Shown here: positions 1-64,000 of the stretch, piece by piece
Layout: each line of letters starts with the position of its first letter
Numbering within the stretch: the stretch's first letter is position 1
NCBI GenBank assembly: GCA_002439085.1
Contig: DJSW01000007.1
Span: forward strand, 26,371 to 90,370
Length of the DNA stretch: 64,000 nucleotides
Direction of reading: 5' to 3'
Source of the DNA: Alphaproteobacteria bacterium UBA6324
Lineage (GTDB): Bacteria > Pseudomonadota > Alphaproteobacteria > CAAGCB01 > CAG-977
The notes under the pieces: model-generated
The model's input: the letters and a program-made list of their open reading frames with translations, nothing else
What the model was told of the DNA's origin: nothing
Databases searched by the model: none
Program-made: the position numbers and the translations under genes

Positions 1-963
1 GCCCGATTCGGCAAGGCGAAAGTATCCCTGCCCGGCGGATGCGCGATCGGAACGCGGCCGGTTGACCTGCACCTGTCGGCGTTGGAAAAAATGGGGGCGG
101 AGATCCGGATTAAAGAAGGGTACATCATCGCTTTCACCAACGGCAAGCGTTTGCAGGGAACGGAAATCCTGTTTCCGAAAGTCACCGTCGGCGGAACGGA
201 AAACATCCTGATGGCCGCGACGCTGGCCGAGGGGCGCACCGTCATCAAAAACGCCGCCCGCGAACCGGAAATCACCGATTTGGCCGAATGTCTGATCAAA
301 ATGGGCGCGAAGATTCAAGGGCTGGGGACGGACACGCTGACCGTTGACGGCGTCGAATCCTTGCATTCCGCGACGCACAAGGTCGTCGCCGACCGCATCG
401 AGGCCGCATCCTATGCGATCGCGGCGGCCATCACGCGCGGCCGAATCGAAATCACGGACGCGAATTTGAACCATCTGGCCGCGGTAGCGCACGTTTTGAC
501 CGACATCGGCGTGACAATCACGGAAACGGAAAACGGCTTTGTTTCCGACGCGACGGACGCCTATCTGATCGGAACAGACGTGATGACGGAACCCTACCCC
601 GGATTTCCGACGGACGTTCAAGCGCAGCTGACGGCTTTGCTGACGACGGTCAGCGGCGCGTCGCTGATCACCGAATCCATTTTTGAAAACCGGTTCATGC
701 ACGTTCCGGAATTGGCGCGCATGGGGGCGAACATCAACGTGCACGGTGTTTCATCGGCCATTGTGCGCGGCGTGCCGAAACTGTCGGGGGCGGAGGTCAT
801 GGCGACGGATCTGCGCGCGTCGATGTGCTTGGTTCTGGCCGGATTGGCGGCGGAGGGCGAAACGATCGTCAACCGCGTCTATCATCTGGATCGCGGCTAT
901 GAGCATTTGGAAGAAAAGCTGTCATCTTGCGGCGCACGTATTGAACGGCTGCAAGGGGATTGA
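1..963 (+). CDS. murA: UDP-N-acetylglucosamine 1-carboxyvinyltransferase MurA (5' end outside the window)
   Basis: The open frame runs from position 1. The C-terminal 293 aa align in my reading to MurA (..[31 protein letters not shown]..). Stop is at 961-963. Confidence 0.88.
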
Positions 964-965
964 TC

Positions 966-1622
966 ATGCAAAAAACGATCGTCGCCCTGCCCAAAGGCCG
1001 GATTCTGGACGAGTTGCTGCCGTTTTTAAAGGCCGCGTCCATTGAACCGGAGGACGCGTTTTTCGATGAAAAATCACGTTTGTTGCGTTTTAAAACGAAT
1101 CGCGAAGACGTTGACATCGTCCGCGTGCGCAGTTTCGACGTGGCGACTTTTGTCGCGTTCGGCGCGGCGCAAATCGGCGTTTGCGGCAACGATGTTCTGG
1201 CGGAATTCGACTATCCCGAAATTTACGCACCCGTTGATTTGAAAATCGGCAAATGTCATATGGCTTCGGCCGCGTTGGCCGGATGTGAAACAACGGATTT
1301 GAACCGCGCCGGTCATGTCCGCGTTGCGACAAAATATCCGAACATCACAAAAAAATACTATCAATCCAAAGGGATACAGGCCGAATGTGTCAAGCTGTCC
1401 GGCGCGATGGAGCTGGCGCCCGCGATCGGTTTGTGCCAAAGGATCGTCGATGTCGTGTCTTCGGGCGCGACGCTGAAAGCGAACGGACTGGTCGAAATCG
1501 AACACGTCATGGACGTTTCCGCCCGATTGATCGTCAACCGGACGGCGTTTAAAACACACACGGCGGAACTGACCGTCTGGCTGGATAAATTCAAAGGAGC
1601 AGTTGATGACTTACGCGCTTGA
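966..1622 (+). CDS. hisG: ATP phosphoribosyltransferase, short form (HisG)
   Basis: Translation MQKTIVALPKGRILDELLPFL.. is the typical short-HisG N-terminus. The ATG at 966 follows the murA stop. The gene overlaps the hisD start. Confidence 0.88.
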   Translation: MQKTIVALPKGRILDELLPFLKAASIEPEDAFFDEKSRLLRFKTNREDVDIVRVRSFDVATFVAFGAAQIGVCGNDVLAEFDYPEIYAPVDLKIGKCHMASAALAGCETTDLNRAGHVRVATKYPNITKKYYQSKGIQAECVKLSGAMELAPAIGLCQRIVDVVSSGATLKANGLVEIEHVMDVSARLIVNRTAFKTHTAELTVWLDKFKGAVDDLRA

Positions 1623-2901
1623 CATTCGCAACGACGGTTTTGAAAAAGAGTTTGACGCCTTTTTGAACTCCAAGCGGGAAAACGCCGCGGATGTCAACGA
1701 ATCCGTCGCGGAAATATTGAAAAACGTGCGCGAAAACGGGGACGCGGCCGTTTTGGATTACACAAGGAAATTCGACCGCCTCGACCTGACGCCCGAAACG
1801 ATGCGCGTCGGCGAATCCGAAATCGAACAAGCCGTCGAATCCTGCGACCGCGACACGTTGGACGCGTTGTATCTGGCGGCGGAGCGAATCGAGGCCTTTC
1901 ACGACAAACAGATGCCGGAAAGCCACTTTTTCAACGATGAAACGGGCGCGCTACTGGGGTGGCGGTGGACGCCGGTCATGGCGGCGGGGCTGTATGTTCC
2001 GGGGGGCACAGCGGCCTATCCGTCGTCCGTTTTGATGAACGCGATCCCCGCCAAAGTCGCGGGCGTCAAGCGCATCGTCATGGTCGTCCCCTGCCCCGAC
2101 GGAAAGATCAACCCGCTGGTTCTGGCGGCGGCGGACTGCGTCGGCATTGACGAAATCTACCGCATCGGCGGCGCGCAGGCGATCGGCGCGCTGGCGTTCG
2201 GAACGGAAACGATCCGCCCCGTCGATATGATTGTCGGCCCCGGAAACGCCTATGTCGCAACGGCAAAACGCCAAGTGTTCGGCCGCGTCGGCATCGACAT
2301 GATCGCGGGTCCGTCCGAAATTCTGGTCGTCGCCGACGATTCCGCCAATCCCGAATGGGTGGCGGCCGATTTGCTGGGACAGGCGGAACACGACGTTTCC
2401 GCGCAGCCGATTCTGATCACGGATTGCGCCGGTCTGGCCGAAAAAGTGAAAGCCGAGCTGGAACGCCAGCTGTCCGCCTTGTCGCGCGCCGACATCGCGC
2501 GCAAAAGCTGGCAGGACAACGGCGCCGTCATTCTGGTCGAAAACCTGACGGAACAGGCGGGCGCGCTGGTTGACCGGATCGCGCCGGAGCATTTGGAACT
2601 TTGTGTCAAAAATCCGGAAGAACTGTGCAAACGCGTTCATCACGCGGGGTCGATCTTCCTCGGCCATTTCACGCCCGAAGCGATCGGCGATTACGTCGGC
2701 GGGCCGAACCACGTCCTGCCCACGGCGCGCAGCGCGCGTTTTTCGTCGGGGCTGGGCGTCCAAAGCTTTATGAAGCGCACGACGATCCTGTCCTGCACGG
2801 ACAAAACGCTGAAAGAAATCGGCAACGCCGCGGTTCTGCTGGGAACGGCCGAGGGGCTGACCGCACACGCCGAATCCGTTCGCAAGCGGTTGCGGGGCTG
2901 A
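1606..2901 (+). CDS. hisD: histidinol dehydrogenase HisD
   Basis: About 430 aa with HisD-like sequence throughout (..GPGNAYVATAKRQVFG..AGPSEILVVAD..). RBS AAGGAG lies 8 nt upstream of the ATG at 1606. Confidence 0.9.
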   Translation: MTYALDIRNDGFEKEFDAFLNSKRENAADVNESVAEILKNVRENGDAAVLDYTRKFDRLDLTPETMRVGESEIEQAVESCDRDTLDALYLAAERIEAFHDKQMPESHFFNDETGALLGWRWTPVMAAGLYVPGGTAAYPSSVLMNAIPAKVAGVKRIVMVVPCPDGKINPLVLAAADCVGIDEIYRIGGAQAIGALAFGTETIRPVDMIVGPGNAYVATAKRQVFGRVGIDMIAGPSEILVVADDSANPEWVAADLLGQAEHDVSAQPILITDCAGLAEKVKAELERQLSALSRADIARKSWQDNGAVILVENLTEQAGALVDRIAPEHLELCVKNPEELCKRVHHAGSIFLGHFTPEAIGDYVGGPNHVLPTARSARFSSGLGVQSFMKRTTILSCTDKTLKEIGNAAVLLGTAEGLTAHAESVRKRLRG

Positions 2902-3038
2902 AACCGCCGCGTTTCTTGACTTTATTGCCAGTAATCGTTTAGACTATCTTTCGGTAAAGGAAAAGACGGCTGTTCGATTGCACCGTCCGATACGACGGTT
3001 TATTTCCGCACAGCGTCCGTTTTTAAGGGAGGAACGCC

Positions 3039-3641
3039 ATGACAGGTTTTGTTATCGCCGGAATTGCGCTTGTTTTACTGGTCGTGTTGATGAAAGTGCA
3101 CATCACACCGGAGGAAGCCGAAGAGCTGGCCGCCTATGAAAAAGCGGAAAAAGAAGCTAAAAACAAAAACCATAAAAGCCCAAAAGCCGAAGACGCCAAA
3201 ATCGAAGAACAGCTGGAAAACAAAACCCACGCCGGCCGTTCCGTCCGTTTGGACAAAGTCACCGAACGCATTGTCAATTTGATGGAAGACGGCAACGTCG
3301 CGGAAATCCGTCAGGCGTTAAGCAACGGCATCGACATCGCGCGCCCCCTGCCTGACGGGCAGACGGTTTTGATGATCGCCGTCAAACACAATCAGGATCA
3401 CGAAATCGTGCCGTTTTTGGTGCAAAACGGCATTGATATCAACGCGAGGGACGACAAAGGCCAAACCGCGCTGATGCTGGCGGCCACGTTCAACCCCGAT
3501 CCGGACATGGTGCGCATCCTGTTGGACAACGGCGCGGACAAAACGATCAAGGACAAAAACGGCAAAACGGCCGCCGATTATTGCGGTTTGAATTTCGATT
3601 TGATGGGAACGGACATCCCCGAATTGTTGTTCGTCGGCTGA
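3039..3641 (+). CDS. ankyrin-repeat protein with N-terminal transmembrane helix
   Basis: RBS AAGGGAGG precedes the start. The N-terminal hydrophobic segment is GFVIAGIALVLLVVLM. Ankyrin motifs follow (GQTVLMIAVKHN.., GQTALMLAATFN.., LLDNGADK..). Confidence 0.75.
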   Translation: MTGFVIAGIALVLLVVLMKVHITPEEAEELAAYEKAEKEAKNKNHKSPKAEDAKIEEQLENKTHAGRSVRLDKVTERIVNLMEDGNVAEIRQALSNGIDIARPLPDGQTVLMIAVKHNQDHEIVPFLVQNGIDINARDDKGQTALMLAATFNPDPDMVRILLDNGADKTIKDKNGKTAADYCGLNFDLMGTDIPELLFVG

Positions 3642-3660
3642 TCCGTTTTTACAAACACGC

Positions 3661-4818
3661 TTACAAACAAGGACACGTCGCTGCGGACTTTTTCGCGGCG
3701 GCTTTTTTTACCGGCGCTTTTTTGACCGCGGGCTTTTTCACGGCGGGCTTTGCCGCGGGACACGGCGTCGCCGGAACGCTGAGGCATTTTTGAACGCACT
3801 TGGCGACATCCGGTCTGGATTGGCCGTCCGCCCCCGTCATGCCGATTTTAGCGTAGGTCAGCTTTTCAATCGCGGCTTTCTCCTTGGCCGCTTCGGCGGC
3901 GGTGATCAGGTTCAAATTCCGCAGTGTTTCAATCCGGCGCAAAGCGGTCGCCCCTTGCAGAATATCCTGCGGCACGGGCGCGGGCGTCATCCGGTAAAAC
4001 GGATTGGACGGCAGCAAAGCCTCCAGTATGATTTCGCGTTCGGCAGCGTGTTCGCGGGGCGTGATGGCGCGCATTTCCAACGCTTCGCGCAGCGCGTTCA
4101 ACCGCCCGATGATCACGTCCCCCGTCGGCGCGGGCAGATCCAGCCCCTTTCCCGCCGGCGCCAGCGTATAGGGCAGCAATCCGCCCAGATTGACGGCGCG
4201 GCGCGACTGCCATTCGTCTTCGGTCACATATTTTTCATCGCGCAGGCGGATGAACGTCAAAAAACGCAAAACGACGTTGCGGTCGCCCTCGGACAGCATA
4301 TCCAGCCCGCCTTTGATTTCATCGGCCGAAGCGACCTTTTTTCCGGCCGCGTAATCCTTTTGCCCGAAAGCGGACGCGGTGAACACGGCCGTTTTCGTTT
4401 CCGAATCCATAACTGCCAGCGGCGTTTGCGGCAAATTCAGCGCGGCCAGACGCGCGGCCGCCGTTTTTTTCAATTCTTCGGCCGGAACGTTGCGCACGCC
4501 CCCGAACACGCCGACGGATTCGCCGTCGTCCGACGCCGCCGCCTGTTCGTACAGCGCGCGCGCCCTGTTCGGATACCCCAACCGTTCATAGGACAGCCCC
4601 GCCACCAGCATGGCGTAAACGTCGTCCGGATTTTTTTGCAACGCTTTTTGCGCGTAATGGATGGCGTCTTCATATTCGCTGGCCGACCAGTTCAAGATGG
4701 ATTGTTCGGTGTCGGTTTTAAACAGCGAACTGCCCGGTGTGGAACAGCCGCAAATCAAAACGGACGCAGTTAAAACGGCGGCGCTGACCGTGCGTGACAA
4801 ATGACGACGTAATTTCAT
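3661..4818 (-). CDS. TPR-repeat lipoprotein with Lys/Ala-rich C-terminal tail
   Basis: Signal peptide plus lipobox (..VLICGCSTP). TPR-like repeats are present (AIHYAQKALQKNPDDVYAMLVAGLSYERLGY..). The C-terminus is an AKK repeat (AVKKPAVKKAPVKKAAAKK). The start ATG at 4818 overlaps the upstream stop as ATGA. Confidence 0.7.
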   Translation of the reverse strand: MKLRRHLSRTVSAAVLTASVLICGCSTPGSSLFKTDTEQSILNWSASEYEDAIHYAQKALQKNPDDVYAMLVAGLSYERLGYPNRARALYEQAAASDDGESVGVFGGVRNVPAEELKKTAAARLAALNLPQTPLAVMDSETKTAVFTASAFGQKDYAAGKKVASADEIKGGLDMLSEGDRNVVLRFLTFIRLRDEKYVTEDEWQSRRAVNLGGLLPYTLAPAGKGLDLPAPTGDVIIGRLNALREALEMRAITPREHAAEREIILEALLPSNPFYRMTPAPVPQDILQGATALRRIETLRNLNLITAAEAAKEKAAIEKLTYAKIGMTGADGQSRPDVAKCVQKCLSVPATPCPAAKPAVKKPAVKKAPVKKAAAKKSAATCPCL

Positions 4819-5435
4819 GACTTCCCCCATTTTTTGCGCAATTTTTCCCTGTTCATCACGAACCATTGAACGGCGATGATCGTCAGCGCGTTGTTGAATT
4901 CCCCGCGAAACAGCTTTTCTTCAACCTCGGCGGCGGACAGAACGACGACGCGGATGTCCTCGCCTTCCGATTCCAAACCGGCGTATTCCGGCACGCGCGA
5001 AGCGTCCGCCCGTCCGCAGTACACATACAGCTTTTCCGACAAACCGCCGGGGGAGGAGTAATATTCGCACACGGGTTCGACCGCCGTCACCGCCACGCCC
5101 GCCTCTTCGGCGGCTTCGCGCGCGACAACGTCCGCCGGCGATTCGTTTTTATGATCCAAAATGCCGGCCACACATTCCAACACCCACGGGTTTTCATCCC
5201 CCGCGGCGAAAACGCCCACGCGCATCTGTTCGACGAACACCAGCTTGTCCAAATCGGGATCGTACAGCAAAACGCCCGCCGCGCGGCCGCGTTCCATCAC
5301 TTCGCGCGAAATCTCGCCGCTCATTTCCCCGTTGTACAGCGGGAATTTCAGGCGATATTCATCCACTTTGAAAAACTTTTCATACAGGTTTTTCTTTCCA
5401 ACGATTCGAATGTTTTCCCGCATTCTGGCGACCAT
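4815..5435 (-). CDS. NUDIX hydrolase (ADP-ribose pyrophosphatase-like)
   Basis: A Nudix box-like segment is present (..GILDHKNESPADVVAREAAEEAGV..). RBS AAGGGAG precedes the start at 5435. The gene is translationally coupled to the downstream lipoprotein gene. Confidence 0.72.
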   Translation of the reverse strand: MVARMRENIRIVGKKNLYEKFFKVDEYRLKFPLYNGEMSGEISREVMERGRAAGVLLYDPDLDKLVFVEQMRVGVFAAGDENPWVLECVAGILDHKNESPADVVAREAAEEAGVAVTAVEPVCEYYSSPGGLSEKLYVYCGRADASRVPEYAGLESEGEDIRVVVLSAAEVEEKLFRGEFNNALTIIAVQWFVMNREKLRKKWGKS

Positions 5436-5522
5436 GATCAAAAAAGCTCCCTTAAATCGGATTTGGTGTAGTATAGTGGACAAAGATTAACAAAATTCAA
5501 ACATTTGCAGGACTTCGCCCCC

Positions 5523-6947
5523 ATGGAAATACTGACCGCCGGACAAATGCGCGACGCCGACAAGGAAACCGTTGCAAATATCATGCCGGAATTGCAGCTG
5601 ATGGAAAACGCGGGGTTCGCCGCCGCGTGTCAAATCGCGCGCAGATACGGCAAGCGCCCCGTCACCGTTTTGTGCGGCGCGGGCAACAACGGCGGGGACG
5701 GGTTCGTCGTCGCCCGATTGTTGCGGCAGCGCGGCTGGCCCGTCGAAGTCGTTTTCACCGGCGACGAACAAAAAATGACACCCGCCGCGGCCGCAAACGC
5801 CAAAAAATTCAAAGGCGCCGTCCGCCCGTTATCGCTTCAGAGCCTGAAAAGGGCGGAAAAGGACGGCCGTCTGTTCGTGGACGCCGTTTTCGGCACAGGA
5901 CTTTGCCGCCCCGTCACGGGCGATATCGCCGATTTTTTCAACGCGCTGAACGAAACGGCCGCGCCGTGCGTCGCGCTGGACATCCCCGGCGGCGTTTGCG
6001 CCGACACGGGCGAAGTGCTGGGAACCGCCCCGTTCTGCGATATGACGGTCACTTTTTGCCGGCCGAAAATCGGGCATTTTCTCTACCCCGCCAAGGAACG
6101 CGTCGGCGATTTGACCGTCTGCCCGATCGGCATCCCCGACGAAATCGTCGCGCATCAAAATCCGTCCGTTTACGAAAACGCGCCCGATTTGTTTTCCGTA
6201 CCGGCGGCGACGCCCTATGACAACAAATATTCCCGCGGCGCGGTGTTGGTGCGCGCGGGCGAAATGAGCGGAGCCGCCCGATTGGCCGCGGCGGCGGCGC
6301 GGCGCGCGGGCGCGGGATGGGTCGGCGTGTCCTGCGACACTCGATTGCAAAACCTGTTCGCCCTTGACGCGGAAACGGTCGTCCAGCCCGCCGACACCGC
6401 CGAAGCGTTCAAAACGCAGTTGAGCGGCCGCAAAATCTCCGCCACCGTCATCGGTATGGGAATGACGGAAACGCCCCGTGTCAAAGAATTTATGGACATC
6501 CTTTCCGCATCCGGAAAACCGTTCGTCGCCGACGCGGGCGCCCTGCCCTTTATCAAAACCGTCAAAGATCCGTCCCGCGCGATCGTCACGCCGCACGCGG
6601 GCGAATTTTGCCGCCTTTTCCCCGACATAGCCGGAAAAAACAAGTTGGATCAGGCGCGGGCAGCCGCCAAAGCTTTAAATTGCGTCGTCGTGTTAAAGGG
6701 TGCGGACACCGTCATCGCCGCCCCCGACGGCCGCGCGGCGATTAACGCGACAACGGCGTTCAATCTGGCGACGGCGGGCAGCGGCGACGTTTTGGGCGGC
6801 ATCATCGGCGCGATGCTGGCGAAATCTCTCCCCCCGTTTGAATCCGCCTGCGCCGGCGTGTGGCTGCATTCCCGCGCCGCCGAATCCGCCGGACGAGAAA
6901 ACCTGATCGCTTCGGACATTGTTGACGCGCTGGGCGAAATCCGATGA
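5523..6947 (+). CDS. nnr: bifunctional NAD(P)H-hydrate repair enzyme Nnr (epimerase/dehydratase, YjeF family)
   Basis: The N-terminal YjeF-N motif is present (VLCGAGNNGGDGFVVARLL). The C-terminal carbohydrate-kinase-like domain is present (..VLKGADTVIAAPDG..GSGDVLGG..). Confidence 0.85.
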   Translation: MEILTAGQMRDADKETVANIMPELQLMENAGFAAACQIARRYGKRPVTVLCGAGNNGGDGFVVARLLRQRGWPVEVVFTGDEQKMTPAAAANAKKFKGAVRPLSLQSLKRAEKDGRLFVDAVFGTGLCRPVTGDIADFFNALNETAAPCVALDIPGGVCADTGEVLGTAPFCDMTVTFCRPKIGHFLYPAKERVGDLTVCPIGIPDEIVAHQNPSVYENAPDLFSVPAATPYDNKYSRGAVLVRAGEMSGAARLAAAAARRAGAGWVGVSCDTRLQNLFALDAETVVQPADTAEAFKTQLSGRKISATVIGMGMTETPRVKEFMDILSASGKPFVADAGALPFIKTVKDPSRAIVTPHAGEFCRLFPDIAGKNKLDQARAAAKALNCVVVLKGADTVIAAPDGRAAINATTAFNLATAGSGDVLGGIIGAMLAKSLPPFESACAGVWLHSRAAESAGRENLIASDIVDALGEIR

Positions 6948-7423
6948 AGTTTTTGTTTTACCTGCTGCGGCACAAATTTTGGGTGTTTTGGTTTTGCGCG
7001 CACCACGGAATGATTTGGCGCGGGCTGAAGCATGATTGCGACAAACTGCGCCCGTCGCTGTTTTTCACATACGCCCGCAACTTCGCGCTGGCCGAAAAAC
7101 TGCGCGACAAAACGGGGCATTACAGTCCGGCCGCCGTGCCGGACGAATGCCGGATCGCCCTGCTGAACCATTTTCACCGCGCGCGCCACCATTGGCAACA
7201 TTGGATTTTACCGTGCGACACGAAAATCGAACCGCTGGACATGGGTGAAAACGACGTGCGGGAAATGCTGTGCGATTGGGCGGGCGCGGGACGGACGCAG
7301 CGCGGCAAAAACTGGCGGCGCGCCGACGTGCGCGATTTTTTCATAAAAAACAGGGACAAAATGGTTTTGTCCCCGCGCACGATCGAATTGATTGAAAAAA
7401 ATCTGGATTCGATGGGATTTTAA
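6944..7423 (+). CDS. hypothetical protein (His-rich HHG...H.D.DK motif), family not recognised
   Basis: The ATG at 6944 overlaps the nnr stop. The ORF is 159 aa. Its last 80 nt or so are duplicated at 11061-11143. Confidence 0.55.
   Translation: MKFLFYLLRHKFWVFWFCAHHGMIWRGLKHDCDKLRPSLFFTYARNFALAEKLRDKTGHYSPAAVPDECRIALLNHFHRARHHWQHWILPCDTKIEPLDMGENDVREMLCDWAGAGRTQRGKNWRRADVRDFFIKNRDKMVLSPRTIELIEKNLDSMGF
7343..7423. repeat. direct repeat copy 1 (3' end of the 159-aa gene; contains hairpin GGACAAAATGGTTTTGTCC)
   Basis: About 85% identical to 11061-11143 over roughly 81 nt. Begins ATAAAAAACAGGGACAAAATGGTTTTGTCCCCGCGCAC. Confidence 0.7.
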
Positions 7424-7499
7424 CAAGTCCTGCGGTCACACCCGCACAAAAGGCGGGGACACGTTCCCCGCCTTTATATTGTGATGCAATATCCGGAAA

Positions 7500-10400
7500 T
7501 CAGAAATTCACTTTCAGATTCACCATGCCCGTGTGATCGGCGTAATCATTTTTAAAACGCCCTTCGTATTTCAGCGACAATTCGCCGCCGCGTCCGAACG
7601 CGATCGCCAAACCCGCGCCGGCTTCAACGCCGAATCTATCCAAAGGATCGCCTTTGACCCGATATTCGGTCAGATCCGGCAAAACAACCGTCCTGTCATC
7701 GTTATCCTGATTGAAATCATACGTCGCCGCCACTTTCAATTCCGGCGTCACCCCGATGGACGGCGCGAAATTCAAATAGTAGTCGTTGGATAGCTTCGCC
7801 CCGACAACCCCCGTCCAAGTGTTTTGAATCGATTTTTTCAACCTCGCCCCAAGCGCGTCGGTATATGCGTTTTGGCGAATGTTCATGAAACGCAAAGCGG
7901 CTTCCGGACTGAATATGCCGAAATCATACCCGACCGCCATTTGCGCGGAAACGGCGTCGGCCGTATAGTTGCTTTCCATTTCAGTCAAACGCGTTTTTTC
8001 GTCATATCTGGAATGGCCGTAACCGGCGACGGCGTTCACATAGGCTTTGTACGGTTTGTATTCGCCATAAACAAAGTAGGTGTGCGTATCAACGTCGGTC
8101 GCAGCGCGCTGCGTCCCGATATCCGTCGAAGCAAAAGCGTACCCCGCGCCGAATTTAAAGTCGTCCGAAACATTTCCTTCCAACCCCGCCGCAAAGCCGC
8201 CGGTATGGGCGTTGAAACCGTCATTTTTATCAAGCTTTGCATAGTTCATCATGCCTTGCGCCCAAACGGAAACGCGGCCGGATTCAAAATCGCCGCCCGA
8301 ACGCCCGCGGTAACGGCGGGAATAATTGCCGTATCCCGTTCTGCCGCGATAACCGCCGCCCCAATGTTCCGAAAAACCGCCGAAACGGGTTTGAACGACG
8401 TTGATGACGGATTTTGCGGCGTTGGAAGCGGCCGTATTCGCGGATTGCGTCACGTCGGGCGCGACTTCGCGCAAAATCTGCTTTGCCGTTTTTTCATCCG
8501 CCTCGTCCAGCAACGTATTGACGCGATCGACCGTCTTCCGGACTTTTTTATCAAATTTGGAAAAAAGATCGTCTTCGATATCCAGAACCTTCGACGCGTC
8601 GCGTTGCGTTTGCGACACTTTTTCTCCGGCCTTTTCCAAATCTTCAATGACGGCTTCGGACGCCGTCGCCAACCGCAGAATATATAAATTGCCGCCGTCC
8701 CAATCTTGCAAACGTTTGATGTTTTTCGCGTCCTGCGGATCAAAGTACGTTTTGGAAACGGCATAGCGCGATGTCGAATAATCCCCCAAATTAAATCCCG
8801 TTCCGTCCGTAATTTTATACAGCGTCGTCACGTCGCGCGAAACGCCCGACATCCCCAGCTTCAACGTCACATTGCTTGCGGACGTATCAACCTTAATGAT
8901 GGCGGACGTTTTCGCCGCGTCCGTTAAAATGGCCGAAATCGTCCCGCCCGTAATGGTATCGGCTTTCAACGTTCCCGCCCCGATGTCCAAAGTTTTTCCG
9001 GCGGCGATGGTAATGTCCTTGATCACGGCGCCATCGGCGAATTTCAACGTGGCAAGCGAATAGTTATCCGCAAAATTCAACGACGCCGTTCCGGATATCG
9101 TTCCCCGGATGCGGGCGTTTTCATGCTGAAAATTGATTTGCGTTTCTGAAAAATCCGCCTGCGCGTTCAACACGCCGCCCAAATTCAACCGTCCGCCGTT
9201 TTCAAAATGCAGAACGTTCCCGTCGTTCGACCCAACGTTCAAAACCGCGTTTTTGGCAATGTTCAGCGTCGAATTGTCCAATGAAACCGTCCCGCTTCTG
9301 GCGGAAACTTCGTTGTTGCCGTTAACGGCGACCGTCGAATTGGAAACGGTCAGATTTCCCGATTTGAAACTGTCGTTGATCAATCCCGACGTTCCGTTCA
9401 TCGTGACAACGGAATTTTGAACCGTCACGTTTCCGCCCCAATTATCCAAAACGACGTTCATATTGTTGTACGCTTCGTACAATTTTTGTTCCAGATATTT
9501 CCAATCCGGCGTTTTCCCGTTGTCCCAAGCATCTGTGACGTGCTTCATCAAATTCGTAGCCGTACCCGTTTCCGAATCCGGTAAAAGGAAACCAAAAGAA
9601 TAAAACGGATCGTCAACGCTGTTCGGCAAATCGTCGCGTTTTTTCGTCGTCGCGTCCACTTTTTTCAATTCGGACAGAATGATGCCGACCGAATCCGCGA
9701 TTTCGGCTTGCGTCAATTTGTTCCGGACGGCGGAAACATCCTTCCAACAATCTTCAAAGCGGTCAAGCGGGTCGGCATAATCTTTGACCTTGCCGTAATC
9801 GGCGGCGGAAATGCTTTCGGCGAAAAGCCCGATCCCCGCCAACGAATTTCCGTTCAGAACCAAATCGGCGTTATCAAAGTTCGTGCTTGCATCAATCGCC
9901 GATTCTGCATTTGAAAACATAAACGCATTATATTCTTCGTACAAAATTTTATCGCCGAACAAATGTTTGTTATGCAGATGTGTGAAATTTCCCGCAAACG
10001 TGTCTTTGTTCAACGTCGCCTTGCCGGACAACGTTCCGACACTTAAATTTGTTTTTGCCAGAGAAATCCCCCTGTCGCCGGAAATGTTCATTTGCCCCGC
10101 GTGCAAATCGTGGAAATTCTTGCCGGCTTTCAAATTTAAAACCGTTTTATTCGAATCAATGTTCAAATCGTTTGCGGTGCCGCTCCACCACCAATCGACG
10201 CCGTCAAAATTTCCGCCGGACAAATTTAAATTGCTTGTACCGCCCAAAGTGAACGCTCCGCGAAACGTGCCGCCGGTGATTGTCAGATCGCCGACGTTCT
10301 TCTTCTCCTCCGTTGTTGGACTATTGCTTGTAAAAGTCATATCCGTAAAATTCCCGCCGGTGATTTTTAATGAATTGTTGGAATAGATCATGCCATTGTC

Positions 10401-10745
10401 GAATGTGCCGTCGGTAATCGTCACATCTTTGCCGGACAAACTCAAATAAGGTGTTGGCGTTGGATAGTCATAGAATGTTCCGCGGAACGTGCCGCCGGTG
10501 ATTGTCAATGAATTTTCGGCGGATATCATAACGTTGTCGAATGTTCCGCCGGAAACGGTGATGTCGGAGATCGGTTCTTCCGTATCGGCGGGGATTTTTG
10601 TGTCCTTGTAAGTGCCGGAGGATATGTCCAAAGCCCGCGCCGGTGAAACGACCGCAAAAGCCGCCAGATTGATCAAAGCGCATTTAATCAGCACCGCACG
10701 ATACCGGCGCGCCAAAGTTTTCAAAGTCGTTTCGGATTGCTTCAT
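7500..10745 (-). CDS. autotransporter adhesin (beta-helical passenger plus C-terminal autotransporter beta-barrel)
   Basis: Signal peptide MKQSETTLKTLARRYRAVLIKCALINLAAFAVVSPARA. Passenger has repeated TITGGTF/LSGGNF motifs. The C-terminal roughly 280 aa resemble an autotransporter barrel, with the final residue Phe (..GMVNLKVNF). GC is lower than the flanking sequence. Confidence 0.85.
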   Translation of the reverse strand: MKQSETTLKTLARRYRAVLIKCALINLAAFAVVSPARALDISSGTYKDTKIPADTEEPISDITVSGGTFDNVMISAENSLTITGGTFRGTFYDYPTPTPYLSLSGKDVTITDGTFDNGMIYSNNSLKITGGNFTDMTFTSNSPTTEEKKNVGDLTITGGTFRGAFTLGGTSNLNLSGGNFDGVDWWWSGTANDLNIDSNKTVLNLKAGKNFHDLHAGQMNISGDRGISLAKTNLSVGTLSGKATLNKDTFAGNFTHLHNKHLFGDKILYEEYNAFMFSNAESAIDASTNFDNADLVLNGNSLAGIGLFAESISAADYGKVKDYADPLDRFEDCWKDVSAVRNKLTQAEIADSVGIILSELKKVDATTKKRDDLPNSVDDPFYSFGFLLPDSETGTATNLMKHVTDAWDNGKTPDWKYLEQKLYEAYNNMNVVLDNWGGNVTVQNSVVTMNGTSGLINDSFKSGNLTVSNSTVAVNGNNEVSARSGTVSLDNSTLNIAKNAVLNVGSNDGNVLHFENGGRLNLGGVLNAQADFSETQINFQHENARIRGTISGTASLNFADNYSLATLKFADGAVIKDITIAAGKTLDIGAGTLKADTITGGTISAILTDAAKTSAIIKVDTSASNVTLKLGMSGVSRDVTTLYKITDGTGFNLGDYSTSRYAVSKTYFDPQDAKNIKRLQDWDGGNLYILRLATASEAVIEDLEKAGEKVSQTQRDASKVLDIEDDLFSKFDKKVRKTVDRVNTLLDEADEKTAKQILREVAPDVTQSANTAASNAAKSVINVVQTRFGGFSEHWGGGYRGRTGYGNYSRRYRGRSGGDFESGRVSVWAQGMMNYAKLDKNDGFNAHTGGFAAGLEGNVSDDFKFGAGYAFASTDIGTQRAATDVDTHTYFVYGEYKPYKAYVNAVAGYGHSRYDEKTRLTEMESNYTADAVSAQMAVGYDFGIFSPEAALRFMNIRQNAYTDALGARLKKSIQNTWTGVVGAKLSNDYYLNFAPSIGVTPELKVAATYDFNQDNDDRTVVLPDLTEYRVKGDPLDRFGVEAGAGLAIAFGRGGELSLKYEGRFKNDYADHTGMVNLKVNF

Positions 10746-10775
10746 TTTCCCATTCCCTTGCACTGTTAAACAAAA

Positions 10776-10960
10776 ACCGCCTTGGTCAGGCGGTCGGGGA
10801 GTAGAAAAACCATATAGTATCAAATGATCCTTTCGGCCTTTAAACGCCCTCCGTTTTTTCAAGGATAGTGACGGAGCGCGTTCTGAACATACGCCAAAAG
10901 CTCCCCGACCTCCGGTTAAGAGTTCGGGGATATTTTCCGGTTTCACCGTTGGCAAACCGG
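10776..10960 (-). promoter_or_regulatory. structured leader element copy A (P1 helix GGUCGGGGAG/CUCCCCGACC, then terminator hairpin CCGCCUGACCAAGGCGG-UUUUU) about 30 nt upstream of the autotransporter start
   Basis: Homologous to 36690-36870. Contains an inverted repeat, an internal compensatory hairpin, and conserved blocks CGUAUGUUCAGAA and UUUAAAGG. Confidence 0.45.
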
Positions 10961-11060
10961 TTTACGACGCATATCGGCGCCGGATACTATAAGAGGTTTT
11001 CTAGGCCTCCGTGCCCGCTAAGACACAACTGAAAGGATACACAATGACGGGCATATGTTC

Positions 11061-11143
11061 AATAAAAAAAGCGGAGACAAAACGGTTTTGTCCCCGCGCA
11101 CAATCGAATTGATTGAAAAAATCCGGATTCGATCAGGTTTTAA
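11061..11143. repeat. direct repeat copy 2 (degenerate duplicate of the 3' end of the gene at 6944-7423)
   Basis: AATAAAAAAAGCGGAGACAAAACGGTTTTGTCCCCGCGCACAATCGAATTGATTGAAAAAATCCGGATTCGATCAGGTTTTAA, aligned to 7343-7423. Confidence 0.7.
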
Positions 11144-11337
11144 AGCAACTTTTCAAACGCCGATTTTGTCAATTCCTCGACATCTTCGCCCTTGGCGATT
11201 TCGGCGATATAGGCGTTGTCGATTTTGAACGCGCCGTTTTTAAACGCATACGCCGCCCGCGCGCCGTATTCGGTGTATTCAACCTTGACGGGAACGACCC
11301 CGACCTTGAAATAACGTAAAGAAACCTTTTCCATCAC
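11140..11337 (-). CDS. small hypothetical protein (65 aa); candidate antitoxin partner of the upstream RelA/SpoT-domain gene
   Basis: The ATG overlaps the upstream gene's stop (ATGA, 4-nt overlap). No family recognised. Confidence 0.5.
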   Translation of the reverse strand: MMEKVSLRYFKVGVVPVKVEYTEYGARAAYAFKNGAFKIDNAYIAEIAKGEDVEELTKSAFEKLL

Positions 11338-11987
11338 CGTCCCCCGACTTTCGCGTTTTTGGCTTTGATCATCAGCGCGGCGGGCTGCTTGTCCTGTTCG
11401 ATTTTCAGCTTGCGCCCCTTGGTGCGTTTGTTGAACGACAGCGCCGCGTCCATATACAGCCCCTGACAGATTTTTTCGCGCATGGCGATTTCTTTCTGTT
11501 CCGCGACGGTCAACGGCCGGTCTTTGGCTTCGGCCGTGATGGAACGTATTTTTTCATAATGGCGGTGCGTTTCCTTGTCAGCCTGCGCGAAATCGCTCAG
11601 CTGAATCTGCATTTCGACGGCAAAGCCGTTCTTTTCCGGAAAAATGTATTTCAAATCGCGGTATCCGCGTTCGTTGGGCTTGTCCATACGGTCGGCTTCG
11701 CGGATCGGCGTCGTGTATTCCTTGACGGCCTTTTTGATCGCGTCCACCTGTTCCAGCGAATCGCAGATCAGGCGACAGCGCGCCAGATCCTGCAGCTGCG
11801 ACACGTCGCCGCGGTATTTCGCGTTCAATTTTTCTTCGGCGCGTTCGCGGCCTTTCAACGGCGCGGATTTGAATTCGCACCCGAATTGCTTGGCCAGTTT
11901 TTCACCGAAAGCGTCCAAAGAGGGCTTTGCCTCCGCCGCCAGCTTGTACGCTTCGTCCAAAGTTTTGGGAATCTGTCTTTCCACCAT
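11334..11987 (-). CDS. RelA/SpoT-domain nucleotidyltransferase (small alarmone synthetase-like; candidate toxSAS)
   Basis: Synthetase-domain motifs are present: KGRERAEEKL, DLARCRLICDSLEQV (cf. DIAGIRII), NERGYRDLKYIF (cf. NGYRSLH), VEMQIQLSDFAQ (cf. EIQIRT) and HRHYEKIR. The C-terminal tail is basic. Length is 217 aa. Confidence 0.72.
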   Translation of the reverse strand: MVERQIPKTLDEAYKLAAEAKPSLDAFGEKLAKQFGCEFKSAPLKGRERAEEKLNAKYRGDVSQLQDLARCRLICDSLEQVDAIKKAVKEYTTPIREADRMDKPNERGYRDLKYIFPEKNGFAVEMQIQLSDFAQADKETHRHYEKIRSITAEAKDRPLTVAEQKEIAMREKICQGLYMDAALSFNKRTKGRKLKIEQDKQPAALMIKAKNAKVGGR

Positions 11988-12065
11988 TTTTTACCGCCTT
12001 TCGTTCCGCGGAACCTTTTTCACAGCGGAATTATAGCGCGTTTTCACCCGCTTTTCAAGGGGGAG

Positions 12066-13364
12066 TCAGCGTCCGATCCCGACATAGGCGAATCCCTGTT
12101 TCACGGCTTCATCCTTGTCCAGCAGATTGCGCAAATCGACGATCCGCGGCGTTTTCATCACGGATTTCAACCGCGCCAAATCCAGCGATTTGAAATCGAC
12201 CCATTCGGTCAAAACGGCGACGACATCCGCGCCCTTTGCCGCGTCATAAGCGTCGGCGGCGTACTTGATTTTATCACCGACCAGCTTTTTGGCGTTGTCC
12301 ATCGCCTTGGGGTCGAAAGCGGTGATGTCGGCGTCATGTTTCAACAGCGCGCCGACGATTTCCATCGCGGGGCTTTCGCGGCAATCGTCCGTGCCGCCCT
12401 TGAACGCCAATCCCAACACGGCGATTTTCGGTTTTTCGATATCGGCAACCGCGTTCAAAATCCGTTCCGCCATTTGCGTTTTGCGCGCGTCGTTTTGGCG
12501 GATCGTCGTTTCGATCAGCGACATTTCAACGCCGTATCCGCGCGCCATGTACGCCATCGCGTTCGTGTCCTTGGGGAAACACGAACCGCCGTATCCCGGG
12601 CCGGGGTTCAGAAATTTTGCCCCGATGCGCGTGTCCATGCCCATGCCTTTGGCGACCTCGAACACGTCCGCGCCCGATTTTTCGCAGAAATTCGCCATTT
12701 CGTTGATATAGTTGATCTTCATCGCCAAAAAAGCGTTCGACGCGTATTTGATCGTTTCCGACGAACGGCGTTTGACGAACAGCATACGCGCGCGATCCCC
12801 GAACGGCGCGTACAATTCCCTGATGACGGCGGCGGCCTTTTCCGTGTTTGCCCCGACGATGATGCGGTCGGGGTTGAAGAAATCATGCACGGCGAAACCC
12901 TCGCGCAAAAATTCCGGCAGGGAAACCACGTCGAAATCGGCGTCGGGGTTGACTTCGCGGATCATTTGTTCAACAGCGTCGCCCGTGCCGACGGGAACGG
13001 TCGATTTATTGGCGACGACGGTATATCCCGTCAGGTATTTCGCCAATTCGCGCGCGGCGGCGTGAATGTATTTCATGTCGGCTTCCTTGGTCACGGGATG
13101 CGGCGGCGTGCCAACGGCCAGAATGACGACATCGGCGTTTTCCACGCCCTCTTTCATATCGGAAGTGAATTTCAATTTTCCGGAAGCGGCGTTTTTATGG
13201 AACAAATCCTCCAACCCGTCCTCGAACAAAGTGATTTTTCCGGCGCGCAGGGCGTCGATCTTTTCCTTGATCGCGTCAATGCAAACGACATCGTGTCCCA
13301 ATTCGGCCAAACCGACACCAGTCGGCAATCCGACATACCCCGTCCCGACAATTCCGATTTTCAT
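12066..13364 (-). CDS. ugd: UDP-glucose 6-dehydrogenase
   Basis: Begins MKIGIVGTGYVGLPTGVGLAELGHDV.. The full nucleotide-sugar dehydrogenase architecture is present. Confidence 0.9.
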   Translation of the reverse strand: MKIGIVGTGYVGLPTGVGLAELGHDVVCIDAIKEKIDALRAGKITLFEDGLEDLFHKNAASGKLKFTSDMKEGVENADVVILAVGTPPHPVTKEADMKYIHAAARELAKYLTGYTVVANKSTVPVGTGDAVEQMIREVNPDADFDVVSLPEFLREGFAVHDFFNPDRIIVGANTEKAAAVIRELYAPFGDRARMLFVKRRSSETIKYASNAFLAMKINYINEMANFCEKSGADVFEVAKGMGMDTRIGAKFLNPGPGYGGSCFPKDTNAMAYMARGYGVEMSLIETTIRQNDARKTQMAERILNAVADIEKPKIAVLGLAFKGGTDDCRESPAMEIVGALLKHDADITAFDPKAMDNAKKLVGDKIKYAADAYDAAKGADVVAVLTEWVDFKSLDLARLKSVMKTPRIVDLRNLLDKDEAVKQGFAYVGIGR

Positions 13365-13534
13365 GAAACAATCCTTATGACAAGTGATCCTTTTAGGGTT
13401 GTTATACTTTTTTCCATGCCGTCGTGCAAACCTTTTTCTGTCCGTCCGCGCGCCGCGGCGGGAAAGATAACGCTTGCGCCCGCGCGCCCGCGCTTTTAAA
13501 ATAAAGGAAATTCAAACTTTAACGGAGAATTGCC

Positions 13535-14953
13535 GTGCTGAAAAAAACATTGCTTCTGTCCGCCGCCGTCTGCTTGGCGGCGCACGCCGCGTCGGCCGAC
13601 ATCGTCGTACCGCAAAACGCCGCCAAATCGTTAAGCGTCACCGTTTACAACAACGGGCTGGGGCTGGTCAAGGAAAGCCGTCCGGTCGCCCTGCCCGCGG
13701 GCGAAAGCACCGTTTCGTTCCAAGGCGTGTCCGCCGAAATCCAGCCGGAAACGGCGTTGTTCGAGGGCGACGGGTTCAGCGTGCGCGAACAGAATTTCAA
13801 TTTCGACCTGTTGTCGCGGGAATCCTTGCTGCGCAAGTATTTGGGCAAGGACATCAAGGTCATCGAAACCCATTACGCCAGCGGGAAAAAGACGATCGAA
13901 AACGCCAAAGTCCTGTCCGTTGACGCGGGGCTTGTTTTGAAAATCGGCGACCGGATCGAAACGGATTACAACGGCCGGCTGATCTTTCCGGACATTCCGG
14001 CGGATCTGCACGAACAGCCGACGCTGAGCGTCAACGTCAACGCGAGCGCGGACGGCGAACGCGACGTGCGGCTGAGCTATCTGACAAACGGTTTGACATG
14101 GCGCGCGGATTACGTCGCCGAATTGAACGACGCGGAGGACGCGCTGAACCTGAACGGGTGGGTGACGCTGACAAACACGTCGGGGATCGCCTATAAAAAC
14201 GCGGACATCCAGTTCGTGGCCGGTTCGGTCAACCGCGTCGCCCCCGCCCCCGTCGCCCGCCCGATGATGAAATCGCGCGGTTTGATGATGGCGGCCGCCC
14301 CCGTGGCCGACAACGCGATGGCCGAAGAACGCCTGATGGATTACCATCTATATACTTTGGGGCGCAAAACGGAAATCGCGTCGAACCAAACCAAGCAGTT
14401 GGCATTGCTGTCCGCGTCGAAAATCAAAGTGAAAAAGGAATACAAGTTCACGAACCTCGTCCCGTCGTACCACGGGCGCGGCGCGGCCGGCGAAATCGGT
14501 CGCCGAAACGCCGACGTCGTTTTGCGATTCGACAACAGCAAAGCGTCCAACCTCGGCCTGCCCCTGCCCGCCGGAACGATTCGCGTTTATAAGGCGAACA
14601 GCCGCCAAAACCTGTTTTTCGTCGGCGAAGACCGCATTTCCCACACGCCTGAAAACGGTAAGATCAAGCTGAATCTGGGCAGTGCGTTTGATGTCAGCGC
14701 GGAAGGGCGCGAAACCGCCTACACCGCCCTGTCGGACAAAGCCTACGAAGCGGGATACAGCCTGACGTTCAAAAACGGATCGGACACCCCCGTCAAGGTC
14801 GCCTACCGTCAGGATTTCCCCTATGAATGGTCGATCACGGACAGTTCCGTCCCCTACACGGCGCCGACCGCGCGGCAAAGCGAATGGACGATCGCCATTC
14901 CGGCAAAGGGCAGCGCGACGCTGACCTTTACGGTGCGCGTCAAACGTCCGTAA
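13535..14953 (+). CDS. secreted DUF4139/DUF4140-like protein
   Basis: GTG start with GGAG RBS. Signal peptide MLKKTLLLSAAVCLAAHA. Sequence pattern (TVYNNGLGLVKESR..) is typical of DUF4139-family proteins. Confidence 0.65.
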   Translation: MLKKTLLLSAAVCLAAHAASADIVVPQNAAKSLSVTVYNNGLGLVKESRPVALPAGESTVSFQGVSAEIQPETALFEGDGFSVREQNFNFDLLSRESLLRKYLGKDIKVIETHYASGKKTIENAKVLSVDAGLVLKIGDRIETDYNGRLIFPDIPADLHEQPTLSVNVNASADGERDVRLSYLTNGLTWRADYVAELNDAEDALNLNGWVTLTNTSGIAYKNADIQFVAGSVNRVAPAPVARPMMKSRGLMMAAAPVADNAMAEERLMDYHLYTLGRKTEIASNQTKQLALLSASKIKVKKEYKFTNLVPSYHGRGAAGEIGRRNADVVLRFDNSKASNLGLPLPAGTIRVYKANSRQNLFFVGEDRISHTPENGKIKLNLGSAFDVSAEGRETAYTALSDKAYEAGYSLTFKNGSDTPVKVAYRQDFPYEWSITDSSVPYTAPTARQSEWTIAIPAKGSATLTFTVRVKRP

Positions 14954-14967
14954 TCGGGTTGACGGCC

Positions 14968-16263
14968 ATGCTGAAAACGGTATTTTTCGCCCTGCTGCTG
15001 GCTTTTCCGGCCGCGGCGCAGGAAGAGCGTCTGAATTGGCAGCCGCTGGAGGTCACAGCGGTTGAAGAGGACGAGGAACAGGCACCGTCCGTTGAATCGG
15101 ACGGCCGGTTCAAAAGCCTGATGTCCGAACTGCGGGAAAGCGTCGCAATGACGGCCGGCAAAAAAAAGCGCGAGGTCAAGGCCGTCAATCAGCAGACCGT
15201 TTATTCCGCCATTGTCGAAATGATCGAAACGTCCTATCCCGGCGGTTTGTCCGCGATGTTGGAAGCCAACGAACGGCTGGAGGACGATATTTACCGCCTG
15301 ATTAAAATGTTGCCGGATTACGCGTTCCAGTACGTCGGTCCGTTCATCAACGAAATGCCCTATGTTTCCGACCGGATTTTGAACATTCCCCAAATCAAAG
15401 CGACAAAAGGGAAATTCCCGACGCGCATCGCCCCGCAAATGCGGGAATACGCGAAAAAATACGGCAAGTATATGTCCACTTACCTGTACATCTACCTGAT
15501 GCCGGAAGCATGGGACACCCCCGCCCCCGAACAAACGACGATGCAGGGGACGATGACGACCGTCGATATCGGCGCGGACGTTGCGCCGGACGCGGCGGTG
15601 TTCCGCGTCTATAACCCGTCTTTGCTGAAAAAGAACCGGATGCTTTCCCCTGACAGCTATCAGACCGGCGCCGTGTTCAAACAACCGAAGCGGCCGCAAA
15701 CGCCGGCGGATCGGGTGACGCGCGCGTCGCCGCTGACCGAAGGCGATGTCGAAGCGGCTCTGGCGTCGTTCGCGGACATCGAAAAAACGTTCGGAACGAA
15801 CCGGTTTGACGAATTTCACACCGCGCTGCGCGATATGTCGTTAAGCGACAACAACATCCGCGGCGAAATGCTGAACCCCATGGCGTCGCTGGCGGACAAG
15901 ATCAACCGTCTGCCGCAAAAAGAGCTGTTTGAAAAAACCGTCGCCAAATCCGGTTTCACGACGCAAAGCTGGGCCTACACCGTTGACAAAATCATCAAGG
16001 CGCGCCGAGTCGAAAAAATGAGCACGGCCGTCGCTTTGAATCTGGCGACGTGGCGGCGGCTGAAAAAACCGCCGAAGTCGTTCGACGTGCTGTCCCCTTA
16101 CAACCGCCAAATCGCGTGGGAAAACATCCAACTTTTCTTGGGGATGTACACGTCGTCGCGTGAAAACCTGCTTGCGATAAAAAATTATGGTGATAATATC
16201 CGAAAGGTTTTTATGACCAGAGATATGATGTTTATTGAAACGCCCGTTTACGGCATTTACTAA
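14968..16263 (+). CDS. hypothetical secreted protein (431 aa)
   Basis: Signal peptide MLKTVFFALLLAFPAAAQ. No recognised domain. Confidence 0.6.
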   Translation: MLKTVFFALLLAFPAAAQEERLNWQPLEVTAVEEDEEQAPSVESDGRFKSLMSELRESVAMTAGKKKREVKAVNQQTVYSAIVEMIETSYPGGLSAMLEANERLEDDIYRLIKMLPDYAFQYVGPFINEMPYVSDRILNIPQIKATKGKFPTRIAPQMREYAKKYGKYMSTYLYIYLMPEAWDTPAPEQTTMQGTMTTVDIGADVAPDAAVFRVYNPSLLKKNRMLSPDSYQTGAVFKQPKRPQTPADRVTRASPLTEGDVEAALASFADIEKTFGTNRFDEFHTALRDMSLSDNNIRGEMLNPMASLADKINRLPQKELFEKTVAKSGFTTQSWAYTVDKIIKARRVEKMSTAVALNLATWRRLKKPPKSFDVLSPYNRQIAWENIQLFLGMYTSSRENLLAIKNYGDNIRKVFMTRDMMFIETPVYGIY

Positions 16264-16274
16264 GGGGGAACGAT

Positions 16275-16733
16275 ATGGGTTGGACTGACGAACAAATCGA
16301 GGAATTGAAACACCTTTGGGAAAAAGGGCTGACCACGGGTGAAATCGGAAAAGCTCTGGGCGTTTCCAAAAACGCCGTCGTCGGCAAAGCGCACCGTTTG
16401 GGATTGAACAGCCGCCCGTCCCCCATCCGCCGCGGCGATGACGAGGTCGCCGCCGCCACCGCGGTTGCGGAAAACGCCCCCGCGCCGGAACAGAAAACCG
16501 CCGCGCCCGCGGAATCCCCGAAACAGGCGAAAGCGGCCGTGAAAAAAGCGGCGGAAAAGGAAAAGAAAAAACTGTTCACCGTCAACGATTTGACGGCCGG
16601 CTCCTGCCGTTGGCCGATCGGCGACCCGAAAGACGAGGATTTCCATTTTTGCGGCAAGGAAGCCCTGCCCGACAAACCCTATTGCGCCGAACACGCGGCG
16701 ATCGCCTACGTTTCCGCAAAAACGCTGCGCTGA
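16275..16733 (+). CDS. gcrA: cell-cycle regulator GcrA
   Basis: Begins MGWTDEQIEELKHLWEKGLTTGEIGKALGVSKNAVVGKAHRLGL and ends ..CRWPIGDP..FCG. RBS AAGGGGGAA. Confidence 0.85.
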   Translation: MGWTDEQIEELKHLWEKGLTTGEIGKALGVSKNAVVGKAHRLGLNSRPSPIRRGDDEVAAATAVAENAPAPEQKTAAPAESPKQAKAAVKKAAEKEKKKLFTVNDLTAGSCRWPIGDPKDEDFHFCGKEALPDKPYCAEHAAIAYVSAKTLR

Positions 16734-16755
16734 GCGAAAAGATCGAAACAATGAA

Positions 16756-16786
16756 ACGGCGGGAATTTGATTTTCCGCCGTTTTTC
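16756..16786 (+). terminator. intrinsic terminator after gcrA
   Basis: Hairpin GGCGGGAATTTGATTTTCCGCCG followed by TTTTT. Confidence 0.5.
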
Positions 16787-16796
16787 ATATATGAAA

Positions 16797-16830
16797 AACC
16801 CCGCGTCCGAAAACAGGAGCGGGGCTTTTA
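16797..16830 (-). terminator. intrinsic terminator after the minus-strand gene at 16846-17187
   Basis: Stem CCCCGC / GCGGGG flanked by A and T runs. Confidence 0.5.
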
Positions 16831-16845
16831 AATCAAAATGCGGGA

Positions 16846-17187
16846 TCAGCCGACATCCGCCACCAACGGCAGTTTTGAAACGTGCCGGACGGCCGCCGTG
16901 TATTCGCGCACAATGCCTTTCATCGGATTTTCACCGGACGGATCCGTGAATTCGGCCACCAGAACCGACGAAACCTCTTTCAACAAAGGAATAACGTCGG
17001 GATGAATGTAATCCAGCACGATCATCTGATCGGCGGTGCGGTAAAACAACGCGTGGTTTTCGCCGTTGAACAAAATTTGCGGGCGATCCGGACTGCCTTC
17101 GCGCGCCTTCAAACAAAACAGCAATTCACCGTCCGCATTGGCCAGAATATCGTAATAGGCTTCCGTTTCAACCGCTGTGTGCGTCAT
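16846..17187 (-). CDS. hypothetical protein (113 aa), paralog of the gene at 24818-25183
   Basis: Clear similarity to the 121-aa paralog (LLFCLKAREGSPDRPQILFNGENHALFYR...MIVLDY vs ALAFTIRSYDGEPDNPRFLFDGDRQAFLLR...VILLDA). Confidence 0.6.
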   Translation of the reverse strand: MTHTAVETEAYYDILANADGELLFCLKAREGSPDRPQILFNGENHALFYRTADQMIVLDYIHPDVIPLLKEVSSVLVAEFTDPSGENPMKGIVREYTAAVRHVSKLPLVADVG

Positions 17188-17264
17188 TTTCGTTCTCCGT
17201 CGTTCCGGTTCTCTGTAACCGCGTTCATTTTAAACAATCCGTCACCCATATCAAGCAAAAACAT

Positions 17265-18221
17265 TTACTTGGCATACTTTGCCTGAACGGCGGCCGTCGT
17301 CGTTTTTTTCTTGGTGTTGTAATGACAGGTGTAGCTCAGCGGCGTTTTCGCGCCGTCGTTGCCGATCAGTTGCGCCCGATCGCCGATCAACAGGATGTCG
17401 TCTTTCAGCACATCGACTTCATAGCTGGTGAATTTGTAATCCTTGGCCGACACCGTCCATTCAAAACGGCCGGAGATTTCCTTTGCGACGGTGGTTTCGC
17501 ACGCTTCCTGCGCCGTTTCTTCGTATTGGGCGTAGTAGGAATTCTTTTTCGTGTTCATTTTCTGGCAATCTTCTTCCGTCGCGCAAACCTTGGTCGAAGC
17601 CTGTTGCATCCGCATTTTGTCGGCTTCGCGCTGACGGCGCAATTCCTGCCGCTGTTTGGTCACGGCGATTTCGTGATCCAATCCGAATTGGACGGACGCC
17701 GCCTGCAGCGACAGCAAAAATCCCCCCAGAACCAACGCGACCAGCGTCAGCTGGATCAGGTTCAATCCCTGTTCGGCGGCCTTGGCGCGAATGGAATACG
17801 CCCCCGCCCCCAAACCGGCGACGATCAGAAAAGCCAGCATTTTGGACAGGAATCCGCCCTGCGACGAAATGTCGGAAAACATCGACATGGCCAGCATGGC
17901 GAAAACGAACAGGAAGAAATAGGAAAAAGCGGGATATTTCGTCGCTTTCAGCACGTTTTTCTCGCCCGCCAGAAAAGCCAGACCGCCGACAGCGCCGAAC
18001 AGAACGAAGCTCAGCAGCACTTTACCGAACGCGCCGAAAACGGAAAACAGCGACAAAAACAGCAACAAAACGACCACCCCGCAACCGTAAACGATTCCGA
18101 CGCGGACGGCGCCGTCCTTGTTTTGCGCCAGCAACGTTTTAAAATCACCCCGCAACAGCGGTTCGATGTCCTCGTCCGACAACAGGAGGATTTCCTTGAT
18201 TTTTTCCTGCAAATTTTGCAT
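17265..18221 (-). CDS. hypothetical membrane protein (multiple transmembrane helices, C-terminal soluble domain)
   Basis: Hydrophobic segments are present (VVLLLFLSLFSVFGAF.., FFLFVFAMLAMSMF..). No known family. Confidence 0.55.
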   Translation of the reverse strand: MQNLQEKIKEILLLSDEDIEPLLRGDFKTLLAQNKDGAVRVGIVYGCGVVVLLLFLSLFSVFGAFGKVLLSFVLFGAVGGLAFLAGEKNVLKATKYPAFSYFFLFVFAMLAMSMFSDISSQGGFLSKMLAFLIVAGLGAGAYSIRAKAAEQGLNLIQLTLVALVLGGFLLSLQAASVQFGLDHEIAVTKQRQELRRQREADKMRMQQASTKVCATEEDCQKMNTKKNSYYAQYEETAQEACETTVAKEISGRFEWTVSAKDYKFTSYEVDVLKDDILLIGDRAQLIGNDGAKTPLSYTCHYNTKKKTTTAAVQAKYAK

Positions 18222-18291
18222 TTCCGATCTCCGGCAGAAAGAATGTTTTACCTAAAGAAAGCATAAAACCAGATAAATTGCAAAACCAAAA

Positions 18292-18765
18292 TCACCCGCC
18301 TTTTAACAAACGGCGTTTTTCACGATCCCAATCGCGTTTTTTGATGTCTTCGCGGCGATCGACCGTGTTTTTGCCGACACCCAGCCCGATTTTGATTTTG
18401 GCGATTCCGCGGGCGTTGAAATACAGTTCCAGCGGGATCAGCGTGTAGCCTTTGCGCGCCACCGCGCCCATCAGGCGTTTCAATTCCTTTTTGTGCAGCA
18501 ACAGCTTGCGCGGACGGGCGGCGGTGTGTTTCATGTACCCGATCGAACCGTATTCCAGAATGGACGCGTTCAGCAGGTACAGCGCCCCGTCCTGCGGCGC
18601 GGCGTAGGATTCGTTGATGCTCGCCCGCCCCTGACGCAGAGATTTGACCTCCGCCCCCGTCAGGATCAATCCGGCCTCGACGGTTTCCTCGATGGCGTAA
18701 TTGAAGTTCGCCTTGCGGTTTTTGGCGACCGTCCCCGTGCTGATCATCGTCGATTGTCTAGCCAT
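18292..18765 (-). CDS. smpB: SsrA-binding protein SmpB
   Basis: Contains ..NRKANFNYAIEETVEAGLILTGAEVKSLR..LLLHKKEL.. Length is typical. Confidence 0.9.
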   Translation of the reverse strand: MARQSTMISTGTVAKNRKANFNYAIEETVEAGLILTGAEVKSLRQGRASINESYAAPQDGALYLLNASILEYGSIGYMKHTAARPRKLLLHKKELKRLMGAVARKGYTLIPLELYFNARGIAKIKIGLGVGKNTVDRREDIKKRDWDREKRRLLKGG

Positions 18766-18771
18766 CGGCGA

Positions 18772-19653
18772 TTACTCCGCAATCCCTGTTTGACGCATGG
18801 CGGCCAAAACGGTTTCTTTCGATTTTTCGGAAATTTCGCACAGCGGCAAACGCACCGACCCGTCGCCGAATCTCATTTGCGCCGCCGCGAATTTGACGGG
18901 ACAAGGATTGCTTTCGACAAACATGGCGTCGTGCAGCGGCAACAGCAAATCGCGCAGGCGTTCTACCTCCGCCCAATCCTTTTCCGCCCACGCGCGGTGC
19001 AATCCGGCGCAAAGCGCGGGCGCGACGTTCGATGTCACGGAAATGCACCCGTCCCCGCCATGCGCCAAAAAAGCGACGACGGACGCGTCTTCGCCCGACA
19101 GAATGGCGAAATCCTTTTTCGATACCGCCGAACGCAACCGCAACGGCCGCATCAAATCGGGAGTCGCGTCCTTGATGCCCGCGACGCGCGGCAATTCCGC
19201 CAGACGGCCGACCGTTTCGGGCGCAAGGTTCACCCCCGTGCGGCCGGGAACATTGTACAAAACGATCGGCAGGGTCGTCGCGTCGTGGACGGCCTTGAAA
19301 TGCAGGTAAAGCCCCTCTTGACTCGGTTTATTGTAATACGGCGTGACAACCAGAACGGCGTCCGCCCCCGCTTTTTCGGCTACGCGCGTGTTGGCGATCG
19401 TTTTTTGCGTGTCGTTTGTCCCCGTTCCGGCGATGACGGACACGCGTCCGGCCACGGTTTTCACGCACGTTTCGATCGTCTGTTCGTATTCCCGCGGCGT
19501 CATGACCGCGCTTTCCCCCGTCGTGCCGCACACGACGACGCCGTTGACGCCGGAATCAATTTGAAATTCGATCAATCGGGCGAACGCGTCGAAATCGATT
19601 TCGCCATTTTCAAACGGCGTGATCAAAGCGGTGTAAAGTCCTTTGTACATCAA
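18772..19653 (-). CDS. dapA: 4-hydroxy-tetrahydrodipicolinate synthase DapA
   Basis: Contains ..GLYTALITPF..GVVVCGTTGESAVMT..IVLYNVPGRTG.. Confidence 0.92.
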   Translation of the reverse strand: MMYKGLYTALITPFENGEIDFDAFARLIEFQIDSGVNGVVVCGTTGESAVMTPREYEQTIETCVKTVAGRVSVIAGTGTNDTQKTIANTRVAEKAGADAVLVVTPYYNKPSQEGLYLHFKAVHDATTLPIVLYNVPGRTGVNLAPETVGRLAELPRVAGIKDATPDLMRPLRLRSAVSKKDFAILSGEDASVVAFLAHGGDGCISVTSNVAPALCAGLHRAWAEKDWAEVERLRDLLLPLHDAMFVESNPCPVKFAAAQMRFGDGSVRLPLCEISEKSKETVLAAMRQTGIAE

Positions 19654-19701
19654 GGCCTCCTGAAAAAATTAACCTGTCAAATTAACCGTATATTAAAGGA
19701 A

Positions 19702-21684
19702 ATGCCCCAACATTTAAAGAAGTATCACGCGTCAACCGAAGGAAAAAATTTGAAGCGCCGCCTGTTGCTGTCCGCTTGTTTTTACTTTTTTTCCGTAACA
19801 GCCTGCCTGCCGGCGGCTTTTCCGGCCAATTCGGCGCACGTCCGCGCCATCAAATCGGCCGCCGTGCGCGATTACGACGCCGCCGCGAAAACGGCGAAAG
19901 AATCGGCCGACCCGAAGCTGATCAAGCTGATCGAATGGTTCCGTTTGACGGACACGGCGCAAGTGCCGGACTTTGCGTCCGCACAAAGTTTCATGAAAAA
20001 AAATCCGGATTGGCCGCGCGTTTACCTGATCCGCCGCAACGCCGAACTGGCTTTGCTGAAAAGCGGGAAAAAAGCGGCGTTGGAAAAATGGTTCAAAGTC
20101 CACCCGCCCGTTTCGCCGAAAGCGGTGCTGGCCTATGCGGACATATTGATGGAACGCAAGGAATGGGAAAAGGCCGTCCCGATGTTGCACGCCCTGTGGA
20201 CAAAAGCCGACCTGAACGACGAAGAGGCCGATTTGGTGCGTGAAAAGCTGTTTTTCCTATTGGACGAACACGACTATTCCGGCCGCGTGGAAAAATTGCT
20301 GAACGAACGCAAGGCGAGCGCGGCGAAACGCCTGATCCCCATGGCGGAACCGGCGTTCCAACCGTTGGCGCAGGCGCGCGCCGACCTGATTTCAAACGCC
20401 AAAAACGCGCAAAAGGATTTGAAAAAGCTACCCGAAAGCCGCCGTCACGACGAAGGGCTGACCTACGACCTGCTGCGCTGGCTGCGGGTGAACCGGAAAT
20501 TTTCCGCGGCCGCCAAGCTGTTGGAAAACATCGCGCCGGAAAAACAGAAATCCGCGCGGTGGTGGACGGAAAAATCCGCCCTGATCCGCCAGTTTATCGG
20601 GGAAAAGGAATACCTGACCGCTTACAACATCGCTAAAAACCACCACATGACCAAAGGGGCGGATTTCGCCGACGCCGAATGGACGGCCGGATGGATCGCC
20701 CTGCGCAATTTGAAAAAACGGCCGGAAGCGGTCGCGCATTTTCAAAATATGCTGCGCGCCGTCAGTTCGCCGTTGAGCGTCGCGCGCGCCGAATACTGGC
20801 TGGGTCGCGCGCTGGAAGAATCGGGCAAGCCGGAAAAGGCGCGGCCGTATTACGAAAAAGCCGCCGATAAAATCACGACGATTTACGGACAGCTGGCCGC
20901 GGAAAAAACCGGCCGCATCACGCCGATGCCGACGCAGTCGGTTCCGGATACGGCTTTGATCGAAAAATTCAAAAAATCGGAGCTTTTCGCCATTATGAAA
21001 ATGCTGGAAAGCGCGGAACAGCACGATCTAGTCGCCTTGTTCGCCACGCGCCTGTTTTTGGACGCGCAAACGCCGCAGGCGGTCACGGCTCTGGCCTATG
21101 CGTTGGCCGACGGGTTGAAGCGCGACGATCTGGCCGTCACGATTGCCCGACGCGCCCGCCAAAGCGGAACGGATATCGTTTTTTTGGGATACCCCGTGCG
21201 CGATTTAAAGCATGACGAACGCACGGAATCCGCGATCATCCTGTCCATCATCCGGCAGGAAAGCAGCTTTGCGTCCCACGCCGTATCTCCCGCCGGCGCG
21301 CGCGGGCTGATGCAAATCATGCCGGCGACGGCCAAGCAGATGGCGCATAAAAAACGTAAAGCCTTTTCCGTGCAAAAGCTGAACGCCGACCCTGATTTCA
21401 ACGTCGAATTGGGCAGCACATACTTTGCGGAATTGTTGAAACGGTTTGACGGGTCTTACATTCTGGCGGTCGCCGCGTACAACGCGGGGCCGACGAACGT
21501 CAAAAAATGGCTGAACACCATCGGCAACCCGTTAAAGGATGTCGATCCGGTCGATTGGATCGAACGCATCCCGTTCGGCGAAACACGCAACTATGTCCAG
21601 CGCGTATTGGAAAACCTGCACGTTTACAGACGCCACCTGAATTATCCGGAATCGTCGCTGAACGTTTGGAAAAAGAACGATTAA
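19702..21684 (+). CDS. slt: soluble lytic murein transglycosylase (Slt family)
   Basis: Signal peptide (alternative TTG start at 19750). Superhelical N-domain. C-terminal SLT domain (..LSIIRQESSFASHAVSPAGARGLMQIMPATA..AYNAGP..). Confidence 0.82.
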   Translation: MPQHLKKYHASTEGKNLKRRLLLSACFYFFSVTACLPAAFPANSAHVRAIKSAAVRDYDAAAKTAKESADPKLIKLIEWFRLTDTAQVPDFASAQSFMKKNPDWPRVYLIRRNAELALLKSGKKAALEKWFKVHPPVSPKAVLAYADILMERKEWEKAVPMLHALWTKADLNDEEADLVREKLFFLLDEHDYSGRVEKLLNERKASAAKRLIPMAEPAFQPLAQARADLISNAKNAQKDLKKLPESRRHDEGLTYDLLRWLRVNRKFSAAAKLLENIAPEKQKSARWWTEKSALIRQFIGEKEYLTAYNIAKNHHMTKGADFADAEWTAGWIALRNLKKRPEAVAHFQNMLRAVSSPLSVARAEYWLGRALEESGKPEKARPYYEKAADKITTIYGQLAAEKTGRITPMPTQSVPDTALIEKFKKSELFAIMKMLESAEQHDLVALFATRLFLDAQTPQAVTALAYALADGLKRDDLAVTIARRARQSGTDIVFLGYPVRDLKHDERTESAIILSIIRQESSFASHAVSPAGARGLMQIMPATAKQMAHKKRKAFSVQKLNADPDFNVELGSTYFAELLKRFDGSYILAVAAYNAGPTNVKKWLNTIGNPLKDVDPVDWIERIPFGETRNYVQRVLENLHVYRRHLNYPESSLNVWKKND

Positions 21685-22172
21685 AGCCGGTTTTCCTTGT
21701 CCGCCGGTTTCAAATAATGTTTTGAAATCTTCCATTTTTTAACGGCGGCAGTGACAACGGGATCGTCCGGATTTGTGAACCGCCACCCTTTTTTCAACAA
21801 CCGCATCACAGCCGCCCTGTTGCCTTTGAACGCCAGATAAACGGCACAAACCAGCAACAACGCCCCCGCGGCCGAATCAACGGGATCGCCCTGTTGCAAG
21901 GCGTAATATTCCTCTACCGTCGTCGCGGCCAAAATGCGCTTCACCTGCAAATAAAACGAAACAAACTGGACGGTCGTCAACCCGAACATCAGCCACGCCC
22001 ACCCCCACAGCCGTTTGAAAAACAGCGGCAGGCCGAAAAATCCGCCGACCAGCAGGATGCTCCAGCTGAAACCGGTGGCCATTTTCTTTTTCTCCCCGCC
22101 GTCGGGATCGACCATTTCCAATGTCGGCGCGTTGGAAACACCGAAAAAAATCAGCTTCAGAAAATCTTTCAT
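21681..22172 (-). CDS. DUF2628-like small membrane protein
   Basis: Contains the motif ATGFSWSILLVGGFFGLPLFFKRLWGWAWLMFGL. RBS AGGGGGAT. Start is at 22172. Confidence 0.6.
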   Translation of the reverse strand: MKDFLKLIFFGVSNAPTLEMVDPDGGEKKKMATGFSWSILLVGGFFGLPLFFKRLWGWAWLMFGLTTVQFVSFYLQVKRILAATTVEEYYALQQGDPVDSAAGALLLVCAVYLAFKGNRAAVMRLLKKGWRFTNPDDPVVTAAVKKWKISKHYLKPADKENRL

Positions 22173-22226
22173 CACATCCCCCTGTCGTTTTTTTCCGTTA
22201 TATACCGGAAACCGGAGCGGCTCCAA

Positions 22227-22685
22227 TCATCTTTTTTCACCGGCGTAAAAAGCGGCCAATCCGTCCAACATTTTGTTAATCGCCAGATAGACGGCTTTGT
22301 ACGTCCGTTTCGCCCCTTTGTCCAACACGGGATAGCGTTCCAGAAAATCGGCAACGTTCCGTTCGTCGCGCAGGAAATGGCGCGCGTAAACCCCGTACGG
22401 TTCAATGTGTTTCAACGCCCGCAAATACCGGTCGGCGGCGTCGCACCGCAGCCCGTCAACGCCGTCCGCGCCGTTTCGTCCGCGGCCGCCCGCGACGCGC
22501 AATCCGGCGTAATCCGTCGTCACGCGGTGCGAAAACAGCGATTTGCGGTAATCGTTCATAAACGTCAACCCCGCTTTCAACCGGACATCCGACACGGGAA
22601 AACGCCCCAGTTGCCCCTTTTGATACATTTTCAGCAAAACGCACACTTCCGACGTTCCGGCGCGAACCTTTATTTCTTTTTCCAT
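22227..22685 (-). CDS. hypothetical protein (153 aa)
   Basis: RBS AGGAGG precedes ATG 22685. Divergent from the XRE regulator across an AT-rich intergenic region. Confidence 0.5.
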   Translation of the reverse strand: MEKEIKVRAGTSEVCVLLKMYQKGQLGRFPVSDVRLKAGLTFMNDYRKSLFSHRVTTDYAGLRVAGGRGRNGADGVDGLRCDAADRYLRALKHIEPYGVYARHFLRDERNVADFLERYPVLDKGAKRTYKAVYLAINKMLDGLAAFYAGEKR

Positions 22686-22830
22686 TTCATCCTCCTTTTT
22701 ACGGTTTTGCACGGTTGACGCCCCTCTAAATATCACAAAAAGTTTATATTGTAAATAACAAATAGTTAATTTTATTCCGTGATAAAGTATGCCACTATTC
22801 TCCGCGGGTTAATCGAAACAGGAGGGAAGC

Positions 22831-23232
22831 ATGATCGGACAACGTTTGAATCAAAGGATTTCCGAATTGGGATTAACCCAGCAAAGGGCAGCGGATCAGC
22901 TGGAAATCAGTCAAAGCAGGCTGAACCAGTATTTAAAGGACAAACGCGAACCGGACGGGCAAATGTTTTGCAGAATTTGCCGCACGTTCGGCGTCACGCC
23001 GAACTGGCTGTACGGGTTTGAGGAAAAATCCCCCGCGGAATTGCCGAAAATTGACAAGACAGCCTTGGAAGCCGCCGTTTTGTTTTTAAAAAAATACGAA
23101 GACAGCCACCACAAATCGTTTTCAGCCGAACAAGCCGCCCGCATCGTTTCCGTCGTGTACGACATCATTGTCACGGAATCGACGGAAAACGCTCAAAAAG
23201 CTATTGATTGGGTAATAGAGGCTGTCGCATGA
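22831..23232 (+). CDS. XRE-family helix-turn-helix transcriptional regulator
   Basis: Begins MIGQRLNQRISELGLTQQRAADQLEISQSRLNQYL.., a classic HTH_XRE. RBS AGGAGGGA. Confidence 0.8.
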   Translation: MIGQRLNQRISELGLTQQRAADQLEISQSRLNQYLKDKREPDGQMFCRICRTFGVTPNWLYGFEEKSPAELPKIDKTALEAAVLFLKKYEDSHHKSFSAEQAARIVSVVYDIIVTESTENAQKAIDWVIEAVA

Positions 23233-23501
23233 TAACACAAGATAATCGACCTGAAACAGGTTCGGCCGAACGTCGGTTGAACCTGATGAAAGAACTGAAC
23301 GTTCTGTTAAAACAACCTGAAAAACTGCCGACCGACGTGCCGGACGAACCGGCCGCCAACAACGCCGGAAAGCAAATCTGCATCAACATCAACGGCGATC
23401 ACAACGTCGTCGCCGCCGGAAAATCGCAGGACATCCGGCAAAGCAAACGCAGGAAATCCGCCTTTGCGGCCGCGGCGTTCGCCTGCCTGCTCTTTTTTTA
23501 A
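23229..23501 (+). CDS. small hypothetical protein (90 aa, hydrophobic C-terminus)
   Basis: ATGA overlap with the XRE stop. Ends ..AAAAFACLLFF. Confidence 0.4.
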   Translation: MITQDNRPETGSAERRLNLMKELNVLLKQPEKLPTDVPDEPAANNAGKQICININGDHNVVAAGKSQDIRQSKRRKSAFAAAAFACLLFF

Positions 23502-23913
23502 TCCCGACCGCCCGTCATAATTACGGCGCGCCGGACACGGCAATCAAAAGTTGTTCAGTTCCAAGTCCGGAAACAATATGGCTGAAACGCTATGTCGCCG
23601 CGGTTTCCAAAAATCAACACCGTCATCCCAATTCCGTATGGGCGGAATTGAAACGCAAATACGGTTTTTACAGTTACAAGGACATCGCCTGCCCCGTCAT
23701 GGCGGCGATCAAATCCGAATTGGGCTATCCGGATATACCGGCCGGCGGCGGACGTAACCCTTCGGACGCTGAAAAACAACTTTTGTCTTATCCCTGAAAA
23801 GGCATCATGACAAACGGCGCAAACCAAGCAACACTGTAACCATGAAGAGCCGCAAATCCAAATCCGGCCGCTTCGGATACAGATGAATGATTTGAACCGC
23901 AAAGGAGAATGAT

Positions 23914-24459
23914 ATGTTTGCAAAGAAAATCCTTTTTGGAACACTTGCTTCCGCCGTTGTTTTTTCAGCGTTCGCCCCGTCGGCCAAAGCCGACGAACAC
24001 TGCGGCGACCGTCCCTATGCCGCCGTCAGAACCGGCGTCGCGATGTTGAAAAACCACATCGACAAAAACGCGTGGGAAGGATCGGTCGCTATCGGTACGC
24101 AAATGAACGCGTTCCGCGCTGAAATGGAATACACATACCGCGATAAAATCAAGGGCGATCACAACCGGACGAAACACGAAATCGGTTCCATGAGCCTGAT
24201 GGCCAACGGATATTACGATATGCGCAACCACACGCACTTTACGCCGTTTATCAATCTGGCGGCCGGCGCGTCCCGTCTGCATATGAAAGACGCGGGCGTT
24301 TCGTCAAACACGGATTACCGGTTTTCGTGGGGCGGCGGCGTCGGTGTCGGATACGACATCACCAAATCCGCGACGTTCGATCTGGGATACAGGTTCCTTG
24401 ATTTAGGCAAGGACGTGAAATCAAACGAATTTTACGCCGGATTGCGTTTCGCGTTCTGA
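23914..24459 (+). CDS. outer-membrane beta-barrel protein (OmpA/Opacity-like porin family)
   Basis: Signal peptide. Alternating amphipathic strands. The C-terminus ends in F (..AGLRFAF). Confidence 0.78.
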   Translation: MFAKKILFGTLASAVVFSAFAPSAKADEHCGDRPYAAVRTGVAMLKNHIDKNAWEGSVAIGTQMNAFRAEMEYTYRDKIKGDHNRTKHEIGSMSLMANGYYDMRNHTHFTPFINLAAGASRLHMKDAGVSSNTDYRFSWGGGVGVGYDITKSATFDLGYRFLDLGKDVKSNEFYAGLRFAF

Positions 24460-24487
24460 TTTCCCCGAACGTTCTGATTTTTCCGAA

Positions 24488-24516
24488 AAGCCGGAGGCCG
24501 CCCCTCCGGCTTTTTC
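24488..24516 (+). terminator. intrinsic terminator after the OMP gene
   Basis: CCGGAGG-CCGCC-CCTCCGG followed by TTTTT. Confidence 0.6.
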
Positions 24517-24574
24517 AGGCTTGACTTTTCCGTCCGGATATATAACATAATGTTATACGCTTTAAGGAAAAGAA

Positions 24575-24814
24575 ATGCCGGAAATTCAAAACAATCTGGA
24601 AACGCTGGAACTGATTTTGGAAACGGAGCGCGCCTATTCAAACGACATCCGCCGTTTGGCGGCGCGGATGCGGTTCGGCGACCTGACGGATTACTTGAAC
24701 GGGCTGAGCGATTTGAAAAACGACCACCTGACGCCGCTGCGGCTGGAATTGGAAAACGCCCTGCCCGCGCGAAACGATTTCGCCGACCGTTATTGGTATT
24801 TCCGGCGCACCTGA
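24575..24814 (+). CDS. small hypothetical protein (79 aa)
   Basis: RBS AAGGAAAAG precedes the ATG. No family recognised. Confidence 0.4.
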   Translation: MPEIQNNLETLELILETERAYSNDIRRLAARMRFGDLTDYLNGLSDLKNDHLTPLRLELENALPARNDFADRYWYFRRT

Positions 24815-24817
24815 ACC

Positions 24818-25183
24818 CTATGCCGGACGCGCGACCGTTTCACACGGCGCGTCGTCGGACGGAACGATTTGCGTTTGCGCCAAACCGACGCGGTCGATGC
24901 CCGTCACCGCGATATCGTATTGGCGGACGATTTCGGAAGAATCCTCCGGCGTTTCCAGAAAACGCACCTTTTTCATCGTTTTCAACACATTGACGATCTT
25001 GTCTTCCAACGCGTCCAACAGGATCACCTGTCCGGGGCGGCGCAGCAAAAAAGCCTGTCTGTCCCCGTCGAACAAAAAGCGCGGGTTGTCCGGTTCGCCG
25101 TCGTACGACCGGATCGTAAAGGCCAGCGCGCCGTCCGAATCGCGAAACACGAAATAAAGCTTTTCCTGAATGATTTTTCTCAT
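24818..25183 (-). CDS. hypothetical protein (121 aa), paralog of the gene at 16846-17187
   Basis: See the paralog alignment under 16846-17187. Confidence 0.6.
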   Translation of the reverse strand: MRKIIQEKLYFVFRDSDGALAFTIRSYDGEPDNPRFLFDGDRQAFLLRRPGQVILLDALEDKIVNVLKTMKKVRFLETPEDSSEIVRQYDIAVTGIDRVGLAQTQIVPSDDAPCETVARPA

Positions 25184-25313
25184 TTTGCGTTCCCATCCTG
25201 TTGGATAGTCAGAATAGTTTCACATATTTAACATTTTATTACCGCGCGCGATTTTTTGGACAAAAAAGAAAAGGACGCCCGCAAAGACGCCCTTTTCCCC
25301 TGTTTTCAAACCG

Positions 25314-25796
25314 TCATTGTTCGCGCAAAATTTTCGCCAAACGATCCAAAATGCCGTTGACGACCTTGATTTCCGCCCCCGAATAAAAACAGCCGGTGAT
25401 CCCGACGTATTCCGTGATGATCACGGCGACGGGCGTTTCGGGATACGCCATCAATTCGGCCACGCCGGCCTGCAAAATGGCGCGCAAGGTCATTTCGACG
25501 CTTTCGGGCGACCGGTTTTCGGTCAGGGACGAATTGATCATTTCGTTGATCTTGTCGGCGTTTTGCGCGTAGGACGACAGGATTCCGGCGAACAAAGTCG
25601 GTTCGGCCGGCATGACGGGAACGAATTTTTCCGTCCCTTCGTCCTCGTTTTCCTCGATGACTTCGCCGCCGATATCGCCAGCCATAAATTCGCGGGCGAT
25701 ATCGTCAACGCTTTTTTCACCGAAAGCGTACTGGTACAACGCCTGAACGGCGGCCAAACGCGACGAACTGCGGTTGGTTTTCACTTTAGACATCAT
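25314..25796 (-). CDS. nusB: transcription antitermination factor NusB
   Basis: Contains ..[18 protein letters not shown].. and typical NusB helices. Confidence 0.9.
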
Positions 25797-26274
25797 TTTC
25801 TCCTTTAAGGGGGCCGGCGTCCGCCACAGCCTCCAAACTGCTGATAAAAGCTTTAAAATCCTTGGCTTCCCTGAAATCGCGATAGACGGAGGCGAAACGC
25901 ACGTACGCCACGGGATCCAGCGCGGCCAAAGCCTCCATCACCAATTCGCCGATCCGGCCGGACGGAATTTCGTTTTCGCCCGAAACCTCCAACTGGCGCT
26001 GGATGCTGTTGACGATCAATTCCACCTGTTCGGGGCTGATCGGCCGTTTGCGAACGGCGACCGTAATGGATCGCTGCAATTTTTCGCGGTCGAACGGCGT
26101 GCGGCTTTTGTCCTTTTTAATCACGGTCAATTCGCGCAGCTGGACGCGTTCAAACGTCGTGAACCGCGACCCGCAGGCGGGGCAGAACCGCCGCCGGCGA
26201 ATGGCGGAGTTGTCTTCGCTGGGACGCGAATCCTTGACCTGCGTTTCTTCAAACCCGCAAAAGGGACAGCGCAT
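25786..26274 (-). CDS. nrdR: transcriptional repressor NrdR
   Basis: Begins [44 protein letters not shown].. (zinc ribbon plus ATP-cone). Confidence 0.92.
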
Positions 26275-26277
26275 AAA

Positions 26278-27564
26278 TCAATCCTCCGCCAGCCCTTCGT
26301 AAATCGGGAAACGGGCGCACAGTTCCACCACCGTTTTCGCGGCCTTTTCCTCCGCCGCGGAATTGTCTTCGCGGTTTTCGGACAAAGCGTCCAAAACGTC
26401 GCCGATCAGGTTGCCGACCAGCCGGAATTCCTCGGTTTTAAAGCCGCGCGTCGTCCCCGCGGGCGTTCCCAAACGGATGCCCGACGTGACGGTCGGTTTT
26501 TCGGGATCGAACGGAATGCCGTTTTTGTTGCACGTCATATGCGCGCGTTCCAAACTCTTGTCCGCCAGTTTGCCCGTCAAATGTTTCGGGCGCAAATCAA
26601 CCAGCACCAAATGTGTGTCCGTTCCGCCCGACACCAGATTCAACCCGCGCGCCGTCAGCGTTTCGCCCAAAACCTTGGCGTTGGCGACGACGTTTTTCGC
26701 GTATTCTTTGAATTCCGGCTTCAACGCTTCACCCAAAGCGACGGCTTTGGCGGCGATGACATGCATCAACGGCCCGCCCTGCAATCCGGGGAAAACGGCG
26801 GAATTGATTTTCTTCGCCAGATCCTCGCGGTTGGTCATGATCATGCCGCCGCGGGGGCCGCGCAAAGTCTTGTGCGTCGTCGTCGTCACGATATCCGCGT
26901 ATTTCAGCGGATTTTCATGCACGCCCCCCGCGACCAATCCGGCGAAATGCGCCATATCGACCATCAAAATCGCGCCGACTTCGTCCGCGATCGCGCGGAA
27001 TTTGGCAAAGTCGATCGCGCGGGGATACGCCGATCCGCCCGCGATGATCAGCTTGGGCTTGCTTTCTTTCGCCAGCCGTTCGACCTCGTCGAAATCGATG
27101 CGGCCGTCGTCTTCGCGCACGCCGTACTGCACCGCGTGGAACCACTTGCCCGACAGTGCGGGTGCCGCGCCATGCGTCAAATGCCCGCCCGCGGACAAAG
27201 ACATCCCCATCAGCGTGTCCCCCGGCTGTAGCAAAGCCAGCTGAACCGCGCCGTTTGCCTGCGCGCCCGAATGCGGCTGGACGTTGACGAATTCCGCACC
27301 GAACAGTTTTTTCGCGCGTTCGATCGCCAGATTTTCGGCGATATCGACGAATTCGCATCCGCCGTAATAACGTTTGCCGCAATAGCCTTCGGCGTATTTA
27401 TTGGTCAAAATCGACCCTTGCGCCTGTAAAACGGCCTTTGACACGATGTTTTCCGACGCGATCAGCTCGATCTGATTTTGCTGACGGTGCAATTCCTTGA
27501 CAATGCCGTCGTAGATTTCGGGATCGGCATCCTTTAAATCAGTCGTAAAAAACGGATTCGTCAT
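26278..27564 (-). CDS. glyA: serine hydroxymethyltransferase
   Basis: Contains ..[41 protein letters not shown].. Confidence 0.95.
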
Positions 27565-27574
27565 TTCAATCCTT

Positions 27575-28015
27575 TCAGCACATATGGGACAGTTTTTCGA
27601 CGCGGCGTTCGTGGCGTCCGCCCAAAAATTCGGTGTTCAGGAAAATGTCGGCGCATTCAAAAGCGACTTCGACGCCCGTGTTGCGCCCGCCCATCACCAA
27701 AACATTGGCGTTGTTGTGCTGGCGGCACAGACGCGCGCCGAAAGCGTCATGCACCAGCGCGGCGCGGATGAACGGAAAGCGGTTGGCGGCGATGCTGATG
27801 CCGATGCCCGTGCCGCACAGCAAAATGCCGCGTTCGGCCTTGCCCGTTTTGATCGCGTCCGCCATCAACGCGGCGATATCCGGATAATCGACGGAATCTT
27901 TCGTGTGCGTCCCCAGATCCAGAACGTCGTAGCCGTCCTTTTTCAATTTTTCGACCAGTTCGTTTTTCAATTCAAAGCCGCCGTGATCCGACGCCAGAGC
28001 AATAACTTTAGACAT
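27575..28015 (-). CDS. rpiB: ribose-5-phosphate isomerase B
   Basis: Begins [35 protein letters not shown].. and contains [16 protein letters not shown]. Confidence 0.9.
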
Positions 28016-28070
28016 CTTTCAATCCTTTCTGAAAATTTTTTATTTTTTTAGCACACACCGGCGGGATTTG

Positions 28071-28253
28071 CTAAGCCTTTTTATTCAAAACGTACTCCAG
28101 CTTTTTGCGCGCCATCATTTTAATCGACAGCATCGGCGTGTTTTTCGGCGCCATAAAGCTGACCTCCGTCCCCGTGGCGGTATGCACGGCAGTGACTTTC
28201 AACGCGTTGCCGACCGCGAACAGCTGCAGCAGGATTTCGTCGTCCTTTTCCAC
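28071..28253 (-). CDS. small hypothetical protein (60 aa)
   Basis: Fills the rpiB / M16-peptidase gap on the same strand. No family recognised. Confidence 0.35.
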   Translation of the reverse strand: MEKDDEILLQLFAVGNALKVTAVHTATGTEVSFMAPKNTPMLSIKMMARKKLEYVLNKKA

Positions 28254-28263
28254 GGCGTCCCCC

Positions 28264-29520
28264 TTATTTCAAACGTTCGACCACCTTGTCGTAATCCATC
28301 ACGCGCTTGACGGGCCCCAAACCGGCCAGCGTCGGTTTTTGCGTAAAGATTTTGTTCGCCAGAGAAACAACGCCGTCCATGGTCGTGTCGGCGATTTTTT
28401 GCAAAATCTCCTCTTTGGACAGCAGCCGCCCGAACGTCAGCAAATGCCCCGCGTTTTGTTCCGAACGCGCCGTAGGATGTTCCAACGCCATCAAAACGCC
28501 GGCTTTCAGCTGAGCTTTCGCGCGCAGGAATTCATCCTCCGTCACGGATTCGCGCACCTTTAAAATCTCGTCGCACACGGCCGGCATCAACTCGGCGGCC
28601 TCTTCCTCGCCCGTTCCGGCGTAAATGCCGAACAGCCCGCCGTTCGTCGCCGCCGCGTTGAACGAATACACGGAATAGACCAATCCCCGCTTTTCGCGAA
28701 TCTCCTGAAACAAGCGCGAAGACATCCCGCCGCCCAAAATCGTGGACAGGACGTGCGCGGTGTAATAATCGTCGCCCGTCACGGAAACGCCGGGGAAACC
28801 CAGCACCAGATTGACCTGCTCCAACGCTTTGACTTCGCGGTGTTCGCCGCCGGCATACACGGCCGCGGGCGCGTCAAATCCCCGCTTGTCGGTCAAATCG
28901 CCGAACGCCCGTTCCACCAGACGCACGAAATCCGCGTGGTTGATCTTTCCGCTGGCGGCGGCGACCATCCGTTTGGGCGTGTAGTTCGTTTTCAAATACG
29001 AATCCAGCGTTTCGCGATCCACGCCCGTCACGGTTTCGACACTGCCCAGAACGGGGCGGCCGACCGGTTGGTCAGGGAAAGCGCGCGCTTGGAAATAATC
29101 GAAAACGATATCGTCCGGCGTGTCGATCGACTGGCTGATTTCCTGCAGAACGACCGTTTTTTCACGGCCGAACTCCTCCGGATCGAACGTGGAACGGCGC
29201 AGCATATCCGCCAGAATGTCAACCGCCAAAGCGGTGTCCTCTTTCAATACTTTGATGTAAAAGGACGTGGTTTCGCGCGACGTGCAGGCGTTGATGTACC
29301 CGCCGACGTTTTCGATTTCTTCGGCGATCTGGCGGGCGGAACGGGTCGTCGTCCCTTTGAACACCATGTGTTCCAGCAAATGCGATATGCCGTTGATTTC
29401 CGCCGGCTCGAACATGGAACCGACGCCGACCCACACGCCCAGCGACACCGTGTCCAGTTCGTTCATCGTGTCGGTGACGACGCGCATTCCGTTTTTCAAA
29501 ACCGTCATTTCCGCGGTCAT
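28264..29520 (-). CDS. M16-family zinc peptidase
   Basis: Inverted zinc motif region is present (..GISHLLEHMVFKGT..). Confidence 0.85.
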   Translation of the reverse strand: MTAEMTVLKNGMRVVTDTMNELDTVSLGVWVGVGSMFEPAEINGISHLLEHMVFKGTTTRSARQIAEEIENVGGYINACTSRETTSFYIKVLKEDTALAVDILADMLRRSTFDPEEFGREKTVVLQEISQSIDTPDDIVFDYFQARAFPDQPVGRPVLGSVETVTGVDRETLDSYLKTNYTPKRMVAAASGKINHADFVRLVERAFGDLTDKRGFDAPAAVYAGGEHREVKALEQVNLVLGFPGVSVTGDDYYTAHVLSTILGGGMSSRLFQEIREKRGLVYSVYSFNAAATNGGLFGIYAGTGEEEAAELMPAVCDEILKVRESVTEDEFLRAKAQLKAGVLMALEHPTARSEQNAGHLLTFGRLLSKEEILQKIADTTMDGVVSLANKIFTQKPTLAGLGPVKRVMDYDKVVERLK

Positions 29521-29525
29521 GGGAA

Positions 29526-30938
29526 TTATCCTTTTCTTCCGGTCGTTTCGATATAGTATTTAATCGCTTCGCGCGTGTTGGGCAACACCGTGAAATTTTC
29601 CCGCCGCGTCATCAAATCGGACAGTCGGGACGGCAAAGCGGGCGTTATTCCCGTCGCTTCGCGCACGGGAACGGGGAATTTGGACGGATGCGCTGTTGCC
29701 AAAACGATGGTCGGCACTTCCTTTTCCCCGAATTTTTCCGCCGCCGCGAAACCGATCGCGGAGTGCGGATCGACGATTTCGCCGCACATCGCATACACGC
29801 GGCCGATTTCCGATTTCGTTTCCGCGTCGGAACAACGGACGCCCGCGAACACCTGTTTGATCTTTTCCAGCGTCGCGGCGGGAACCTGATAGCTTTTTTC
29901 GTATTTGAACGTTTCCATCAAGCGCGACACCTCCGCCGCGTTGCGATCCAACATTTCAAACAGCAAACGTTCGAAATTCGACGACACCTGAATGTCCATG
30001 GACGGGCTGATCGACGGGCGGACTTCGCGTTTTTCCATCACGCCCGTTTCCAAAAACCGCGGCAGGATGTCGTTTTCATTCGACCCCAGAACCAGCCGTT
30101 TGACGGGCAGCCCCATGCGTTTGGCGACATAGCCCGCGAAAATGTTGCCGAAATTCCCCGTCGGAACGGCGAACGACACTTCGCGGTCGGGCGCGCCCAA
30201 CGCCAGCGCGGCGCGGAAATAGTAAACGACTTGCGCCATAATCCGCGCCCAGTTGATCGAATTGACGGCGGACAAGTGGTATTTGGAACGGAAATCCTCG
30301 TCCGAAAACAGCGTTTTGACGATCGACTGGCAATCGTCGAACGTGCCTTCCAGCGCGATGTTGAAAACGTTGGGCGCGATCGTCGTCGTCATCTGGCGGC
30401 GCTGGACTTCGGACACGCGGTTGTGCGGGTGCAAAATGAAAATGTCCAGATTGTCGCAATTTTTGCACGCTTCGATCGCCGCGGAACCCGTGTCGCCGGA
30501 GGTCGCCCCGACGATCGTAATCCGTTCGCCCGTGCGTTTCAAAACCTTGTCGAACATCCGCCCGACAACCTGCAGCGCGTAGTCTTTGAACGCCAGCGTC
30601 GGCCCGTAGAACAGCTCCATCACCCACAGCGCGTCCGCCGCCTGTTTCAACGGAGCGACCGCCGCGTGCGAAAACGAACCGTAAGCGTCCCGCGCGATTT
30701 CCAACAGATCCTGTTCGCTCAGGCATCCGTCCGTAAACGGCGCCATCACTTTCGCCGCCAAACCGGCATAGTCCAGCGACCGCATTTCGCGCATCTGTTC
30801 CGGCGTGAAAACCGGATAGCTTTCCGGCACATACAACCCGCCGTCCGGCGCCAATCCGGCCAGTAAAACATTTTCAAAACCGATAGCGGGCGATTTTCCC
30901 CGCGTGCTGACGTATTTCAAAGGACTCTCCGTTACCAT
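29526..30938 (-). CDS. thrC: threonine synthase
   Basis: Contains ..KYVSTRG.. and PLP-fold motifs (..LFYGPTLAFKD..ATSGDTGSAA..). Confidence 0.9.
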   Translation of the reverse strand: MVTESPLKYVSTRGKSPAIGFENVLLAGLAPDGGLYVPESYPVFTPEQMREMRSLDYAGLAAKVMAPFTDGCLSEQDLLEIARDAYGSFSHAAVAPLKQAADALWVMELFYGPTLAFKDYALQVVGRMFDKVLKRTGERITIVGATSGDTGSAAIEACKNCDNLDIFILHPHNRVSEVQRRQMTTTIAPNVFNIALEGTFDDCQSIVKTLFSDEDFRSKYHLSAVNSINWARIMAQVVYYFRAALALGAPDREVSFAVPTGNFGNIFAGYVAKRMGLPVKRLVLGSNENDILPRFLETGVMEKREVRPSISPSMDIQVSSNFERLLFEMLDRNAAEVSRLMETFKYEKSYQVPAATLEKIKQVFAGVRCSDAETKSEIGRVYAMCGEIVDPHSAIGFAAAEKFGEKEVPTIVLATAHPSKFPVPVREATGITPALPSRLSDLMTRRENFTVLPNTREAIKYYIETTGRKG

Positions 30939-31020
30939 ATGCTTTACATTGTTGTATATACATACAACTTATCTGTATAATTACAACATCAAAGATTTTC
31001 ACAGGTGTGAGGAGATACAC

Positions 31021-31680
31021 ATGGTTTCCAAAAAAATAGCGGTCGTCCTGTCCGGCTGCGGCGTCATGGACGGTTCCGAAATCCACGAAGCCGTCACCGC
31101 CATGCTGGCGATCGAACAACAGGGCGGAACTTATCATTGTTTTGCGCCCGAAGGCGAACAGGCCGCCGTTGTCAACCACGCGACGAAACAACCCGTCAAT
31201 GAAATCCGCAAAATGCCCGCCGAATCCGCCCGCATCGCGCGCGGCGACATTTCCCTGTTGCGGTCGTTCAAAATCGGCGATTACGACGCCGTTTTGTTTC
31301 CGGGGGGAATGGGCGCCGTTTTAAACTTGTGCGATTTCGCGCGCAAAGGCAAAGACTGTTCCGTCAACCCCGATGTCGAACGCGTGATCAGGGAAACGCA
31401 CGCGGCAAAAAAGCCGATCGTCGCCCTGTGCATCGCCCCCGTTTTGATCGCCCGCGTATTAAAAGGCGTAACCGTCACAATCGGCAACGATCCCGAAACA
31501 TCCATGGCGATCAAAGCCATGGGCGGCGTTCCGGAAATCTGTTCCGCCGCGCAGGTGTGCGTTGACAAAGTCAACAAAATCATCACGACCCCGTGCTATA
31601 TGCTGGACAAGAGTTTGAAAGAGGTCGCGCAAAGCACGTCCAACGCCGTTCGCGACCTGATGGCCATGCTGTCGGAATAA
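31021..31680 (+). CDS. elbB: DJ-1/PfpI-family protein ElbB (glyoxalase-like)
   Basis: Begins MVSKKIAVVLSGCGVMDGSEIHEAV.. and contains ..DAVLFPGGMGAV.. plus the Cys nucleophile region (..ALCIAPVL..). Confidence 0.8.
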   Translation: MVSKKIAVVLSGCGVMDGSEIHEAVTAMLAIEQQGGTYHCFAPEGEQAAVVNHATKQPVNEIRKMPAESARIARGDISLLRSFKIGDYDAVLFPGGMGAVLNLCDFARKGKDCSVNPDVERVIRETHAAKKPIVALCIAPVLIARVLKGVTVTIGNDPETSMAIKAMGGVPEICSAAQVCVDKVNKIITTPCYMLDKSLKEVAQSTSNAVRDLMAMLSE

Positions 31681-31696
31681 AGCGTTTTTCACAGAT

Positions 31697-31737
31697 ACAA
31701 AAACGGGTCGCAATTTCTTGCGACCCGTTTTTTTTTG
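31697..31737. terminator. bidirectional intrinsic terminator (elbB / rpsI)
   Basis: AAAAACGGGTCGCAATTTCTTGCGACCCGTTTTTTTTT. Confidence 0.7.
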
Positions 31738-31749
31738 AACACCGTCCGA

Positions 31750-32232
31750 TTAACGTTTCGAGAACTGGTAGCTGCGGCGGGCTTTCGCTTTGCCGTATTT
31801 TTTACGTTCAACGACACGCGGATCGCGGGTCAGGAAACCGGCGCGTTTCAACGCGGTGTGCAATTCCGGTTCAAAATTGTCCAAGCAACGGCTCAACCCG
31901 TGACGGACGGCACCGGCCTGACCGGACAAACCGCCGCCCGTGACCGTAACGACAACGTCGAACTGGCCGACGCGGTTCGTCACTTCAAACGGCTGGTTGA
32001 TGATCATGCGCAAAACGGGACGGGAGAAGTATTTTTCAACGTCCACGCCGTTGATCGTCATTTTGCCGGATCCCATTTTGATCCAAACGCGGGCGCTGGC
32101 GTCTTTGCGGCGACCCGTCGCATAAGCGCGGCCGAATTTGTCTTTCTTCGGTTCACGAACGACAACCGTTTCGGCAACGGGAGCCGCGGCCGTCGCGGCC
32201 ATTTCTTTTTTCAGATCTTCTAAGCCAGCCAT
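31750..32232 (-). CDS. rpsI: 30S ribosomal protein S9
   Basis: C-terminus ..[18 protein letters not shown]. Confidence 0.95.
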
Positions 32233-32235
32233 GGA

Positions 32236-32697
32236 TTATTTCCTCTTATTCTTCGGGTTCAAAGCGGCGACATCCAGAACTTCGGGGTTCTGGGCGGCGT
32301 GCGGGTGTTCGGCGCCGGCGTAAACGCGCAGGTTCGTCATCTGTTTGCGCCCCAGCGGGTTGCGGGTGATCATGCGTTCAACGGCTTTGATGATCACGCG
32401 TTCGGGATGTTCGCCCGCGATGACTTTGCCGGCCGTGACGCTCTTGATGCCGCCCGGATGGCCGGTGTGGCGATAGTACACTTTGTCTTCCAGCTTTTTG
32501 CCGGTCAGATGCACTTTTTCGGCGTTGATGATGACGACGCAGTCGCCGCAATCAACGTGCGGAGTGAAACAGGTTTTGTGCTTGCCGCGCAAAATCTTGG
32601 CGACAATGCTGGCCAAACGTCCCAAGACCAAATCTTCGGCATCGATCAGATACCATTTCTTTTGGACTTCAGACGGCTTAACGGATAAGGTCTGCAT
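32236..32697 (-). CDS. rplM: 50S ribosomal protein L13
   Basis: Begins [41 protein letters not shown].. Confidence 0.95.
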
Positions 32698-32951
32698 TTA
32701 GTTTTGTTCCTTACAATTACAGTTTAAAAACTGCGGTTAAGGTATAACGCCCGCCGGAATAAGTCAACATTTTTTATCACAAAAAAATCTATGAAATTCA
32801 ATATGTTGCAAAGTTGGTATTATTTTACCCACTCACCTTCCCTTTGAAATCGCGCCGTTCGCGCGAAATCCGGCGAAACGGAAAAACGTTTCTTTCCGCG
32901 CCGCGATCATTTATACTGGCGCGCAGTGAATTATTATATAAGGAGTCGTCC

Positions 32952-33848
32952 ATGTCCCTGCGCACCGCCGTGCTGATCCCCTGCTATAACGAAGAAGCCA
33001 CCGTCGCCGATGTCGTCGCCATGGCGCGCAAGGCTTTGCCCAACGCGGCGGTTTACGTTTACGACAACAACTCGACGGACAAAACGGCCGAGCTGGCCGC
33101 GCGGGCGGGGGCGATCGTGCGCGCCGTCCCCCAGCAGGGCAAAGGCAGCGTCGTGCGCCGGATGTTCGCGGACATCGACGCGGACGTGTACGTCATGACG
33201 GACGGGGACATGACTTACGACCTGACCGCCGCCCCGCGCCTGATCGACACGTTGATCAAAGGGCAAAAGGATATGGTCGTCGGCACGCGCAGGGAAACGG
33301 AGCAGGCCGCCTATCCTCTGTTTCACCGATTCGGCAACGCTTTTCTGACGGGATTGGTGCGTTTCCTGTTCGGCATCCGGCAAACGGATATGCTGTCGGG
33401 GCTGCGCGTTTTTTCCAAACGCTACGTCAAAACGTTTTCCGCACGGTCAAACGGGTTTGAAATCGAAACGGAACTGAACGTTTTCACCGCGATGAACAAC
33501 CTGCCGTTCGCCGAAGTCGAAACCGACTATTTCGCCCGACCGGAGGGATCGTTCCGCAAACTTTCCACGTTCAAAGACGGATTCAAAATCGCGTGGATGA
33601 TCGCCCGCCTGATCATGTCGGAACGCCCCGCCCTGTTTTACGGCGCGCTGGCGTTTTTATCGCTGGCCGCGACGTTCGTCCTTGAATTTTTAATGCCGGA
33701 CATCGCCTTTCCCGCCGGATTGTGGCTGTTCTGCGGATTCTGGTTTTTCCTGTTTTGCGCCGTTTTGCGCGACGGCCAGCTGAAAAACCGGCGCGAATCC
33801 GTGCGACTGGCCTATCTGGCGCACCCGTTCGCCGCCGGACAGGATTAA
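32952..33848 (+). CDS. family-2 glycosyltransferase with C-terminal membrane anchor
   Basis: Contains ..AVLIPCYNEEATVADVV.. and ..YVMTDGDMTYD.. (DXD). C-terminal transmembrane helices are present. Confidence 0.8.
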   Translation: MSLRTAVLIPCYNEEATVADVVAMARKALPNAAVYVYDNNSTDKTAELAARAGAIVRAVPQQGKGSVVRRMFADIDADVYVMTDGDMTYDLTAAPRLIDTLIKGQKDMVVGTRRETEQAAYPLFHRFGNAFLTGLVRFLFGIRQTDMLSGLRVFSKRYVKTFSARSNGFEIETELNVFTAMNNLPFAEVETDYFARPEGSFRKLSTFKDGFKIAWMIARLIMSERPALFYGALAFLSLAATFVLEFLMPDIAFPAGLWLFCGFWFFLFCAVLRDGQLKNRRESVRLAYLAHPFAAGQD

Positions 33849-33887
33849 GGTTGATTTTTCAAACGATATAAGCCATAGTCTATTGCC

Positions 33888-35222
33888 ATGAACACGCAAA
33901 ACGAAACATATTCCGCCCCCGCTTTCGCGGACTTTTCCTTTGATCGGGAAAGGGACATCCCGTTCGGCGTCCCCATTCACATCGAATTGGACGACAACGG
34001 CGGCGTGGTCGAATTGCGTTCGTTTTACGAAGCGGGCGTTTTCGCCGCCGGCGAATTGAAAGCGTGGCACGACATCATCGGATCGGAAACGTCCGACAAA
34101 CCGTTCATCCAGAAAATCATCGACTTTCAGCTGCAAACGCCGCGGTCGATCCTGAACGCCGCCCGTTCCGTTTTGAACACGGAAATGTCCGCGGCCGAGG
34201 GTTTTTCCATCATCCGCAAGGATTTAAACGCCTATTTAGGGTTCAAGTGCATCCATTCGCAAGGCACGCTGGGACAGATGGCGACGATCATGTATCGCTA
34301 CGAACCGATGCTGATGGGCATACTGGCCGGCGCGACGGGCGCGGCGCCCCTGACGGACGCGGCCGGCTTCGGCACGTCGGCCGACGCGGAAAGCTTCACG
34401 TTCGGGTACGCTTTCACCCTGCAATTCAGAACGAATGTCCAACCGGAAATGCTTGACGGCAAAGTGTCGGAAACCCTGCGCAAAATCAACGGCATCATCC
34501 GCCGCGTCGAATTGGCGGAAAAGCAGATCAAACCGATTGAAAGCGAACACTTTGCCCTGCAACAAGGGATTGAAGAGGCGCGCCGCCAGCTGCAGATGTA
34601 CCGCAACGACGTCGCGCAATACGTTTCCCAACTGGTGGCCGAAATCAAACAAACGTCGGACAGCGCGGTCGGCGCGATGTGGGATCAGCTGAACCTGATT
34701 CAAAACGACCACGAACGCCAGCTGGCCGCTTTGCGTCAAAGCGTCGCCAGCCGCATCCGTTACGGCACGGCGTTGGATTATTGGAACGACCAGCTGAACC
34801 AGAATCAGACCAAAGCCAACCAGATGACGGGTTGGTACGTCATTTCCGGCCTGTTTTCGATCACGGCCGTTTTGGCGATCGTCGCGGGCATTTCGTTTAA
34901 AATGCCGAACATCTCGACGTTTATGAGCATCGTCACGCTGGGATTGCCGATTGCGATCGCCTGCGGGTTGCTGTTCATGTTGCTTCAGACGCGCACCCGT
35001 TATGAAAAGGTCGCCGTGCAGGCGCAGGAAAAGGTGTCGATGCTGGAAACGCTGGCGGCGTTGGAAACCGAAGGCAAAGCGAAGGATGAAGACCGCGAGG
35101 GCATATTGGAAAACATTTTCCAAACCAGCTTTGCCCCGCAACCGGCCGCCCCCGCCCATTCCGCCGCGACCGCGACACCCTCCCCCGCCGCCGAAACCGC
35201 CGAACAAAACGACCGGCCGTAA
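33888..35222 (+). CDS. hypothetical protein (444 aa): N-terminal globular region, coiled coil, two C-terminal transmembrane helices, Ala/Pro-rich tail
   Basis: No recognised domain. Two hydrophobic helices lie at about residues 320-365. Confidence 0.6.
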   Translation: MNTQNETYSAPAFADFSFDRERDIPFGVPIHIELDDNGGVVELRSFYEAGVFAAGELKAWHDIIGSETSDKPFIQKIIDFQLQTPRSILNAARSVLNTEMSAAEGFSIIRKDLNAYLGFKCIHSQGTLGQMATIMYRYEPMLMGILAGATGAAPLTDAAGFGTSADAESFTFGYAFTLQFRTNVQPEMLDGKVSETLRKINGIIRRVELAEKQIKPIESEHFALQQGIEEARRQLQMYRNDVAQYVSQLVAEIKQTSDSAVGAMWDQLNLIQNDHERQLAALRQSVASRIRYGTALDYWNDQLNQNQTKANQMTGWYVISGLFSITAVLAIVAGISFKMPNISTFMSIVTLGLPIAIACGLLFMLLQTRTRYEKVAVQAQEKVSMLETLAALETEGKAKDEDREGILENIFQTSFAPQPAAPAHSAATATPSPAAETAEQNDRP

Positions 35223-35267
35223 CCGTTTTCCGGCCGCGCTGTTTGCACTAACCGCAAAAAGCGAAGA

Positions 35268-36677
35268 TCATTTCCACTTTCTTTTCAAAAAAGCGGTGGC
35301 CGGTTTTTCGACATATTTATGAACGAACACGCCCAGCACCCAAGACAGCAAGACCGTCCCCGCTATAACAAAACCGTTGTGTTGTTGCAAAAATGAAAAC
35401 CGTTTGTACCAATGCAGCACGACATCCATTTCCAAAAACCAGTGCGTCATGTAAATAGCAAAGGAACAAGCGGATATTTTCGCAAAAAACGGGCGGTTGA
35501 AAAATCGTGAAACTGCGCCCTGCTTCATACCGAACAACAAAATCAGTCCAGCGAAACAGACGACGGCGAAAATCTTGTTTTCCGGACACGCGCCTTTTAC
35601 AAACACGATGGCGGCGGCATAAAGCGTCAACGCGATTTCCGCAATTGTGCAAAACAATGCGTTCGCCGGTTTTCGTTTTTGAAATGCCAGATAAAGCGAC
35701 GCCGTAAAATACCCCAATCCAATTCCGGCGACACCGCGCAGCAAACGAACGGAAAAAACACCGCCGATCATGCCGTCCCAACCGAAATGGCGACAGGCGG
35801 CATAGGAAAAGAACGTCAGCAACGCGAAAATCAAACGGTTGGATTGGATGTTGCAAATTTTCATCATGTAAAAATAAAACAGGGACACCCAGAACAAAAC
35901 CGCCAAAAACCAGCTTTGCGGCGGCACAACATCATCCGACAATCCCGTGCTTTGCAAAAACAAAACATTTGAAACCACGGGGACAAGCTTGGCTTTCCCC
36001 AAAAAAGCGCACAACAGCAGCAACGGCACGAAATGTATGATTTTCGATTTGGCGAAATCGAACGTCGTTCTGGCCGGATCAAACGTCAACATCATAAAAA
36101 AGCCGGATAAAATGAAAAAGAATTCAACCCCCAGTCAACCTTCGTTAACGATATCCAGTCTTTCCGTCAAATGATAAACGACGATCCCGAACGTGAAAAC
36201 CAAACGCAGAAATTCCATGTTCATCATCGCCGGAACCTTGTCATCAAACGGCCTTACGCCATTCACAACCGTGTGCCACAGGCAAAAATACAAAAATCCC
36301 AGCAGCAGAAAAACTTTAAAATCGAAATGCGCGGCGGGTTTGAACGTTTGCGAAGACAGCGCGCTCATATCGCGAAAAACGCTTTTTTTATCACCGGCGA
36401 TTTTAACGTTTGCGATTTGCGTCCCTGCCGGCGGCGACAAATTCAGCTCCGTCATTTCATCCGCCCATATTCGCGCGGACGCCCTGCCGTTTTTGACTAT
36501 CCGCGCAGACGCGGAACGAACCGTTCCCGCCGCGTCTTTGTATGAAATGGCGATTTTTCCGTTTTCAGCCGTTGTTTCGACCGCGATTTTAAACATCGCG
36601 TCCAAAAACAAACAACGCGTAAAAAACAGCGTCGCCGCCGTCAGAAAAAGGATGAAAAACCTCTTTGATCCGGACAT
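35268..36677 (-). pseudogene. acyltransferase family 3 (OafA-like) gene interrupted by an in-frame TGA (36135-36137), with an N-terminal 130-aa signal-peptide extension
   Basis: ORFs 36135-36677 and 35268-36095 share one frame. Read-through gives ..FLRLVFTFGIVVYHLTERLDIVNEG*LGVEFFFILSGFFM.., the Acyl_transf_3 core. GC is about 45%. Confidence 0.6.
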
Positions 36678-36689
36678 ATTCCCCTCCCG

Positions 36690-36870
36690 TAAAACCGCCT
36701 GAAATCAGGCGGATCGGGGAGTTGAAAATCATACCGTGAAAATGACCGATCGACCTTTAAAGCCGTACGATAAAAAATCGGGGCTTCTGAACATACGTCA
36801 AGCCCTCCCCGATCCATGGGAATCAGGGATATAATGCCGTCCCGCCATATGCGAAACGGATTGTACGGCG
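36690..36870 (-). promoter_or_regulatory. structured leader element copy B (P1 helix GGAUCGGGGAG/CUCCCCGAUCC, then terminator hairpin CCGCCUGAUUUCAGGCGG-UUUU) 15 nt upstream of the RBS and start of the acyltransferase gene
   Basis: Homologous to 10776-10960. Confidence 0.45.
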
Positions 36871-37159
36871 CTTATATCAAACACCGCTCACAGTAAGAGC
36901 TTTCTACGGCTCCGCGCCCGCCAAGGCGCTGTTGCGGACGAACAATTCATCCGCAATTAACGGCAGGTTACGGAATTTTTCGATCAAATGCAATCGCAAA
37001 AACCGCCTGAACCGGCAAGCGAACATATTGTCCGCTTTTTCATTTGACTCGGCGGGCGGGGTTTGTTATGGTTGATTTTGTAATTTTTCAGCAGTCCTGT
37101 TAACGGCTGCAAATCCTGAGGTCACCGTTCGGTGGCCTTAGTTGTATTCGGAGAGTGTC

Positions 37160-38017
37160 TTGGTCAAAATCTGCTACATTGACGAATCCGGCGATTTGGG
37201 CACCCTGCCCGTCGAATCCAATCCCGACGGAAACCACCAGCCCGTTTTGGCCATTGCGGGCATTTTCGCCGATCACGAGGATTTGTACAATCTGACGCAC
37301 GATTTCATCAAGCTGAAATACCGTTACTACCCCGGATTGAACTATCCGACGGACAAATTCCTTGACCGCATCATCCCCGAAATCAAAGGCGCCGACCTGC
37401 GCCGCAACGCCATGCGCGGCAGCAAGCGGATCAAGCGTCACGCCATCGGTTTTCTGGACAGAATCGTCGATCTGTTTTACAAATACGACATCCGCATCGT
37501 CGGCCGCATCTGGGTGAAAATCCCCGGCCAGCCTTTTAACGGCAAAGCGGTTTACACCTCGTCGATCCAAAGCATCTACACCTATTTCGACAACTATTTG
37601 CAGCAAAAGCAGGATTACGGCGTCGTCATCGCGGACAGTCGGGATTACATGAAAAACATCAACCTGTCGCATTCCGTTTTCACGCAGAAATTCCGCCATT
37701 TGTACCCGCTGTACCAAAACATCGTCGAAATGCCGTGTTTCGGGCACAGCAACAATCTGGCCGGATTGCAGCTGTGCGACATCCTGTGTTCCGCGTTTCT
37801 GTTCCCGATCGCCAGCTGGGTTTATTGTTCCGACATCGTGCACAACGTCCACGTCCAACCCGCCGCGGTCGAACTGCGCGACCGTTACGGCCACCGTTTG
37901 CGCGAACTGCAGCACCGCTTTGTCACCAAGGACGGCTTCAATATGGGCGGCATCGTCGTTTCCGATCCGATCCGGAAACAAAACGCCGTCGCCATGTTCA
38001 AGGACGTTGCGAAGTAA
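37160..38017 (+). CDS. DUF3800-family protein
   Basis: The N-terminal motif VKICYIDESGDLG is the DUF3800 signature. A TTG start at 37160 follows the GGAGAG RBS. The track ORF begins at 37142. Confidence 0.65.
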   Translation: MVKICYIDESGDLGTLPVESNPDGNHQPVLAIAGIFADHEDLYNLTHDFIKLKYRYYPGLNYPTDKFLDRIIPEIKGADLRRNAMRGSKRIKRHAIGFLDRIVDLFYKYDIRIVGRIWVKIPGQPFNGKAVYTSSIQSIYTYFDNYLQQKQDYGVVIADSRDYMKNINLSHSVFTQKFRHLYPLYQNIVEMPCFGHSNNLAGLQLCDILCSAFLFPIASWVYCSDIVHNVHVQPAAVELRDRYGHRLRELQHRFVTKDGFNMGGIVVSDPIRKQNAVAMFKDVAK

Positions 38018-39193
38018 TTACACCCCTCGCGCCATCCGTTTGGCTTTGATCACGGCCAGAACGGTTAAAAGGGCGAAAACGGACATCACCGCCCCGCCGC
38101 ACGCCAGAATGTTTCCCAGCCCGACCAGCGGCGACACGACGCCGCCCAGCAAAAATCCGGCCGCCCCCATAACCGCCGAAGCCGTTCCGGAATACGTCCG
38201 CTCGGCGTCCATCGCCGCCGCGGTCGCCGCCGTGAACGACAATCCGAGGGAAAAGCACAAAACGAACAGCAGCGTTTCATACGCGGCGACGGGAATTCCG
38301 ACCGGCATCAAAACGGCCAGCACGAAACAGCACGGCACGACGCCCGCGCAACTGGCCGTCAGGCACGACAGCGGCGATTTGAACTTGACGGAAACGCCCG
38401 CGCCGATCCCGATCGCGACGGCGTTTGCGGCAAAGAAAAAACTGAACGCGCGCGGGCTGAACCCGTAATGTTCCTGAATGATGAACGGCGACGACGCGAT
38501 ATAGGAAAACAGGATCGCCAGCGCGAACGACAGTTCGGCCATATAGCACACGAATTTTTTATTTCTCAGCACCGCCGCGAACAGCTTGAACGACCGGCTC
38601 AGCTTTTCTTTTGACCGGCGCTGAGTGGACAGGCTTTCCTTAAAAAACAGACAGAACACCGCCAGCACAATTCCGATCCCCAGCAGGATGATGAAAATCC
38701 CCTGCCACCCGACCGGTTGCAAAACCATGCCGCCGATGACGGGCGCGGCGATCGGCGCCATGCCGTTGATCGCCCCGACAATCGCCAACGCTTTAGCCAG
38801 ATTTTTGCTTTTGAATTTATCCGTCGCAATCGAACGCGCAATGACGATGCCGCCCGACGCGGCCGCCCCTTGCAGAAAACGCAGGGCGACAAAGGTTTGA
38901 ATGTCCGGCGCGGCGATGCATCCGGCCGTCGAAACGATAAAGACGGCCATTGCCCACAACAGCGGTCGGCGACGCCCGACGCGGTCGCTCAAAGGGCCGA
39001 AAAACAGCTGGCCGAGCGCCAATCCCAGCATGGACGATGTCAGCCCCAGCTGAACCATGGAAACGTCCGTGTCAAAATACTTTGTCATCACCGGCAAAGC
39101 GGGCAGATACATATCCGTCACAAACGGCCCGAACGCCGTCAGCAGCCCCAGCAGCACAAATATGAAATTGGCCGAATTCCGTTTGTTTGTCAT
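38018..39193 (-). CDS. MFS transporter, Bcr/CflA drug-resistance subfamily
   Basis: Contains ..FIFVLLGLLTAFGPFVTDMYLPALPVM..LGLTSSMLGLALGQLFFGPLSDRVGRRRPLL.. Twelve transmembrane helices. Confidence 0.85.
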   Translation of the reverse strand: MTNKRNSANFIFVLLGLLTAFGPFVTDMYLPALPVMTKYFDTDVSMVQLGLTSSMLGLALGQLFFGPLSDRVGRRRPLLWAMAVFIVSTAGCIAAPDIQTFVALRFLQGAAASGGIVIARSIATDKFKSKNLAKALAIVGAINGMAPIAAPVIGGMVLQPVGWQGIFIILLGIGIVLAVFCLFFKESLSTQRRSKEKLSRSFKLFAAVLRNKKFVCYMAELSFALAILFSYIASSPFIIQEHYGFSPRAFSFFFAANAVAIGIGAGVSVKFKSPLSCLTASCAGVVPCCFVLAVLMPVGIPVAAYETLLFVLCFSLGLSFTAATAAAMDAERTYSGTASAVMGAAGFLLGGVVSPLVGLGNILACGGAVMSVFALLTVLAVIKAKRMARGV

Positions 39194-39273
39194 ATTTCCC
39201 TCTTTTGAAAGCGAACCCCCGAACGGCGCGAACCGGACGGGGGATTCAAGTTGTTGTTTTTGCACCGCGCGGA

Positions 39274-40164
39274 TCAATCCGCCGCGTCTTCGTCGAAAGC
39301 TTCCTCTTCAACCGACGCGCCATCGTCGTTTGCCGTTCTCTCTTCGTTGGCCGCACTTTCTTCGCTTGCCGCCGGTTCGTTTTGTTCTTGAACAAGCGGC
39401 TGTTCGACCGGTTCTTCCACGGGCGCGGCGGGTTCATCGCCGTTTTGATCGGCGCGTTCCCCCGCGGCTTCCGAAGTTTCGGCGGAAACGGCGGATTCGT
39501 CCGTCGGCGTTTCGGCCGGTTCGGAAATCGGCGTCAGCTTAAATTCCCGCGGTTCGGCGTTTTCATCGTCCGTCCGGTTTTGTTCGACGCGGATGACGAC
39601 CGGTTCGTTTTCCGGCGCGGCGGTTTCGGCGGATTCGGCGTTTTCCGGATCGACCGGTTTTTCCTCGTCCGGTTGCAATTCGGGCAGATCGGTGACGGTC
39701 TGGCTTTCCTCGTCCCATGTGATTTTCAGTTTCGGCGCGACGGGTTTGTATTCCAACGGCCTGTCCAGAACCAGCGGTTCGGGAACGGGTGGCGCGGCCT
39801 GTTCACCCTGACATTTCATCACCCAAACGTCATAAACGGCGTGATCCATGGCGGACAAAGCCGGCGAAGAGGAAAACATCCACCCCGAAAACAGTTTCAG
39901 CTGTCCGTCCTCTTTATTTTCGACAATTTCCAGAAAAGCCGCGTTTTCTGGCGTTTCTTCGGGCGGGTGGGCGTAACAGACGCGCGCGTAAACGTCCAGC
40001 GCGCCGAACGTCGTTTTTTCACCGACGTTGACGGTCATCGTACTCAACCGTCCCGTGATCTTGTCCAATCCGCGCAGGACGACTTGGGTATAGGAAATGT
40101 CCTCGGCCTGCGCGGCAAAAGGCAGAAAAAGCGACAAGGCAAAAGCCGGCAATGTTTTTTTCAT
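39274..40164 (-). CDS. DUF2155-like periplasmic protein with acidic disordered C-terminal tail
   Basis: Signal peptide MKKTLPAFALSLFLPFAAQA. Contains ..VLRGLDKITGR.. Confidence 0.65.
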   Translation of the reverse strand: MKKTLPAFALSLFLPFAAQAEDISYTQVVLRGLDKITGRLSTMTVNVGEKTTFGALDVYARVCYAHPPEETPENAAFLEIVENKEDGQLKLFSGWMFSSSPALSAMDHAVYDVWVMKCQGEQAAPPVPEPLVLDRPLEYKPVAPKLKITWDEESQTVTDLPELQPDEEKPVDPENAESAETAAPENEPVVIRVEQNRTDDENAEPREFKLTPISEPAETPTDESAVSAETSEAAGERADQNGDEPAAPVEEPVEQPLVQEQNEPAASEESAANEERTANDDGASVEEEAFDEDAAD

Positions 40165-40168
40165 GGGT

Positions 40169-40621
40169 TCAATCTTCTTTTCCGGTGGCTGAAAAGATCA
40201 CTTCGCTGATCACGTCCTCCAGCGATCGAAAATCTTTCGTTTTTTGGATTCGGTCGCCGTCTTTCAAATACGTAGCCGATTTTCCGGGGGTCAGCTGGAC
40301 GAACGTCCCGCCCATCAACCCGTCCGTCGTCACGGCCGCCATCGTATCAGCCGGCAAACGCACGCCGTTGCGGATGTTCAGCGTCACTTTGGCCGTATAA
40401 TCGTCCGTCAGATCCAATCCCGTGACCGACCCGACCTTGATTCCGCTGATCCGGATGTCGTTGCCGCTTTCCAATCCGCCGGAACGCGAAAATTCGGCGG
40501 TCAGTTCGTAACCGCGCTGCGGCCGCGCGTCGATTTTGTTCGCGGCGAAGTGAACGAAAAACACAGCCACCAGAATAACCAGAATTCCCAAAACCGTTTC
40601 AATCGGACTTTTTTTCATCAT
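40169..40621 (-). CDS. MlaD-like MCE-domain protein (copy 1)
   Basis: N-terminal transmembrane helix. MCE core ..ISGIKVGSVTGLDL..LKDGD.. Confidence 0.75.
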   Translation of the reverse strand: MMKKSPIETVLGILVILVAVFFVHFAANKIDARPQRGYELTAEFSRSGGLESGNDIRISGIKVGSVTGLDLTDDYTAKVTLNIRNGVRLPADTMAAVTTDGLMGGTFVQLTPGKSATYLKDGDRIQKTKDFRSLEDVISEVIFSATGKED

Positions 40622-40636
40622 ACCCCTCCGGCGTGA

Positions 40637-41101
40637 TCAGTGACATTTCCGCTTTTGCCTGTCGACCTTGGCCATATCGACGACCTTGTCCAACAGGTTT
40701 TGCAGGTTCGGCGAATCCTGCGTGAATTCGATGAAAGAACCGTCCGTCAGCATATCTTCGGAACCGCCGGGGGTCAATTCGACATATTTCGCCCCGATCA
40801 GCCCCGTCGATTGGACGGCGGCGCCGCTGTCGTCCGGCAGACGGATTTTCGCCGGCAGGGTCAGCGTTGCCACAACGCCGTAATATTCATCCAGCCGCAA
40901 ATCGGCAACCCGTCCGATTTTGATGCCCGCCAAACGGACGTCGTTGCCGGCAACCAGTCCTTCGGTTTGGTTGAAACGCGCCTGCACGTCATAGGTTTCG
41001 GCCGGTTTGCGCACGACGCCCGACCCGATCAGGTAAAAGCAGACGACAGCGGCGAAAAACGCCAGCGCGCCGGCGGTCAGTTCGGTTTTTTCGGCAGTCA
41101 T
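40637..41101 (-). CDS. MlaD-like MCE-domain protein (copy 2)
   Basis: Paralog of 40169-40621 (..LAGIKIGRVADLRL..LTDGS..). Its start overlaps the greA stop. Confidence 0.75.
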   Translation of the reverse strand: MTAEKTELTAGALAFFAAVVCFYLIGSGVVRKPAETYDVQARFNQTEGLVAGNDVRLAGIKIGRVADLRLDEYYGVVATLTLPAKIRLPDDSGAAVQSTGLIGAKYVELTPGGSEDMLTDGSFIEFTQDSPNLQNLLDKVVDMAKVDRQKRKCH

Positions 41102-41103
41102 GC

Positions 41104-41565
41104 TCAGACGTACTTCACTTCCAGAATTTCATAGGATTTGGATGCGATTTCGACGCTGTCGCCTTCGGATTTGCCGATCAACGCGCGCGCCATCGGCGAC
41201 AGGACGGAAATCAGCCCGTGATCCAGATCGGCTTCGTATTTGCCGACGATCTGGTACGTTTTTTCCTCTTCGGTGTCTTCGTTCATCAAAACGACGGTCG
41301 CGCCGAAAACGATTTCGTCGTTTTTCAAAGCGGCCGTGTCAATGATTTCCGCGCAGGAAACCGCGTATTCCAATTCCTGAATACGCCCTTCGATAAAGCT
41401 CTGTTTTTCGCGAGCGGCGTGGTATTCCGCGTTTTCGGACAAATCGCCGTGTTCGCGCGCCTCGGCGATCGCCGCGATAATGGCGGGGCGTTCGACGTTT
41501 TTCAGGTTGTTCAATTCCTTTTGCAGGCGTTCGGCGCCTCTTTTGGTCATGGGTACTTTCTGCAT
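41104..41565 (-). CDS. greA: transcription elongation factor GreA
   Basis: Begins [53 protein letters not shown].. Confidence 0.9.
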
Positions 41566-41757
41566 TCGACCGACATCCTTTCCAAATAACAAAAAAACAA
41601 CCTTTCCGGCCGTTTCGCCGGAAAAGCCGCACTCTTTTCTGACGCGTATAATACAGATGTTGTTTCTTTTCTTCAAGAGATATAAAAAACATCAGCTTGC
41701 CAAAAACGGAAAAACGGTGTTTTATGGCAAAAGTTTAATTGCAGGAGTTACATAACC

Positions 41758-42219
41758 ATGTTGCGCGAACAGCTGAAAGCCGCTTTGAAAACGGCGATGA
41801 TTGAAAAGGACAGCCACAAAATTTCGACGATCCGCCTGATTCTGGCGGCGGTAAAGGATCGCGACATCGCGTCCCGCGGCACGAACAAGGACGGATTGAT
41901 TTCCAACGACGACATTTTACAGTTGCTGCAATCCATGATCAAACAGCGCAAGGACAGCATCGCCATGTACACCAAGGGCGGCCGTCAGGATCTGGTGGAC
42001 AGCGAACAGGGCGAAATCGACATCATCCAATCGTTCCTGCCCAAACAGATGGACGAACAGGAAATCAAAACCTGCGTCGAAGATGTCGTCAAATCGACCG
42101 GCGCGGCGGGATTGAAGGATATGGGCAAAGTCATGGCAGCTTTGCGCGAACAATTCGCCGGCCAGATGGATTTCGGCCTGGCATCCGGCATCGTCAAAGC
42201 GATTTTGGCCGCCAAATAA
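41758..42219 (+). CDS. yqeY: GatB/YqeY-domain protein
   Basis: Begins MLREQLKAALKTAMIEKDSHKISTIRLILAAVKDRDI.. Confidence 0.85.
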   Translation: MLREQLKAALKTAMIEKDSHKISTIRLILAAVKDRDIASRGTNKDGLISNDDILQLLQSMIKQRKDSIAMYTKGGRQDLVDSEQGEIDIIQSFLPKQMDEQEIKTCVEDVVKSTGAAGLKDMGKVMAALREQFAGQMDFGLASGIVKAILAAK

Positions 42220-42222
42220 AAA

Positions 42223-44025
<1,803 letters not shown>

Positions 44026-44153
44026 CGGATGTCGCCTTATTATTTAAAGGTTGACAAACGGTTGGCAAAAAACTAAAAAGTGCAAGATCACCGGATTGTT
44101 TCCGGCGGTTTTTCGTGTGCGTTTTTTTGCAACAGAGGTAAAGGCGAATTTAT

Positions 44154-46280
44154 ATGAATACTTCGACCGAAGAAGACATCAATCCGGCGGAAAACTCGGA
44201 AGACGCTTTGCTGGACACGCTCAGCGCTTCGTTGAAAAAGCTGTTGAACAAAGGAAAAAGTCGCGGTTACATCACCGTTGACGAATTGAACGGCGCCCTG
44301 CCGCCCGAAAAGGAATCGTCCGAACAGATCGAAGACGTCATGGCCATGATTTCCGATATGGGGATCAACCTGATCGAAAACGACGAAACCGAGGAGGAAG
44401 CCACCGAAGCCGCGGAGGACGAGGGGTTCAAACTGGACGAAGTGGAAACGTCGCGCACCGACGACCCCGTCCGGATGTACCTGCGCGAAATGGGCGCGGT
44501 TGAACTGCTGTCCCGCGAAGGCGAAATCGCCATCGCCAAACGCATTGAGGCCGGACGCGATTTGATGATCGGCGGCCTGTGCGAAAGCGCGCTGACGATC
44601 AAAGCGTTGAGCGGTTGGCACAACGCCTTGATTTCCGGCAAAATGCTGTTGCGTGACATTATTGATCTGGACGCCACATACGGTTCCGACGAAGACGGGG
44701 ACACCCCCGCGCTGTCGCTGGCGACTTCGATGCCGTCCGCCGCCGTCATGGCCGAGGAAAGCTCCGCCGCCCGCGAAAAAGCCGCCGCCCCTGAAAAGGA
44801 CGACGATTCCTTTGAAGAAGAGGAAAACGCCGACGATTACGACGACGAAGAGGACAACGAATCCGCCGACGGTGAAAACGACGAGGATTTCGACGATTCC
44901 GACGAATCCGGCGACGACAAGGACGATGAAGGGTTCGACGACGGCATCGACGACGAAGAAGAATCCTCCGACGGTGAAAACGGCGACGACGAAGACGCCG
45001 CCGAAGACGATTCGCCCTCCGTTTCTCTGGCGCAGATGGAACAGTCGCTGATGCCGCAGGTGTTGGAACAGTTCGACCAGATTCTTTCCCTGCACCAGAA
45101 ATTGAAAAAGGTTCAGGATCAGCGGCTGGCGTGCGTCAAATCGGCCAAACCCGTCCCCGCCGCCACCGAAAAGAAATTTGAAAAGATCAAGCAGGAACTG
45201 GTTTCCCTGATGGAGGGGATTCAGCTGAACCCCGTGCGCATCGAAAAACTGGTTGACCAGTTGAACGAATACAACAAACGCCTGATGACTTTGGAAGGCA
45301 AAATGTTGCGCATGGCCGTCAGTTGCCGCATCAAGCGCGAAGATTTTCTGGAAGCGTACAAAACATCCGAATTCGATTCCAACTGGATTCAGAAAACAAC
45401 CGGCAAGGCGTGGAAGACCTTTACGGAAAAATACGCCAAGGAAATCGCCGAAATCCAAAGTGCCGTCGCCGCGATGGCCGAAGAAATCGGAATGCCGATT
45501 TTTGAATACCGCCGCGTTTGTTCCATGGTGAAAAAGGGCGAACAGGAAGCCAGCCGCGCGAAAAAGGAAATGATCGAAGCCAACTTGCGTCTGGTGATTT
45601 CGATCGCGAAAAAATACACCAACCGCGGCCTGCAGTTTTTGGATCTGATTCAGGAAGGCAACATCGGTTTGATGAAAGCGGTGGATAAATTTGAATATCG
45701 CCGCGGATACAAATTTTCGACCTACGCGACGTGGTGGATCCGTCAGGCGATCACGCGTTCGATCGCCGATCAGGCGCGCACGATCCGCATTCCGGTGCAT
45801 ATGATCGAAACGATCAACAAACTGGTGCGCACCAGCCGCCAGATGCTGCACGAAATCGGCCGCGAACCGACGCCAGAAGAATTGGCCGAAAAACTGACCA
45901 TGCCTTTGGAAAAAGTCCGCAAAGTTTTGAAAATCGCCAAAGAACCGATTTCGCTGGAAACCCCCGTCGGCGACGAGGAAGACAGCCATTTGGGCGATTT
46001 TATCGAAGACCGCAACGTCGTCCAGCCTTTGGACGCCGCGATCCAAACCAATCTGCGCCAAACCTGCACGGCAGTGCTGTCCAGTCTGACCCCGCGCGAA
46101 GAACGCGTGTTGCGTATGCGTTTCGGCATCGGCATGAACACCGACCACACGCTGGAAGAGGTCGGACAGCAGTTTTCCGTCACGCGCGAACGCATCCGCC
46201 AGATCGAAGCGAAGGCTTTGCGCAAGCTGAAACACCCCAGCCGGTCGCGCAAACTGCGTTCGTTCTTGGACAACGGTTAA
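44154..46280 (+). CDS. rpoD: RNA polymerase sigma-70 factor RpoD (with acidic non-conserved insert)
   Basis: Regions 1.1 to 4 are present (..[11 protein letters not shown].., ..[31 protein letters not shown]..). Confidence 0.95.
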
Positions 46281-46309
46281 AACGGAATTTTATAAAACGG
46301 GCAAACGGC

Positions 46310-46345
46310 CGCGACGGATTGAACGCGGCCGTTTCCTTTGATCGG
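46310..46345 (+). terminator. intrinsic terminator after rpoD
   Basis: ACGGCCGCG-ACGGATTGAA-CGCGGCCGT followed by TTCCTTTG. Confidence 0.5.
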
Positions 46346-46421
46346 CACAAAAAGAATTGATTTATCCGTCCGCCGCCTATATTTTCAACACGTTTTGACA
46401 TTTTGACGGAGGAACGCGGCC

Positions 46422-47393
46422 ATGGGCGCGAAAACTAAAATCATCATCGACACGGATCCGGGGATCGACGACGCGATCGCTTTGTTCATGGCCATGGCCG
46501 ACCCCGATTTGGAAATCGTCGGCATCACGGCGGTCAACGGCAACGTCACGGTTGACAAGGCCGAATTCAACGCGCGCCGCGTGTGCGATTTCGCGTGGCA
46601 CACGGACATTCCCGTCTATAAAGGATGCGACCGCCCGTTGAAACGTCCGACGTTCAACGCCGAATGGGTGCACGGTTCAGACGGTTTGGCCGGATTGGAT
46701 TTCGGCACGCCCTCTTATAAAGGGGAAGAGGAAAACGCCGTCGATTTCATCATCAAAACGTTGATGAAATCCCCCGAACGCGAAGTGTCGATCGTCGCGA
46801 TCGGCCCTTTGACGAACATCGCCACCGTCTTTTTAAAAGAGCCGAAGACCGTTTCCAGAATCCGCGAACTGATCATCATGGGCGGCGCGTTTTGCGAAGA
46901 CGGCCCCCGCGGCAATTCGACGCCTTACGCCGAATTCAATATGCTGGCCGACCCACACGCCGCGCAGATCGTGTTCGATTTGGCCGAACGCGTCACCGTC
47001 ATCCCGATGGAAGTCGGTATGCAGGCGACCGCGGAAAAGGAATACATCGAAAAAATGCGCGACCTGAACACGCGTTGCGCGTCGATGAGCGCCGATTTGT
47101 TGGAACGCACGGCGAAAGTCCTGTCCGAACACCTTGCCCGTTTGAACAAGGACGGCGTCGCGCCGGAAACGGGAACGTCCCTGTACGACCCGTGCGCCGT
47201 GGGGTGCCTGATCCGCCCCGCCCTGTTTTCCGGCCGGTACGGCACGGTGCAGGTCAACACCGACGCGAACGACGAAAAATTCGGCATGACCACGTTTGAA
47301 GAGGGCGTCAAACGCAACTGTCTGGTCACGCACAAAGTGGCCAAGGACGCGTTCAAGGAAATGTTGCTGAATCATTTGGCGGCGTTGCCATGA
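46422..47393 (+). CDS. nucleoside hydrolase (IunH/RihA family)
   Basis: Begins KIIIDTDPGIDDAIAL, the N-terminal Asp cluster. Confidence 0.85.
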   Translation: MGAKTKIIIDTDPGIDDAIALFMAMADPDLEIVGITAVNGNVTVDKAEFNARRVCDFAWHTDIPVYKGCDRPLKRPTFNAEWVHGSDGLAGLDFGTPSYKGEEENAVDFIIKTLMKSPEREVSIVAIGPLTNIATVFLKEPKTVSRIRELIIMGGAFCEDGPRGNSTPYAEFNMLADPHAAQIVFDLAERVTVIPMEVGMQATAEKEYIEKMRDLNTRCASMSADLLERTAKVLSEHLARLNKDGVAPETGTSLYDPCAVGCLIRPALFSGRYGTVQVNTDANDEKFGMTTFEEGVKRNCLVTHKVAKDAFKEMLLNHLAALP

Positions 47394-48385
47394 CCGTATT
47401 CACGGGACGGCTGTCCGTCGCCCCGATGATGGATTGGACGGACAGGCACTTTCGTTATTTCGCGCGCCGTTTGACGCGCCGCGCCCTGCTGTACAGCGAA
47501 ATGATCACGGCGCAGGCGATCGTTTTCGGCGACGCGGAAAAGCTGCTGGCCTATGACGATTGCGAACACCCGCTGATTTTGCAACTGGGCGGATCCGATC
47601 CAGAATTATTGGGAAAAGCCTGCCGCGTTGCGCGCGGCTTTCGTTACGACGGCGTGAACCTGAACGCGGGCTGCCCGTCCGAACGCGTTTCCGCCGGATG
47701 TTTCGGCGCGGCGATGCGGTGCGATCCTGCTTTGATCGCCGATTGCCTGCAAGCAATGAAAGAAAACGCAAACGTTCCCGTTTCCCTGAAAACCCGCATC
47801 GCGCTGGAGGAGGACACGCCGGATTCCGACGGATTTGACGATTTGTGCCGATGCGCGGAAACGGCGCGCGCGGCCGGATGCGGCGAATTTATCATCCACG
47901 CCCGCAAAGCGCGGTTGAAAGGGTGGACGCCGAAACAGAACAGGGAACGGCCGCGGCTGAATTACGATTTGGTTTACCGGTTCAAGGCCGCCTTTCCCGA
48001 CGCAACGGTTTCCATTAACGGCAACATCGCGTCCCTTGACGCGGCGTTGCGGCATCTGGAACACGTTGACGGCGTGATGATCGGGCGCGCGGCCTACGGC
48101 GATCCGTATTTGCTGGCCGCCGCGGACAGAGTGGTTTTCGGCGAAAAAACGAACGACGTTTCCCGCGCCGACGCCGTGCGCGCCATGCTGCCCTATTTGC
48201 AAAAAAACATGGAAAACGGCGTCCGCCCCCATGTGATCGCCAAACACTGGCTGAACCTGTTCAAAGGGTGCGCCGGCGCGGCCGCGTGGCGCAGAACGCT
48301 GACGGAAACGCTGTTTTCCCCCGACGTTTCTTTCAAAACTGTTGCAGAAGCGGTCAATAAGGTTATATCCTCTATCCAAAACTGA
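47390..48385 (+). CDS. dusA: tRNA-dihydrouridine synthase A
   Basis: Begins ..LSVAPMMDWTDRHFRYFAR.. and contains ..VNLNAGCPS.. Confidence 0.85.
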   Translation: MTVFTGRLSVAPMMDWTDRHFRYFARRLTRRALLYSEMITAQAIVFGDAEKLLAYDDCEHPLILQLGGSDPELLGKACRVARGFRYDGVNLNAGCPSERVSAGCFGAAMRCDPALIADCLQAMKENANVPVSLKTRIALEEDTPDSDGFDDLCRCAETARAAGCGEFIIHARKARLKGWTPKQNRERPRLNYDLVYRFKAAFPDATVSINGNIASLDAALRHLEHVDGVMIGRAAYGDPYLLAAADRVVFGEKTNDVSRADAVRAMLPYLQKNMENGVRPHVIAKHWLNLFKGCAGAAAWRRTLTETLFSPDVSFKTVAEAVNKVISSIQN

Positions 48386-48403
48386 TTAATCGGAGCATCC
48401 GTC

Positions 48404-49024
48404 ATGAGCGACACGACTCTTCTCATCCTGTCCGGCATTTTGGGCTATCTGCTGGGTTCCATCCCGTTCGGCATCGTTTTCACGCGTTTGGCGGGACTGG
48501 GCGACATCCGCAAAATCGGATCGGGCAACATCGGCGCGACCAACGTTTTGCGCACGGGGCGCAAGGATTTGGCTTTGCTGACCCTGCTGTTCGATTCGGG
48601 CAAGGCGGCTTTGGCGGCCGGCATTGCCTATTACTGCGTCCCCGAAGAGGGCACCAGCGACACCGCCGCGCTGATCGCCGGCACGGCGGGCGTTTTGGGA
48701 CACAACTTTCCGGTCTGGCTGAAATTCAAAGGCGGCAAAGGCGTCGCCGCGACGCTGGGGATGCTGCTGGCGACGTGCTGGCAGGCGGGGTTGCTGTCGT
48801 GCGTGACATGGTTGGCCATGGCGCTGGTTTTCCGCTATTCCTCGCTGTCGGCGCTGACCGCGCTGATCTTGGCGCCCGTTTACGCCTATTACTTCGCGAC
48901 GCCGGAATACGTCTGGTTCTACAGCTTTCTGGCCGTTCTGTCGGTCATCCGCCACCGTTCAAACATCGCCCGTTTGATCCACGGCGAGGAAAGCAAGATC
49001 AAATTAAAGAAAAAGGCGGAATAA
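48404..49024 (+). CDS. plsY: glycerol-3-phosphate acyltransferase PlsY
   Basis: Contains ..GYLLGSIPFGIVFTRLAGLGDIRKIGSGNIGATNVLRTG.. Confidence 0.9.
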   Translation: MSDTTLLILSGILGYLLGSIPFGIVFTRLAGLGDIRKIGSGNIGATNVLRTGRKDLALLTLLFDSGKAALAAGIAYYCVPEEGTSDTAALIAGTAGVLGHNFPVWLKFKGGKGVAATLGMLLATCWQAGLLSCVTWLAMALVFRYSSLSALTALILAPVYAYYFATPEYVWFYSFLAVLSVIRHRSNIARLIHGEESKIKLKKKAE

Positions 49025-49028
49025 CCCT

Positions 49029-50153
49029 TTGAAATACGAAGAAAAAATCGACCGTCTGCGCTTGTTTCGCTCTGAAAACGTCGGGGCGGTCACTTTCCGC
49101 GTCCTGATGCGGCATTTCAAATCCGCGCGCGACGCTTTGGACGCCCTGCCCGAACGGGCGCGCAAAGGCGGTTCCAGACGCCCGCTGAACATCTGTTCGG
49201 CGGCGCAGGCGGAAAAGGAATTCGAGGAAGCCGCCAAAATCGGCGCGGAAATGATTTTTCTGGACGATCCGGACTATCCGGAATTGCTGGCAACACTGCC
49301 GGACGCGCCCCCCGTGTTGACGGCGCTGGGCGACAAAGCTTTTTTGAAAACGCCGCAAATCGCCATTGTCGGCACACGCAACGCGTCGATCAACGGCCGC
49401 AACATCGCCCGCCACATCGCGCTGGATCTGGCGCGGGCGGGATACGGCACGGTGTCGGGCATGGCGTTGGGCATTGACGGCGCGGCGCACGACGGGGCGT
49501 TGCACGCGGACAATCCGTCGGCGTCCACGACGGCGGTGCTGGGCACGGGCGTTGACGTTCCCTATCCGCCGCAAAACCGCCGGCTGTACGACGAGATTCG
49601 CCAAAAGGGCGTCATTGTTTCCGAACTGCCCCTGCACACGAATCCGCAGCCGTCGAATTTTCCCCAGCGCAACCGCATCATTTCCGGCCTGTCGATCGGG
49701 CTGGTCGTCATCGAAGCCGCCCTGCGTTCCGGATCGCTGATCACGGCGAACAAAGCGTTGGAACAGGGCAAGGACGTGTTCGCCGTCCCCGCGACGCCGA
49801 CGGACGACCGCGCGAAGGGCGTGAACCTGCTGATTAAAAACGGCGCGCCTTTGGTCGAAAGCGCCGAGGACATTTTGGAACACCTGCAATCGAACACGCT
49901 GTTCGCCTTTTCCGAAAAAAAGACGAAGCGGCCGGAAACCGACGCCGCGCCCGCGGTTTACGACGAACCGGCCGAACGCGACAGGACGGACGTTTTGTCC
50001 CTGCTGGACGGCGCGCCGGTGGAAATCGACAGCCTGATTCGCGAAACGGGCTTGCCAGCCGGAACGATTTCGGTTTTATTGGTGGAATTGGAACTGGCGG
50101 GACGGATCGAACGCCTGCCGGGGAACAAGGTTATGCGCATTACTTCTTTATAA
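49029..50153 (+). CDS. dprA: DNA-processing protein DprA
   Basis: Rossmann-like core ..IAIVGTRNAS..GMALGIDGAAH.. TTG start (position uncertain). Confidence 0.8.
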   Translation: MKYEEKIDRLRLFRSENVGAVTFRVLMRHFKSARDALDALPERARKGGSRRPLNICSAAQAEKEFEEAAKIGAEMIFLDDPDYPELLATLPDAPPVLTALGDKAFLKTPQIAIVGTRNASINGRNIARHIALDLARAGYGTVSGMALGIDGAAHDGALHADNPSASTTAVLGTGVDVPYPPQNRRLYDEIRQKGVIVSELPLHTNPQPSNFPQRNRIISGLSIGLVVIEAALRSGSLITANKALEQGKDVFAVPATPTDDRAKGVNLLIKNGAPLVESAEDILEHLQSNTLFAFSEKKTKRPETDAAPAVYDEPAERDRTDVLSLLDGAPVEIDSLIRETGLPAGTISVLLVELELAGRIERLPGNKVMRITSL

Positions 50154-50165
50154 GGTCTAACGGTC

Positions 50166-52769
50166 ATGGACGTTGTTATCGTCGAATCTCCCGCGAAAGC
50201 GAAAACAATCAACAAATATCTGGGAAACGGCTACGAAGTCATCGCCAGTTTCGGTCACATCCGCGATCTGCCCGCCAAAAACGGATCGGTGCGCCCCGAC
50301 GAGGATTTCGCCATGGATTGGGCGATCGAACCCAAGGACGAAAAACACATCAAAGCCATAGCGACCGCCGTCGCCAAGGCCGACACCGTCTATCTCGCCA
50401 CCGACCCTGACAGAGAGGGGGAGGCTATCGCGTGGCACGTCGTGCAGGAATTGACAAAACGCGGCAAACTGAAAGGCAAAACGTTAAAACGCGTCGTGTT
50501 CAACGAAATCACCAAAGCCGCCGTCACCAACGCCATGAAACACCCGCGCGAAGTCGATATGCCTTTGGTTGACGCGTATCTGGCGCGCCGCGCTTTGGAC
50601 TATCTGGTCGGTTTTACGATTTCGCCCGTTTTGTGGCGCAAGCTGCCGGGCAGCCGTTCGGCCGGACGCGTGCAGTCCGTCGCCCTGCGTCTGATATGCG
50701 ACCGCGAAAACGAAATCGAAGCGTTCAAGGCGCAGGAATATTGGACGATCGACGCCGATCTGGCCACTTTGCGCGCCGACCGGTTCACCGCGCACCTGTC
50801 CGTTTTGGACGGCAAAAAGCTGGGCAAGTTCACTTTGGCCGACGAAGCCGCCGCGAAATCGGCGCAAAAAAAGATCGAATCCGCGAATTTCGATGTCGGC
50901 GAAATCGAACGCAAAACGGTCAAACGTTCCCCCGCGCCCCCGTTCACGACATCCACTTTGCAGCAGGAAGCCGCGCGCAAGCTGTTCTTTTCCGCGAAAA
51001 AAACCATGCAGCTGGCGCAGCAGCTGTACGAAGGCGTTGACATCGGCGGCGAAACCGTCGGTCTGATCACCTATATGCGTACCGACGGCATCCAAATGGC
51101 GCAAGAGGCGATCGCCGAATCGCGGTCGGTCATCGCGGACGATTTCGGGGACAAATACCTGCCCGAAAAACCGCGCTATTACAAAAACAACGTCAAAAAC
51201 GCGCAAGAAGCGCACGAAGCGATCCGCCCCACGTCCCTGCACCGCCGCCCCGAACAAATGGCGCGGTATTTGAACAAGGACATGAAAGCCCTGTACGAAC
51301 TGGTTTACAAACGCGCTCTGGCGTCGCAAATGCAAAGCGCGGAAATCGACAAAATGGCGGTTGACTGCCCGTCCCGCGACGGCAAAATCGTTTTGCGCGC
51401 GACGGGACAGGCCGTGTCTTTCGACGGTTTCCTGCGCGTGTATCACGAGGATTTGGACGACGGGGACGAAGAAAACGGCGCAATCCTGCCCGCCATGAAA
51501 ACCGGCGAAGCGCTGGATCTGGCCGCCGTCCGCCCCGAACAGCATTTCACCCAGCCACCGCCCCGCTATTCCGAAGCCAGTCTGGTTAAAAAGCTGGAGG
51601 AACTGGGCATCGGCCGGCCGTCCACCTACGCGTCGATCCTGTCCGTTTTGCAGGAACGCAACTACGTCCGTTTGGAAAAACGCCGTTTCATTCCCGAAGA
51701 CCGCGGCCGCATCGTGACGGCGTTCATGGAAAACTTTTTCAACAAATACGTCCAGTACGACTTCACCGCCGATCTGGAAAACGCGCTGGACGACGTGTCC
51801 GCCGACAAACTGGATTGGAAAGCGTTGCTGCGCGATTTCTGGGCGCAGTTCGACACGACGGTCAAAAGCGTCGAACCGTTGACGATCACGGACGTTTTGA
51901 ACCGGTTGGAGGAAAGCCTGTCCGAACACCTGTTCCCCGATCCCGCCGACCGCGTCTGCCCCGAATGCGGCGCGACCAAAGGCGGGCGGCTGAGCCTGAA
52001 AATCGGGAAATTCGGCGCGTTCATCGGGTGTTCCAACTATCCGGAATGTCGCTATACCCGCCCGTTCGGCGCGCAGACGACCGAAGAAACGGCCGCCGAA
52101 GAATCCGACGTGCGCGAATTGGGAACGCATGACGGCGAAAATGTCGTTTTGCGCAAAGGCCCCTACGGCTGGTACGTCCAGCAGGGCAAGGACGCGCCCA
52201 AGGCCGCCAAGGGGGAAAAGAAGGAAAAATCGACGGCGAAGCGCACGTCGCTGCCCCGCAACATGAACCCCGCCGACGTGACGTTGGAACAGGCGGTCGC
52301 ATTGCTCGCCCTGCCGCGCACGTTGGGCGTCAATCCCGACAACGGGCAGGAAATCCAAGCGGGAATCGGGCGGTTCGGCCCTTATCTGAAAATCGGTTCG
52401 ACGTTCAAATCACTGACGGCCGCGGACAACGTCCTGACGATCGAATTGCCCCGCGCGTTGGAATTGCTGGCGAACGTCAAGGAAAAGACTCCGCCGCAGG
52501 AAATCGGTTTACACCCCGCCGACGGCAAGCCCGTCGTGGCCAGTTCCGGCCGGTTCGGCCCCTATATCAAGCACGGTTCCGTCATCGCGTCGATCCCCAA
52601 GGCGATCCGCGACGAAAACCGTTTGCCGACGATGGAGGAAGCCGTCGCCCTGTTGGCGGCGAAAGCTGAAAAGAAACCCAAAGCCGCCCCGAAAAAGGCG
52701 GCCGCTGCCAAAAAGACGGCGACAAAGAAAACCGCCGCCAAGAAAACAACCAAGGCGAAAAAAGAATGA
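50166..52769 (+). CDS. topA: DNA topoisomerase I (with Lys/Ala-rich C-terminal tail)
   Basis: Begins MDVVIVESPAKAKTINKYLG.. Toprim and catalytic Tyr region are present. C-terminal zinc ribbon, then a KKxA repeat tail. Confidence 0.95.
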   Translation: MDVVIVESPAKAKTINKYLGNGYEVIASFGHIRDLPAKNGSVRPDEDFAMDWAIEPKDEKHIKAIATAVAKADTVYLATDPDREGEAIAWHVVQELTKRGKLKGKTLKRVVFNEITKAAVTNAMKHPREVDMPLVDAYLARRALDYLVGFTISPVLWRKLPGSRSAGRVQSVALRLICDRENEIEAFKAQEYWTIDADLATLRADRFTAHLSVLDGKKLGKFTLADEAAAKSAQKKIESANFDVGEIERKTVKRSPAPPFTTSTLQQEAARKLFFSAKKTMQLAQQLYEGVDIGGETVGLITYMRTDGIQMAQEAIAESRSVIADDFGDKYLPEKPRYYKNNVKNAQEAHEAIRPTSLHRRPEQMARYLNKDMKALYELVYKRALASQMQSAEIDKMAVDCPSRDGKIVLRATGQAVSFDGFLRVYHEDLDDGDEENGAILPAMKTGEALDLAAVRPEQHFTQPPPRYSEASLVKKLEELGIGRPSTYASILSVLQERNYVRLEKRRFIPEDRGRIVTAFMENFFNKYVQYDFTADLENALDDVSADKLDWKALLRDFWAQFDTTVKSVEPLTITDVLNRLEESLSEHLFPDPADRVCPECGATKGGRLSLKIGKFGAFIGCSNYPECRYTRPFGAQTTEETAAEESDVRELGTHDGENVVLRKGPYGWYVQQGKDAPKAAKGEKKEKSTAKRTSLPRNMNPADVTLEQAVALLALPRTLGVNPDNGQEIQAGIGRFGPYLKIGSTFKSLTAADNVLTIELPRALELLANVKEKTPPQEIGLHPADGKPVVASSGRFGPYIKHGSVIASIPKAIRDENRLPTMEEAVALLAAKAEKKPKAAPKKAAAAKKTATKKTAAKKTTKAKKE

Positions 52770-55018
52770 GCAAATCCAAAGCCCCCCTGCCCGCCATGGA
52801 CGACCTGATCGCGTTTTTGAATGAAAACGCCGGTGCCGGCAAACGCGAAATCGTCCGCGCCTTTCACGTCAAAGGCGACGACAGGGCGAAGCTGAAAGGG
52901 ATGCTCAAAGATTTGAAATCGTCCGGAAAGATCGAAGCGCTGGCCGGCAAAAAGCTGGTTCCGGCCGACGGTCTGCCCGAATACTGCCAATGCGAAATCA
53001 CGGGATCGGATTCCAACGGCGAATTGGTCGCGCGCCCGTTGAATTGGGACAAACCGACGCCGAAACCGCAAATTCTGATCACCGATTTGGGGCGTTTGCG
53101 CCCGCCGCCGGCCGAGGGCGATCTGGTGCTGTTGAAGCTGACGCCGAAAGGAAAGAAATTCTTTCACGGCGCGGTCGTCCGCCGTTTGTCGATCAAACCC
53201 GAACGCATCGTCGGCGTGTTCGACACGACATCCGGCAAAGGCGGGCGCATCCTGTCCGTTGACCGCCGTTTGCACCAAAACTACATCGTCGATTCCGATC
53301 ATGCGGGCAAAGCCAAAAACGGCGATGTCGTCGTCGCCGAAGTGTTGGATTCCACGTTCGGCGCCACAACGCGCCGCGCCCGTATTGTCGAGGTTGTCGG
53401 CCGCGCCGACGCCCCCCGCGCCGCCAGCATGATCGCGTTGCGTCTGCACGCCATACCGACGGATTTTTCGCCCGAAGCGTTGAAACAGGCGGAAAAGGCG
53501 AAGCTGCCCGATATGAAACGCCGCACCGACCTGCGCGACGTTCCCCTTGTCACCATCGACGGCGAAGACGCGCGCGATTTCGACGACGCCGTGTTCGCCG
53601 AACCGGACGACGGCAAAGACAACAAAGACGGTTGGCACATCATCGTCGCCATCGCCGACGTGGCGTATTTCGTGCGCCCCGGAACGCCGCTGGACGATTG
53701 CGCGCGCGAACGCGGCAACTCGGTCTATTTCCCCGACCGGTGCGTACCGATGCTGCCGGAAAAGCTGTCCACCGATCTGTGTTCCCTGCAGCCCGCCAAA
53801 GACCGCCCCTGCATCGCGGCCGATATGCGGATTGACAAGCACGGCAAGCTGATCTCAAAAAAATTCGTGCGCGCGATGATGCGTTCCGCCGCCCGTCTGA
53901 ATTATCACGAGGTTCAAAACGTTTACGACGGCAAAATGCCCGAAATGAACGATGATCTGCGCCGTCATATTATGGATTTGCGCGGCGCGTTTCTGGTTTT
54001 GAACGCGGCGCGGGAAAAGCGCGGCGCGCTGGATCTGGACGTGATTGAACGCGAAATCAAGCTGGACAAGGACGGACAGGTCGCGTCCATCACTCCGCGC
54101 GAACGGCTGGACAGCCACAAAACGGTTGAAGAATTTATGATTCTGGCCAACGTCGCCGCCGCCGAAACGTTGGAGGAAAAGGGCGTTCCCGCCATGTACC
54201 GCGTCCACGAACCGCCCAGCGCGGAAAAAGCCGCCGCCCTGCAAACCTTTTTGGGAACGTTGGGAATCAAAGCGGGCAAACTGGGCAAGCTGCGCAACGA
54301 CGACATCAACACGATTTTGGACAAGGTGCGCGGCACCCCGCGCGCGGGTATGATCAACGAATTGATCCTGCGGTCGCAAAGCCAAGCGCGTTACAGCCCA
54401 GAAAACCTCGGTCATTTTGGATTGGCGTTGGAAAAATACGCGCATTTCACGTCCCCGATTCGCCGATATGCCGATTTGCTGGTTCATCGCGGATTGATTT
54501 CCGCCCTGAGGTTGGGGAACGACGGATTGATTGACGAAGACGGCGACATCACGTGCGACATGGTTGACGTGGGCGATCACATTTCAGCGACGGAACGACG
54601 CGCCGCCGCGGCCGAACGCGATGCGGAAGACCGCTATCTGTCCGCGTACCTGAAAGACCGGATCGGCGAACGGTTCGGCGGCGTCGTCAACGGCGTCAGC
54701 CGGTTCGGCCTGTTCGTCACCGTGGACGACATCGGCGCGGACGGGTTGATCCCGATTTCCACCCTGCCGAACGATTATTACGTCCATGACGAGGAACGCC
54801 ACCGCCTGTACGGTTCGTCCACCGGCGCCGTGTTTGAACTGGGCGAACACGTCATGATGACTTTGGCCGAAGCGTCGCCGGTCACGGGCGGATTGCTGTT
54901 CCACATCATCGGATCGGGGGAAAAGCGGCCGAAACGCCCCCTGCCCCCGAAAACCGCCAAGACGCGCGGGAAAAAGAAAGCACGGCGTCCGGACGCCCGC
55001 AAACGCAAAAGGAAATGA
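52766..55018 (+). CDS. rnr: ribonuclease R
   Basis: RNB domain (..DARDFDDAV..) and C-terminal S1 plus basic tail. Its ATG overlaps the topA stop. Confidence 0.9.
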   Translation: MSKSKAPLPAMDDLIAFLNENAGAGKREIVRAFHVKGDDRAKLKGMLKDLKSSGKIEALAGKKLVPADGLPEYCQCEITGSDSNGELVARPLNWDKPTPKPQILITDLGRLRPPPAEGDLVLLKLTPKGKKFFHGAVVRRLSIKPERIVGVFDTTSGKGGRILSVDRRLHQNYIVDSDHAGKAKNGDVVVAEVLDSTFGATTRRARIVEVVGRADAPRAASMIALRLHAIPTDFSPEALKQAEKAKLPDMKRRTDLRDVPLVTIDGEDARDFDDAVFAEPDDGKDNKDGWHIIVAIADVAYFVRPGTPLDDCARERGNSVYFPDRCVPMLPEKLSTDLCSLQPAKDRPCIAADMRIDKHGKLISKKFVRAMMRSAARLNYHEVQNVYDGKMPEMNDDLRRHIMDLRGAFLVLNAAREKRGALDLDVIEREIKLDKDGQVASITPRERLDSHKTVEEFMILANVAAAETLEEKGVPAMYRVHEPPSAEKAAALQTFLGTLGIKAGKLGKLRNDDINTILDKVRGTPRAGMINELILRSQSQARYSPENLGHFGLALEKYAHFTSPIRRYADLLVHRGLISALRLGNDGLIDEDGDITCDMVDVGDHISATERRAAAAERDAEDRYLSAYLKDRIGERFGGVVNGVSRFGLFVTVDDIGADGLIPISTLPNDYYVHDEERHRLYGSSTGAVFELGEHVMMTLAEASPVTGGLLFHIIGSGEKRPKRPLPPKTAKTRGKKKARRPDARKRKRK

Positions 55019-55019
55019 C

Positions 55020-56543
55020 ATGATCCGCCGTCTGCCCGCTTTGTTATTGTGCCTGACGGCGGCTGTTCCGGCGGTTGCCGGCGAACAGCATCCCGCCCCC
55101 GTGTGGTGGGAAACGGTTTTGGGCGACACCCGTCTGCCCGTTTCGCGGATGTTTGATACGCTGAACGCCGCCTGCGAATTGATCACGGAAAAATCGCTGA
55201 TCCCCGTCAATGCCAGCGATCTGGCGTTTGAAAGTGTCAAAAGCCTGTCGTCGATCGACGGGAAAATCAACGTTGTCAAGGACGGGAAACGCGTTTTGAT
55301 TTTGGCGGACGGCCGCGTTTTAAAAAGCTTCACCGCCCCCGCGGACGACGATTGCGCCGATTGGTCGCGCCTGACTTTGGCGGCGGCGGTCGCGGCGCGC
55401 CCCTATTCCGGCAAAGCGCAAAAAGCAGACGCGGAGGAGTTTTTCAACATTTTCCTGAACGCCGCGCTGGGCAAAATCGATTCCTATTCCCATTACACCG
55501 GCGCGGATCCCGCCGACCCCGTCGCGCTGAAAAATCCGGCGGGCATCGGCATCAATTACCGCCGGATCGGAAAATATCTGGAAATCACGGAAATCCTGCC
55601 GGACACACCGGCGGCGCGTTCCGACCTGACAGTCGGCGACCGGATTTCCGCGATCAACGGCCGCAACATCGCCGACCTGTCCCGCGTCGAGGTTTTAAAC
55701 CAACTGCGCGGCGAAGAGGGAACGGAGGCTTTTCTGACCCTGCGCCGCGACGGAAAGCCGTTGTCGCGCGCGTTGAAACGCGACCGGATCGCCGCGTCGC
55801 CGGTCACATACCTGTTTGATGAAAAAAGCCGGCTGATGACCATCCGGATCGCCGCGTTTTCGCAAAAAACCGTTTCCGGTCTGCGCGTCACGCTGGAAAA
55901 GGCGGAAAAGCTGGGCGCGGCCGGTTTGATCATCGACCTGCGCGGCAACACGGGCGGATTGCTGAAACAGGCCGTTTTGGCCGCCGACCTGTTCCTGCCC
56001 GAGGGGCTGAGCGTCATCAAAACGGACGGGCGCGCGAACGGCACGCGGCAAGAATACACTTCGACCGCCAAAGACAAACGCCCCGTCTATCCGATCGCCC
56101 TGCTGGTCGATTCCAAAACGGCGTCCAGCGCGGAATTTTTCGCCGGCGTTTTGCAGGAATACCGTCACGGCGTCGTCATCGGCACCCCGACGTTCGGCAA
56201 AGGCGTCATCCAATCCGACAACGACACGCCCGACGGCGGGCACATCTACCTGACGTGGGCGCGGTACACCCTGCCGTCCGGCTATTCGCCGCAAGGGTAC
56301 GGCATTTACCCGAATCTGTGCACGTCGGGATTGACGCTGTCGCACGTCGCCGACGCCTTGCCCGTGTCGCAAACCCAGCTGAAACCGTGGCGGCAGGGCG
56401 ACGACGCGTTCAAACGTCGGGCGTTGGCCGCCTGCCCGCCCCAACCGCGCAAGGACAACCCCGTCGAAGACGAAGTCGCAAAACAAATTCTGACCGATCC
56501 GGAACGCTACGAACGGTCTTTGACTTATTTTTCACTTGACTAA
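55020..56543 (+). CDS. S41-family C-terminal processing peptidase (PDZ-containing)
   Basis: Signal peptide. PDZ (..GDRISAINGRNIADL..). Catalytic region ..VDSKTASSAEFFAGVLQ.. and ..GKGVIQS.. Confidence 0.8.
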   Translation: MIRRLPALLLCLTAAVPAVAGEQHPAPVWWETVLGDTRLPVSRMFDTLNAACELITEKSLIPVNASDLAFESVKSLSSIDGKINVVKDGKRVLILADGRVLKSFTAPADDDCADWSRLTLAAAVAARPYSGKAQKADAEEFFNIFLNAALGKIDSYSHYTGADPADPVALKNPAGIGINYRRIGKYLEITEILPDTPAARSDLTVGDRISAINGRNIADLSRVEVLNQLRGEEGTEAFLTLRRDGKPLSRALKRDRIAASPVTYLFDEKSRLMTIRIAAFSQKTVSGLRVTLEKAEKLGAAGLIIDLRGNTGGLLKQAVLAADLFLPEGLSVIKTDGRANGTRQEYTSTAKDKRPVYPIALLVDSKTASSAEFFAGVLQEYRHGVVIGTPTFGKGVIQSDNDTPDGGHIYLTWARYTLPSGYSPQGYGIYPNLCTSGLTLSHVADALPVSQTQLKPWRQGDDAFKRRALAACPPQPRKDNPVEDEVAKQILTDPERYERSLTYFSLD

Positions 56544-56602
56544 ACTGAAAAACAGCGTATTTTTTGGATATCGTTTTTGATTTATTAAGGGAATGGTTTG
56601 TC

Positions 56603-56770
56603 ATGGCAAAACCCGCTACATTGCAAATTAAGCTGGAAAGCACGGCCGGAACGGGATACTTCTATACGACGAAGAAAAATCCGCGCACGAAAACGGAAAA
56701 GCTTCAGTTGAAAAAGTACGATCCGAAAGCGCGCAAACACGTCGTTTTCAAAGAAACGAAAATGCGTTGA
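56603..56770 (+). CDS. rpmG: 50S ribosomal protein L33
   Basis: Full sequence [55 protein letters not shown]. Confidence 0.9.
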
Positions 56771-56791
56771 TCGCCGTGTTCAACAGACAGA

Positions 56792-56817
56792 AAGCCCGCG
56801 TATGACGGGCTTTTTTG
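56792..56817 (+). terminator. intrinsic terminator after rpmG
   Basis: GCCCGCGTATGACGGGC followed by TTTTTT. Confidence 0.65.
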
Positions 56818-56831
56818 TTAGGTGTTTTTAA

Positions 56832-57317
56832 ATGAAAGCTTGGATTGCCCTCTTTCTGACTGCGGCAACGGCCGTTCCGGTTCACGCCCTTGAAACCGAG
56901 GGGTTTACGCCGTTGACGCAGGCCGTCATCAACGAAACGGCGGAGGAATACCTGATTTCAACGCTGATCCAGCACGGCGCGGACATCGCCGCCCTTGACG
57001 ACCAAGGGCGCGACGCGTTGATGCTGGCTGCCATGCACAACCCGCATCCGGCCGTCATCGGCGCGTTGATCAACGGCGGCATGGATCCGAACGCGCGCAA
57101 ACGGGACACCGGCGAAACCGCTTTGTTCTTCGCCGTCAAGTTCACCAAAAATCCCGACATCGTCCGCACCCTGCTGAACAACGGCGCCGATCAAAACATC
57201 CGCGACGTGTTCGGCAAAACCGCCTACGACTATTTCGACCGCAATCCCGCCCTGCGCGGTTCCGAAGTCGAAATGCTGTTCAAAGGATACCGGCCGCGGG
57301 CGAACGACGACGGCTAA
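56832..57317 (+). CDS. secreted ankyrin-repeat protein
   Basis: Signal peptide MKAWIALFLTAATAVPVHA. Ankyrin motifs (..GRDALMLAAMHN.., ..GETALFFAVKFTKNPDIVRTLLNNGAD..). Resembles 3039-3641. Confidence 0.75.
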   Translation: MKAWIALFLTAATAVPVHALETEGFTPLTQAVINETAEEYLISTLIQHGADIAALDDQGRDALMLAAMHNPHPAVIGALINGGMDPNARKRDTGETALFFAVKFTKNPDIVRTLLNNGADQNIRDVFGKTAYDYFDRNPALRGSEVEMLFKGYRPRANDDG

Positions 57318-57321
57318 ACCA

Positions 57322-57350
57322 TTAAAAACCCCGTCGGCCGACGGGGTTTT
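57322..57350. terminator. bidirectional intrinsic terminator (ankyrin gene / prfC)
   Basis: AAAAACCCCGTCGGCCGACGGGGTTTT. Confidence 0.7.
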
Positions 57351-57354
57351 CGCA

Positions 57355-58932
57355 TCAGGCGTTCTGACGTGTTTCCAACAGTTTGATTTTGGGGAAATCC
57401 TCTTTGGCTTTGTTCAAATGCCACGCGTTGCGCGCCAGAAAAACCCATTCGCCGTCGTGATCCGTCGCCATGGCGGCGCGGTTGGCGTTGACAAAGCTTT
57501 CCATATCCGCGTTCGTTTCCGCCTTGACCCACCGCGCCGTATAGAGGCTGGTCGGTTCAAAGATGACGGGAATTTCGTATTCCGTGCGGATGCGGTCGGC
57601 CAAAACGTCAAACTGCAACGCGCCGACGACGCCGACGATCCAATCCGTCCCCATGGTCGGCTTGAACACGCTCGCCCCGCCCTCTTCGGCGATTTGCTGC
57701 AAAGCCTTGCCCAAATGTTTGGCTTTCAGCGGATCGGACGAACGGATTTTCTGCAACAATTCGGGCGCGAACGACGGAATGCCCGTGAACGTCAGCTGTT
57801 CGCCCTCGGTCAGCGCGTCGCCGATGCGCAGGTTGCCGTGGTTGGGCAGGCCGATAATGTCCCCCGGAACGGCCTCGTCCGCCAATTCGCGTTCCTGCGC
57901 CAAAAACATGATCGGATTGTGCATCGGCAGGTATTTGCCGCTACGCACGTGCAACAGCTTCATTCCGCGTTGGAAATGCCCCGAACACAGACGCACGAAA
58001 GCGATGCGGTCGCGGTGTTTCGGATCCATGTTCGCTTGGATTTTGAACACGAACCCCGTAACCTTGTCCTCCGTCGGTTCGATTTTGCGCGAAACGGCGG
58101 GTTGCGGCCGCGGCGACGGCGCATAGGCGACCAGTCCGTCGATCAATTCCCGCACGCCGAAATTGTTGACGGCGGAACCGAAAAACACGGGTGTTTGGAT
58201 GCCTTCCAAATACGCCTGCCGGTCGAAAGCGGGGCACACGCCGCGCACCATTTCGACATCTTCGCGCAATTTAGCGACCAGATCGGCGGGCAGCAGCTCG
58301 TCCAGCTTTTTATCGTCCAATCCGTTGCAAACCTCGGCTTCGGCGGTCGCGCCGCGTTCCATCAGCACCAGCCGGTCGTTCAACAGGTCGTAACACCCTT
58401 TGAAATCCCTGCCCGACCCGATCGGCCAAGTGACCGGCGCGACTTCCAACGCCAGCGTGTCTTCGATTTCGGACAGCAGAGCGAACGGGTCTTGGGAATC
58501 GCGATCCATTTTGTTAATGAACGTGATGATCGGCACATCGCGCAAACGGCAGATTTCAAACAGCTTGCGCGTCCGTTCTTCAATGCCTTTGGCGGCGTCA
58601 ATCACCATGACGGCGGAATCGACCGCAGTTAAAACGCGGTAGGTGTCTTCGGAAAAGTCCTCGTGCCCCGGCGTGTCCAGCAGATTGAACGTGCAGCTTT
58701 TGTATTCGTACGTCATCACGGACGACGCGACGGAAATGCCGCGTTCGCGTTCGACTTTCATCCAGTCGGAACGGGCGCGGCGCTGTTCCCCGCGCGCTTT
58801 GACAGCACCGGCCATTTGAATCGCGCCCCCGAACAGCAACAGTTTTTCGGTCAGCGTCGTTTTACCGGCGTCAGGGTGGGAAATGATCGCAAACGTCCTG
58901 CGATGAGCCGTCTGCTCAGCTAAAAAAGTCAT
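57355..58932 (-). CDS. prfC: peptide chain release factor 3
   Basis: GTPase motifs (..RRTFAIISHPDAGKTTLTEKLL.., ..NLLDTPGHEDF..). Confidence 0.95.
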   Translation of the reverse strand: MTFLAEQTAHRRTFAIISHPDAGKTTLTEKLLLFGGAIQMAGAVKARGEQRRARSDWMKVERERGISVASSVMTYEYKSCTFNLLDTPGHEDFSEDTYRVLTAVDSAVMVIDAAKGIEERTRKLFEICRLRDVPIITFINKMDRDSQDPFALLSEIEDTLALEVAPVTWPIGSGRDFKGCYDLLNDRLVLMERGATAEAEVCNGLDDKKLDELLPADLVAKLREDVEMVRGVCPAFDRQAYLEGIQTPVFFGSAVNNFGVRELIDGLVAYAPSPRPQPAVSRKIEPTEDKVTGFVFKIQANMDPKHRDRIAFVRLCSGHFQRGMKLLHVRSGKYLPMHNPIMFLAQERELADEAVPGDIIGLPNHGNLRIGDALTEGEQLTFTGIPSFAPELLQKIRSSDPLKAKHLGKALQQIAEEGGASVFKPTMGTDWIVGVVGALQFDVLADRIRTEYEIPVIFEPTSLYTARWVKAETNADMESFVNANRAAMATDHDGEWVFLARNAWHLNKAKEDFPKIKLLETRQNA

Positions 58933-58947
58933 AAAAGCCTCGGTTGG

Positions 58948-59616
58948 TTAAAAATCGTCGTCGGTGTTTTTCTTTTTAGCGACAATACCCAAAGAAATCA
59001 CCATTTTCAAGCCGTCTTCGACGGAAATGTTCAACGGCACGACTTCGCTTTTGCGATACAGGCTCCAATATCCGGACGTCGGGTTCGGCGTGGTCGGCAC
59101 ATAAACGGAAATCAAATCGTCGTCGTTCAGGGCGGACGCCAGATCGTCAGGCACGTCAGAGGTCACAAACGCCACCGTCCACGCGCCTTTTCGAGGAAAC
59201 TCAACCATAACGACCTGGCGAAACGCGTTCGATTTTTGGGAAAAAACCGTTTCAAACAGCTGTTTGAACGTTGAATAAATGCCGGAAACAAAGGGCATTT
59301 TCTCCCACATCCGTTCCCAAACGCGCACCAATAAACGCCCCAGATATCCCGTCGTGAACGCGCCCAGAACGATCAGGACGAAGATCACCGTCACGACCCC
59401 CAATCCGGGGATGGCGAACGGCAGGTACTGTTCGGGATTGTATTCATCCGGAATCAAATGCCGCACGCGCGTATCTACGAAATTGACGAACAGCACGGCC
59501 AGATATATCGTCAAAGCGGGCGGCGCCGTCACCAGCAGCCCCGTCAGGAAATAATTGCGCAAACGCGCCATCAGCGTTGTTTTTTTGCCGTCTTTGGCGG
59601 CGGACTGGTCGGGCAT
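58948..59616 (-). CDS. DUF502-family membrane protein
   Basis: Contains ..YFLTGLLVTAPPALTIYLAVLFVNFVD.. The start may instead be the internal Met (MARLR..). Confidence 0.7.
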   Translation of the reverse strand: MPDQSAAKDGKKTTLMARLRNYFLTGLLVTAPPALTIYLAVLFVNFVDTRVRHLIPDEYNPEQYLPFAIPGLGVVTVIFVLIVLGAFTTGYLGRLLVRVWERMWEKMPFVSGIYSTFKQLFETVFSQKSNAFRQVVMVEFPRKGAWTVAFVTSDVPDDLASALNDDDLISVYVPTTPNPTSGYWSLYRKSEVVPLNISVEDGLKMVISLGIVAKKKNTDDDF

Positions 59617-59632
59617 CGTCCGTTCCTTTTTA

Positions 59633-59995
59633 TCAAGCTAATTGCAAAATGCCTTTTTCAATGGCTTTCAACATCACGGCGATGTCGCGCCATCCGGCAA
59701 CGGGCTTTCCGTCGTCCTGAAACAGATCGACCCCTTTTCTGAAACAGTATTCGTAAACATCCTCGGGATCGGAATCCAGCACTTCGTCCCACAGGGTTTC
59801 CATGTCGGGATTGTCGTAATCGGGCAAATCCCCGAAAATGCCGTACAAAACGGTTTCACGGTCGTCGGAATACAGCAATGCCGACAGCGGATCGGCGGAC
59901 GCCGACAATTCGGCCTTTTCCCGTTCCCTGTCTTGCGGGGACGGCAGGAACGACGCGGCACGGATAAGGTTTTCTTCCGTATATTGGTTAGACAA
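59633..59995 (-). CDS. hypothetical acidic protein (120 aa)
   Basis: ORF with no recognised family. Confidence 0.45.
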   Translation of the reverse strand: MSNQYTEENLIRAASFLPSPQDREREKAELSASADPLSALLYSDDRETVLYGIFGDLPDYDNPDMETLWDEVLDSDPEDVYEYCFRKGVDLFQDDGKPVAGWRDIAVMLKAIEKGILQLA

Positions 59996-60130
59996 AGCTG
60001 ATTCCTTTCATCAAACGAACTGATACTTTTTATATAGATTGCAAGTTTCCGGCGCGTCTGTCAAGCGTCCGTTAAGAAAAAAAATCGCCGGAAAAAGCCC
60101 GTTTTTTCATTAAAATCATATATTTCCGGC

Positions 60131-60165
60131 AACAAAAAAGCACCGTCGCGAAACGGTGCTTTTTA
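60131..60165 (-). terminator. intrinsic (bidirectional-looking) terminator after the HAD hydrolase gene
   Basis: AAAAAAGCACCGTCGCGAAACGGTGCTTTTT. Confidence 0.65.
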
Positions 60166-60181
60166 TCGGTATCTAACCTGC

Positions 60182-61216
60182 TCAGCGGCCGGCCTGTTTG
60201 GCGCGCAGGGCGGAAGCCATGGCCATCGCTTTGGACTGGTCTTTGGATTTTTCCGCGGACTGGAAGCGGAAGTATTTGTTCAAATCCTTGAACCCGCCTT
60301 CCAACGTGACCATTTTATCCTTGTACTGCTGACCCAGCTTCGGATCGGCGGCGGACATTTTCGCCAACGTTTCCAAGTGCGCTTTTGAACCGACCTTGTA
60401 ATCGGACATTTCGTTGATCTTGGAATACATGGTTTGCGCTTCGGCGCAGACTTCGGAACCTTCCTTCTGCCAAGCGAAGTGGCAACCCAAGCGGACGGCA
60501 CCGCCGTCGGATTTGATGTTGTCGCCGACCATGACGGTTTCTTCGGCCTTGGCGCCGTGACGATCCATGATCGACTGCATCACGTCCATATTGGGTTTCC
60601 AAACGTCGCCGGCGTTCATAACCAGCTTGTCGCCCAGCTTCGCAACCAGCTGATCGCGGTAACCGTCGTAACGGCCGCCCGTCACCTGCAGAGGGGCTTT
60701 CTTGAACTGGACTTTGCCGTCAACCATTTCGGTCGTTCCGTCGGCGCGGCAGACCAATCCGTCAACCAGATCAATCGGGAAGTTCATGTCGGCCATACGG
60801 GCGATAGCGCCGGAAGCGGGCGAATCCGTGTAGAGAACGAACTGGGCGCCGGCGGCTTTGGCTTTGCGAACCGTGGCGATGACGCCTTCGTACAGTTTGT
60901 TGCCTTCGTGGTACTGTTTGGCGACGTTATGGCAGATCTGCGCGTCGGATTTTTCCAAACGTTTGCGTTCTTCGGGCGATTTTCCTTCCAAACTCAGGGA
61001 CGGCGTTTCCTTCAACAGGTCGTGGAAGTTATGGAAACGGGCGTAACCGTCCGCGTTTTCGCGAATGTCCGCGTACAGGGCGTCTTTTTCCATGCCGCGG
61101 CTGGCGGCCAGTTCGCCGATACCCTTGTCCCAAGCCAAACCCCAGTTGTTGAAATAGTCGGAGATCGTGTTGTCGATGTCGCTGACGATCAAATTGACGG
61201 GTTTCTTTTCGCTCAT
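60182..61216 (-). CDS. HAD-superfamily hydrolase with C-terminal extension
   Basis: Motif I is IVSDIDNTISD (DxD). Motif IV is ..MVGDNIKSDGG.. Confidence 0.65.
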   Translation of the reverse strand: MSEKKPVNLIVSDIDNTISDYFNNWGLAWDKGIGELAASRGMEKDALYADIRENADGYARFHNFHDLLKETPSLSLEGKSPEERKRLEKSDAQICHNVAKQYHEGNKLYEGVIATVRKAKAAGAQFVLYTDSPASGAIARMADMNFPIDLVDGLVCRADGTTEMVDGKVQFKKAPLQVTGGRYDGYRDQLVAKLGDKLVMNAGDVWKPNMDVMQSIMDRHGAKAEETVMVGDNIKSDGGAVRLGCHFAWQKEGSEVCAEAQTMYSKINEMSDYKVGSKAHLETLAKMSAADPKLGQQYKDKMVTLEGGFKDLNKYFRFQSAEKSKDQSKAMAMASALRAKQAGR

Positions 61217-61506
61217 TTAGAACCTCACTTCTACAAAAACTTCATTTACATTTTTTATAGCGGAGCTTCCCGCTTTTTTCAAGCACATTTTGTCCAGAAA
61301 TGCATTTTTTTTGAACACCTGACCGTAAAAGGCACAAAAATCAATATTTTTCAATGCGTTGCTTACTTTCAAAAACCGTCCCGCCCGCCGCCGCGCGCCC
61401 GCTTTCCGCCCCGCCTTTTTCCGAAAATGCGCAATAAAATCCCGTGAACGTCCGCAAAATAGACAAAAGAACCTGAGTCGCCCGTTAAAAACTGTTGCCA
61501 GCGGCA

Positions 61507-61532
61507 CCGTCACTTTATATATACAGTGACGG
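61507..61532. promoter_or_regulatory. perfect palindrome CCGTCACT-TTATATATAC-AGTGACGG upstream of mazG (candidate operator overlapping a -10-like TATATA)
   Basis: 8-bp perfect inverted arms with an AT-rich 10-nt spacer, 19-28 nt upstream of the mazG start. Confidence 0.35.
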
Positions 61533-61559
61533 CGGACATCTGACAGGAGTATGGATCGA

Positions 61560-62351
61560 ATGGCTGAAAAGGAAAAGACTTCCGTTGACGAATTGCTGAA
61601 CATCATGGTGCGTCTGCGCAATCCCGAAAACGGATGCGAATGGGACAAGGTGCAGACCGCCCAAAGCATTTCCGATTACACGTTGGAGGAAGCCTACGAG
61701 GTTTACGACGCCGCGCAGAACGACGACATGGACGCTTTGCGCGAAGAGCTGGGCGATTTGCTACTGCACATCGTTTTTTACTGCCGCATCGCGCAGGAAC
61801 GCGGCGCGTTCGACTTTTCCGACGTTGTGCGCACCATTTGCGACAAAATGATCCGCCGCCACCCGCACATTTTCGGCACGGACAAAACGCCGCCCGATTG
61901 GGAGAAAATCAAAAAGGCCGAACGCGCCGAACACCATCAGACCGGCGTCCTGTCCGGCATCGCCAAGGCTCTGCCCGCGACGACCCGCGCCTACAAGCTG
62001 CAGGCGCGCGCGGCGACCGTCGGATTCGATTGGGACAAACCCGATCTGGTGTTGGACAAGATCGTCGAGGAAAGCGGCGAACTGCGCGCCGAAATCGCGC
62101 AAAAGGATCATGAATCGGAACGCGAAGACGAAATGGGCGATTTGCTGTTTGCCTGCGTCAATCTGGCCAGAAAATTGAAAATCGAACCGGAAAAGGCGTT
62201 AAAGCGCACCAACGCCAAATTCGAGCGCCGCTTTTCCCATATCGAGGAAACGCTGACCAAACGTCACCAGCCGTTCGATCAAACGACGCTGGAAGAAATG
62301 GAGGATTTGTGGGTCGAGGCCAAGAATATGGAACGGGGCAAGAAGGCCTAG
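61560..62351 (+). CDS. mazG: nucleoside triphosphate pyrophosphohydrolase MazG
   Basis: Begins ..LLNIMVRLRNPENGCEWDKVQT.. and contains ..EEAYEV.. and tandem MazG domains (..EMGDLLFACVNLARKL..). The ATG at 61560 sits 10 nt from RBS AGGAG. An alternative ATG lies at 61551. Confidence 0.85.
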   Translation: MAEKEKTSVDELLNIMVRLRNPENGCEWDKVQTAQSISDYTLEEAYEVYDAAQNDDMDALREELGDLLLHIVFYCRIAQERGAFDFSDVVRTICDKMIRRHPHIFGTDKTPPDWEKIKKAERAEHHQTGVLSGIAKALPATTRAYKLQARAATVGFDWDKPDLVLDKIVEESGELRAEIAQKDHESEREDEMGDLLFACVNLARKLKIEPEKALKRTNAKFERRFSHIEETLTKRHQPFDQTTLEEMEDLWVEAKNMERGKKA

Positions 62352-63232
62352 CTTTCCCACAAACTGGTGTAGTTCTGTTCCTTACGCACGCGCTGGCCGC
62401 GGCCGAACCGCCCCGTGTTCAAAAAGCTCAGCGTCATATTTAAAAGCTTGTCGTCCCGATGCAGGGCGAAATGCGTTTTGCCCAACGCCAGATATTCCTC
62501 TTTGGCGCCGTCCTGCTTGGCCGATTCGACCGTCAGGATGCCGTCGTTGTCCTGCTTGAACAACGGCAGGATTCCTTTGGCGTCATCCTTGCCGCCCATA
62601 ATCACGCCGAATTCACCGTGCATGGGGAACAGCTTTTCCGCCGTCGCGGGCAGGATGTTTCCCCCCGCCTTGCCCAGCAACAGCTTGTACCACCACTTGC
62701 TTTTCCATTTTTCCGCCCAGCCGTAGCCATGGTTCGGCACGCCCAGAAACACGCTGCGTCCGATTTTTTCCAGCCACTGCGGATTCATTTCGATCGCTTG
62801 GCGCAAAATCAGCCCGCCCATGCCGTAAACAACGAAACAGAATTGCGTGACATCCTGTCTTTTATCCAAAAAGACGTTCAGCGCGCGCGCCGATTTCATC
62901 AAATCGAATCGCAGGGTCGGATAGCTGAAAATCATCGGTTCATAGTTTTTCGACAGGACGCGCGCCATTTTTTCATAATTCGCGGGACGCTGGAACAAAC
63001 CGTGGATAATGACGGCCGCCTTTTTGGGGACGGGCGCAACCTCCCACGCGCGCAAATAATACTGCATCGTGTCATAGCACAGCTCAAACGAACCGGAGCC
63101 GCGCCGGATATTGAACGGATCAAGCAGGCGACACCGTTTCGTCCACATGGATTCCTGAATCCGCCAACCGGCGTAACCGTACCGGTCAATCCAATAGAAC
63201 ATCCCGCCGCAAGTGAAAAAAGGAAAAGCCAT
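62348..63232 (-). CDS. alpha/beta-hydrolase-fold protein (DUF676/lipase-like) apparently lacking the nucleophile Ser (VYGMGG in place of GHSMGG)
   Basis: Contains ..[28 protein letters not shown].. Confidence 0.55.
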
Positions 63233-63356
63233 CGTCCGCCCCGTCCGTCGTTTTTTTTTGCAATCATATCAATCCCCGCCCCGAAAAATCAAGCCGATAT
63301 GCGCCGCCTGTTTTATCTTCTCGACATTCGTGTTCAAACGTGCCAGATTAGCGGCC

Positions 63357-63803
63357 ATGAAACGGATTGAAATTTTTACGGACGGCGCGTGCAGCGGCAA
63401 CCCCGGATTGGGCGGTTGGGCGGCCGTTTTGCGCTATAAGGATGTCGAAAAGGAAATCAACGGCGGCGAAGAGGCCACCACGAACAACCGCATGGAATTG
63501 AAAGCGGTGATCAACGCGCTGAAAATGTTGAAAACGGCGTGCGAAGCCGATATTTACACGGACAGCCAGTATGTGATGAAAGGCGCGACCGAATGGTTGC
63601 GCGGGTGGGTCGCCAACAGCTGGCGCACGGCGGATAAAAAGCCCGTAAAAAACAGCGATCTGTGGCAGGAAATCTACCATTTAAATAAACAGCACACGTT
63701 GCATTGGCATTGGGTGAAAGGCCACGCCGGCCACCCCGAAAACGAACGGTGCGACCTGTTGGCGCGCGCGGCGATCGAATCCCTGCGCGAACGGCTGAAA
63801 TAG
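63357..63803 (+). CDS. rnhA: ribonuclease HI
   Basis: Begins [40 protein letters not shown].. and contains ..[22 protein letters not shown]. Confidence 0.9.
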
Positions 63804-63854
63804 AAAAAGGCGGAAACAGGATTCCGCCTTTTGTTTCATTTGTGAAAATCCGCC

Positions 63855-64000
63855 TTAATCCGGCAGGTAATCGTGCAGAATGATCGCCAGATTCATCAGC
63901 GTCTTTTTCTTTTTTTCCGACAAATCGCCGATCGCTTCCTGCAAAATGTCGTCCACGTCCGGATCGCGTCCGACGCCCAGCAGTTCCGCCAGATCGTCGC
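63855..64000 (-). CDS. C-terminal fragment of an unidentified gene running off the window end
   Basis: Open frame on the minus strand ending at a TAA (63855-63857). Protein tail ..DDLAELLGVGRDPDVDDILQEAIGDLSEKKKKTLMNLAIILHDYLPD. Confidence 0.3.
   Translation of the reverse strand, partial: DDLAELLGVGRDPDVDDILQEAIGDLSEKKKKTLMNLAIILHDYLPD

What the first reader, a model, noticed from the sequence alone, without database searches (positions are those of the whole stretch)
7343..11143. Low-GC autotransporter cassette bracketed by 81-bp direct repeats that duplicate the 3' end of the upstream gene
The last 80 nt or so of the 159-aa gene (7343-7423) include a perfect hairpin, GGACAAAAYGGTTTTGTCC, and the stop codon. 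They recur at about 85% identity at 11061-11143. In the second copy the reading frame is decayed (..KTVLSPRTIELIEKIRIRSGFKATF..), and the TAA overlaps the stop of the small minus-strand ORF as TTAA.

The 3.6 kb between the repeats holds only the autotransporter adhesin gene plus its structured leader. Its GC is visibly lower (locally 33-53% against about 60% elsewhere).

This pattern fits site-specific integration into the 3' end of a gene, with the gene end regenerated by the insert. A hairpin-targeted insertion of this kind is unusual for a protein-coding target. The acquisition is old or a remnant, since no integrase remains.
Basis: seen in the sequence. Interest (0 to 1): 0.6.

Follow-up and report, generated by a model that had tools for sequence, protein, structure and literature searches.

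The report
Adhesin gene insertion with duplicated gene end
A single surface-adhesin gene has been inserted between two genes that face each other, copying the 81 bases they share so both still work; some strains of two related gut bacterial species carry it and others do not, which makes it a clear but fairly ordinary case of gene gain by recombination.

Summary
An 81-nt segment (7343-7423, the end of a DUF5662 gene) recurs at 11064-11143 at about 88% identity with a 1-nt deletion. Between the copies lies one complete autotransporter (AT) transcription unit. Close relatives (L002, L016; about 94% identical) have the empty site: DUF5662 and the 65-aa/RelA-SpoT-like operon abut with overlapping TTAA stops. 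So this is a 3.64-kb insertion plus a duplication.

The same insertion sits at the same site in a second species, which also has both occupied and empty alleles.

Copy A's right part travels with the insert. Copy B is the displaced resident gene end.

Three points of the interpretation are not supported:
- Hairpin: on the minus strand it looks like an intrinsic terminator (12-bp stem plus U-tract) of the converging rel-like operon. B copies retain it as the rest decays.
- Breakpoints: they differ among alleles. In L012 the foreign tract starts 35-40 nt upstream of the repeat, which fits homologous recombination rather than one att crossover.
- Other evidence: no integrase, no other cargo at this site, no dispersed copies.

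Best reading: a homology-anchored insertion-duplication (3' end displacement) spread by homologous recombination. The founding event is unresolved.

Side finding: the AT leader is a recurrent structured RNA motif with no Rfam match.

The parts
5505..6947 (+). nnr (NAD(P)H-hydrate repair enzyme, YjeF_N + Carb_kinase); conserved left flank
   Evidence: Pfam; syntenic in all related loci
6944..7423 (+). DUF5662 gene (159 aa), intact; its last 81 nt are repeat copy A
   Evidence: PF18907 E=5e-29 covering profile positions 5-154 of 156; C-terminal tail RDKMVLS..LIEKNLDSMGF conserved in homologues
7343..7423 (+). Repeat copy A. It keeps DUF5662 intact. Its left part is like the resident allele; its right part (7381G, 7393T, GGA codon) is linked to the insert.
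7350..7376 (-). Hairpin of copy A read on the minus strand (12-bp stem, then UUUUUAUG): terminator-like, embedded in DUF5662 codons
   Evidence: terminator scan; -16.2 kcal/mol
7424..7499 (.). Insert-specific 3' region of the AT gene. It holds a hairpin GGCGGGGA-CACGT-TCCCCGCC (7452-7472) flanked by an A-run and a T-run, which looks like a bidirectional terminator serving AT and now DUF5662.
   Evidence: Hairpin read directly from the sequence; the terminator scan did not list it. 100% identical to L010, although the DUF5662 5' part is only 82% identical. Absent from empty sites.
7500..10745 (-). Autotransporter gene (1081 aa): N-terminal signal-like segment, repetitive passenger region, C-terminal beta-barrel
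   Evidence: PF03797 at residues 827-1061, E=2e-32; homologues at 70-95% protein identity; internal repeats (D1 and D7)
10746..11025 (-). Structured 5' leader of the AT gene. It ends in a terminator-like hairpin (10795->10775) and an anti-Shine-Dalgarno CUCCCC. It is one instance of a recurrent motif.
   Evidence: z=-4.05
11026..11063 (-). Short spacer between copy B and the leader; possible AT promoter (TTGAAC-17 nt-TATCCT, weak, below the scan threshold)
   Evidence: Read directly from the sequence; not listed, so tentative
11064..11143 (+). Repeat copy B: the displaced DUF5662 3' end. It is frameshifted as a DUF5662 reading frame. On the minus strand it is the 3' UTR plus terminator of the 65-aa/rel operon.
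   Evidence: L012_B is identical to the empty-site tail of L016
11071..11097 (-). Hairpin of copy B on the minus strand (12-bp stem, then UUUUUUUAUU): terminator-like. Two G.U pairs of copy A are G-C pairs here.
   Evidence: (-17.6 kcal/mol)
11140..11337 (-). 65-aa ORF, last gene of the rel-like operon; its stop overlaps the TAA of copy B as TTAA
   Evidence: called as a 63-65-aa gene in all relatives
11334..11987 (-). RelA/SpoT-domain protein (217 aa); right flank
   Evidence: PF04607
36678..36945 (-). Second copy of the leader motif, upstream of a 180-aa ORF (36135-36677). Not part of the insertion, but it shows the leader is a reusable regulatory module.
   Evidence: z=-5.17

Best explanation
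WHAT IT IS. A 3,642-bp insertion (7424-11065) carries one complete transcription unit: short upstream spacer, structured leader, autotransporter CDS and terminator. It sits exactly at the junction of two converging units, DUF5662 (+) and the 65-aa/RelA-SpoT-like operon (-).

In the empty state these two overlap functionally over 81 nt. The last 26 codons of DUF5662 are, on the other strand, the 3' UTR and intrinsic terminator (hairpin plus U-tract) of the rel-like operon, and the stop codons share TTAA. The insertion is accompanied by a duplication of exactly this shared segment. Copy A finishes DUF5662. Copy B finishes and terminates the rel-like operon and is free to lose the DUF5662 frame.

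HOW IT AROSE AND SPREADS (inferred). Incoming DNA carried a homologous DUF5662 3' end linked to the AT unit. It recombined with the resident tail in a Campbell-type or one-sided homologous event, that is, an insertion-duplication or '3'-end displacement'. This leaves a hybrid A, the cargo, and the displaced resident end B.

Once formed, the occupied allele moved between strains and between two related species by ordinary homologous recombination in the flanks and in the repeats. This gives mosaic A/B copies and a presence/absence polymorphism in both species. No dedicated integrase is required.

SHOWN:
- the insertion and the empty sites;
- the duplication limits;
- linkage of A-right variants to the insert;
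- B being the resident sequence;
- variable breakpoints;
- cross-species similarity of the insert;
- the hairpin and U-tract, and their retention in decayed B copies.

INFERRED:
- terminator function;
- the nature of the founding event;
- selection as the reason the duplicated unit has exactly these limits.
For: (1) Empty site. Window 1-7423 matches L002 686-8129, and window 11066-21142 matches L002 8051-18129, so one L002 copy aligns to both A and B. The species representative L016 (an uncultured Rhodospirillales MAG) is also empty.

(2) Same insertion, same site. It occurs in L012, L098 and L112 (same species) and in L010, L011, L097 and L118 (second species, flanks 70-82% identical). L102 is an empty allele with flanks 98.4-99.5% identical to occupied L010.

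(3) The insert has its own history. Window versus L010 by segment:
- DUF5662 5' part: 82%
- repeat A: 94%
- AT 3' region: 100%
- AT beta and middle parts: 92-94%
- other flanking genes: 70-77%

(4) B is the resident end. L012_B is identical to the L016 tail. 7381G and 7393T occur in all four aligned occupied A copies, against A and C in empty sites and in L012_B (win_B has A at the first site but T at the second).

(5) Breakpoints fit homologous recombination. L012 has the L002/L016 haplotype on both flanks. Its foreign tract begins between 7300 and 7309, upstream of the repeat, and ends at the left edge of B. A-right is GGA in the window, AGG in L112 and L098, and AAG in L012.

(6) Terminator reading.
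- The scan lists both copies as the top minus-strand terminator-like sites.
- Free energies are -14 to -18 kcal/mol.
- The left edge of the repeat is the end of the U-tract.
- L010_B and L097_B keep the hairpin and U-tract while the rest is about 25% diverged with an 11-nt deletion.
- A hairpin with a U-tract at this position is present in 6 of 7 scanned loci where the rel-like operon abuts DUF5662, and in none of 11 without it.

(7) A parallel case with the same topology. In L013 an Abi_2 unit sits between 143-nt repeats made of the last 100 nt of an SMR gene plus its terminator. L096 is the empty site. The copy next to the cargo's 5' end carries a different version of the terminator loop.

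(8) Negative evidence.
- No recombinase in the insert or within +/-10 kb.
- No match of 7300-11200 in the plasmid or phage collections.
- No viral contig with the hairpin.
Against: - The founding event was not observed. No donor arrangement (AT next to an intact DUF5662 without copy B) was found among the close AT homologues. The only other location is a NUDIX-SMR locus in another species.
- The window's own mosaic (A = resident left plus foreign right; B = foreign left plus resident right, switching near the hairpin) is also what a site-specific crossover at the hairpin would give.
- In both the AT and the Abi_2 cases the cargo's 5' end is joined directly after a terminator hairpin. This could point to a hairpin-directed mechanism rather than plain homologous recombination.
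- Terminator function rests on a consensus scan and comparative retention, not on transcript data. L023 has the rel-like operon but no such hairpin.
- Few informative sites (about 12 in 81 nt) underlie the mosaic analysis.
- For the window species, the empty alleles could be secondary deletions by A x B recombination. Their Arg codon AGG is derived relative to outgroups and is shared with B copies.
Confidence: 0.55

Rival explanations
1. Site-specific integration. A small integrase-less element carries an attP that includes the DUF5662 3' end. A tyrosine-type recombinase, supplied in trans or since lost, integrates it by crossing over in the dyad-symmetric hairpin. The 81-nt repeats are attL and attR.
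For: - The identity block runs from a dyad-symmetric site to the stop codon, as in elements that target gene or tRNA 3' ends.
- In the window, the switch from resident-like to insert-linked variants falls between the hairpin loop (7362) and 7381 in A, and at the matching place in B.
- The left part of B ('CGGAG') is shared by the window and the second species, so it travels with the cargo.
- The same site is occupied in two species, each also with empty alleles.
Against: - No integrase in the insert or the neighbourhood.
- No other cargo at this tail in 20 related DUF5662 loci, although the DUF5662-udpgdh junction is otherwise variable.
- L012's foreign tract starts outside the repeat, and the right part of A is mosaic among alleles.
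- Nothing in the phage, plasmid or viral collections.
- The hairpin is explained by terminator function, and its perfection follows the presence of the rel-like operon.
- The Abi_2 parallel has no hairpin at the gene-internal edge of its repeat.
Confidence: 0.2
2. Hairpin-associated non-homologous event. The cargo was joined next to the terminator hairpin by replication template switching or by a single-strand hairpin-recognising enzyme. A staggered or slipped repair then generated a long target duplication.
For: In both the AT and the Abi_2 insertions the cargo's 5' end abuts the 3' side of an intrinsic-terminator hairpin or U-tract, and the duplication extends upstream from it. The 1,003-nt Abi_2 unit recurs with the same ends in other contexts.
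Against: - Only two cases.
- The duplication lengths differ (81 and 143 nt).
- No terminal inverted repeats and no HUH or transposase gene.
- A pure target duplication would make both copies resident-type. Here A-right (AT case) and the terminator loop (Abi_2 case) differ from the resident allele.
Confidence: 0.1
3. Reverse polarity in the window species. The occupied state is ancestral there, and the empty alleles (L002, L016) arose by deletion through recombination between A and B.
For: The empty-site tail ends in ATG AGG TTT (Met-Arg-Phe). This is derived relative to all outgroups (Met-Gly-Phe/Trp/Tyr) and is shared with the B copies, as expected for an A-left/B-right chimera.
Against: - All 75% relatives are empty.
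- In the second species the empty allele L102 has an A-like intact tail. It cannot derive from the decayed L010_B.
- L012_B is undecayed, which argues for a recent arrival in this species.
Confidence: 0.15
4. Copy B is the last remnant of a second, decayed DUF5662 paralogue that once lay upstream of the AT gene.
For: Copy B is a frameshifted fragment of DUF5662 coding sequence.
Against: - Similarity ends abruptly.
- The 317 nt upstream of B shows no residual DNA or protein similarity to the rest of DUF5662. The DNA score is 19 against a null of 18.1 +/- 2.3, and all three reading frames are within the null.
- That interval is instead the AT leader motif.
- Empty sites have a single gene.
Confidence: 0.03

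Closest known systems
Integrative elements that insert into the 3' end of a gene and carry a replacement end (my own knowledge: e14 and phage 21 at icd in E. coli; ICESt1/ICESt3 and their integrase-less CIME derivatives at fda)
   Same: Direct repeats that include the target gene's 3' end. The gene stays intact through an insert-linked copy. The displaced resident end is left as a pseudo-fragment. Empty sites exist in relatives.
   Different: No integrase and no att arm-type organisation. The cargo is a single transcription unit. Breakpoints vary and extend outside the repeat. No other elements use the site. The 'core' dyad is better explained as a terminator.
C-terminal (3'-end) displacement by homology-anchored insertion, as proposed for Rhs, CDI and T6SS effector-immunity arrays via homology-facilitated illegitimate recombination (PMC5361080 and the references it cites)
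   Same: Incoming DNA is anchored by homology in the resident gene. It brings a new 3' end plus linked downstream gene(s) and pushes the old 3' end downstream as an orphan.
   Different: Here the two ends are near-identical homologues rather than alternative toxin tips. There is no toxin-immunity logic. The orphan is retained for a function on the opposite strand (terminator).
Insertion-duplication (Campbell-type) integration, and duplications triggered by transformation (PMC3784515 for duplication by alternative pairing of a partly repeated donor fragment)
   Same: The topology is homologous segment, cargo, homologous segment. It depends on host homologous recombination only.
   Different: This is a natural, small (81-nt anchor) and evolutionarily retained event. 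Whether the donor was circular or linear is unknown.
Minimal mobile elements of Neisseria (my own knowledge: cassettes exchanged between conserved flanking genes by homologous recombination)
   Same: One-gene accessory unit between conserved genes. Presence/absence and allele exchange occur through the flanks, including across species.
   Different: Minimal mobile elements are not bounded by duplications of a flanking gene's end.
Integron gene cassettes
   Same: A single gene bounded by imperfect-palindrome-containing repeats.
   Different: The cassette has its own long leader and so is not promoterless. The repeat is resident coding sequence. No IntI or attI was seen nearby. The hairpin is a simple perfect stem with a U-tract.

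Membership tests
Site-specific integrative element at a gene 3' end | Direct repeats (attL/attR) containing the 3' end of the target gene, with a single copy at empty sites | tested here: met
Site-specific integrative element at a gene 3' end | Integrase (and usually excisionase) gene inside the element next to an att site | tested here: not met
   The insert holds only the AT ORF. No recombinase family among the genes within +/-10 kb.
Site-specific integrative element at a gene 3' end | One fixed crossover position within the repeat | tested here: inconclusive
   The window fits a switch near the hairpin. L012 switches 35-40 nt upstream of the repeat, and L112 and L098 are mosaic in A-right. 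Secondary recombination cannot be excluded.
Site-specific integrative element at a gene 3' end | Excision to a circle and reintegration | not testable with these tools
   Needs read-level or experimental data.
3'-end displacement / homology-anchored insertion | The foreign tract begins inside the resident gene in homologous sequence | tested here: met
   L012 carries the L002/L016 haplotype up to 7300; private variants start at 7309.
3'-end displacement / homology-anchored insertion | The displaced resident 3' end is retained downstream of the cargo | tested here: met
   L012_B is identical to the L016 empty-site tail. The right part of the window's copy B shares ACA and AGG with empty sites.
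3'-end displacement / homology-anchored insertion | Illegitimate or circle junction at the far end of the incoming DNA | tested here: inconclusive
   Homology breaks sharply at 11063/11064, but no donor arrangement was found to define the junction.
REP / MITE-like dispersed repeat | Many copies at unrelated loci of the same genomes | tested here: not met
   Two copies in the window. In about 0.5 Mb of related loci it occurs only at this site. The metagenome hits outside this locus are 15 copies of one unrelated repeat family plus one isolated contig (L106), sharing only the 21-nt core.
Transposon with target-site duplication | Terminal inverted repeats, a transposase, and a short fixed-length duplication | tested here: not met
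   No inverted repeat between the insert ends. No transposase. The duplication is 81 nt, and A-right is not resident-type.
Integron cassette | Promoterless ORF with attC, next to intI/attI or in a cassette array | tested here: not met
   The cargo has a 280-nt leader that recurs upstream of other genes. There is no array and no integrase nearby. The rest of the genome was not examined.
Type Va autotransporter | C-terminal beta-barrel translocator domain preceded by a passenger region and an N-terminal signal | tested here: met
   PF03797 at residues 827-1061 of 1081. The signal-like N-terminus and the passenger repeats were read from the translation and; no signal-peptide predictor was run.
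Intrinsic (Rho-independent) terminator | GC-containing stem-loop followed directly by a U-tract at the end of a transcription unit | tested here: met
   Actual termination is not testable here.

The most novel reading that the evidence does not exclude
Single transcription units such as this autotransporter, and the Abi_2 unit seen in L013, could be a class of integrase-less mobile cassettes in gut and rumen Alphaproteobacteria. On this reading they insert immediately 3' of intrinsic-terminator hairpins and duplicate the upstream 3' segment. They would use a hairpin-directed or trans-acting recombination system not yet described. The 81-nt hybrid repeat would be their attachment site.
Probability: 0.1. 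Interest if true: 0.75.

Novelty: new member of a known kind. Interest (0 to 1): 0.4.

Why it matters
- It is a well-resolved natural example of how one accessory gene can be added between two converging genes whose functional ends overlap. The shared 81 nt (coding tail on one strand, terminator on the other) is duplicated, so neither neighbour is damaged.
- It shows that an 'att-like' repeat with a hairpin need not mean an integrase. Annotators of genomic islets should check the opposite strand for terminators, and should check populations for variable breakpoints.
- The adhesin allele is shared and reshuffled between two uncultured gut/rumen Alphaproteobacteria species. This bears on surface-antigen variation in these poorly known organisms.
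- The leader motif, if it is a real regulatory RNA, would be a handle on how these bacteria control surface proteins.

Tried and rejected
- **Rfam on the whole window and, at permissive threshold, on 10600-11300.** Nothing credible. The leader is not a known family.
- **tRNA/tmRNA scan.** None found, so this is not a tRNA-type target.
- **Decayed second DUF5662 paralogue.** Rejected: no residual similarity.
- **Dispersed REP element.** Rejected. Fifteen metagenome hits turned out to be one unrelated repeat family sharing only the 21-nt core.
- **Plasmid or phage origin.** No match.
- **Donor arrangement for the AT gene.** Look-ups of six close homologues gave only this site or a NUDIX-SMR locus.
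- **Donor arrangement for Abi_2 (SMR natively followed by Abi_2).** Not found. Abi_2 sits in other contexts instead.
- **Short direct repeat around the AT unit at the NUDIX-SMR site.** Only a 10-nt match (TTTTCCCGCC) read by eye. It is too weak to use.
- **Sigma-70 promoter for AT in the 38-nt spacer.** Only 8 of 12 matches, below the scan threshold, so left as tentative.
- **NCBIfam.** No names for DUF5662, the 65-aa protein, the rel-like protein or the AT.

Full report
**1. Observation**

The repeat is real. Copy A is 7343/7345-7423 and copy B is 11064/11066-11143. They match at 87% over 79 nt, with one 1-nt deletion in an A-run of B, and the similarity ends abruptly on both sides.

Each half of the repeat occurs exactly twice in the 64-kb window and essentially never in shuffles. 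No other such pair exists in the window.

Copy A is the last 26 codons plus stop of a 159-aa gene that matches Pfam DUF5662 over its full length. That C-terminal tail is among the best conserved parts of the family.

Copy B is frameshifted. Its TAA overlaps the stop of a 65-aa minus-strand ORF as TTAA.

Between the copies there is only an autotransporter gene (7500-10745, minus strand, PF03797 barrel), a 76-nt 3' region and 317 nt upstream.

The compositional claim holds in direction only:
- GC is 50.3% against 55.8% for the window. This is the lowest 3.6-kb stretch (z about -2.3).
- Tetranucleotide use is the most atypical in the window (z about +3.4).
- GC3 is unremarkable.

**2. It is an insertion, and it is polymorphic**

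Looking up DUF5662 homologues and their contigs gave a 94%-identical relative, L002, in which nnr-DUF5662 is followed directly by the 64-aa/RelA-SpoT operon. The single L002 tail aligns to both A and B. The species representative in the genome collection (L016, an uncultured Rhodospirillales MAG) is likewise empty. So are all relatives at about 75% DUF5662 protein identity.

The insertion is therefore 3,642 bp plus an 81-nt duplication.

Occupied and empty alleles in the two species:

| Species | Occupied | Empty |
|---|---|---|
| Window species | window, L001, L012, L098, L112 | L002, L016 |
| Second species (flanks 70-82% identical) | L010, L011, L097, L118 | L102 |

L102 is 98.4-99.5% identical to L010 in the flanks, yet it is empty. 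Both species thus carry both alleles.

**3. The insert has its own history**

Window versus L010, by segment:

| Segment | Identity |
|---|---|
| DUF5662 5' part | 82% |
| Repeat A | 94% |
| AT 3' region | 100% |
| AT barrel / middle | 92-94% |
| AT N-terminal part | 84% |
| Leader | 70% |
| 65-aa gene | 96% |
| rel gene | 92% |
| Other flanking genes | 70-77% |

Within the window species, the insert of L012 is more diverged from the window (84-93%) than the flanks are (94-96%).

The cassette, and apparently also the rel-like module, has been exchanged between lineages. One boundary of the exchanged tract lies at the start of repeat A.

**4. Which copy is which**

- The empty-site tail of L016 is identical to L012_B.
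- At 7381 and 7393 the four aligned occupied A copies have G and T, while empty sites and L012_B have A and C. win_B has A at the first site but T at the second.
- The window's B-right shares ACA and AGG with empty sites.
- The left part of the window's B ('GCGGAGAC...C') is shared with B of the second species ('CGGAG').

So B-left and A-right travel with the cargo. A-left and B-right are resident.

**5. Why a dedicated att/integrase system is not the best reading**

(a) The insert has no room for a recombinase, and none lies within about 10 kb.

(b) In 20 related DUF5662 loci no other cargo is bounded by this repeat. The DUF5662-udpgdh junction is otherwise variable. Its contents are nothing, a GNAT acetyltransferase, a Cys-rich protein, or the rel-like module.

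(c) L012 has the L002/L016 haplotype on both flanks. Its foreign tract starts between 7300 and 7309, which is 35-40 nt upstream of the repeat, and ends at the left edge of B. A-right is GGA, AGG or AAG in different occupied alleles. Switch points therefore vary.

(d) A resident single copy must be partitioned between the donor's A and B during homologous integration. A matching switch point in A and B, as seen in the window, is therefore expected without any site-specific enzyme (inference).

(e) L010_B is about 25% diverged with an 11-nt deletion, while L010 and the empty L102 differ by about 1%. The occupied allele is thus far older than the strains that carry it, and it moves as an allele.

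(f) Nothing similar occurs in the plasmid, phage or viral collections.

**6. What the hairpin is**

On the minus strand both copies score as the strongest terminator-like sites of the region. Each has a 12-bp stem followed by UUUUU(U)AU, with free energies of -14 to -18 kcal/mol.

The hairpin lies 43 nt downstream of the 65-aa gene's stop. The left edge of the repeat coincides with the end of the U-tract, and the right edge with the shared TTAA. The duplicated unit is therefore exactly the 3' UTR plus terminator of the rel-like operon, which in the empty state is embedded antisense in the last 26 codons of DUF5662.

Supporting evidence:
- B copies keep the hairpin and U-tract even when the rest has decayed (L010_B, L097_B).
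- In the window's B, two G.U pairs have become G-C.
- Across the 18 scanned DUF5662 loci, a hairpin with a U-tract at this position is present in 6 of 7 where the rel-like operon abuts DUF5662, and in none of 11 without it.

Terminator function is inferred, not measured.

This explains why only an insertion that duplicates the 81 nt leaves both neighbours intact. It also explains why B is maintained.

**7. A parallel case**

In L013, which carries a 70%-identical AT at a different locus (NUDIX-AT-SMR), an Abi_2 gene sits between 143-nt direct repeats. These repeats consist of the last 100 nt of the SMR gene plus its terminator hairpin. L096 is the empty site.

The 100 coding nt are identical in both copies. 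The terminator loop next to the cargo differs from the resident version.

The topology is again homologous segment, cargo, homologous segment. The cargo's 5' end is again joined right after a terminator hairpin.

The 1,003-nt Abi_2 unit recurs with the same ends behind HNH and Metallophos-NTPase genes in other genomes. I did not find a donor arrangement for either cargo. The founding mechanism therefore remains open, and a hairpin-directed process cannot be excluded.

**8. Cargo**

The AT is a classical type Va protein. Its upstream 280 nt is a structured leader (z = -4.05).

The leader recurs at window 36678-36945, upstream of a 180-aa ORF (z = -5.17). It also recurs upstream of Cys-rich secreted proteins in L017 and L020 and upstream of all the AT alleles.

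A covariance model found 11 true instances in 459 kb. On that model-fitted alignment 93% of cells pair, and 7 pairs show changes on both sides.

The leader ends in a terminator-like hairpin. A CUCCCC stretch can pair with the ribosome-binding site. GGUCGGGGAG can pair either with an upstream UCCCCGA or with CUCCCCGACC, which overlaps the terminator. This is attenuator-like logic. Rfam has no match.

**9. Verdict**

| Question | Answer |
|---|---|
| Observation | Confirmed |
| Interpretation | Partly supported: insertion and end regeneration yes; hairpin-targeted site-specific integration not supported |
| Best explanation | Homology-anchored insertion-duplication (3'-end displacement) at an overlapping convergent junction, maintained and spread by homologous recombination; confidence 0.55 |
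| Novelty | New member of a known kind |
| Interest | 0.4 |

The embedded-terminator explanation of the repeat limits and the unannotated leader motif are the most useful by-products.

Noticed in passing
window 10746-11025 (-) and 36678-36945 (-); L017 1169-1311 (-), L020 460-602 (-), L013 7828-7978, L010 7829-7976: A conserved, strongly structured leader of about 150-280 nt sits upstream of autotransporters, a 180-aa ORF and Cys-rich secreted proteins. Its core motifs are invariant (TATCCCCGA, GGTCGGGGAG, GGCGTATGTTCAGAA, TTTAAAGGTC, CTCCCCGACCGC). It has a terminal terminator-like hairpin and an anti-SD. No Rfam match. It is a candidate new cis-regulatory RNA.
   Followed up: partly
L013 11126-11268 and 12260-12402 (repeats), 11274-12276 (Abi_2 unit); L096 3040-3270 (empty site): This is a second insertion with the same architecture. 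An Abi_2 gene lies between 143-nt repeats that duplicate the last 100 nt of an SMR gene plus its terminator. The same 1,003-nt unit occurs with identical ends in other contexts (L119-L122, next to HNH and Metallophos-NTPase genes).
   Followed up: partly
window 11140-11987 (-): The RelA/SpoT-domain gene and the overlapping 65-aa gene form an accessory module. It is absent from most 55%-identity DUF5662 loci. It is 92-96% identical between two species whose flanks are 70-82% identical, so it was recently exchanged. It could be a toxin-antitoxin-like small alarmone synthetase pair; this was not tested.
   Followed up: no
L022-L035, region between DUF5662 and udpgdh: The convergent DUF5662/UDP-glucose dehydrogenase junction is a hotspot. 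The gap ranges from 6 nt to 2.2 kb. Its contents are nothing, a GNAT acetyltransferase (L025, L032), a 589-aa Ephrin_rec_like Cys-rich protein (L030), or the rel-like module.
   Followed up: partly
L097 3837-3869 versus L010 11091-11642: One occupied allele of the second species has a 552-nt deletion. It removes the whole DUF5662 gene, copy A and most of the AT terminator region, so DUF5662 is dispensable there.
   Followed up: partly
L003 8934-10004, L009 2173-3207: A Fic-domain gene is inserted between nnr and DUF5662 in the 75% relatives. It is absent from the window.
   Followed up: no
L099, L100, L103-L105, L107-L111, L113-L117: Fifteen metagenome contigs from other, GC-richer organisms carry an unrelated repeat family of about 100 nt. 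It contains the same 21-nt hairpin core (GACAAAACGGTTTTGTCCCCG) in a different conserved context.
   Followed up: no
window 44798-45007: Degenerate tandem repeats rich in GAC/GAA/GAG triplets; possibly a repetitive acidic stretch if translated in that frame. The frame and strand were not checked.
   Followed up: no
L023 14565-14869 and 15219-15523: A 305-nt direct repeat (89.5% identity, spacing 654 nt) at the end of the locus. Its nature was not examined.
   Followed up: no

Follow-up and report, generated by a model that had tools for sequence, protein, structure and literature searches.

The 64-kb stretch of DNA analyzed here (the window) carries two homologous structured leaders, both on the minus strand and each directly 5′ of a start codon (core A, 10792-10912; core B, 36711-36815), and they belong to a family with more than 130 copies, spread over the genomes of no fewer than 29 species of Alphaproteobacteria from the gut and the rumen. 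In the explanation that we favor, each copy would serve as the sensor and output module at the 3′ end of a leader of ~300 nt, a self-contained unit transcribed from a promoter of its own and controlling the immediately downstream gene in cis. A signal bound at the conserved junction of the core would promote the formation of helix P1, and this one signal would coordinate operons of DNA methylases and restriction enzymes, enzymes that modify LPS or O antigen, adhesins, and pilins. The confidence of roughly 0.6 that we assign to this explanation is a compromise between its two parts. A cis-regulatory leader working through a relay of four boxes (a, b, c, and the SD) seems likely, while a small ligand as the trigger is put forward tentatively.

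Two homologous leaders in the window

Copies A and B align collinearly over ~250 nt with a column identity of 75%. The window contains their outer helix, TCGGGGAG...CTCCCCGA, exactly two times, compared with zero times in 100 shuffles, and both cores, folded alone, are more stable than their own shuffles (z = -3.1 and -3.7), the MFE structure of core A being the P1-P4 fold described below. The covariance model of the core (R1), built from 61 aligned copies (alignment A2) with a hand-written structure, matched copy A with 88.2 bits and copy B with 93.1 bits (E ~1e-21), and its scan of the whole 64 kb gave no third copy.

A previous sequence-only reading of this DNA had described two homologous structured leaders before start codons, an outer helix present in both, and an internal hairpin that stays paired although its sequence changes, all of which is confirmed by these data. 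It had also reported ~170 nt of collinear similarity; the collinearity holds, but the extent was underestimated, as the conserved unit reaches ~180 nt further upstream. What had been taken for an extra A-U pair in copy B is really a compensatory change from G-C to A-U in the second of the outer pairs of P1, and copy B has one further pair as well. The blocks considered single stranded are in fact paired, GCUUG being the 5′ strand of P2 and CAUUU and UAUG the two strands of hairpin P4.

None of the 4,227 models of Rfam 15, a set that included the known riboswitches, T-box, ROSE, alphaproteobacterial sRNAs, and 224 Weinberg 2017 motifs, matched anywhere in the window at gathering thresholds. Scans of both full leaders by E value (E up to 10) returned only noise, at ≤20 bits versus cutoffs of 40 to 98. 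The proposed check against Rfam thus identified no known family, in agreement with the earlier failure to assign the leaders to any known riboswitch class. A description of the family was also absent from the full-text literature searched and from the main catalogue of human-microbiome structured RNAs. The leader is therefore filed as an undescribed structured cis-regulatory leader, or orphan riboswitch candidate, that is not in Rfam, and the riboswitch-like interpretation first given to it is partly supported.

Family size and distribution

One pattern scan of species-representative genomes (CGTATGTTCAGAA-N15-45-TTTAAAGG) retrieved 71 loci, of which ~65 were in MAGs of gut or rumen Alphaproteobacteria from 29 species-level genomes, with a maximum of seven copies per genome. 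R1 matched 72 times in genome loci, four of them outside the search pattern, and 64 times in metagenome loci from a looser scan. This number of homologs, more than 130 with the pairing preserved, refutes the alternative of a two-copy family that the sequence-only reading had left standing. Tandem cores were found at three loci (L063, L048, and L111). The window locus is also present in a human-gut assembly.

The core three-way junction

The 120 nt originally flagged form a three-way junction (P1-P4) that makes up only the 3′ third of the ~300-nt conserved unit. P1 pairs box b (UCGGGGAG) with box c (CUCYCCGA) and has three additional outer pairs, while P2 pairs CUUUUGRC with GYCAAAAG. A large internal loop follows, made of J2/3 (CGUAUGUUCAGAA) and J3/2 (UUUAAAGG), with near-invariant nucleotides AUGUUCAGAA on one side and UUUAAAG on the other; P3, variable in both length and sequence, is distal to it, and P4 is a side hairpin. 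In copy A (minus strand throughout), the core comprises box b, the P1 5′ strand, at 10901-10912, P2 (10893-10900 with 10830-10837), J2/3 (GUAUGUUCAGAA, 10881-10892), P3 (10845-10880), J3/2 (UUUAAAG, 10838-10844), P4 (10808-10829), J4/1 (10802-10807), and box c, the P1 3′ strand, at 10792-10801. The equivalent elements of copy B, on the same strand, are box b (36805-36815), P2 (36797-36804 with 36747-36754), J2/3 (36785-36796), P3 (36762-36784), J3/2 (36755-36761), P4 (36728-36746), J4/1 (36722-36727), and box c (36711-36721).

The core helices are well preserved across the family. With the sequences fitted to the model (alignment A3), 93.0% of the cells at core pairs could pair, versus 76.8% in shuffled and 31 to 54% in slid controls. 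Changes on both sides were detected at 23 of the 29 core pairs (same alignment), a count that overstates the number of independent events because all the MAGs sampled belong to a rather narrow clade and many of the leaders are orthologous. P2, P3, P4, and the outer pairs of P1 all covary, the last by Watson-Crick rules (GAU/AUC, GGU/ACC, and GUU/AAC), and in two low-GC relatives (L075 and L111) the P2 sequence is wholly different yet paired (AUAAUAGC/GCUAUUAU). Since the blocks CGUAUGUUCAGAA and UUUAAAGG formed part of the search patterns, the conservation of the loop is partly fixed by the search itself; five matches found only with the covariance model, and hence independent of the pattern, retain AUGUYCARR and UUAAA. 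RNAalifold applied to the raw MAFFT alignment produced a poor consensus in which the loops were misaligned, and a manual structure, the covariance model, and pair counts were used instead (of the alignments, A3 and A5 had been fitted to the model, whereas A4 and A7 are unfitted MAFFT alignments). Judged by these comparisons, the core is a conserved structured domain with covariation and conserved junction nucleotides, as riboswitches require.

Promoter and 5′ domain

Alignments of the upstream flanks gave this order for the unit: a promoter-like sequence with conserved columns (TTGNNN-N17-TAtcCT), a variable hairpin H1, the conserved hairpins H2 to H5, AUUAUA, and box a (UCCCCGA), with the junction and then a hairpin, the SD, and the ATG downstream. 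Conservation stops at both ends of the unit, that is, at the promoter and at the SD. A TTGNNN-N16-18-TANNNT site was located 150 to 190 nt upstream of P1 in 89 of 105 unique copies, compared with 18 of 105 on the opposite strand. For H2 to H6, which include the a:b hairpin described in the next section, 87.5% and 91.5% of the cells were paired (MAFFT alignments A4 and A7 with the manual structure) versus 38 to 49% with slid partners. A second covariance model for this 5′ domain (R2) matched only copies A and B within the window, and outside it the domain accompanies nearly every core match. The cores that lack it are distant ones (L048, L060, the second copy in L063, L075, and L111).

In copy A, the upstream boundary is the intrinsic terminator of a RelA_SpoT-like operon (11071-11097, minus strand), where the terminator-like site has 12 pairs followed by a T7 tail. 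It is followed by the promoter-like site (11034-11062, minus strand), with a -35 TTGAAC at 11057-11062, a 17-nt spacer, and a -10 TATCCT at 11034-11039, which fell below detection in a scan based on the E. coli consensus. The 5′ domain (10920-11026, minus strand; R2, 108 bits) contains H2 (11011-11026), H3 (10992-11010), H4 (10965-10982), and H5 (10937-10961), and ends with box a (AUCCCCGAACUC, 10920-10931), the pairing partner of box b. In copy B, also on the minus strand, the terminator scan placed a terminator-like hairpin (37003-37022) 5′ of the leader promoter, whose putative site (36965-36993) has a -35 TTGCAT at 36988-36993, a 17-nt spacer, and a -10 TAACCT at 36965-36970. Its 5′ domain (36819-36956; R2, 122 bits) includes H1 (36932-36956), H2 (36914-36929), H3 (36896-36913), H4 (36866-36886), and H5 (36837-36860) and also ends with box a (AUCCCUGAUUCC, 36819-36830). 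All of these hairpins are present in the full-length MFE structure of copy B. Both units of the window are thus enclosed between an upstream terminator and their own gene, which makes them look like separate transcription units. From their sequences, the leaders are probably transcribed from their own sigma-70-like promoters.

Two further features involving the 5′ domain were considered and dropped. The loop of H4 (GAUAU) could form a pseudoknot with the AUAUC that directly precedes box a, but no covariation was visible by eye, and the correlation between the H2/H3 junction (UCGGAG) and the box c variant CUCUCCGA looked, also by eye, like subfamily structure only.

A relay of mutually exclusive pairings

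The layout described previously was incomplete, as the upstream competitor box a makes the leader a relay of four segments. Box b is complementary both to a (hairpin H6) and to c (P1), and box c both to b and to the SD, so that each has two mutually exclusive partners. The cores of the three boxes are nearly invariant, and the a:b hairpin rests accordingly on conservation, on wobble compatibility (the U's in the extension of box a tolerate A or G), and on two divergent lineages, not on true covariation.

When the 3′ segment was folded without box b, c paired with the SD zone in the MFE structure of 93 of 108 unique copies. The variant of c tracks that of the SD: CUCCCC occurred with GGGG in 34 copies and with GGAG in 15, and CUCUCC with GGGG in 3 and with GGAG in 19 (Fisher p = 2e-5, with copies counted regardless of phylogeny). 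Any C-rich box resembling an anti-SD pairs with an SD, and part of the c:SD signal is therefore trivial. In 95 of 108 copies, the final 5 nt of the 3′ strand of P1 overlap with the start of a hairpin, which is followed by a U-tract in 61 of them and not in the other 34.

Both copies of the window show these features. In copy A, the terminator hairpin (GACCGCCUGACCAAGGCGGU followed by U5; 10771-10795, minus strand) is a scored terminator-like site, and its first 3 to 4 nt double as the last nucleotides of the P1 3′ strand; downstream of it, the autotransporter gene has its SD region (AAGGGAAUGGGAAA) and its ATG (10745-10743), together at 10743-10759 (minus strand). In copy B, the expression platform (36675-36712, minus strand) consists of a hairpin (CCGCCUGAUUUCAGGCGG, 36695-36712), UUUU, the SD (GGGAGGGGAA, 36679-36688), and the ATG (36677-36675). 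Of the terminal hairpins with U-tract attributed to both copies, that of A is a scored terminator (10795-10775), whereas that of B has only four U's and was not scored as a terminator. The full-length MFE structure of both copies combines H6 (a:b) with c:SD pairing. In A, the G-rich SD stretch pairs with box c and J4/1, and in B, the GGGAG of the SD pairs with the CUCCC of box c across the hairpin. Across the family, the fold forced to contain P1 was less stable than the one forced to contain H6 by a median of 3.1 kcal/mol, and H6 was favored in 70% of 83 copies.

According to these predicted structures, the main output looks like sequestration of the SD by the 3′ strand of the outer helix, and the pairing of the expression platform would be mutually exclusive with the sensor helix P1. 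By default, a:b, c:SD, and the full hairpin would form, leaving the SD hidden and causing termination where a U-tract exists (OFF). Formation of P1 would withdraw c, exposing the SD and leaving the terminator stem 3 to 4 pairs shorter (ON). We infer this direction, default OFF and ON through P1, from the complementarities and the folding energies. The idea of a transcription-attenuating leader, with which the sequence-only reading had explained the layout, was right about a structured 5′ leader and too narrow in restricting it to attenuation, with a U-tract terminator in only 61 of 108 copies and c:SD pairing in 93 of 108. The poly-T tracts (5 to 8 T) between the SD and the ATG were examined as a possible slippage switch and discarded, since every length is compatible with initiation.

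The order of segments resembles that of the trp and pyrBI attenuators, in which 1:2 and 3:4 pairing alternates with 2:3 and 3:4 is the terminator, here terminator or sequestrator. This 1:2/2:3/3:4 logic might suggest attenuation mediated by a ribosome that translates a short leader ORF, starting either from an AUG in the H5 loop and crossing box a or from the J2/3 AUG, for which box b would act as the SD. Many copies do have the H5-loop AUG with an ORF of 12 to 17 codons across box a, and the J2/3 AUG is invariant and lies ~10 to 12 nt after GGGGAG. However, the H5-loop AUG is missing in many other copies, has no SD, and is followed by a reading frame across box a that differs between classes. 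The ORFs starting at the J2/3 AUG range from 4 to more than 53 codons, because the length of P3 is not a multiple of three, and their stops are scattered (35 before or at J3/2, 43 in P2′, P4, or J4/1, and 30 at or beyond c). With no conserved leader peptide found, and with a central segment pair that encloses a structured junction, unlike in trp and pyrBI, we consider ribosome-mediated attenuation highly improbable.

A closer parallel to the cis relay is found among translational ON riboswitches such as the add adenine riboswitch of Vibrio vulnificus. As in riboswitches of this type, a three-way junction is closed by P1, the 3′ strand of P1 alternates with a helix that hides the SD, the two states are close in energy, and both terminator and SD-only platforms are used by members of the family. 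The leader differs from them in having no sequence or structure match in Rfam, an extra box (a) that competes for the 5′ strand of P1, a 5′ domain of ~150 nt with a promoter, and a regulon of restriction-modification and surface genes instead of metabolism. Riboswitches of the add type and four-segment attenuators are its closest working analogues, and it is a member of neither. Its size, the linked promoter and 5′ domain, the additional competitor box, and the restriction-modification and surface regulon are all unusual for such leaders.

Position and orientation of the copies

All copies with a readable flank share the strand of the next ORF and end 30 to 50 nt before its ATG. In all ~130 assembled copies, the core was oriented in the same way with respect to the promoter, box a, and the gene. 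Six copies lack an ORF beside them and end in a short terminator. At six loci, the element is interrupted immediately 3′ of box c, where a shared island sequence with HTH_17/AlpA-like, SIR2, resolvase, or HsdR genes takes over, and two copies (L155 and L015) are rearranged. BLAST searches gave no match in plasmid and phage collections and one match only among viral contigs.

The promoter at a fixed distance, the terminator-like hairpin of 61 of the 108 copies, and the isolation of the unit by upstream terminators are also what would be expected of a stand-alone sRNA gene of ~300 nt that acts in trans, its position before other genes being incidental or due to read-through. We regard this as improbable. 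In the 34 copies without a U-tract, the hairpin runs straight into the SD, and a promoter plus a terminator is not a feature of all members. Every copy is oriented as the next ORF and ends at that short distance from it, and box c covaries with the SD of the neighboring gene. It would also be hard to explain why a genome should have at least six near-identical genes, each fixed to a different accessory gene.

Similarly improbable is that the family is an element acting at the DNA level, that is, a MITE, a mobile promoter cassette, or a site of recombination, inversion, or attachment, with the hairpins as by-products. The six loci cut after box c and joined to island sequence, as well as the rearranged copies, would fit such an element, and so would the arrangement of a and c as direct repeats with b as their inverted repeat and the presence downstream of classic phase-variable gene classes. 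However, between five and nine helices change in sequence yet stay paired, something that DNA repeats do not need, and the 3′ end is tailored to the SD of each gene. There are no inverted repeats at the outer ends or flanking the promoter, true invertons show both orientations instead of a single one, and the plasmid and phage collections had no match. Correia and ERIC elements (MITEs) are also multicopy, intergenic, near gene starts, and possibly active as promoters; the leader differs from them in its outer ends without terminal inverted repeats, fixed orientation, SD-tailored 3′ end, and many covarying helices. A 12-nt repeat of copy A, shared by the -35 region and J2/3, was evaluated as an inversion repeat and rejected, being at chance level and restricted to that subfamily.

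Downstream genes

The gene behind copy A encodes an autotransporter of 1,081 amino acids (7500-10745, minus strand; PF03797, E = 2e-32). Behind copy B is an OafA-like acyltransferase gene of the Acyl_transf_3 family (35268-36677, minus strand; Pfam and BLASTP), split by an in-frame TGA at ~36135-36137 into ORFs of 180 and 275 amino acids. The first of them, directly after the leader, has no Pfam match, but in BLASTP against the intact 483-amino-acid Acyl_transf_3 homolog of locus L058, it aligned to residues 2-177 and the next ORF to residues 198-482. The two ORFs therefore cover a single intact homolog, and the gene of copy B is an acyltransferase interrupted by the TGA; the family had been recognized correctly by the sequence-only reading and the split had not.

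Among the 63 distinct downstream proteins scanned, there were 10 EcoRI_methylase and 5 N6_N4_Mtase proteins, at least 5 autotransporters, 4 HTH_3 proteins (XRE regulators), and 3 Acyl_transf_3 proteins. Others were a type ISP enzyme, an SNF2 helicase, GT2, GT8, and DUF4422 glycosyltransferases, a LicD protein with a cytidylyltransferase domain, DegT, an epimerase, two pilins, and TRL-type and other lipoproteins. Where examined, the EcoRI-type adenine methylases were followed by a GmrSD_N/HNH nuclease. Within one genome, several copies can precede unrelated genes, as in UBA2903, where three of the six are in front of methylase genes and the others in front of genes for an acyltransferase, a glycosyltransferase, and an autotransporter. 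The shared control of surface remodeling proposed earlier was therefore correct regarding the surface genes, but the regulon is wider, with DNA methyltransferases and restriction-type enzymes as its largest class. It is coherent as "defense plus surface," without a metabolite theme pointing to one ligand. Such gene sets are usually called contingency or phase-variable genes.

Several known systems act on comparable genes. The c-di-GMP-I riboswitch (GEMM-I, RF01051) is also a genome-wide leader of adhesin, pilus, and surface genes, sometimes in tandem. The family differs from it in showing no Rfam match even at E values of 5 to 10, in its other conserved nucleotides, and in the predominance of methylase and restriction genes. 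JUMPstart/ops (RfaH) and EAR/LoaP leaders, which are short signals in DNA or RNA that address a NusG paralog, are common 5′ leaders of LPS, surface, and horizontally acquired operons that are followed by terminators. Here, in contrast, there is a multihelix RNA of ~300 nt with an SD-sequestering relay, in which no ops-like element was identified. The invertons of gut Bacteroides share with the family both the gene classes (restriction-modification and surface) and the habitat, but its promoters lack flanking inverted repeats and have only one orientation, and its helices covary.

Trigger and significance

Within the cis relay, the trigger would most likely be a small molecule or a nucleotide, making the leader an ON riboswitch, with a protein or an RNA in trans less likely. 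The main rival keeps the same relay and replaces the ligand by a macromolecule, which could be an RNA-binding protein, a specialized factor of the antiterminator or NusG type, or an sRNA acting in trans, and which would bind the invariant boxes or the junction loops and set all the copies of a cell at once. Box and loop sequences are identical across the copies of a genome, which fits a single factor in trans, and the gene set (restriction-modification, LPS, adhesins, pili, and islands) is like the accessory regulons of protein regulators and not like a metabolite regulon. In addition, the relay offers no evident function for the 5′ domain, large and conserved as it is, and the six copies with a short terminator and without a neighboring ORF could yield free RNAs. 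On the other hand, no candidate partner gene was found beside the copies, and distant copies keep the core without the 5′ domain. A near-invariant internal loop in a covarying junction, tandem arrangements, and two types of platform are, moreover, the usual signature of a ligand-sensing RNA. We consider a macromolecular trigger doubtful, although worth keeping in mind.

Going further, it is possible, and for now speculative, that the ~105-nt junction defines a new riboswitch class that senses a cell signal, for example a nucleotide second messenger or infection or envelope stress, and switches ON contingency genes throughout the genome, among them restriction-modification and further antiphage operons, enzymes that modify O antigen or LPS, autotransporter adhesins, and pilins. 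It would then be an RNA-based counterpart of the phase variation by DNA inversion of gut Bacteroides. If the favored explanation is true, the family would be a new and large orphan riboswitch candidate, unusual in its regulon and built as a portable cassette of promoter plus leader. A single RNA leader would then link antiphage restriction-modification with the surface structures seen by phages and by host immunity, and would provide a handle on the regulation of accessory genes in widespread uncultured Alphaproteobacteria of the gut and rumen. The family is also a sequence marker for variable defense and surface loci in these MAGs.

Genes adjoining copies A and B in the window

Immediately upstream of the unit of copy A, the minus-strand leader that precedes the autotransporter gene, we found a gene for a 217-aa RelA_SpoT-domain protein, which is of the small alarmone synthetase type, together with a 64-65-aa ORF (11140-11987, minus strand), an arrangement that resembles a toxSAS-antitoxin pair. 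On the strand opposite this leader, overlapping hairpins H4/H5 of its 5' domain, there was a weak Rfam match to cow-rumen-1 (10943-10996, plus strand); with 16 bits versus a cut-off of 53 and an E value of 0.35, this match was taken as chance.

The acyltransferase gene (Acyl_transf_3) behind copy B, the other minus-strand leader, is broken by one in-frame TGA (36095-36140, minus strand; ...NEG*LGVEFFF...), which aligns with a Trp (RSSWLSVEFFF) of the intact 483-aa homolog and is carried by two further assemblies with the same split. The interrupted gene could be a pseudogene, or the TGA could mark a read-through or a recoding site. A DUF3800 gene (37142-38017, plus strand) is divergent from copy B. 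Genes of this kind have Rfam RNA motifs of their own, none of which scored at the one beside copy B.

Leaders and downstream genes at other loci

Among the loci outside the window that carry family members (L-numbers, from genome and metagenome scans), L008 (4358-6450) and L026 (3150-5382) have an EcoRI-type methylase gene behind the leader, followed by a GmrSD_N (DUF262) and HNH nuclease gene, which is a two-gene restriction-like operon with the methylase first. Tandem cores, the core being the three-way junction P1-P4, were detected at L063 (6190-6460), L048 (4071-4273), and L111 (2030-2417), where the genes behind them (DegT aminotransferase, GT2) are of the polysaccharide-synthesis or lipoprotein kind and the downstream copies come without the 5' domain. 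A phage-like contig, which encodes a large terminase, AAA_24, and AAA_25, carries at its edge a low-GC, divergent copy of boxes a-b-core-c (L075, the same as L150; 767-866, minus strand), with a 130-aa ORF downstream.

Truncated and possibly rearranged leaders

At six loci (L033, L035, L047, L065, L070, and L074), the leader ends directly after the CUCYCCG of box c (e.g., L070, 207-420, truncated at the 5' end too), and what follows is a stretch shared by these loci that carries a short terminator (AAAGCGUUUCCGCUUUUU). Next comes an HTH_17/AlpA-like gene, and beyond it lie defence or island genes, including SIR2_2, a serine recombinase, and Type I HsdR. The cut could mark the junction with an island, or the platform here could be of another type. 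In L155, the 5' domain occurs a second time (980-1279, minus strand), joined beyond box a to a neighbouring gene's 3' end, and an additional promoter-H1-H2 piece is fused into a coding region; these fusions reflect either rearrangement or metagenome mis-assembly at the repeated leader. Finally, in the locus orthologous to that of copy A in L015 (4891-5001) and L120 (1124-1234), the leader is broken within P4, a new hairpin and a T-run follow the break, and the autotransporter is absent; the broken leader and the missing gene are evidence that genes are lost or turned over at such sites.

Follow-up and report, generated by a model that had tools for sequence, protein, structure and literature searches.

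Do the small RelA/SpoT-domain gene of this locus and the tiny open reading frame (ORF) overlapping its 3' end represent a toxin and its neutraliser, and if so, which of the known toxic synthetases do they resemble most? Toxic alarmone synthetases have only recently been recognised as a means of killing or growth arrest, which is employed in T6SS warfare, in toxin-antitoxin modules and in phage defence. A preliminary description of the window, i.e. of the whole stretch of 64,000 nucleotides that was analysed, had proposed a two-gene toxSAS module and had preferred the tRNA-targeting sub-type.

A stand-alone synthetase related to Tas1/Apk1

The following features describe the longer of the two genes.

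11334..11987 (stop codon included), minus strand: 217-aa stand-alone RelA/SpoT-synthetase-domain protein (Tas1/Apk1-like small alarmone synthetase), according to ORF, PF04607 and Tas1 similarity
11580..11843, minus strand: predicted catalytic core of the synthetase (aa 49-136, Pfam match span), with the donor-phosphate motif K45-G-R47 just upstream
11337..11429, minus strand: basic C-terminal tail of the synthetase (aa 187-217) with the invariant G191-R192-K193-L194, according to composition and alignment

The 217-aa protein matches PF04607 (RelA_SpoT) with 36.6 bits (curated cut-off 27, E 5.9e-9), and no second domain was identified with Pfam, the sole other listed match (Enc34_ssDNA-bd) remaining below the cut-off with 13.5 vs 26 bits. 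With PF04607 as its sole Pfam domain and without HD hydrolase, TGS or ACT regions, the protein belongs to the RSH synthetase-domain proteins of the small alarmone synthetase (SAS) class, as had been proposed from the letters alone. The motifs quoted in the preliminary description likewise hold up, since K45/R47, D67-L-A-R70-C-R72, G108-Y109-R110-D111 and E125-x-Q127 are invariant in the alignment of 13 synthetase homologues, and in the alignments the core residues correspond to DIAGIR, GYRSLH and VEIQIRT of RelP and RelQ. Based on what is known of Rel(Seq), RelP and RelQ, we take D67 to be the Mg-binding aspartate, E125 (ExQ) to be the catalytic glutamate and K45, R47 and R72 to be the donor-phosphate positions, and Y109 presumably occupies the position of the acceptor-base-stacking tyrosine, which is common to all RSH synthetases. 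Judged from these residues, the active site is intact and comprises the catalytic residues of the RSH enzymes.

The AlphaFold2 (AF2) model of the synthetase (pLDDT 88.8) places the first helix at residues 10-35, and from residue 4 onwards the protein can be aligned with the toxin domain of Tas1. The Lys/Arg-rich tail that had been pointed out before is confirmed with 11 K/R in the last 31 residues and a pI of 11.2; its GRKL is invariant in the 13 homologues, residues 199-217 are predicted to be disordered (pLDDT < 50), and the tail is specific to the stand-alone clade, being missing from the consensus of the wider Tas1-like family. In the family libraries, including PADLOC, the synthetase matched, apart from PF04607, only the candidate PDC-S33, at the domain level, and the NCBIfam YjbM model scored 13.9 bits with a cut-off of 320.

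The best solved relative of the synthetase among the PDB sequences is Tas1 (6OX6_A), both with the single sequence (E 1.1e-11, about 30% identity over 128 positions) and with the family profile (E 5.9e-18). The next-best matches of the profile were RelP (5.5e-7) and RelQ (6.6e-5), RelA was also far behind Tas1, CapRel was unmatched at E up to 10, and no PDB sequence entry was identifiable as FaRel2. The structural comparison led to the same order: in Foldseek searches with the synthetase model, Tas1 (6ox6_A) came first with E 1e-9, RelP and RelQ were the next-best structural relatives, CapRel was retrieved with E 1e-5, and FaRel2 was not among the best 50 matches. This ranking refers to solved (PDB) RSH entries and, among the toxSAS, to CapRel and, as far as entries were identifiable, FaRel2. 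By sequence profile and modelled fold, Tas1/Apk1 is the closest characterised relative, and the synthetase is assigned to the Tas1/Apk1-like family. Tas1/Apk1 is the (p)ppApp-synthetase toxin of the Pseudomonas T6SS, whose toxicity results from the conversion of ATP into (p)ppApp. A placement among RelV or RelQ, which had been named beforehand as evidence against a toxic enzyme, does not represent a clean test, because Tas1 itself was called a divergent RelV homologue by Jimmy et al. 2020 (PMC7229694).

In 72 of the 149 nearest 50%-identity representatives, the domain is located at the C-terminus of a longer protein, and in 43 elsewhere in such a protein. The N-terminal parts of these long relatives include eCIS_core, MuF, PAAR, VgrG and WXG100, and further toxin domains are also present in them. 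From this predominance of longer proteins with delivery-related and other toxin domains we conclude that the wider family is a toxin-domain family. The closest relative outside the clade is a 3127-aa eCIS-type protein, and the 1,369 Apk1/Tas1 homologues compiled by Ahmad et al. 2025 (PMC12691689) include a member of the clade itself (A0A356FWX7). According to the same study, the products of Tas1-like enzymes vary by member, comprising (p)ppApp, (p)ppGpp or both, with some members making (p)ppGpp alone; the characterised enzymes of this branch inhibit growth in the cytoplasm whichever alarmone is made, and a turnover of about 1e5 per min was reported for SaEAS. By analogy, the product of the synthetase described here is probably (p)ppApp and/or (p)ppGpp.

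A conserved small gene overlaps the synthetase gene

Two further features concern the stop/start junction and the gene behind it.

11140..11337, minus strand: small partner ORF with two possible starts, the ATG at 11334 (64 aa) and the GTG at 11337 (65 aa), according to ORF, conservation and linkage
11340..11345, minus strand: Shine-Dalgarno-like GGGGGA for the small ORF, read from the sequence, within the last synthetase codons and 5 nt upstream of the ATG at 11334

The junction in the window reads ...GGGGGACGGTGATGG... on the minus strand, and because of this sequence a GTG start overlaps the TGA stop by 4 nt (GTGA, 65 aa). The small ORF more probably starts at the ATG with a 1-nt overlap (TGATG, 64 aa), as called in all close relatives. 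The ATGA junction that had been given for this locus has to be corrected accordingly, since the window reads GTGA or TGATG and a true ATGA occurs in the relatives L027 and L038. Across the 52 loci the two genes always overlap, in varying forms (TGATG/TAATG, ATGGCTGA, ATGA and GTGA), and most of the listed junctions of relatives have a G-rich equivalent of GGGGGA at the corresponding position. The bicistronic arrangement of toxSAS, i.e. a conserved SAS gene overlapping with a small partner gene, is therefore found in all 52 loci and in six genomic contexts.

The homologues of the small ORF form 37 clusters of 59-74 aa, none of which is fused to another protein or carries a Pfam domain, and they span 23-95% identity, the member at 23% (L035) being confirmed by hhalign. 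The small ORF adjoins the synthetase gene in 52 of 52 loci, of which 51 were detected by tblastn and the last one by hhalign (E 1.1e-8), so that the conservation and co-occurrence on which the proposal of a module depended are both given. The dN/dS values of the small ORF (0.136) and of the synthetase gene (0.157) resemble those of the neighbouring housekeeping genes. From purifying selection, conservation and strict linkage to the synthetase we conclude that the small ORF is a real gene. A 79-aa ORF located upstream of the synthetase gene in one locus (L127) was considered as a further member, and its membership in the family was not demonstrable (hhalign probability 3.7%).

The AF2 model of the small protein (pLDDT 91.9) has a beta4-alpha-beta-alpha layout. 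No match was found in Pfam, NCBIfam, PADLOC and PHROGs, none in the PDB by sequence profile and none there by Foldseek at E < 0.5, including any CapRel chain; the BFVD viral models yielded nothing significant by Foldseek. These searches revealed no resemblance in sequence or fold to Tis1 and pZFD, the known neutralisers that were looked for. The partner is thus not identifiable as Tis1 or Tis1-like, the neutraliser type of Tas1/Apk1. Foldseek against the PDB and the homologue alignment likewise did not support a pseudo-Zn-finger partner with a conserved YxxY, as is typical of tRNA-targeting toxSAS: a Y20-x-x-Y23 is present here, and it is replaced by Y20F, Y23A or Y23L in relatives. The small protein represents an undescribed family and most likely keeps the synthetase in check; we infer this neutralising role from position and linkage only.

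The pair is accessory and has its own promoter-like and terminator-like sites

The pair was found in six different genomic contexts among the 52 loci, two divergent copies being accompanied by defence genes, namely AbiL in L007 and PDC-S06 together with recombinases in L010. At the site between ugd and DUF5662, only some of the close relatives carry the pair. The relatives without the pair (ugd 80-87% identity) retain the backbone of ugd, DUF5662 and YjeF, as well as DUF4139 in L050 and L051, and carry a GNAT gene or nothing at its place. The pair is accessory and moves between genomic contexts as a unit. Within the main clade, it is stably syntenic across 64-99% synthetase identity and resides in a housekeeping region.

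Several other potential contributors from the surroundings were considered. DUF5662, for which no PDB relative was found, was rejected as a linked hydrolase partner, being convergent with the pair and retained in genomes without it, and a NUDIX gene was rejected because it lies beyond DUF5662 and YjeF in the annotated loci and is not adjacent to the pair. A phage or plasmid origin was also rejected: no relative was found in IMG/VR, and the phage and plasmid collections gave one weak match each, i.e. a Bordetella phage hypothetical protein (38% identity over 111 aa) and a Photobacterium megaplasmid.

The features flanking the two genes are listed below.

12030..12058, minus strand: sigma-70-like promoter TTGAAA-17 nt-TATAAT, located between ugd and the synthetase gene, which lie 78 nt apart, a consensus match alone (11/12 positions)
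11071..11097, minus strand: intrinsic-terminator-like hairpin with a 12-bp stem and a subsequent TTTTTTTATT, located 43 nt beyond the small ORF and inside the copy of the DUF5662 3' end
11066..11121, no strand assigned: one copy of the 56-nt repeat at the boundary of the autotransporter cassette, left over from the DUF5662 3' end (context, outside the module)

The TTGAAA/TATAAT site is the only promoter-like site in 10800-13600. Both hexamers are kept in most syntenic relatives (L011, L012, L001, L019 and L039), altered in L027 and L038, and missing from L005 and L040, in which only about 21 nt separate the synthetase gene from ugd. A hairpin with T-run equivalent to the one in the window is present in relatives with and without the autotransporter cassette. 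As far as can be read from these elements, the pair is provided with its own promoter-like and terminator-like sites. A perfect 12-bp palindrome in the 5' leader (GTTCCGCGGAAC), a candidate autoregulatory operator, was dropped as evidence because it is unconserved in relatives.

The repeat at 11066-11121 is a direct repeat of 7345-7400 (91% identity), which forms the end of the DUF5662 gene on its 3' side. The 56-nt copies bracket the autotransporter cassette, and aligning loci that carry this cassette with loci that lack it reveals the insertion junction. The pair is indeed located next to this boundary, as had been stated, at a distance of 19 nt from the 11066-11121 copy. Since the pair occurs irrespective of the autotransporter cassette, its position beside the island boundary is incidental.

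A putative intracellular toxin/neutraliser cassette and its alternatives

On the basis of sequence and structure prediction, we consider it fairly probable that the two genes constitute a toxSAS-type cassette, autonomous and bicistronic, of a toxin and its neutraliser, in which a Tas1/Apk1-like enzyme is combined with a partner of a new family. The two-gene module proposed at the outset is thereby retained in its kind, i.e. as a synthetase-only RSH protein with a conserved, co-inherited and overlapping partner in a mobile unit, whereas the tRNA-targeting sub-type is not supported. For the cassette, we infer toxicity, direct neutralisation, the nucleotide product and any trigger, e.g. phage infection. 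The free 217-aa synthetase would act in the cytoplasm, with ATP as the pyrophosphate donor and the 3'-OH of a purine nucleotide as the acceptor; the product expected by homology would be (p)ppApp, possibly along with or replaced by (p)ppGpp, and the drain on ATP together with a block of purine synthesis would stop growth. The 64-aa partner would be produced in fixed proportion through coupling at the stop/start overlap, bind the synthetase and hold it inactive. The cassette is gained or lost as a unit, in this lineage in a variable slot between ugd and DUF5662. There are precedents for both parts of this model: SAS genes that share a conserved and often overlapping operon with a second gene turned out to encode toxins with their antitoxins (Jimmy et al. 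2020, PMC7229694), and the neutralisers of Tas1-like enzymes are small, directly binding proteins encoded next door (PMC11782079).

The exported relatives of the synthetase raise the question whether the pair could instead be a secreted effector with its immunity protein, which we regard as unlikely. The synthetase would then be antibacterial or host-directed cargo without a fused delivery domain, exported by a non-covalent route such as loading onto a contractile injection system or T6SS, or T4SS recognition of the disordered basic tail, and the small protein would protect the producer and its kin. Polymorphic and exported toxins, with the eCIS_core, MuF, PAAR, VgrG and WXG100 parts mentioned above, do dominate the domain family, with the 3127-aa eCIS-type protein as the nearest non-clade relative, and the order of toxin first and overlapping small ORF second is that of the tas1-tis1 effector-immunity pair. 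The conserved basic disordered tail specific to the stand-alone clade would also fit, as positively charged C-terminal tails are T4SS signals in Alphaproteobacteria. However, neither an N-terminal delivery domain nor a signal peptide is present, the first helix (residues 10-35) lying inside the region of alignment with the toxin domain of Tas1. Moreover, no secretion-system genes were found next to the pair in any of the six contexts, as would be expected of a polymorphic or exported toxin, the 25 Pfam families listed of the 92 found in the 64-kb window are housekeeping, and the family of the small protein never occurs beside long fused toxins, within the sensitivity of that search.

Still less likely, in our view, is a domesticated, non-toxic signalling enzyme, with (p)ppGpp or (p)ppApp as its messenger product and the small protein as a regulatory subunit (inhibitor, activator or sensor). 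Such a role would be consistent with a location that remains stable from species-level to deeper divergence, namely between ugd and DUF5662 in a housekeeping region, with purifying selection on both genes that is as strong as on their neighbours, with RelP and RelQ as next-best structural relatives, and with the Tas1-family enzymes whose sole product is (p)ppGpp (PMC12691689). On the other hand, the pair is missing from close relatives with the same backbone and is therefore dispensable, it occurs in unrelated contexts including defence islands, its nearest relatives are toxin domains, and the characterised enzymes of the branch are growth-inhibitory in the cytoplasm (PMC12691689).

The tRNA-targeting sub-type, which had been deduced from a G-to-R change (DLARCR) and the basic tail, appears highly improbable: the pI of the tail (11.2), the conserved Y109 (shared, though, by all RSH synthetases) and the two divergent copies in defence-island contexts, reminiscent of CapRel-type systems, are outweighed by the DLAR that is common to Tas1 (DLARNT) and the wider Tas1-like consensus, by a profile that finds Tas1 at 5.9e-18 and neither CapRel at E up to 10 nor an identifiable FaRel2, by Foldseek values of 1e-5 for CapRel vs 1e-9 for Tas1 with FaRel2 outside the best 50, and by a partner without pZFD match and with an unconserved Y20-x-x-Y23, given that tRNA-targeting toxSAS are coupled to pZFD-type antitoxins with a YxxY motif (PMC11782079).

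Within the preferred reading of an intracellular toxin/neutraliser cassette, we only tentatively suggest that the beta-rich protein of 64 aa is the founding member of a new class of toxSAS neutralisers, which would be structurally unrelated to Tis1, pZFD, PanA and SAH and would control a Tas1-like (p)ppApp synthetase inside the cell.

Comparison with known systems

Tas1/Apk1 with Tis1, the P. aeruginosa T6SS effector pair (PDB 6OX6), provides the best match of the synthetase in sequence and fold; in both enzymes DLAR replaces the usual DxxG, and in both cases a small neutralising gene, here a putative one, follows immediately downstream. Unlike Tas1/Apk1, the synthetase described here lacks a PAAR or other delivery domain and is therefore a stand-alone 217-aa protein, predicted to be cytoplasmic; it has a basic disordered C-terminal tail that is missing from the wider family consensus, T6SS genes are not near the pair, and the 64-aa partner with its predicted beta4-alpha-beta-alpha layout has no detectable similarity to Tis1.

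FaRel of Cellulomonas marina is a (pp)pApp toxin that is combined with the SAH antitoxin ATfaRel and with the Tis1-like/pZFD AT2faRel (Jimmy et al. 2020; PMC11782079). It resembles the enzyme of the window as a stand-alone small alarmone synthetase that is encoded in an operon with a neutraliser and acts inside the cell (both putative here), and also in its chemistry, predicted here to be nucleotide pyrophosphorylation and not tRNA modification. In contrast to the three genes of FaRel, the locus comprises two, no SAH hydrolase gene is among the annotated neighbouring genes, the partner is neither Tis1-like nor pZFD-like, and the host is an uncultured gut/rumen alphaproteobacterium.

The tRNA-pyrophosphorylating toxSAS (FaRel2/ATfaRel2, PhRel, PhRel2 and CapRel) share with the pair the layout of a small RSH synthetase and an adjacent, often overlapping small gene, as well as the defence-island contexts of some copies. 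The similarity is, however, much weaker than to Tas1, with no CapRel sequence match and a Foldseek E of 1e-5 for CapRel; the partner is not pZFD, nor PanA (the latter judged by the absent Pfam match), and beyond the basic tail the synthetase bears no sign of tRNA binding.

The housekeeping SAS (RelQ/SasB, RelP/SasA and RelV) have the fold, the catalytic motifs and a similar size in common with the synthetase, but their profile E-values are 11-13 orders of magnitude weaker than that of Tas1. To our knowledge, they have no obligatory overlapping partner gene, whereas the pair described here is dispensable and present in several contexts.

Implications

The cassette varies the known theme of toxin and antidote and does not open a new category of system. 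The locus adds a bare, free-standing Tas1-like enzyme in uncultured gut and rumen Alphaproteobacteria, and its partner matches none of the described neutralising domains with which it was compared (Tis1 and pZFD). If the proposed reading is true, the 64-aa partner would be a candidate inhibitor for the Tas1-like branch of enzymes and would represent a new antitoxin or immunity fold, and the locus would test the proposed coupling of the toxSAS substrate class to the mode of neutralisation (PMC11782079). If the partner were to block another site or to sense a trigger, e.g. a phage protein, this would break the published rule by which every (pp)pApp toxSAS is controlled by a Tis1-like domain at the acceptor site. 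The pair would then, if true, represent an alarmone-based abortive-infection switch in gut Alphaproteobacteria.

Domain organisation of the synthetase and its coupling to a small gene

The features of the locus, in window coordinates, are listed below.

12058..12030, minus strand: near-consensus promoter-like site TTGAAA-17-TATAAT, kept in most syntenic relatives
12004-12015, minus strand: perfect 12-bp palindrome GTTCCGCGGAAC, downstream of the -10 box of the promoter-like site and ahead of the synthetase ribosome-binding site
11334..11987, minus strand: synthetase ORF, 217 aa (ORF call)
ending at 11140, minus strand: small ORF downstream of the synthetase (ORF call)
11097..11071, minus strand: hairpin with a 12-bp stem and T-run, kept with or without the autotransporter
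7345-7400 and 11066-11121: 56-nt direct repeat, 91% identical, bracketing the autotransporter cassette
about 7424-11065: autotransporter cassette of ~3.6 kb, with its ORF at 7500-10955 on the minus strand
6944-7423, plus strand: gene for a 159-aa DUF5662 protein, the constant convergent neighbour (4192-4671 in the related locus L012)

The 217-aa protein matches PF04607 (RelA_SpoT) with 36.6 bits against a curated Pfam cut-off of 27, and since the sole other listed match lies below its cut-off, the protein can be classified by its sequence as an RSH protein with a synthetase domain only, in agreement with the preliminary description. The synthetase motifs quoted there are indeed present and align with DIAGIR, GYRSLH and VEIQIRT of RelP and RelQ, and K45/R47, D67, R70, R72, G108-Y109-R110-D111, E125 and Q127 are invariant in an alignment of 13 homologues. 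The Lys/Arg-rich tail could likewise be validated (11 Lys/Arg in the C-terminal 31 residues, pI 11.2); in the AlphaFold2 (AF2) model, which has a pLDDT of 88.8, residues 199-217 are predicted to be disordered. On the plus strand, an ORF of 646 aa (11559-13499) overlaps ugd as well as the synthetase gene; with a GC3 of 0.57, against 0.70-0.72 in the genuine genes, it resembles the spurious antisense ORFs that are typical of GC-rich DNA. The palindrome is probably not an operator, because its sequence is not conserved in relatives.

The small ORF was previously reported to start within an ATGA junction. The overlap is real, but the minus strand reads GGGGGACGGTGATGG, which allows either a GTG start with a 4-nt overlap (GTGA, 65 aa) or a start at the next codon, ATG, with a 1-nt overlap (TGATG, 64 aa). 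The gene call begins at the ATG in all close relatives, and a Shine-Dalgarno-like GGGGGA lies 5 nt upstream of it. Junctions vary among lineages (TGATG or TAATG, ATGGCTGA, ATGA, GTGA) while the start always overlaps the stop, a pattern that selection for translational coupling would be expected to produce. The small ORF is conserved and co-occurs with the synthetase, directly downstream of which it was found by tblastn at 51 of 52 loci and recognised by hhalign at the 52nd (95.6% probability, E 1.1e-8); at no locus did the small ORF occur without the synthetase. Its homologues comprise 59-74 aa, with identities from 95% down to 34-40%, and no fusions or Pfam domains were found among them; a 66-aa member with 23% identity (locus L035) was confirmed by hhalign. 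Pairwise dN/dS was 0.136 for the small ORF, 0.157 for the synthetase, 0.116 for ugd and 0.181 for DUF5662. From homologues, selection, linkage and coupling we conclude that the small ORF is a genuine gene. Its product, modelled with confidence by AlphaFold2 (pLDDT 91.9) as four beta-strands, helix, strand and helix, belongs to an undescribed family.

The synthetase belongs to the Apk1/Tas1-like toxin-domain family

The synthetase was compared in three ways, as a single sequence and as a family profile against the PDB and, using the AF2 model, with Foldseek.

Table. E values of the synthetase in the three comparisons.
Single sequence vs PDB: Tas1 (6OX6_A) 1.1e-11; RelP ~0.25; RelQ ~0.1; RelA 0.57; CapRel none
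Family profile vs PDB: Tas1 5.9e-18; RelP 5.5e-7; RelQ 6.6e-5; RelA 1.5e-4; CapRel no hit up to E 10
Foldseek with AF2 model: Tas1 1e-9 (first); RelP ~1e-7; RelQ ~1e-7; CapRel 1e-5; no RelA figure

The best match by both sequence and fold is Tas1, the toxin domain of the Pseudomonas aeruginosa T6SS (p)ppApp synthetase, with about 30% identity across 128 positions; FaRel2 had no identifiable entry in the PDB profile search or the Foldseek search. The DLAR that replaces the usual DxxG, previously noted as unusual and as fitting tRNA targeting, also occurs in Tas1 (DLARNT) and in the wider-family consensus (DLARxSI); it is a mark of the Tas1-like branch and uninformative on tRNA targeting.

Searched exhaustively with a profile, 1.84 billion cluster representatives gave 4,191 relatives. 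Beyond the synthetase's own clade, the best matches were one giant protein of 3,127 aa and two proteins that stand alone (236 and 208 aa), each of the latter with a homologous small ORF downstream; a MuF protein of 2,115 aa was also among the best matches. The 3,127-aa protein (P0036), the nearest relative outside the stand-alone clade, combines an N-terminal eCIS_core and a C-terminal calpain-type protease with a synthetase-like domain at residues 2615-2817; its gene is followed by small overlapping ORFs of 92 and 77 aa. Among the 149 nearest representatives, the domain sits at the very C-terminal end of a longer protein in 72, lies elsewhere in a longer protein in 43 and stands alone in 34. 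Pfam domains in 79 of the longer ones include eCIS_core (8), VgrG parts, PAAR, WXG100 and MuF, among others, as well as the toxin domains YwqJ deaminase, Ntox1, Ntox3 and ART-PolyVal. The family is that of the Apk1/Tas1-like proteins covered in the survey by Ahmad et al. 2025 (PMC12691689), whose list of 1,369 homologues includes a member of the clade (UniProt A0A356FWX7), which is not discussed there, nor is a partner gene mentioned. At a distantly related locus (L127, 479-2132), a 79-aa ORF overlaps the beginning of the gene for a synthetase of 264 aa (P0042), and a second synthetase paralogue follows in tandem after 5 nt; the 79-aa ORF has no demonstrable kinship with the small-protein family (hhalign probability 3.7%).

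A family skewed towards polymorphic toxins, a gene order with toxin before immunity gene and a basic, disordered tail specific to the clade all speak for an exported effector with its immunity protein. However, the synthetase carries no delivery domain and no secretion genes are linked in any of six contexts, and we consider this reading unlikely.

The pair is accessory and mobile

Each carrier that could be named is a MAG of uncultured Alphaproteobacteria or Rhodospirillales from gut or rumen; 11 GTDB species representatives carry the pair, and the window is ~98% identical to RUG12246. A contig labelled Limosilactobacillus gorillae (L043, CAVCSV010000006.1) has an alphaproteobacterial synthetase locus with 67% identity to the query and is most likely mis-binned in its assembly.

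The pair's surroundings in the window are housekeeping functions, and the main-clade order is DUF4139, ugd, synthetase, small ORF, DUF5662 (convergent), YjeF/Nnr, NUDIX and TPR. Despite this conserved order, the pair is accessory, the slot between ugd and DUF5662 holding in close relatives the synthetase pair, a GNAT gene or a bare terminator hairpin. Metagenomic relatives with 86-87% identical ugd retain the backbone of DUF4139, ugd, DUF5662 and YjeF with the pair replaced by a GNAT acetyltransferase gene, and at 80% ugd identity a terminator alone separates ugd and DUF5662. Two variants of the slot are:

5297-5805 in L050 and L051: RimJ/RimL-like GNAT acetyltransferase gene
5297-5362 in L052 and L053: terminator hairpin only

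Divergent pairs adjoin Eco57I-like methylase and AbiL genes (L007), a PDC-S06/PrrC-like ATPase and serine recombinases (L010), YjbQ and DUF2207 (L033), peptidyl-tRNA hydrolase (L035), or DHFR and thymidylate synthase (L129). From these quite different places we conclude that synthetase and small ORF travel as one unit. The promoter-like site and the hairpin with T-run further equip the pair, in the window, with signals of its own. In one sub-lineage a Fic-domain gene (356 aa) lies between DUF5662 and YjeF (L005 7302-8372, L006 2264-3334), a further sign that the neighbourhood gathers accessory genes.

The pair does adjoin the repeat bounding the autotransporter cassette: this repeat duplicates the DUF5662 3' end, and its second copy begins 19 nt past the small ORF. 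The significance attached to this island boundary was not borne out, since 99%-identical synthetase genes occur with and without the cassette, whose insertion is a polymorphism in its own right (the window, L011, L013, L014 and probably L047 have the cassette; L012 and L015-L018 lack it). At loci without the autotransporter, the 3' ends of the DUF5662 gene and the small ORF overlap by 4 nt, and the terminator-looking hairpin of the synthetase operon sits in the last codons of DUF5662, a protein with no solved relative.

Stable synteny and purifying selection would be in line with a domesticated signalling synthetase and its regulatory subunit, but the presence/absence polymorphism, the copies in defence islands and the relatedness to toxin domains make this quite improbable.

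A toxSAS-type cassette as the favoured model

The two-gene module of the preliminary description is real, and its general interpretation is judged best: the pair is probably a toxSAS-type toxin/neutraliser cassette. The analysis demonstrates the identity of the domain, the conservation and linkage of the genes, their coupling geometry and their mobility; toxicity, neutralisation, product and any trigger we infer. The synthetase would move pyrophosphate from ATP onto the 3'-OH of a purine nucleotide, the product being, by homology with Tas1, presumably (p)ppApp, and the small protein, synthesised at a ratio set by the coupling, would bind the enzyme and shut it off. (p)ppApp depletes ATP and inhibits PurF (PMC11782079; PMC7229694). 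Three characterised family members are all growth-inhibitory when put in the cytoplasm, and one makes both alarmones while two make (p)ppGpp only (PMC12691689); because members differ in this way, the product is not legible from the sequence.

The partner is the unusual part of the module. Toxic synthetases making (pp)pApp are held at the acceptor site by Tis1 or Tis1-like domains, and tRNA-targeting ones at the donor site by pZFD domains (PMC11782079). That the synthetase targets tRNA, as had been proposed, is highly improbable: the basic tail is the sole point in favour, and both the ranking of similarities and a partner that is not of the pZFD type oppose it.

The toxin-domain family is already described and catalogued. 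The novelty lies in a Tas1-like enzyme that stands bare, in the format of a toxin-antitoxin pair, in uncultured gut Alphaproteobacteria, together with a partner family that is undescribed.

Follow-up and report, generated by a model that had tools for sequence, protein, structure and literature searches.

In terminating ON riboswitches, such as those of the adenine pbuE type, the closing helix of the folded sensor serves as the antiterminator, the terminator stands directly behind the sensor in the 5' UTR, and tandem copies occasionally occur; a leader RNA found in two copies in the window, our term for the whole 64,000-nucleotide stretch of alphaproteobacterial DNA analyzed here, resembles them in each of these respects. 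The trp-type attenuator, with its 1:2, 2:3 and 3:4 pairings, follows the same logic as the leader, in that a third segment competes for the antiterminator strand. The c-di-GMP-I (GEMM-I) riboswitches are likewise junction RNAs with a conserved internal loop, present in several copies per genome and placed before adhesin, pilin and surface genes. The put, EAR and LoaP leaders and the RfaH/ops pair provide processive antitermination for surface and accessory operons, and the leader shares with the EAR element of Bacillus eps, HK022 put, the LoaP and UpxY leaders and the RfaH/ops JUMPstart element the position of a 5' element before such operons with a terminator after it. A further set of structured RNA candidates, the motifs DUF3800-I to DUF3800-X, precedes co-oriented DUF3800 genes (Weinberg et al. 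2017, PMC5737381); at the locus described here, too, a structured RNA candidate adjoins a DUF3800 gene. We consider this RNA, copy B of the leader, to be probably a cis-acting attenuator, or ON-switch, governed by a putative effector.

Location and extent of the leader

Copy B is a structured leader of about 270 nt on the minus strand, located at about 36958-36691 in window coordinates. An earlier note, made from the letters of the DNA, had placed it at 36690-36870, an interval that takes in the 3' two-thirds of the element but misses its 5' start near 36958, some 90 nt further on. The note's description of a second copy is confirmed: a hidden Markov model (HMM) built from 62 related elements matches the window in two places only, 36931-36691 (E 9e-59) and 11026-10768 (E 6e-53), and the latter region, copy A, upstream of the autotransporter gene that starts at 10745, can be aligned pairwise with copy B. 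Set against dinucleotide shuffles, the two copies have folding z-scores of -5.0 and -5.4, with none of 200 shuffles folding as well. The features of both copies are as follows.

36993-36988 and 36970-36965, minus strand: putative sigma-70-type promoter of copy B, -35 TTGCAT and -10 TAACCT with a 17-nt spacer
36956-36932, minus strand: P-1, 5'-terminal hairpin UUGCGGA...UCCGCAA, an inverted repeat
36929-36914, minus strand: P0, hairpin GCGCCU-UGGCG-GGGCGC, covarying at columns 27:45 and 28:44
36913-36896, minus strand: S1, hairpin GGAGC (36913-36909) with GCUCU (36900-36896), the same hairpin fold in every variant
36906-36901, minus strand: S2a, the S1 loop UAGAAA, predicted to pair with S2b
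36893-36888, minus strand: P1a, CUGUGA, the strand just after S1, predicted to pair with P1b
36886-36866, minus strand: P2, hairpin with conserved loop UGAUAUA, pairs 80-85:98-103, 21 double changes at 85:98
36859-36837, minus strand: P3, hairpin of variable sequence, supported by the duplex swap test
36828-36822, minus strand: seg1, CCCUGAU (consensus AUCCCCGA), pairing with seg2 to form hairpin P4, the putative anti-antiterminator
36815-36805, minus strand: seg2, GGAUCGGGGAG, with seg1 or seg3 as alternative partners
36804-36747, minus strand: P5/P6 arm, made up of P5a (36804-36797), P6 (36787-36759) and P5b (36754-36747)
36796-36788 and 36758-36755, minus strand: internal (core) loop of P5/P6, GUAUGUUCA opposite AAAG
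36746-36728, minus strand: P7, hairpin GUCAU (36746-36742) with AUGAU (36732-36728), 94.5% paired, double changes at four of five pairs
36739-36734, minus strand: P1b, UCACGG, within the P7 loop
36727-36722, minus strand: S2b, UUUUCA, the strand just after P7 and partner of the S1 loop
36721-36711, minus strand: seg3, CUCCCCGAUCC, pairing with seg2 (putative antiterminator, closing the three-way junction) or else with the Shine-Dalgarno (SD) region
36712-36691, minus strand: terminator, CCGCCUG-AUUU-CAGGCGG (36712-36695) followed by UUUU (36694-36691)
36690-36681, minus strand: seg4, the SD region ACGGGAGGGG, followed by the ATG at 36677-36675
35268-36677, minus strand: gene that copy B would regulate, an Acyl_transf_3 O-acyltransferase with an N-terminal extension (Pfam)
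11062-11034, minus strand: promoter of copy A, TTGAAC-17-TATCCT
11027-10772 (about), minus strand: leader copy A, homologous to copy B by HMM and alignment
10793-10772, minus strand: terminator of copy A, CCGCCU-GACCA-AGGCGG followed by five U
10745, minus strand: ATG of the autotransporter gene that copy A would regulate

As the earlier note had it, the leader shares its strand with the acyltransferase gene and lies upstream of that gene's start codon, and the minus-strand letters do run from the hairpin and UUUU through the ribosome binding site GGGAGGGG to an ATG at 36677. The intergenic region had been described as 460 nt long, AT-rich and divergent. It is divergent, the neighboring gene on the other side being a DUF3800 gene (Pfam E 9.5e-17), and it spans 464 nt (36678-37141) of non-coding sequence; its measured GC of 0.47-0.52 is not below that of the flanking genes (0.43-0.53) and falls below only the values of more than 0.6 found beyond 38 kb, so that "AT-rich" fits the whole block from 35.2 to 38.0 kb rather than the spacer.

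The promoter of copy B, TTGCAT-17-TAACCT, was read by eye and, because the consensus promoter scan did not call it, is best regarded as putative. Other copies have CTTG(A/C)-17-TAT(C/T)CT equally far upstream. Transcription of copy B would start near 36958. For the DUF3800 gene, the scan did return a match, TTGACT-17-TATGGT, in the spacer at 37044-37072, and the proposal that the spacer holds promoters for both divergent genes is therefore plausible.

Distribution of the leader family

A cmscan search of the whole window with the 4227 models of Rfam 15 gave no match at the gathering threshold, and at E<=10 the two copies returned only chance-level matches (MIR7991, ncS16, L20 leader, cow-rumen-1 and C0465), far below threshold. 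A search of the full-text literature, conserved strings included, found no description of the leader. Searching one genome per species for the pattern CGTATGTTCAGAA-N15-45-TTTAAAGG gave 71 loci, 66 of them real and all from uncultured Alphaproteobacteria of the human gut or rumen, with at least 3-7 copies per genome; the 66 include six contigs of a bin labeled Limosilactobacillus gorillae, which evidently is mis-binned. Since every match to this pattern must have the same core loop, an independent scan of metagenomes relied instead on seg1 and seg2. It found at least 118 loci, and the HMM confirmed 111 of the matches listed; the seven that it did not confirm, from soil or rhizosphere, were set aside as chance matches to the pattern. 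The family as a whole comprises at least 187 HMM matches, 159 of them full length and 149 unique, which reduce to 83 representatives at less than 85% identity.

Among the matches listed, true members occur only in human-gut or rumen Alphaproteobacteria. A phage origin was considered and rejected, viral contigs having yielded a single match. At one locus two copies stand in tandem, the first full and the second minimal. In six loci the 3' end of the leader is the integration site of a genomic island, a role in which tRNA and tmRNA genes likewise serve. Orthologous autotransporter genes, one in the window and one at a locus designated L008, are preceded by different leader variants, which suggests that the leader has been exchanged as a cassette.

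Secondary structure and pseudoknots

Support for the structure of the element, which is about 250 positions long, comes from the HMM, from anchored alignments and from partner swaps, an alignment-independent test in which the duplex energy of each strand with its own partner is compared with its energy with partners taken from other copies, over the 83 representatives at less than 85% identity. For P1 the energy is -10.1 kcal/mol with the own partner and -1.9 with swapped partners, 98% of swaps being weaker, and for S2 it is -5.65 against -1.60, with 92% weaker. The corresponding values, in kcal/mol, are -10.4 and -5.5 for P3, -9.7 and -5.65 for P5, -6.0 and -3.0 for P6, and -9.8 and -7.8 for P2. 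Control combinations, such as S2a with P1b, show no difference between own and swapped energies. Pair counts from RNAalifold give 30, 26 and 27 double changes at the S2 columns 55-57:287-289, and counts on the 3'-half alignment described below give 29, 27 and 16 in P5 and 11-32 in P6. S1 and P7 are more conserved, yet each has many compensatory variants: GGAGC:GCUCU, GGAGG:CCUCU, GGGAC:GUCUU, GGAAGU:ACUUC, GGAGUU:AACUC and GGGGUU:AACCUC for S1, and AUCA:UGAU, AUCU:AGAU, GUC:GAC, GUCG:UGGC and AGUC:GGCU for P7. The P0 hairpin appears elsewhere as CCUG-A7-CAGG, GCCU-GAAAAAG-AGGC or CACC-GAAA-GGUG, the P-1 position is occupied in most copies by hairpins of differing sequence, and P3 is missing from a compact variant (the L166 group).

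Some unpaired or alternatively paired positions hardly vary. The internal loop, CG-N-AUGU-Y-CA opposite AAAGG, is invariant in the set of copies found without using the loop, and copies retrieved by means of the core loop show almost no variation in seg1 (AUCCCCGA) or seg2 (UCGGGGAG). The core of the P2 loop, GAUAU, is conserved across copies, as is an AUAUC that precedes seg1; the two were considered as candidates for pairing with each other, but their few variants do not compensate. The 3' module of copy B is a three-way junction with P5/P6 and P7 as arms.

The covarying columns and swap energies indicate that each loop of two hairpins, S1 and P7, pairs with the strand following the other, the S1 loop finding its partner about 170 nt downstream. 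In copy B, five of the six S2 pairs form, because one base is missing. Both pairings, of 6-9 bp, are flanked in the loop by a 5' linker of 1-2 nt and a 3' linker of 0-1 nt, the values for the 6-bp S2 being 1-2 nt and 0 nt; classical H-type pseudoknot geometry should allow such lengths. With covarying stems and permissible linkers, S1/S2 has the properties expected of an H-type pseudoknot, and P7/P1 appears to have the geometry of a circularly permuted one. Two other candidate pairings were rejected: a helix, suggested by RNAalifold, of the 5' CGGAG with seg3, for which there is no covariation and own and swapped energies are equal, and one between S1b and P7b, the internal-loop strands between S2 and P1, which has an energy of about -0.2 kcal/mol except in the compact L166 variant. 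Judged from the alignments, the leader has in this respect what would be expected of a riboswitch, a 5'-UTR fold that is aptamer-like, conserved and covarying.

Competing helices, terminator and ribosome binding site

Three conserved segments can form either of two mutually exclusive helices, CCCCGA:UCGGGG or UCGGGGAG:CUCCCCGA, and because the latter enters the terminator stem it would act as an antiterminator. In A3, an alignment of the leader 3' half from 78 representatives that was used for pair counts, P4 (seg1:seg2) is 95.5% paired across its 8 pairs and covaries at pair 12:35; across 11 pairs, seg2:seg3 reaches 93.5%, and its two outer pairs show 14 and 29 double changes. For both structures the observed covariation score was reached by none of 500 shuffles and slid registers all collapse, the significance in these shuffle controls being overstated because the sequences are related paralogues and orthologues. 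Conservation of the three segments is so high that most pairs never vary, so that support comes from the flanks and from a few divergent copies. Among copies that consist of the 3' domain only, seg2:seg3 takes the compensatory forms UUCGGGGUU:GGCCCCGAA (L045) and CCGGGGAG:CUCCCCGG (L060b); in L002 and L054 it reads GGGGGG:CCUCCC. The helix has 10-13 contiguous base pairs in 97 of 148 copies and in most copies extends 2-3 nt into the terminator 5' arm. In copy B it is perfect, with 11 of 11 pairs between 36815-36805 and 36721-36711.

The terminator hairpin is itself conserved and covarying (pairs 301-307:320-325), and a U-run of at least four follows it in 116 of the 149 unique tails. Copy B, with a 7-bp G+C-rich stem at 36712-36695 and UUUU, has what a predicted intrinsic terminator calls for; the terminator scan, which needs five T, does not list it because there are only four U. 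When the minimum free energy structure is computed from seg1 to the end, seg1:seg2 forms and seg3 pairs downstream (the 3:4 pairing) in 111 of 149 copies, which points to a default state that is off. Once free, seg3 (CUCCCCGA) can pair with the SD sequence in many copies. A total of 31 unique copies have their SD (CGGAGA or CGGGGA), which is complementary to seg3, after the inner hairpin but before the U-run, and there a seg3 U goes with an SD A in a ratio of 11:1 and a seg3 C with an SD G in a ratio of 9:4; as the terminator arm contains the SD in a third of copies, transcription and translation would both be gated. A terminator/SD helix that excludes a helix of the sensor domain is, on this model, the expression platform of the leader.

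In 85 copies the U-run comes directly after the inner hairpin and the SD follows 15-30 nt later. In these commoner type 2 copies, with the U-run directly behind the inner hairpin, the antiterminator removes no more than 2-3 of that hairpin's 5-7 pairs, which predicts a modest effect on termination.

Attenuation through a leader peptide, as in trp, with GGGGAG as its SD, was considered and rejected, since neither the length nor the sequence of an ORF is conserved: the sole recurrent AUG, in the core loop, opens ORFs of 2 to more than 44 codons that share only MFR, and it is absent from two copies.

Genes downstream of the leader

Leader and following gene always share one orientation. An SD-preceded ORF on the same strand lies no more than 140 nt away in 149 of 182 copies, and the gap from terminator to gene, 20-60 nt, is too short for another promoter. 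The acyltransferase gene behind copy B is split by an in-frame TGA at 36137-36135 into ORFs of 180 and 275 aa, the 180-aa ORF directly after the leader being the N-terminal part of the protein. By tblastn the gene matches in a single frame, at 33% identity (E 1e-54), a 483-aa homologue that follows the leader at locus L055 and has a Trp opposite the TGA. With its four U, a one-base defect in S2 and a premature stop in its gene, copy B may be decaying.

Clustering and Pfam sorted the downstream genes into classes. Autotransporters account for 34 of 149. Genes that act on DNA include EcoRI-type adenine methyltransferases (14), N6/N4 methyltransferases, a Type ISP restriction-modification enzyme of 1603 aa, an SNF2 helicase and a PD-(D/E)XK nuclease. 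There are Acyl_transf_3 O-acyltransferases, LicD with a cytidylyltransferase, a nucleotidyltransferase-kinase fusion (LicC/LicA-like), GT2 and GT8 glycosyltransferases, a DegT aminotransferase, an epimerase/dehydratase and an FkbM methyltransferase, together with many small lipoproteins, DUF805/pilin-like proteins and an XRE regulator. These classes are unrelated and do not cohere around one ligand, as those behind a riboswitch would. The lack of a metabolite common to them all would be unusual if the leader were a metabolite riboswitch.

In Haemophilus, Neisseria, Campylobacter and Helicobacter, these same gene classes are phase-variable "contingency loci," and in other host-associated bacteria such coordinated or stochastic on/off control is exerted through DNA repeats or inversions. 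At the leader loci no DNA-level switch was seen, either in the U-run lengths across copies or in inverted repeats around the copy B promoter. Slippage of the homopolymeric U-run between SD and AUG was considered as a route to phase variation and rejected: the lengths, 5-8 by eye, all keep a workable spacing and so make no on/off device. An invertible promoter for copy B was ruled out as well, the inverted repeats flanking the promoter being unconvincing.

Proposed mechanism and alternatives

The attenuator reading, which we consider the probable one, starts from the observed helices, their covariation and mutual exclusivity, and the placement of the leader before genes. Copy B would decide whether transcription and translation proceed into the gene that follows. 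Transcription would start about 280 nt upstream of the ATG and yield an RNA composed of a 5' module (P-1, P0, S1, P2 and P3) and the 3' three-way junction module, which the two loop-strand pairings, S2 and P1, would clamp together. By default, seg1 (CCCCGA) and seg2 (UCGGGGAG) would form their hairpin, leaving seg3 (CUCCCCGA) free, so that the terminator forms and the gene is off; in many copies seg3 would, in this state, also pair with the SD sequence. In the switched state, seg2:seg3, a helix of 10-12 bp, would close the three-way junction, take up the first 2-3 nt of the terminator 5' arm and release the SD sequence, turning the gene on. We infer this direction of switching, as well as the existence of an effector (a small molecule, ion, protein or condition), which would stabilize the closed junction. 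Beyond this, we entertain tentatively, as rather unlikely, the broader possibility that the leader is the sensor of a new riboswitch-like class or a bistable switch over the entire contingency set of small-genome gut Alphaproteobacteria, with the hypervariable, covarying P1 and S2 clamps preventing cross-mispairing among some ten paralogous leaders of one cell. Were that so, adhesins, the decoration of LPS with phosphocholine, acetyl and glycosyl groups, DNA methyltransferases and restriction would come under one RNA-level control.

The main rival of the attenuator reading, unlikely in our estimation, is processive antitermination, in which the leader, or a NusG-type or other protein that it recruits, would modify RNA polymerase so that it passes the built-in terminator and later ones. 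A terminator stands immediately 3' of the element in every copy, the type 2 antiterminator hardly overlaps it, and some of the units are long, such as those for the 1603-aa Type ISP enzyme and the autotransporters; the surface-polysaccharide-modification, adhesin, pilin-like and horizontally acquired genes also resemble the RfaH and UpxY regulons. However, many targets are single short genes, neither EAR nor any other Rfam family is matched, and both the competition among 1:2, 2:3 and 3:4 and the sequestration of the SD would be superfluous. A terminator between promoter and gene would, in turn, be a costly burden if the leader were a constitutive structured 5' UTR, a portable promoter-leader cassette that stabilizes or insulates the mRNAs of acquired genes and whose alternative pairings are incidental. 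Such a cassette would suit a promoter that travels with the leader, the unrelated genes behind it, the different variants before orthologous autotransporter genes (window and L008) and the resemblance of P-1 to a stabilizer, but it seems improbable in view of the retention of both competing helices with covariation, of an SD that forms part of the terminator arm and varies in step with seg3, and of an invariant internal loop and two pseudoknots that exceed what stabilization needs.

Very improbable, to our minds, is a family of small RNA genes, in which a terminated transcript of about 270 nt acts in trans and the position before genes reflects nothing but read-through. The leader keeps a constant orientation and distance to the start codon behind it, 31 unique copies carry their SD within the terminator arm, and the 20-60 nt gap leaves the downstream genes without a promoter of their own, all of which argue for action in cis, whereas the possession of a promoter and terminator, the multiple copies, the hypervariable and covarying P1 and S2, which could be specificity determinants, and a 3' end that serves in six loci as a genomic-island integration site, like those of tRNA and tmRNA genes, are what such a family might display. 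A self-cleaving ribozyme in the 5' UTR, like glmS or the ribozymes found near restriction-modification and phage genes, would likewise be at home in a scattered, defense-rich gene neighborhood and could have a double-pseudoknot core with few invariant unpaired nucleotides. We judge it extremely unlikely nonetheless, as no Rfam ribozyme family is similar, the sequence marks no cleavage site, and the expression platform is accounted for without cleavage.

If the attenuator reading is correct, the leader represents a large uncatalogued RNA family of at least 187 copies, with more beyond the matches listed, and an orphan switch for which an effector can be sought, as well as a regulatory handle in a lineage without genetics. 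The classes it would control shape how a bacterium appears to its host and to phages, and control at the RNA level may be an alternative to DNA-based phase variation. The combination of a two-pseudoknot fold with an explicit terminator/antiterminator/SD switch should interest specialists. Restricted as it is, among the matches listed, to poorly known uncultured Alphaproteobacteria of gut and rumen, the leader also makes a sensitive marker by which these bacteria, and the surface and defense loci they carry, can be recognized in metagenomes.

Comparison with known systems

From the terminating ON riboswitches the leader differs in matching no Rfam family and in controlling genes that share no pathway, and it has in addition a 5' module clamped by two long loop-strand pairings and, in a third of copies, an SD that is part of the terminator arm. 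Unlike the trp-type attenuator, it has no leader peptide. With c-di-GMP-I (GEMM-I) riboswitches there is no match in sequence or structure and the architecture differs; GEMM riboswitches do not typically govern DNA methyltransferase or restriction genes, and that comparison is an analogy only. Relative to the processive antitermination leaders, the one described here is much larger, has no EAR match in Rfam, and combines an explicit competition between terminator and antiterminator with sequestration of the SD. As for the DUF3800-I to DUF3800-X motifs, their models give no match to copy B even at E<=10, so that copy B is not assigned to them; the DUF3800 gene here is divergent, and other copies of the family are not beside DUF3800 genes. 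A 5' leader with terminator/antiterminator competition is a kind of device already known. What is new, relative to Rfam and the literature searched, is the family, its double-pseudoknot architecture, its dual gate and the set of genes that it precedes.

The 3' half of the leader as a module

Among the other loci that carry copies of the leader family (L-numbers, from genome and metagenome scans), L060 holds a tandem arrangement on the minus strand, in which a second element (6276-6173) comes directly after a full-length leader (6557-6332). This second element, located before a DegT aminotransferase gene, consists of the 3' domain alone: seg1, seg2, the junction and seg3. Versions restricted to the 3' domain occur also in L045 and L057. 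Such versions show the 3' half of the leader to be a self-contained module.

L166, L143, L120, L090, L149 and L115, plus six further metagenome loci, carry a compact leader variant, about 165 nt long. It lacks P3, and its P6 is shrunk to GGAG-GAAA-CUCU. Since the strands that separate the loop-strand pairings S2 and P1 are complementary in this variant, S2-P1 forms a single, nearly continuous helix of 17 bp. The gene downstream encodes a 157-aa protein without a Pfam match, and its start codon is separated from an ATG further upstream by a poly-A tract, A6 or A7, whose length varies among otherwise near-identical copies.

Two further copies are degenerate. In L181 (4721-4829, minus strand), only P5b, P7, seg3, the terminator and the SD remain. 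Unrelated sequence, in which a promoter-like TATTAT box occurs, has taken the place of everything 5' of the core loop, and the copy may be a constitutive derivative of the leader. In L125 (1907-1997), it is the 3' half of the leader that has been replaced.

Different leaders before orthologous genes

The autotransporter gene behind copy A (10745-11062), one of the two leaders in the window, has an ortholog in UBA6347 (L008, 6450-6800). The first ~47 residues of the two proteins are identical, as is the end of the upstream gene, yet the leaders between clearly differ: that of the window is of the copy A type, with a long P6, and that of UBA6347 is of the type of copy B, the second leader of the window. 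The occurrence of different leader variants before an orthologous gene in two genomes suggests that leaders have been swapped among loci.

Six copies of this alphaproteobacterial leader (L011, L026, L031, L043, L047 and L063), accompanied by autotransporter genes, occur in a bin labelled Limosilactobacillus gorillae (assembly CAVCSV01). Either the bin or the label is wrong.

Surroundings of the two leaders in the window

The following features flank the leaders.

11334-11987, minus strand: 217-aa RelA_SpoT-domain protein of the small alarmone synthetase type
~11100-11065: strong terminator, after a gene ending at ~11140
36135-36137, minus strand: in-frame TGA interrupting the acyltransferase gene (35268-36677)
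37003-37022, minus strand: terminator-like hairpin with U5, just upstream of the copy B leader promoter
37044-37072, plus strand: promoter-like TTGACT-17-TATGGT with extended -10, directed at the DUF3800 gene
37116-37141, plus strand: 11-bp hairpin directly before the DUF3800 start

Counting upstream from copy A along its own strand, the RelA_SpoT gene comes second, with the gene ending at ~11140 and the terminator in between. Its proximity is probably a coincidence, but ppGpp is conceivable as an effector.

At the place of the TGA in the acyltransferase gene behind copy B, the L055 homolog (483 aa) has Trp. The interruption makes the gene a pseudogene or an OFF allele at the strain level, or else it is an assembly variant; ORF callers will list two genes, of 180 aa and 275 aa. 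No Rfam DUF3800 motif matched the region between copy B and the DUF3800 gene. The block of acyltransferase gene, leader and DUF3800 gene (~35200-38000) has a GC content of 0.43-0.53, against more than 0.6 past 38 kb, where an MFS transporter is encoded, a contrast consistent with acquired DNA.

An apparent genomic island at the leader 3' end

In six loci from several genomes (L030, L032, L044, L062, L067 and L071; in L067, for example, at ~300-8000), the leader is complete as far as CUC(C/U)CCG. Where the terminator would be, there stands instead a conserved sequence of ~450 nt carrying its own small hairpin and U-run, followed on the 3' side by genes for an AlpA-like HTH protein, a resolvase fragment and a type I restriction-modification system. 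The insert looks like a genomic island for which the leader 3' end would be the integration site, in parallel to the tRNA genes that serve islands as integration sites.
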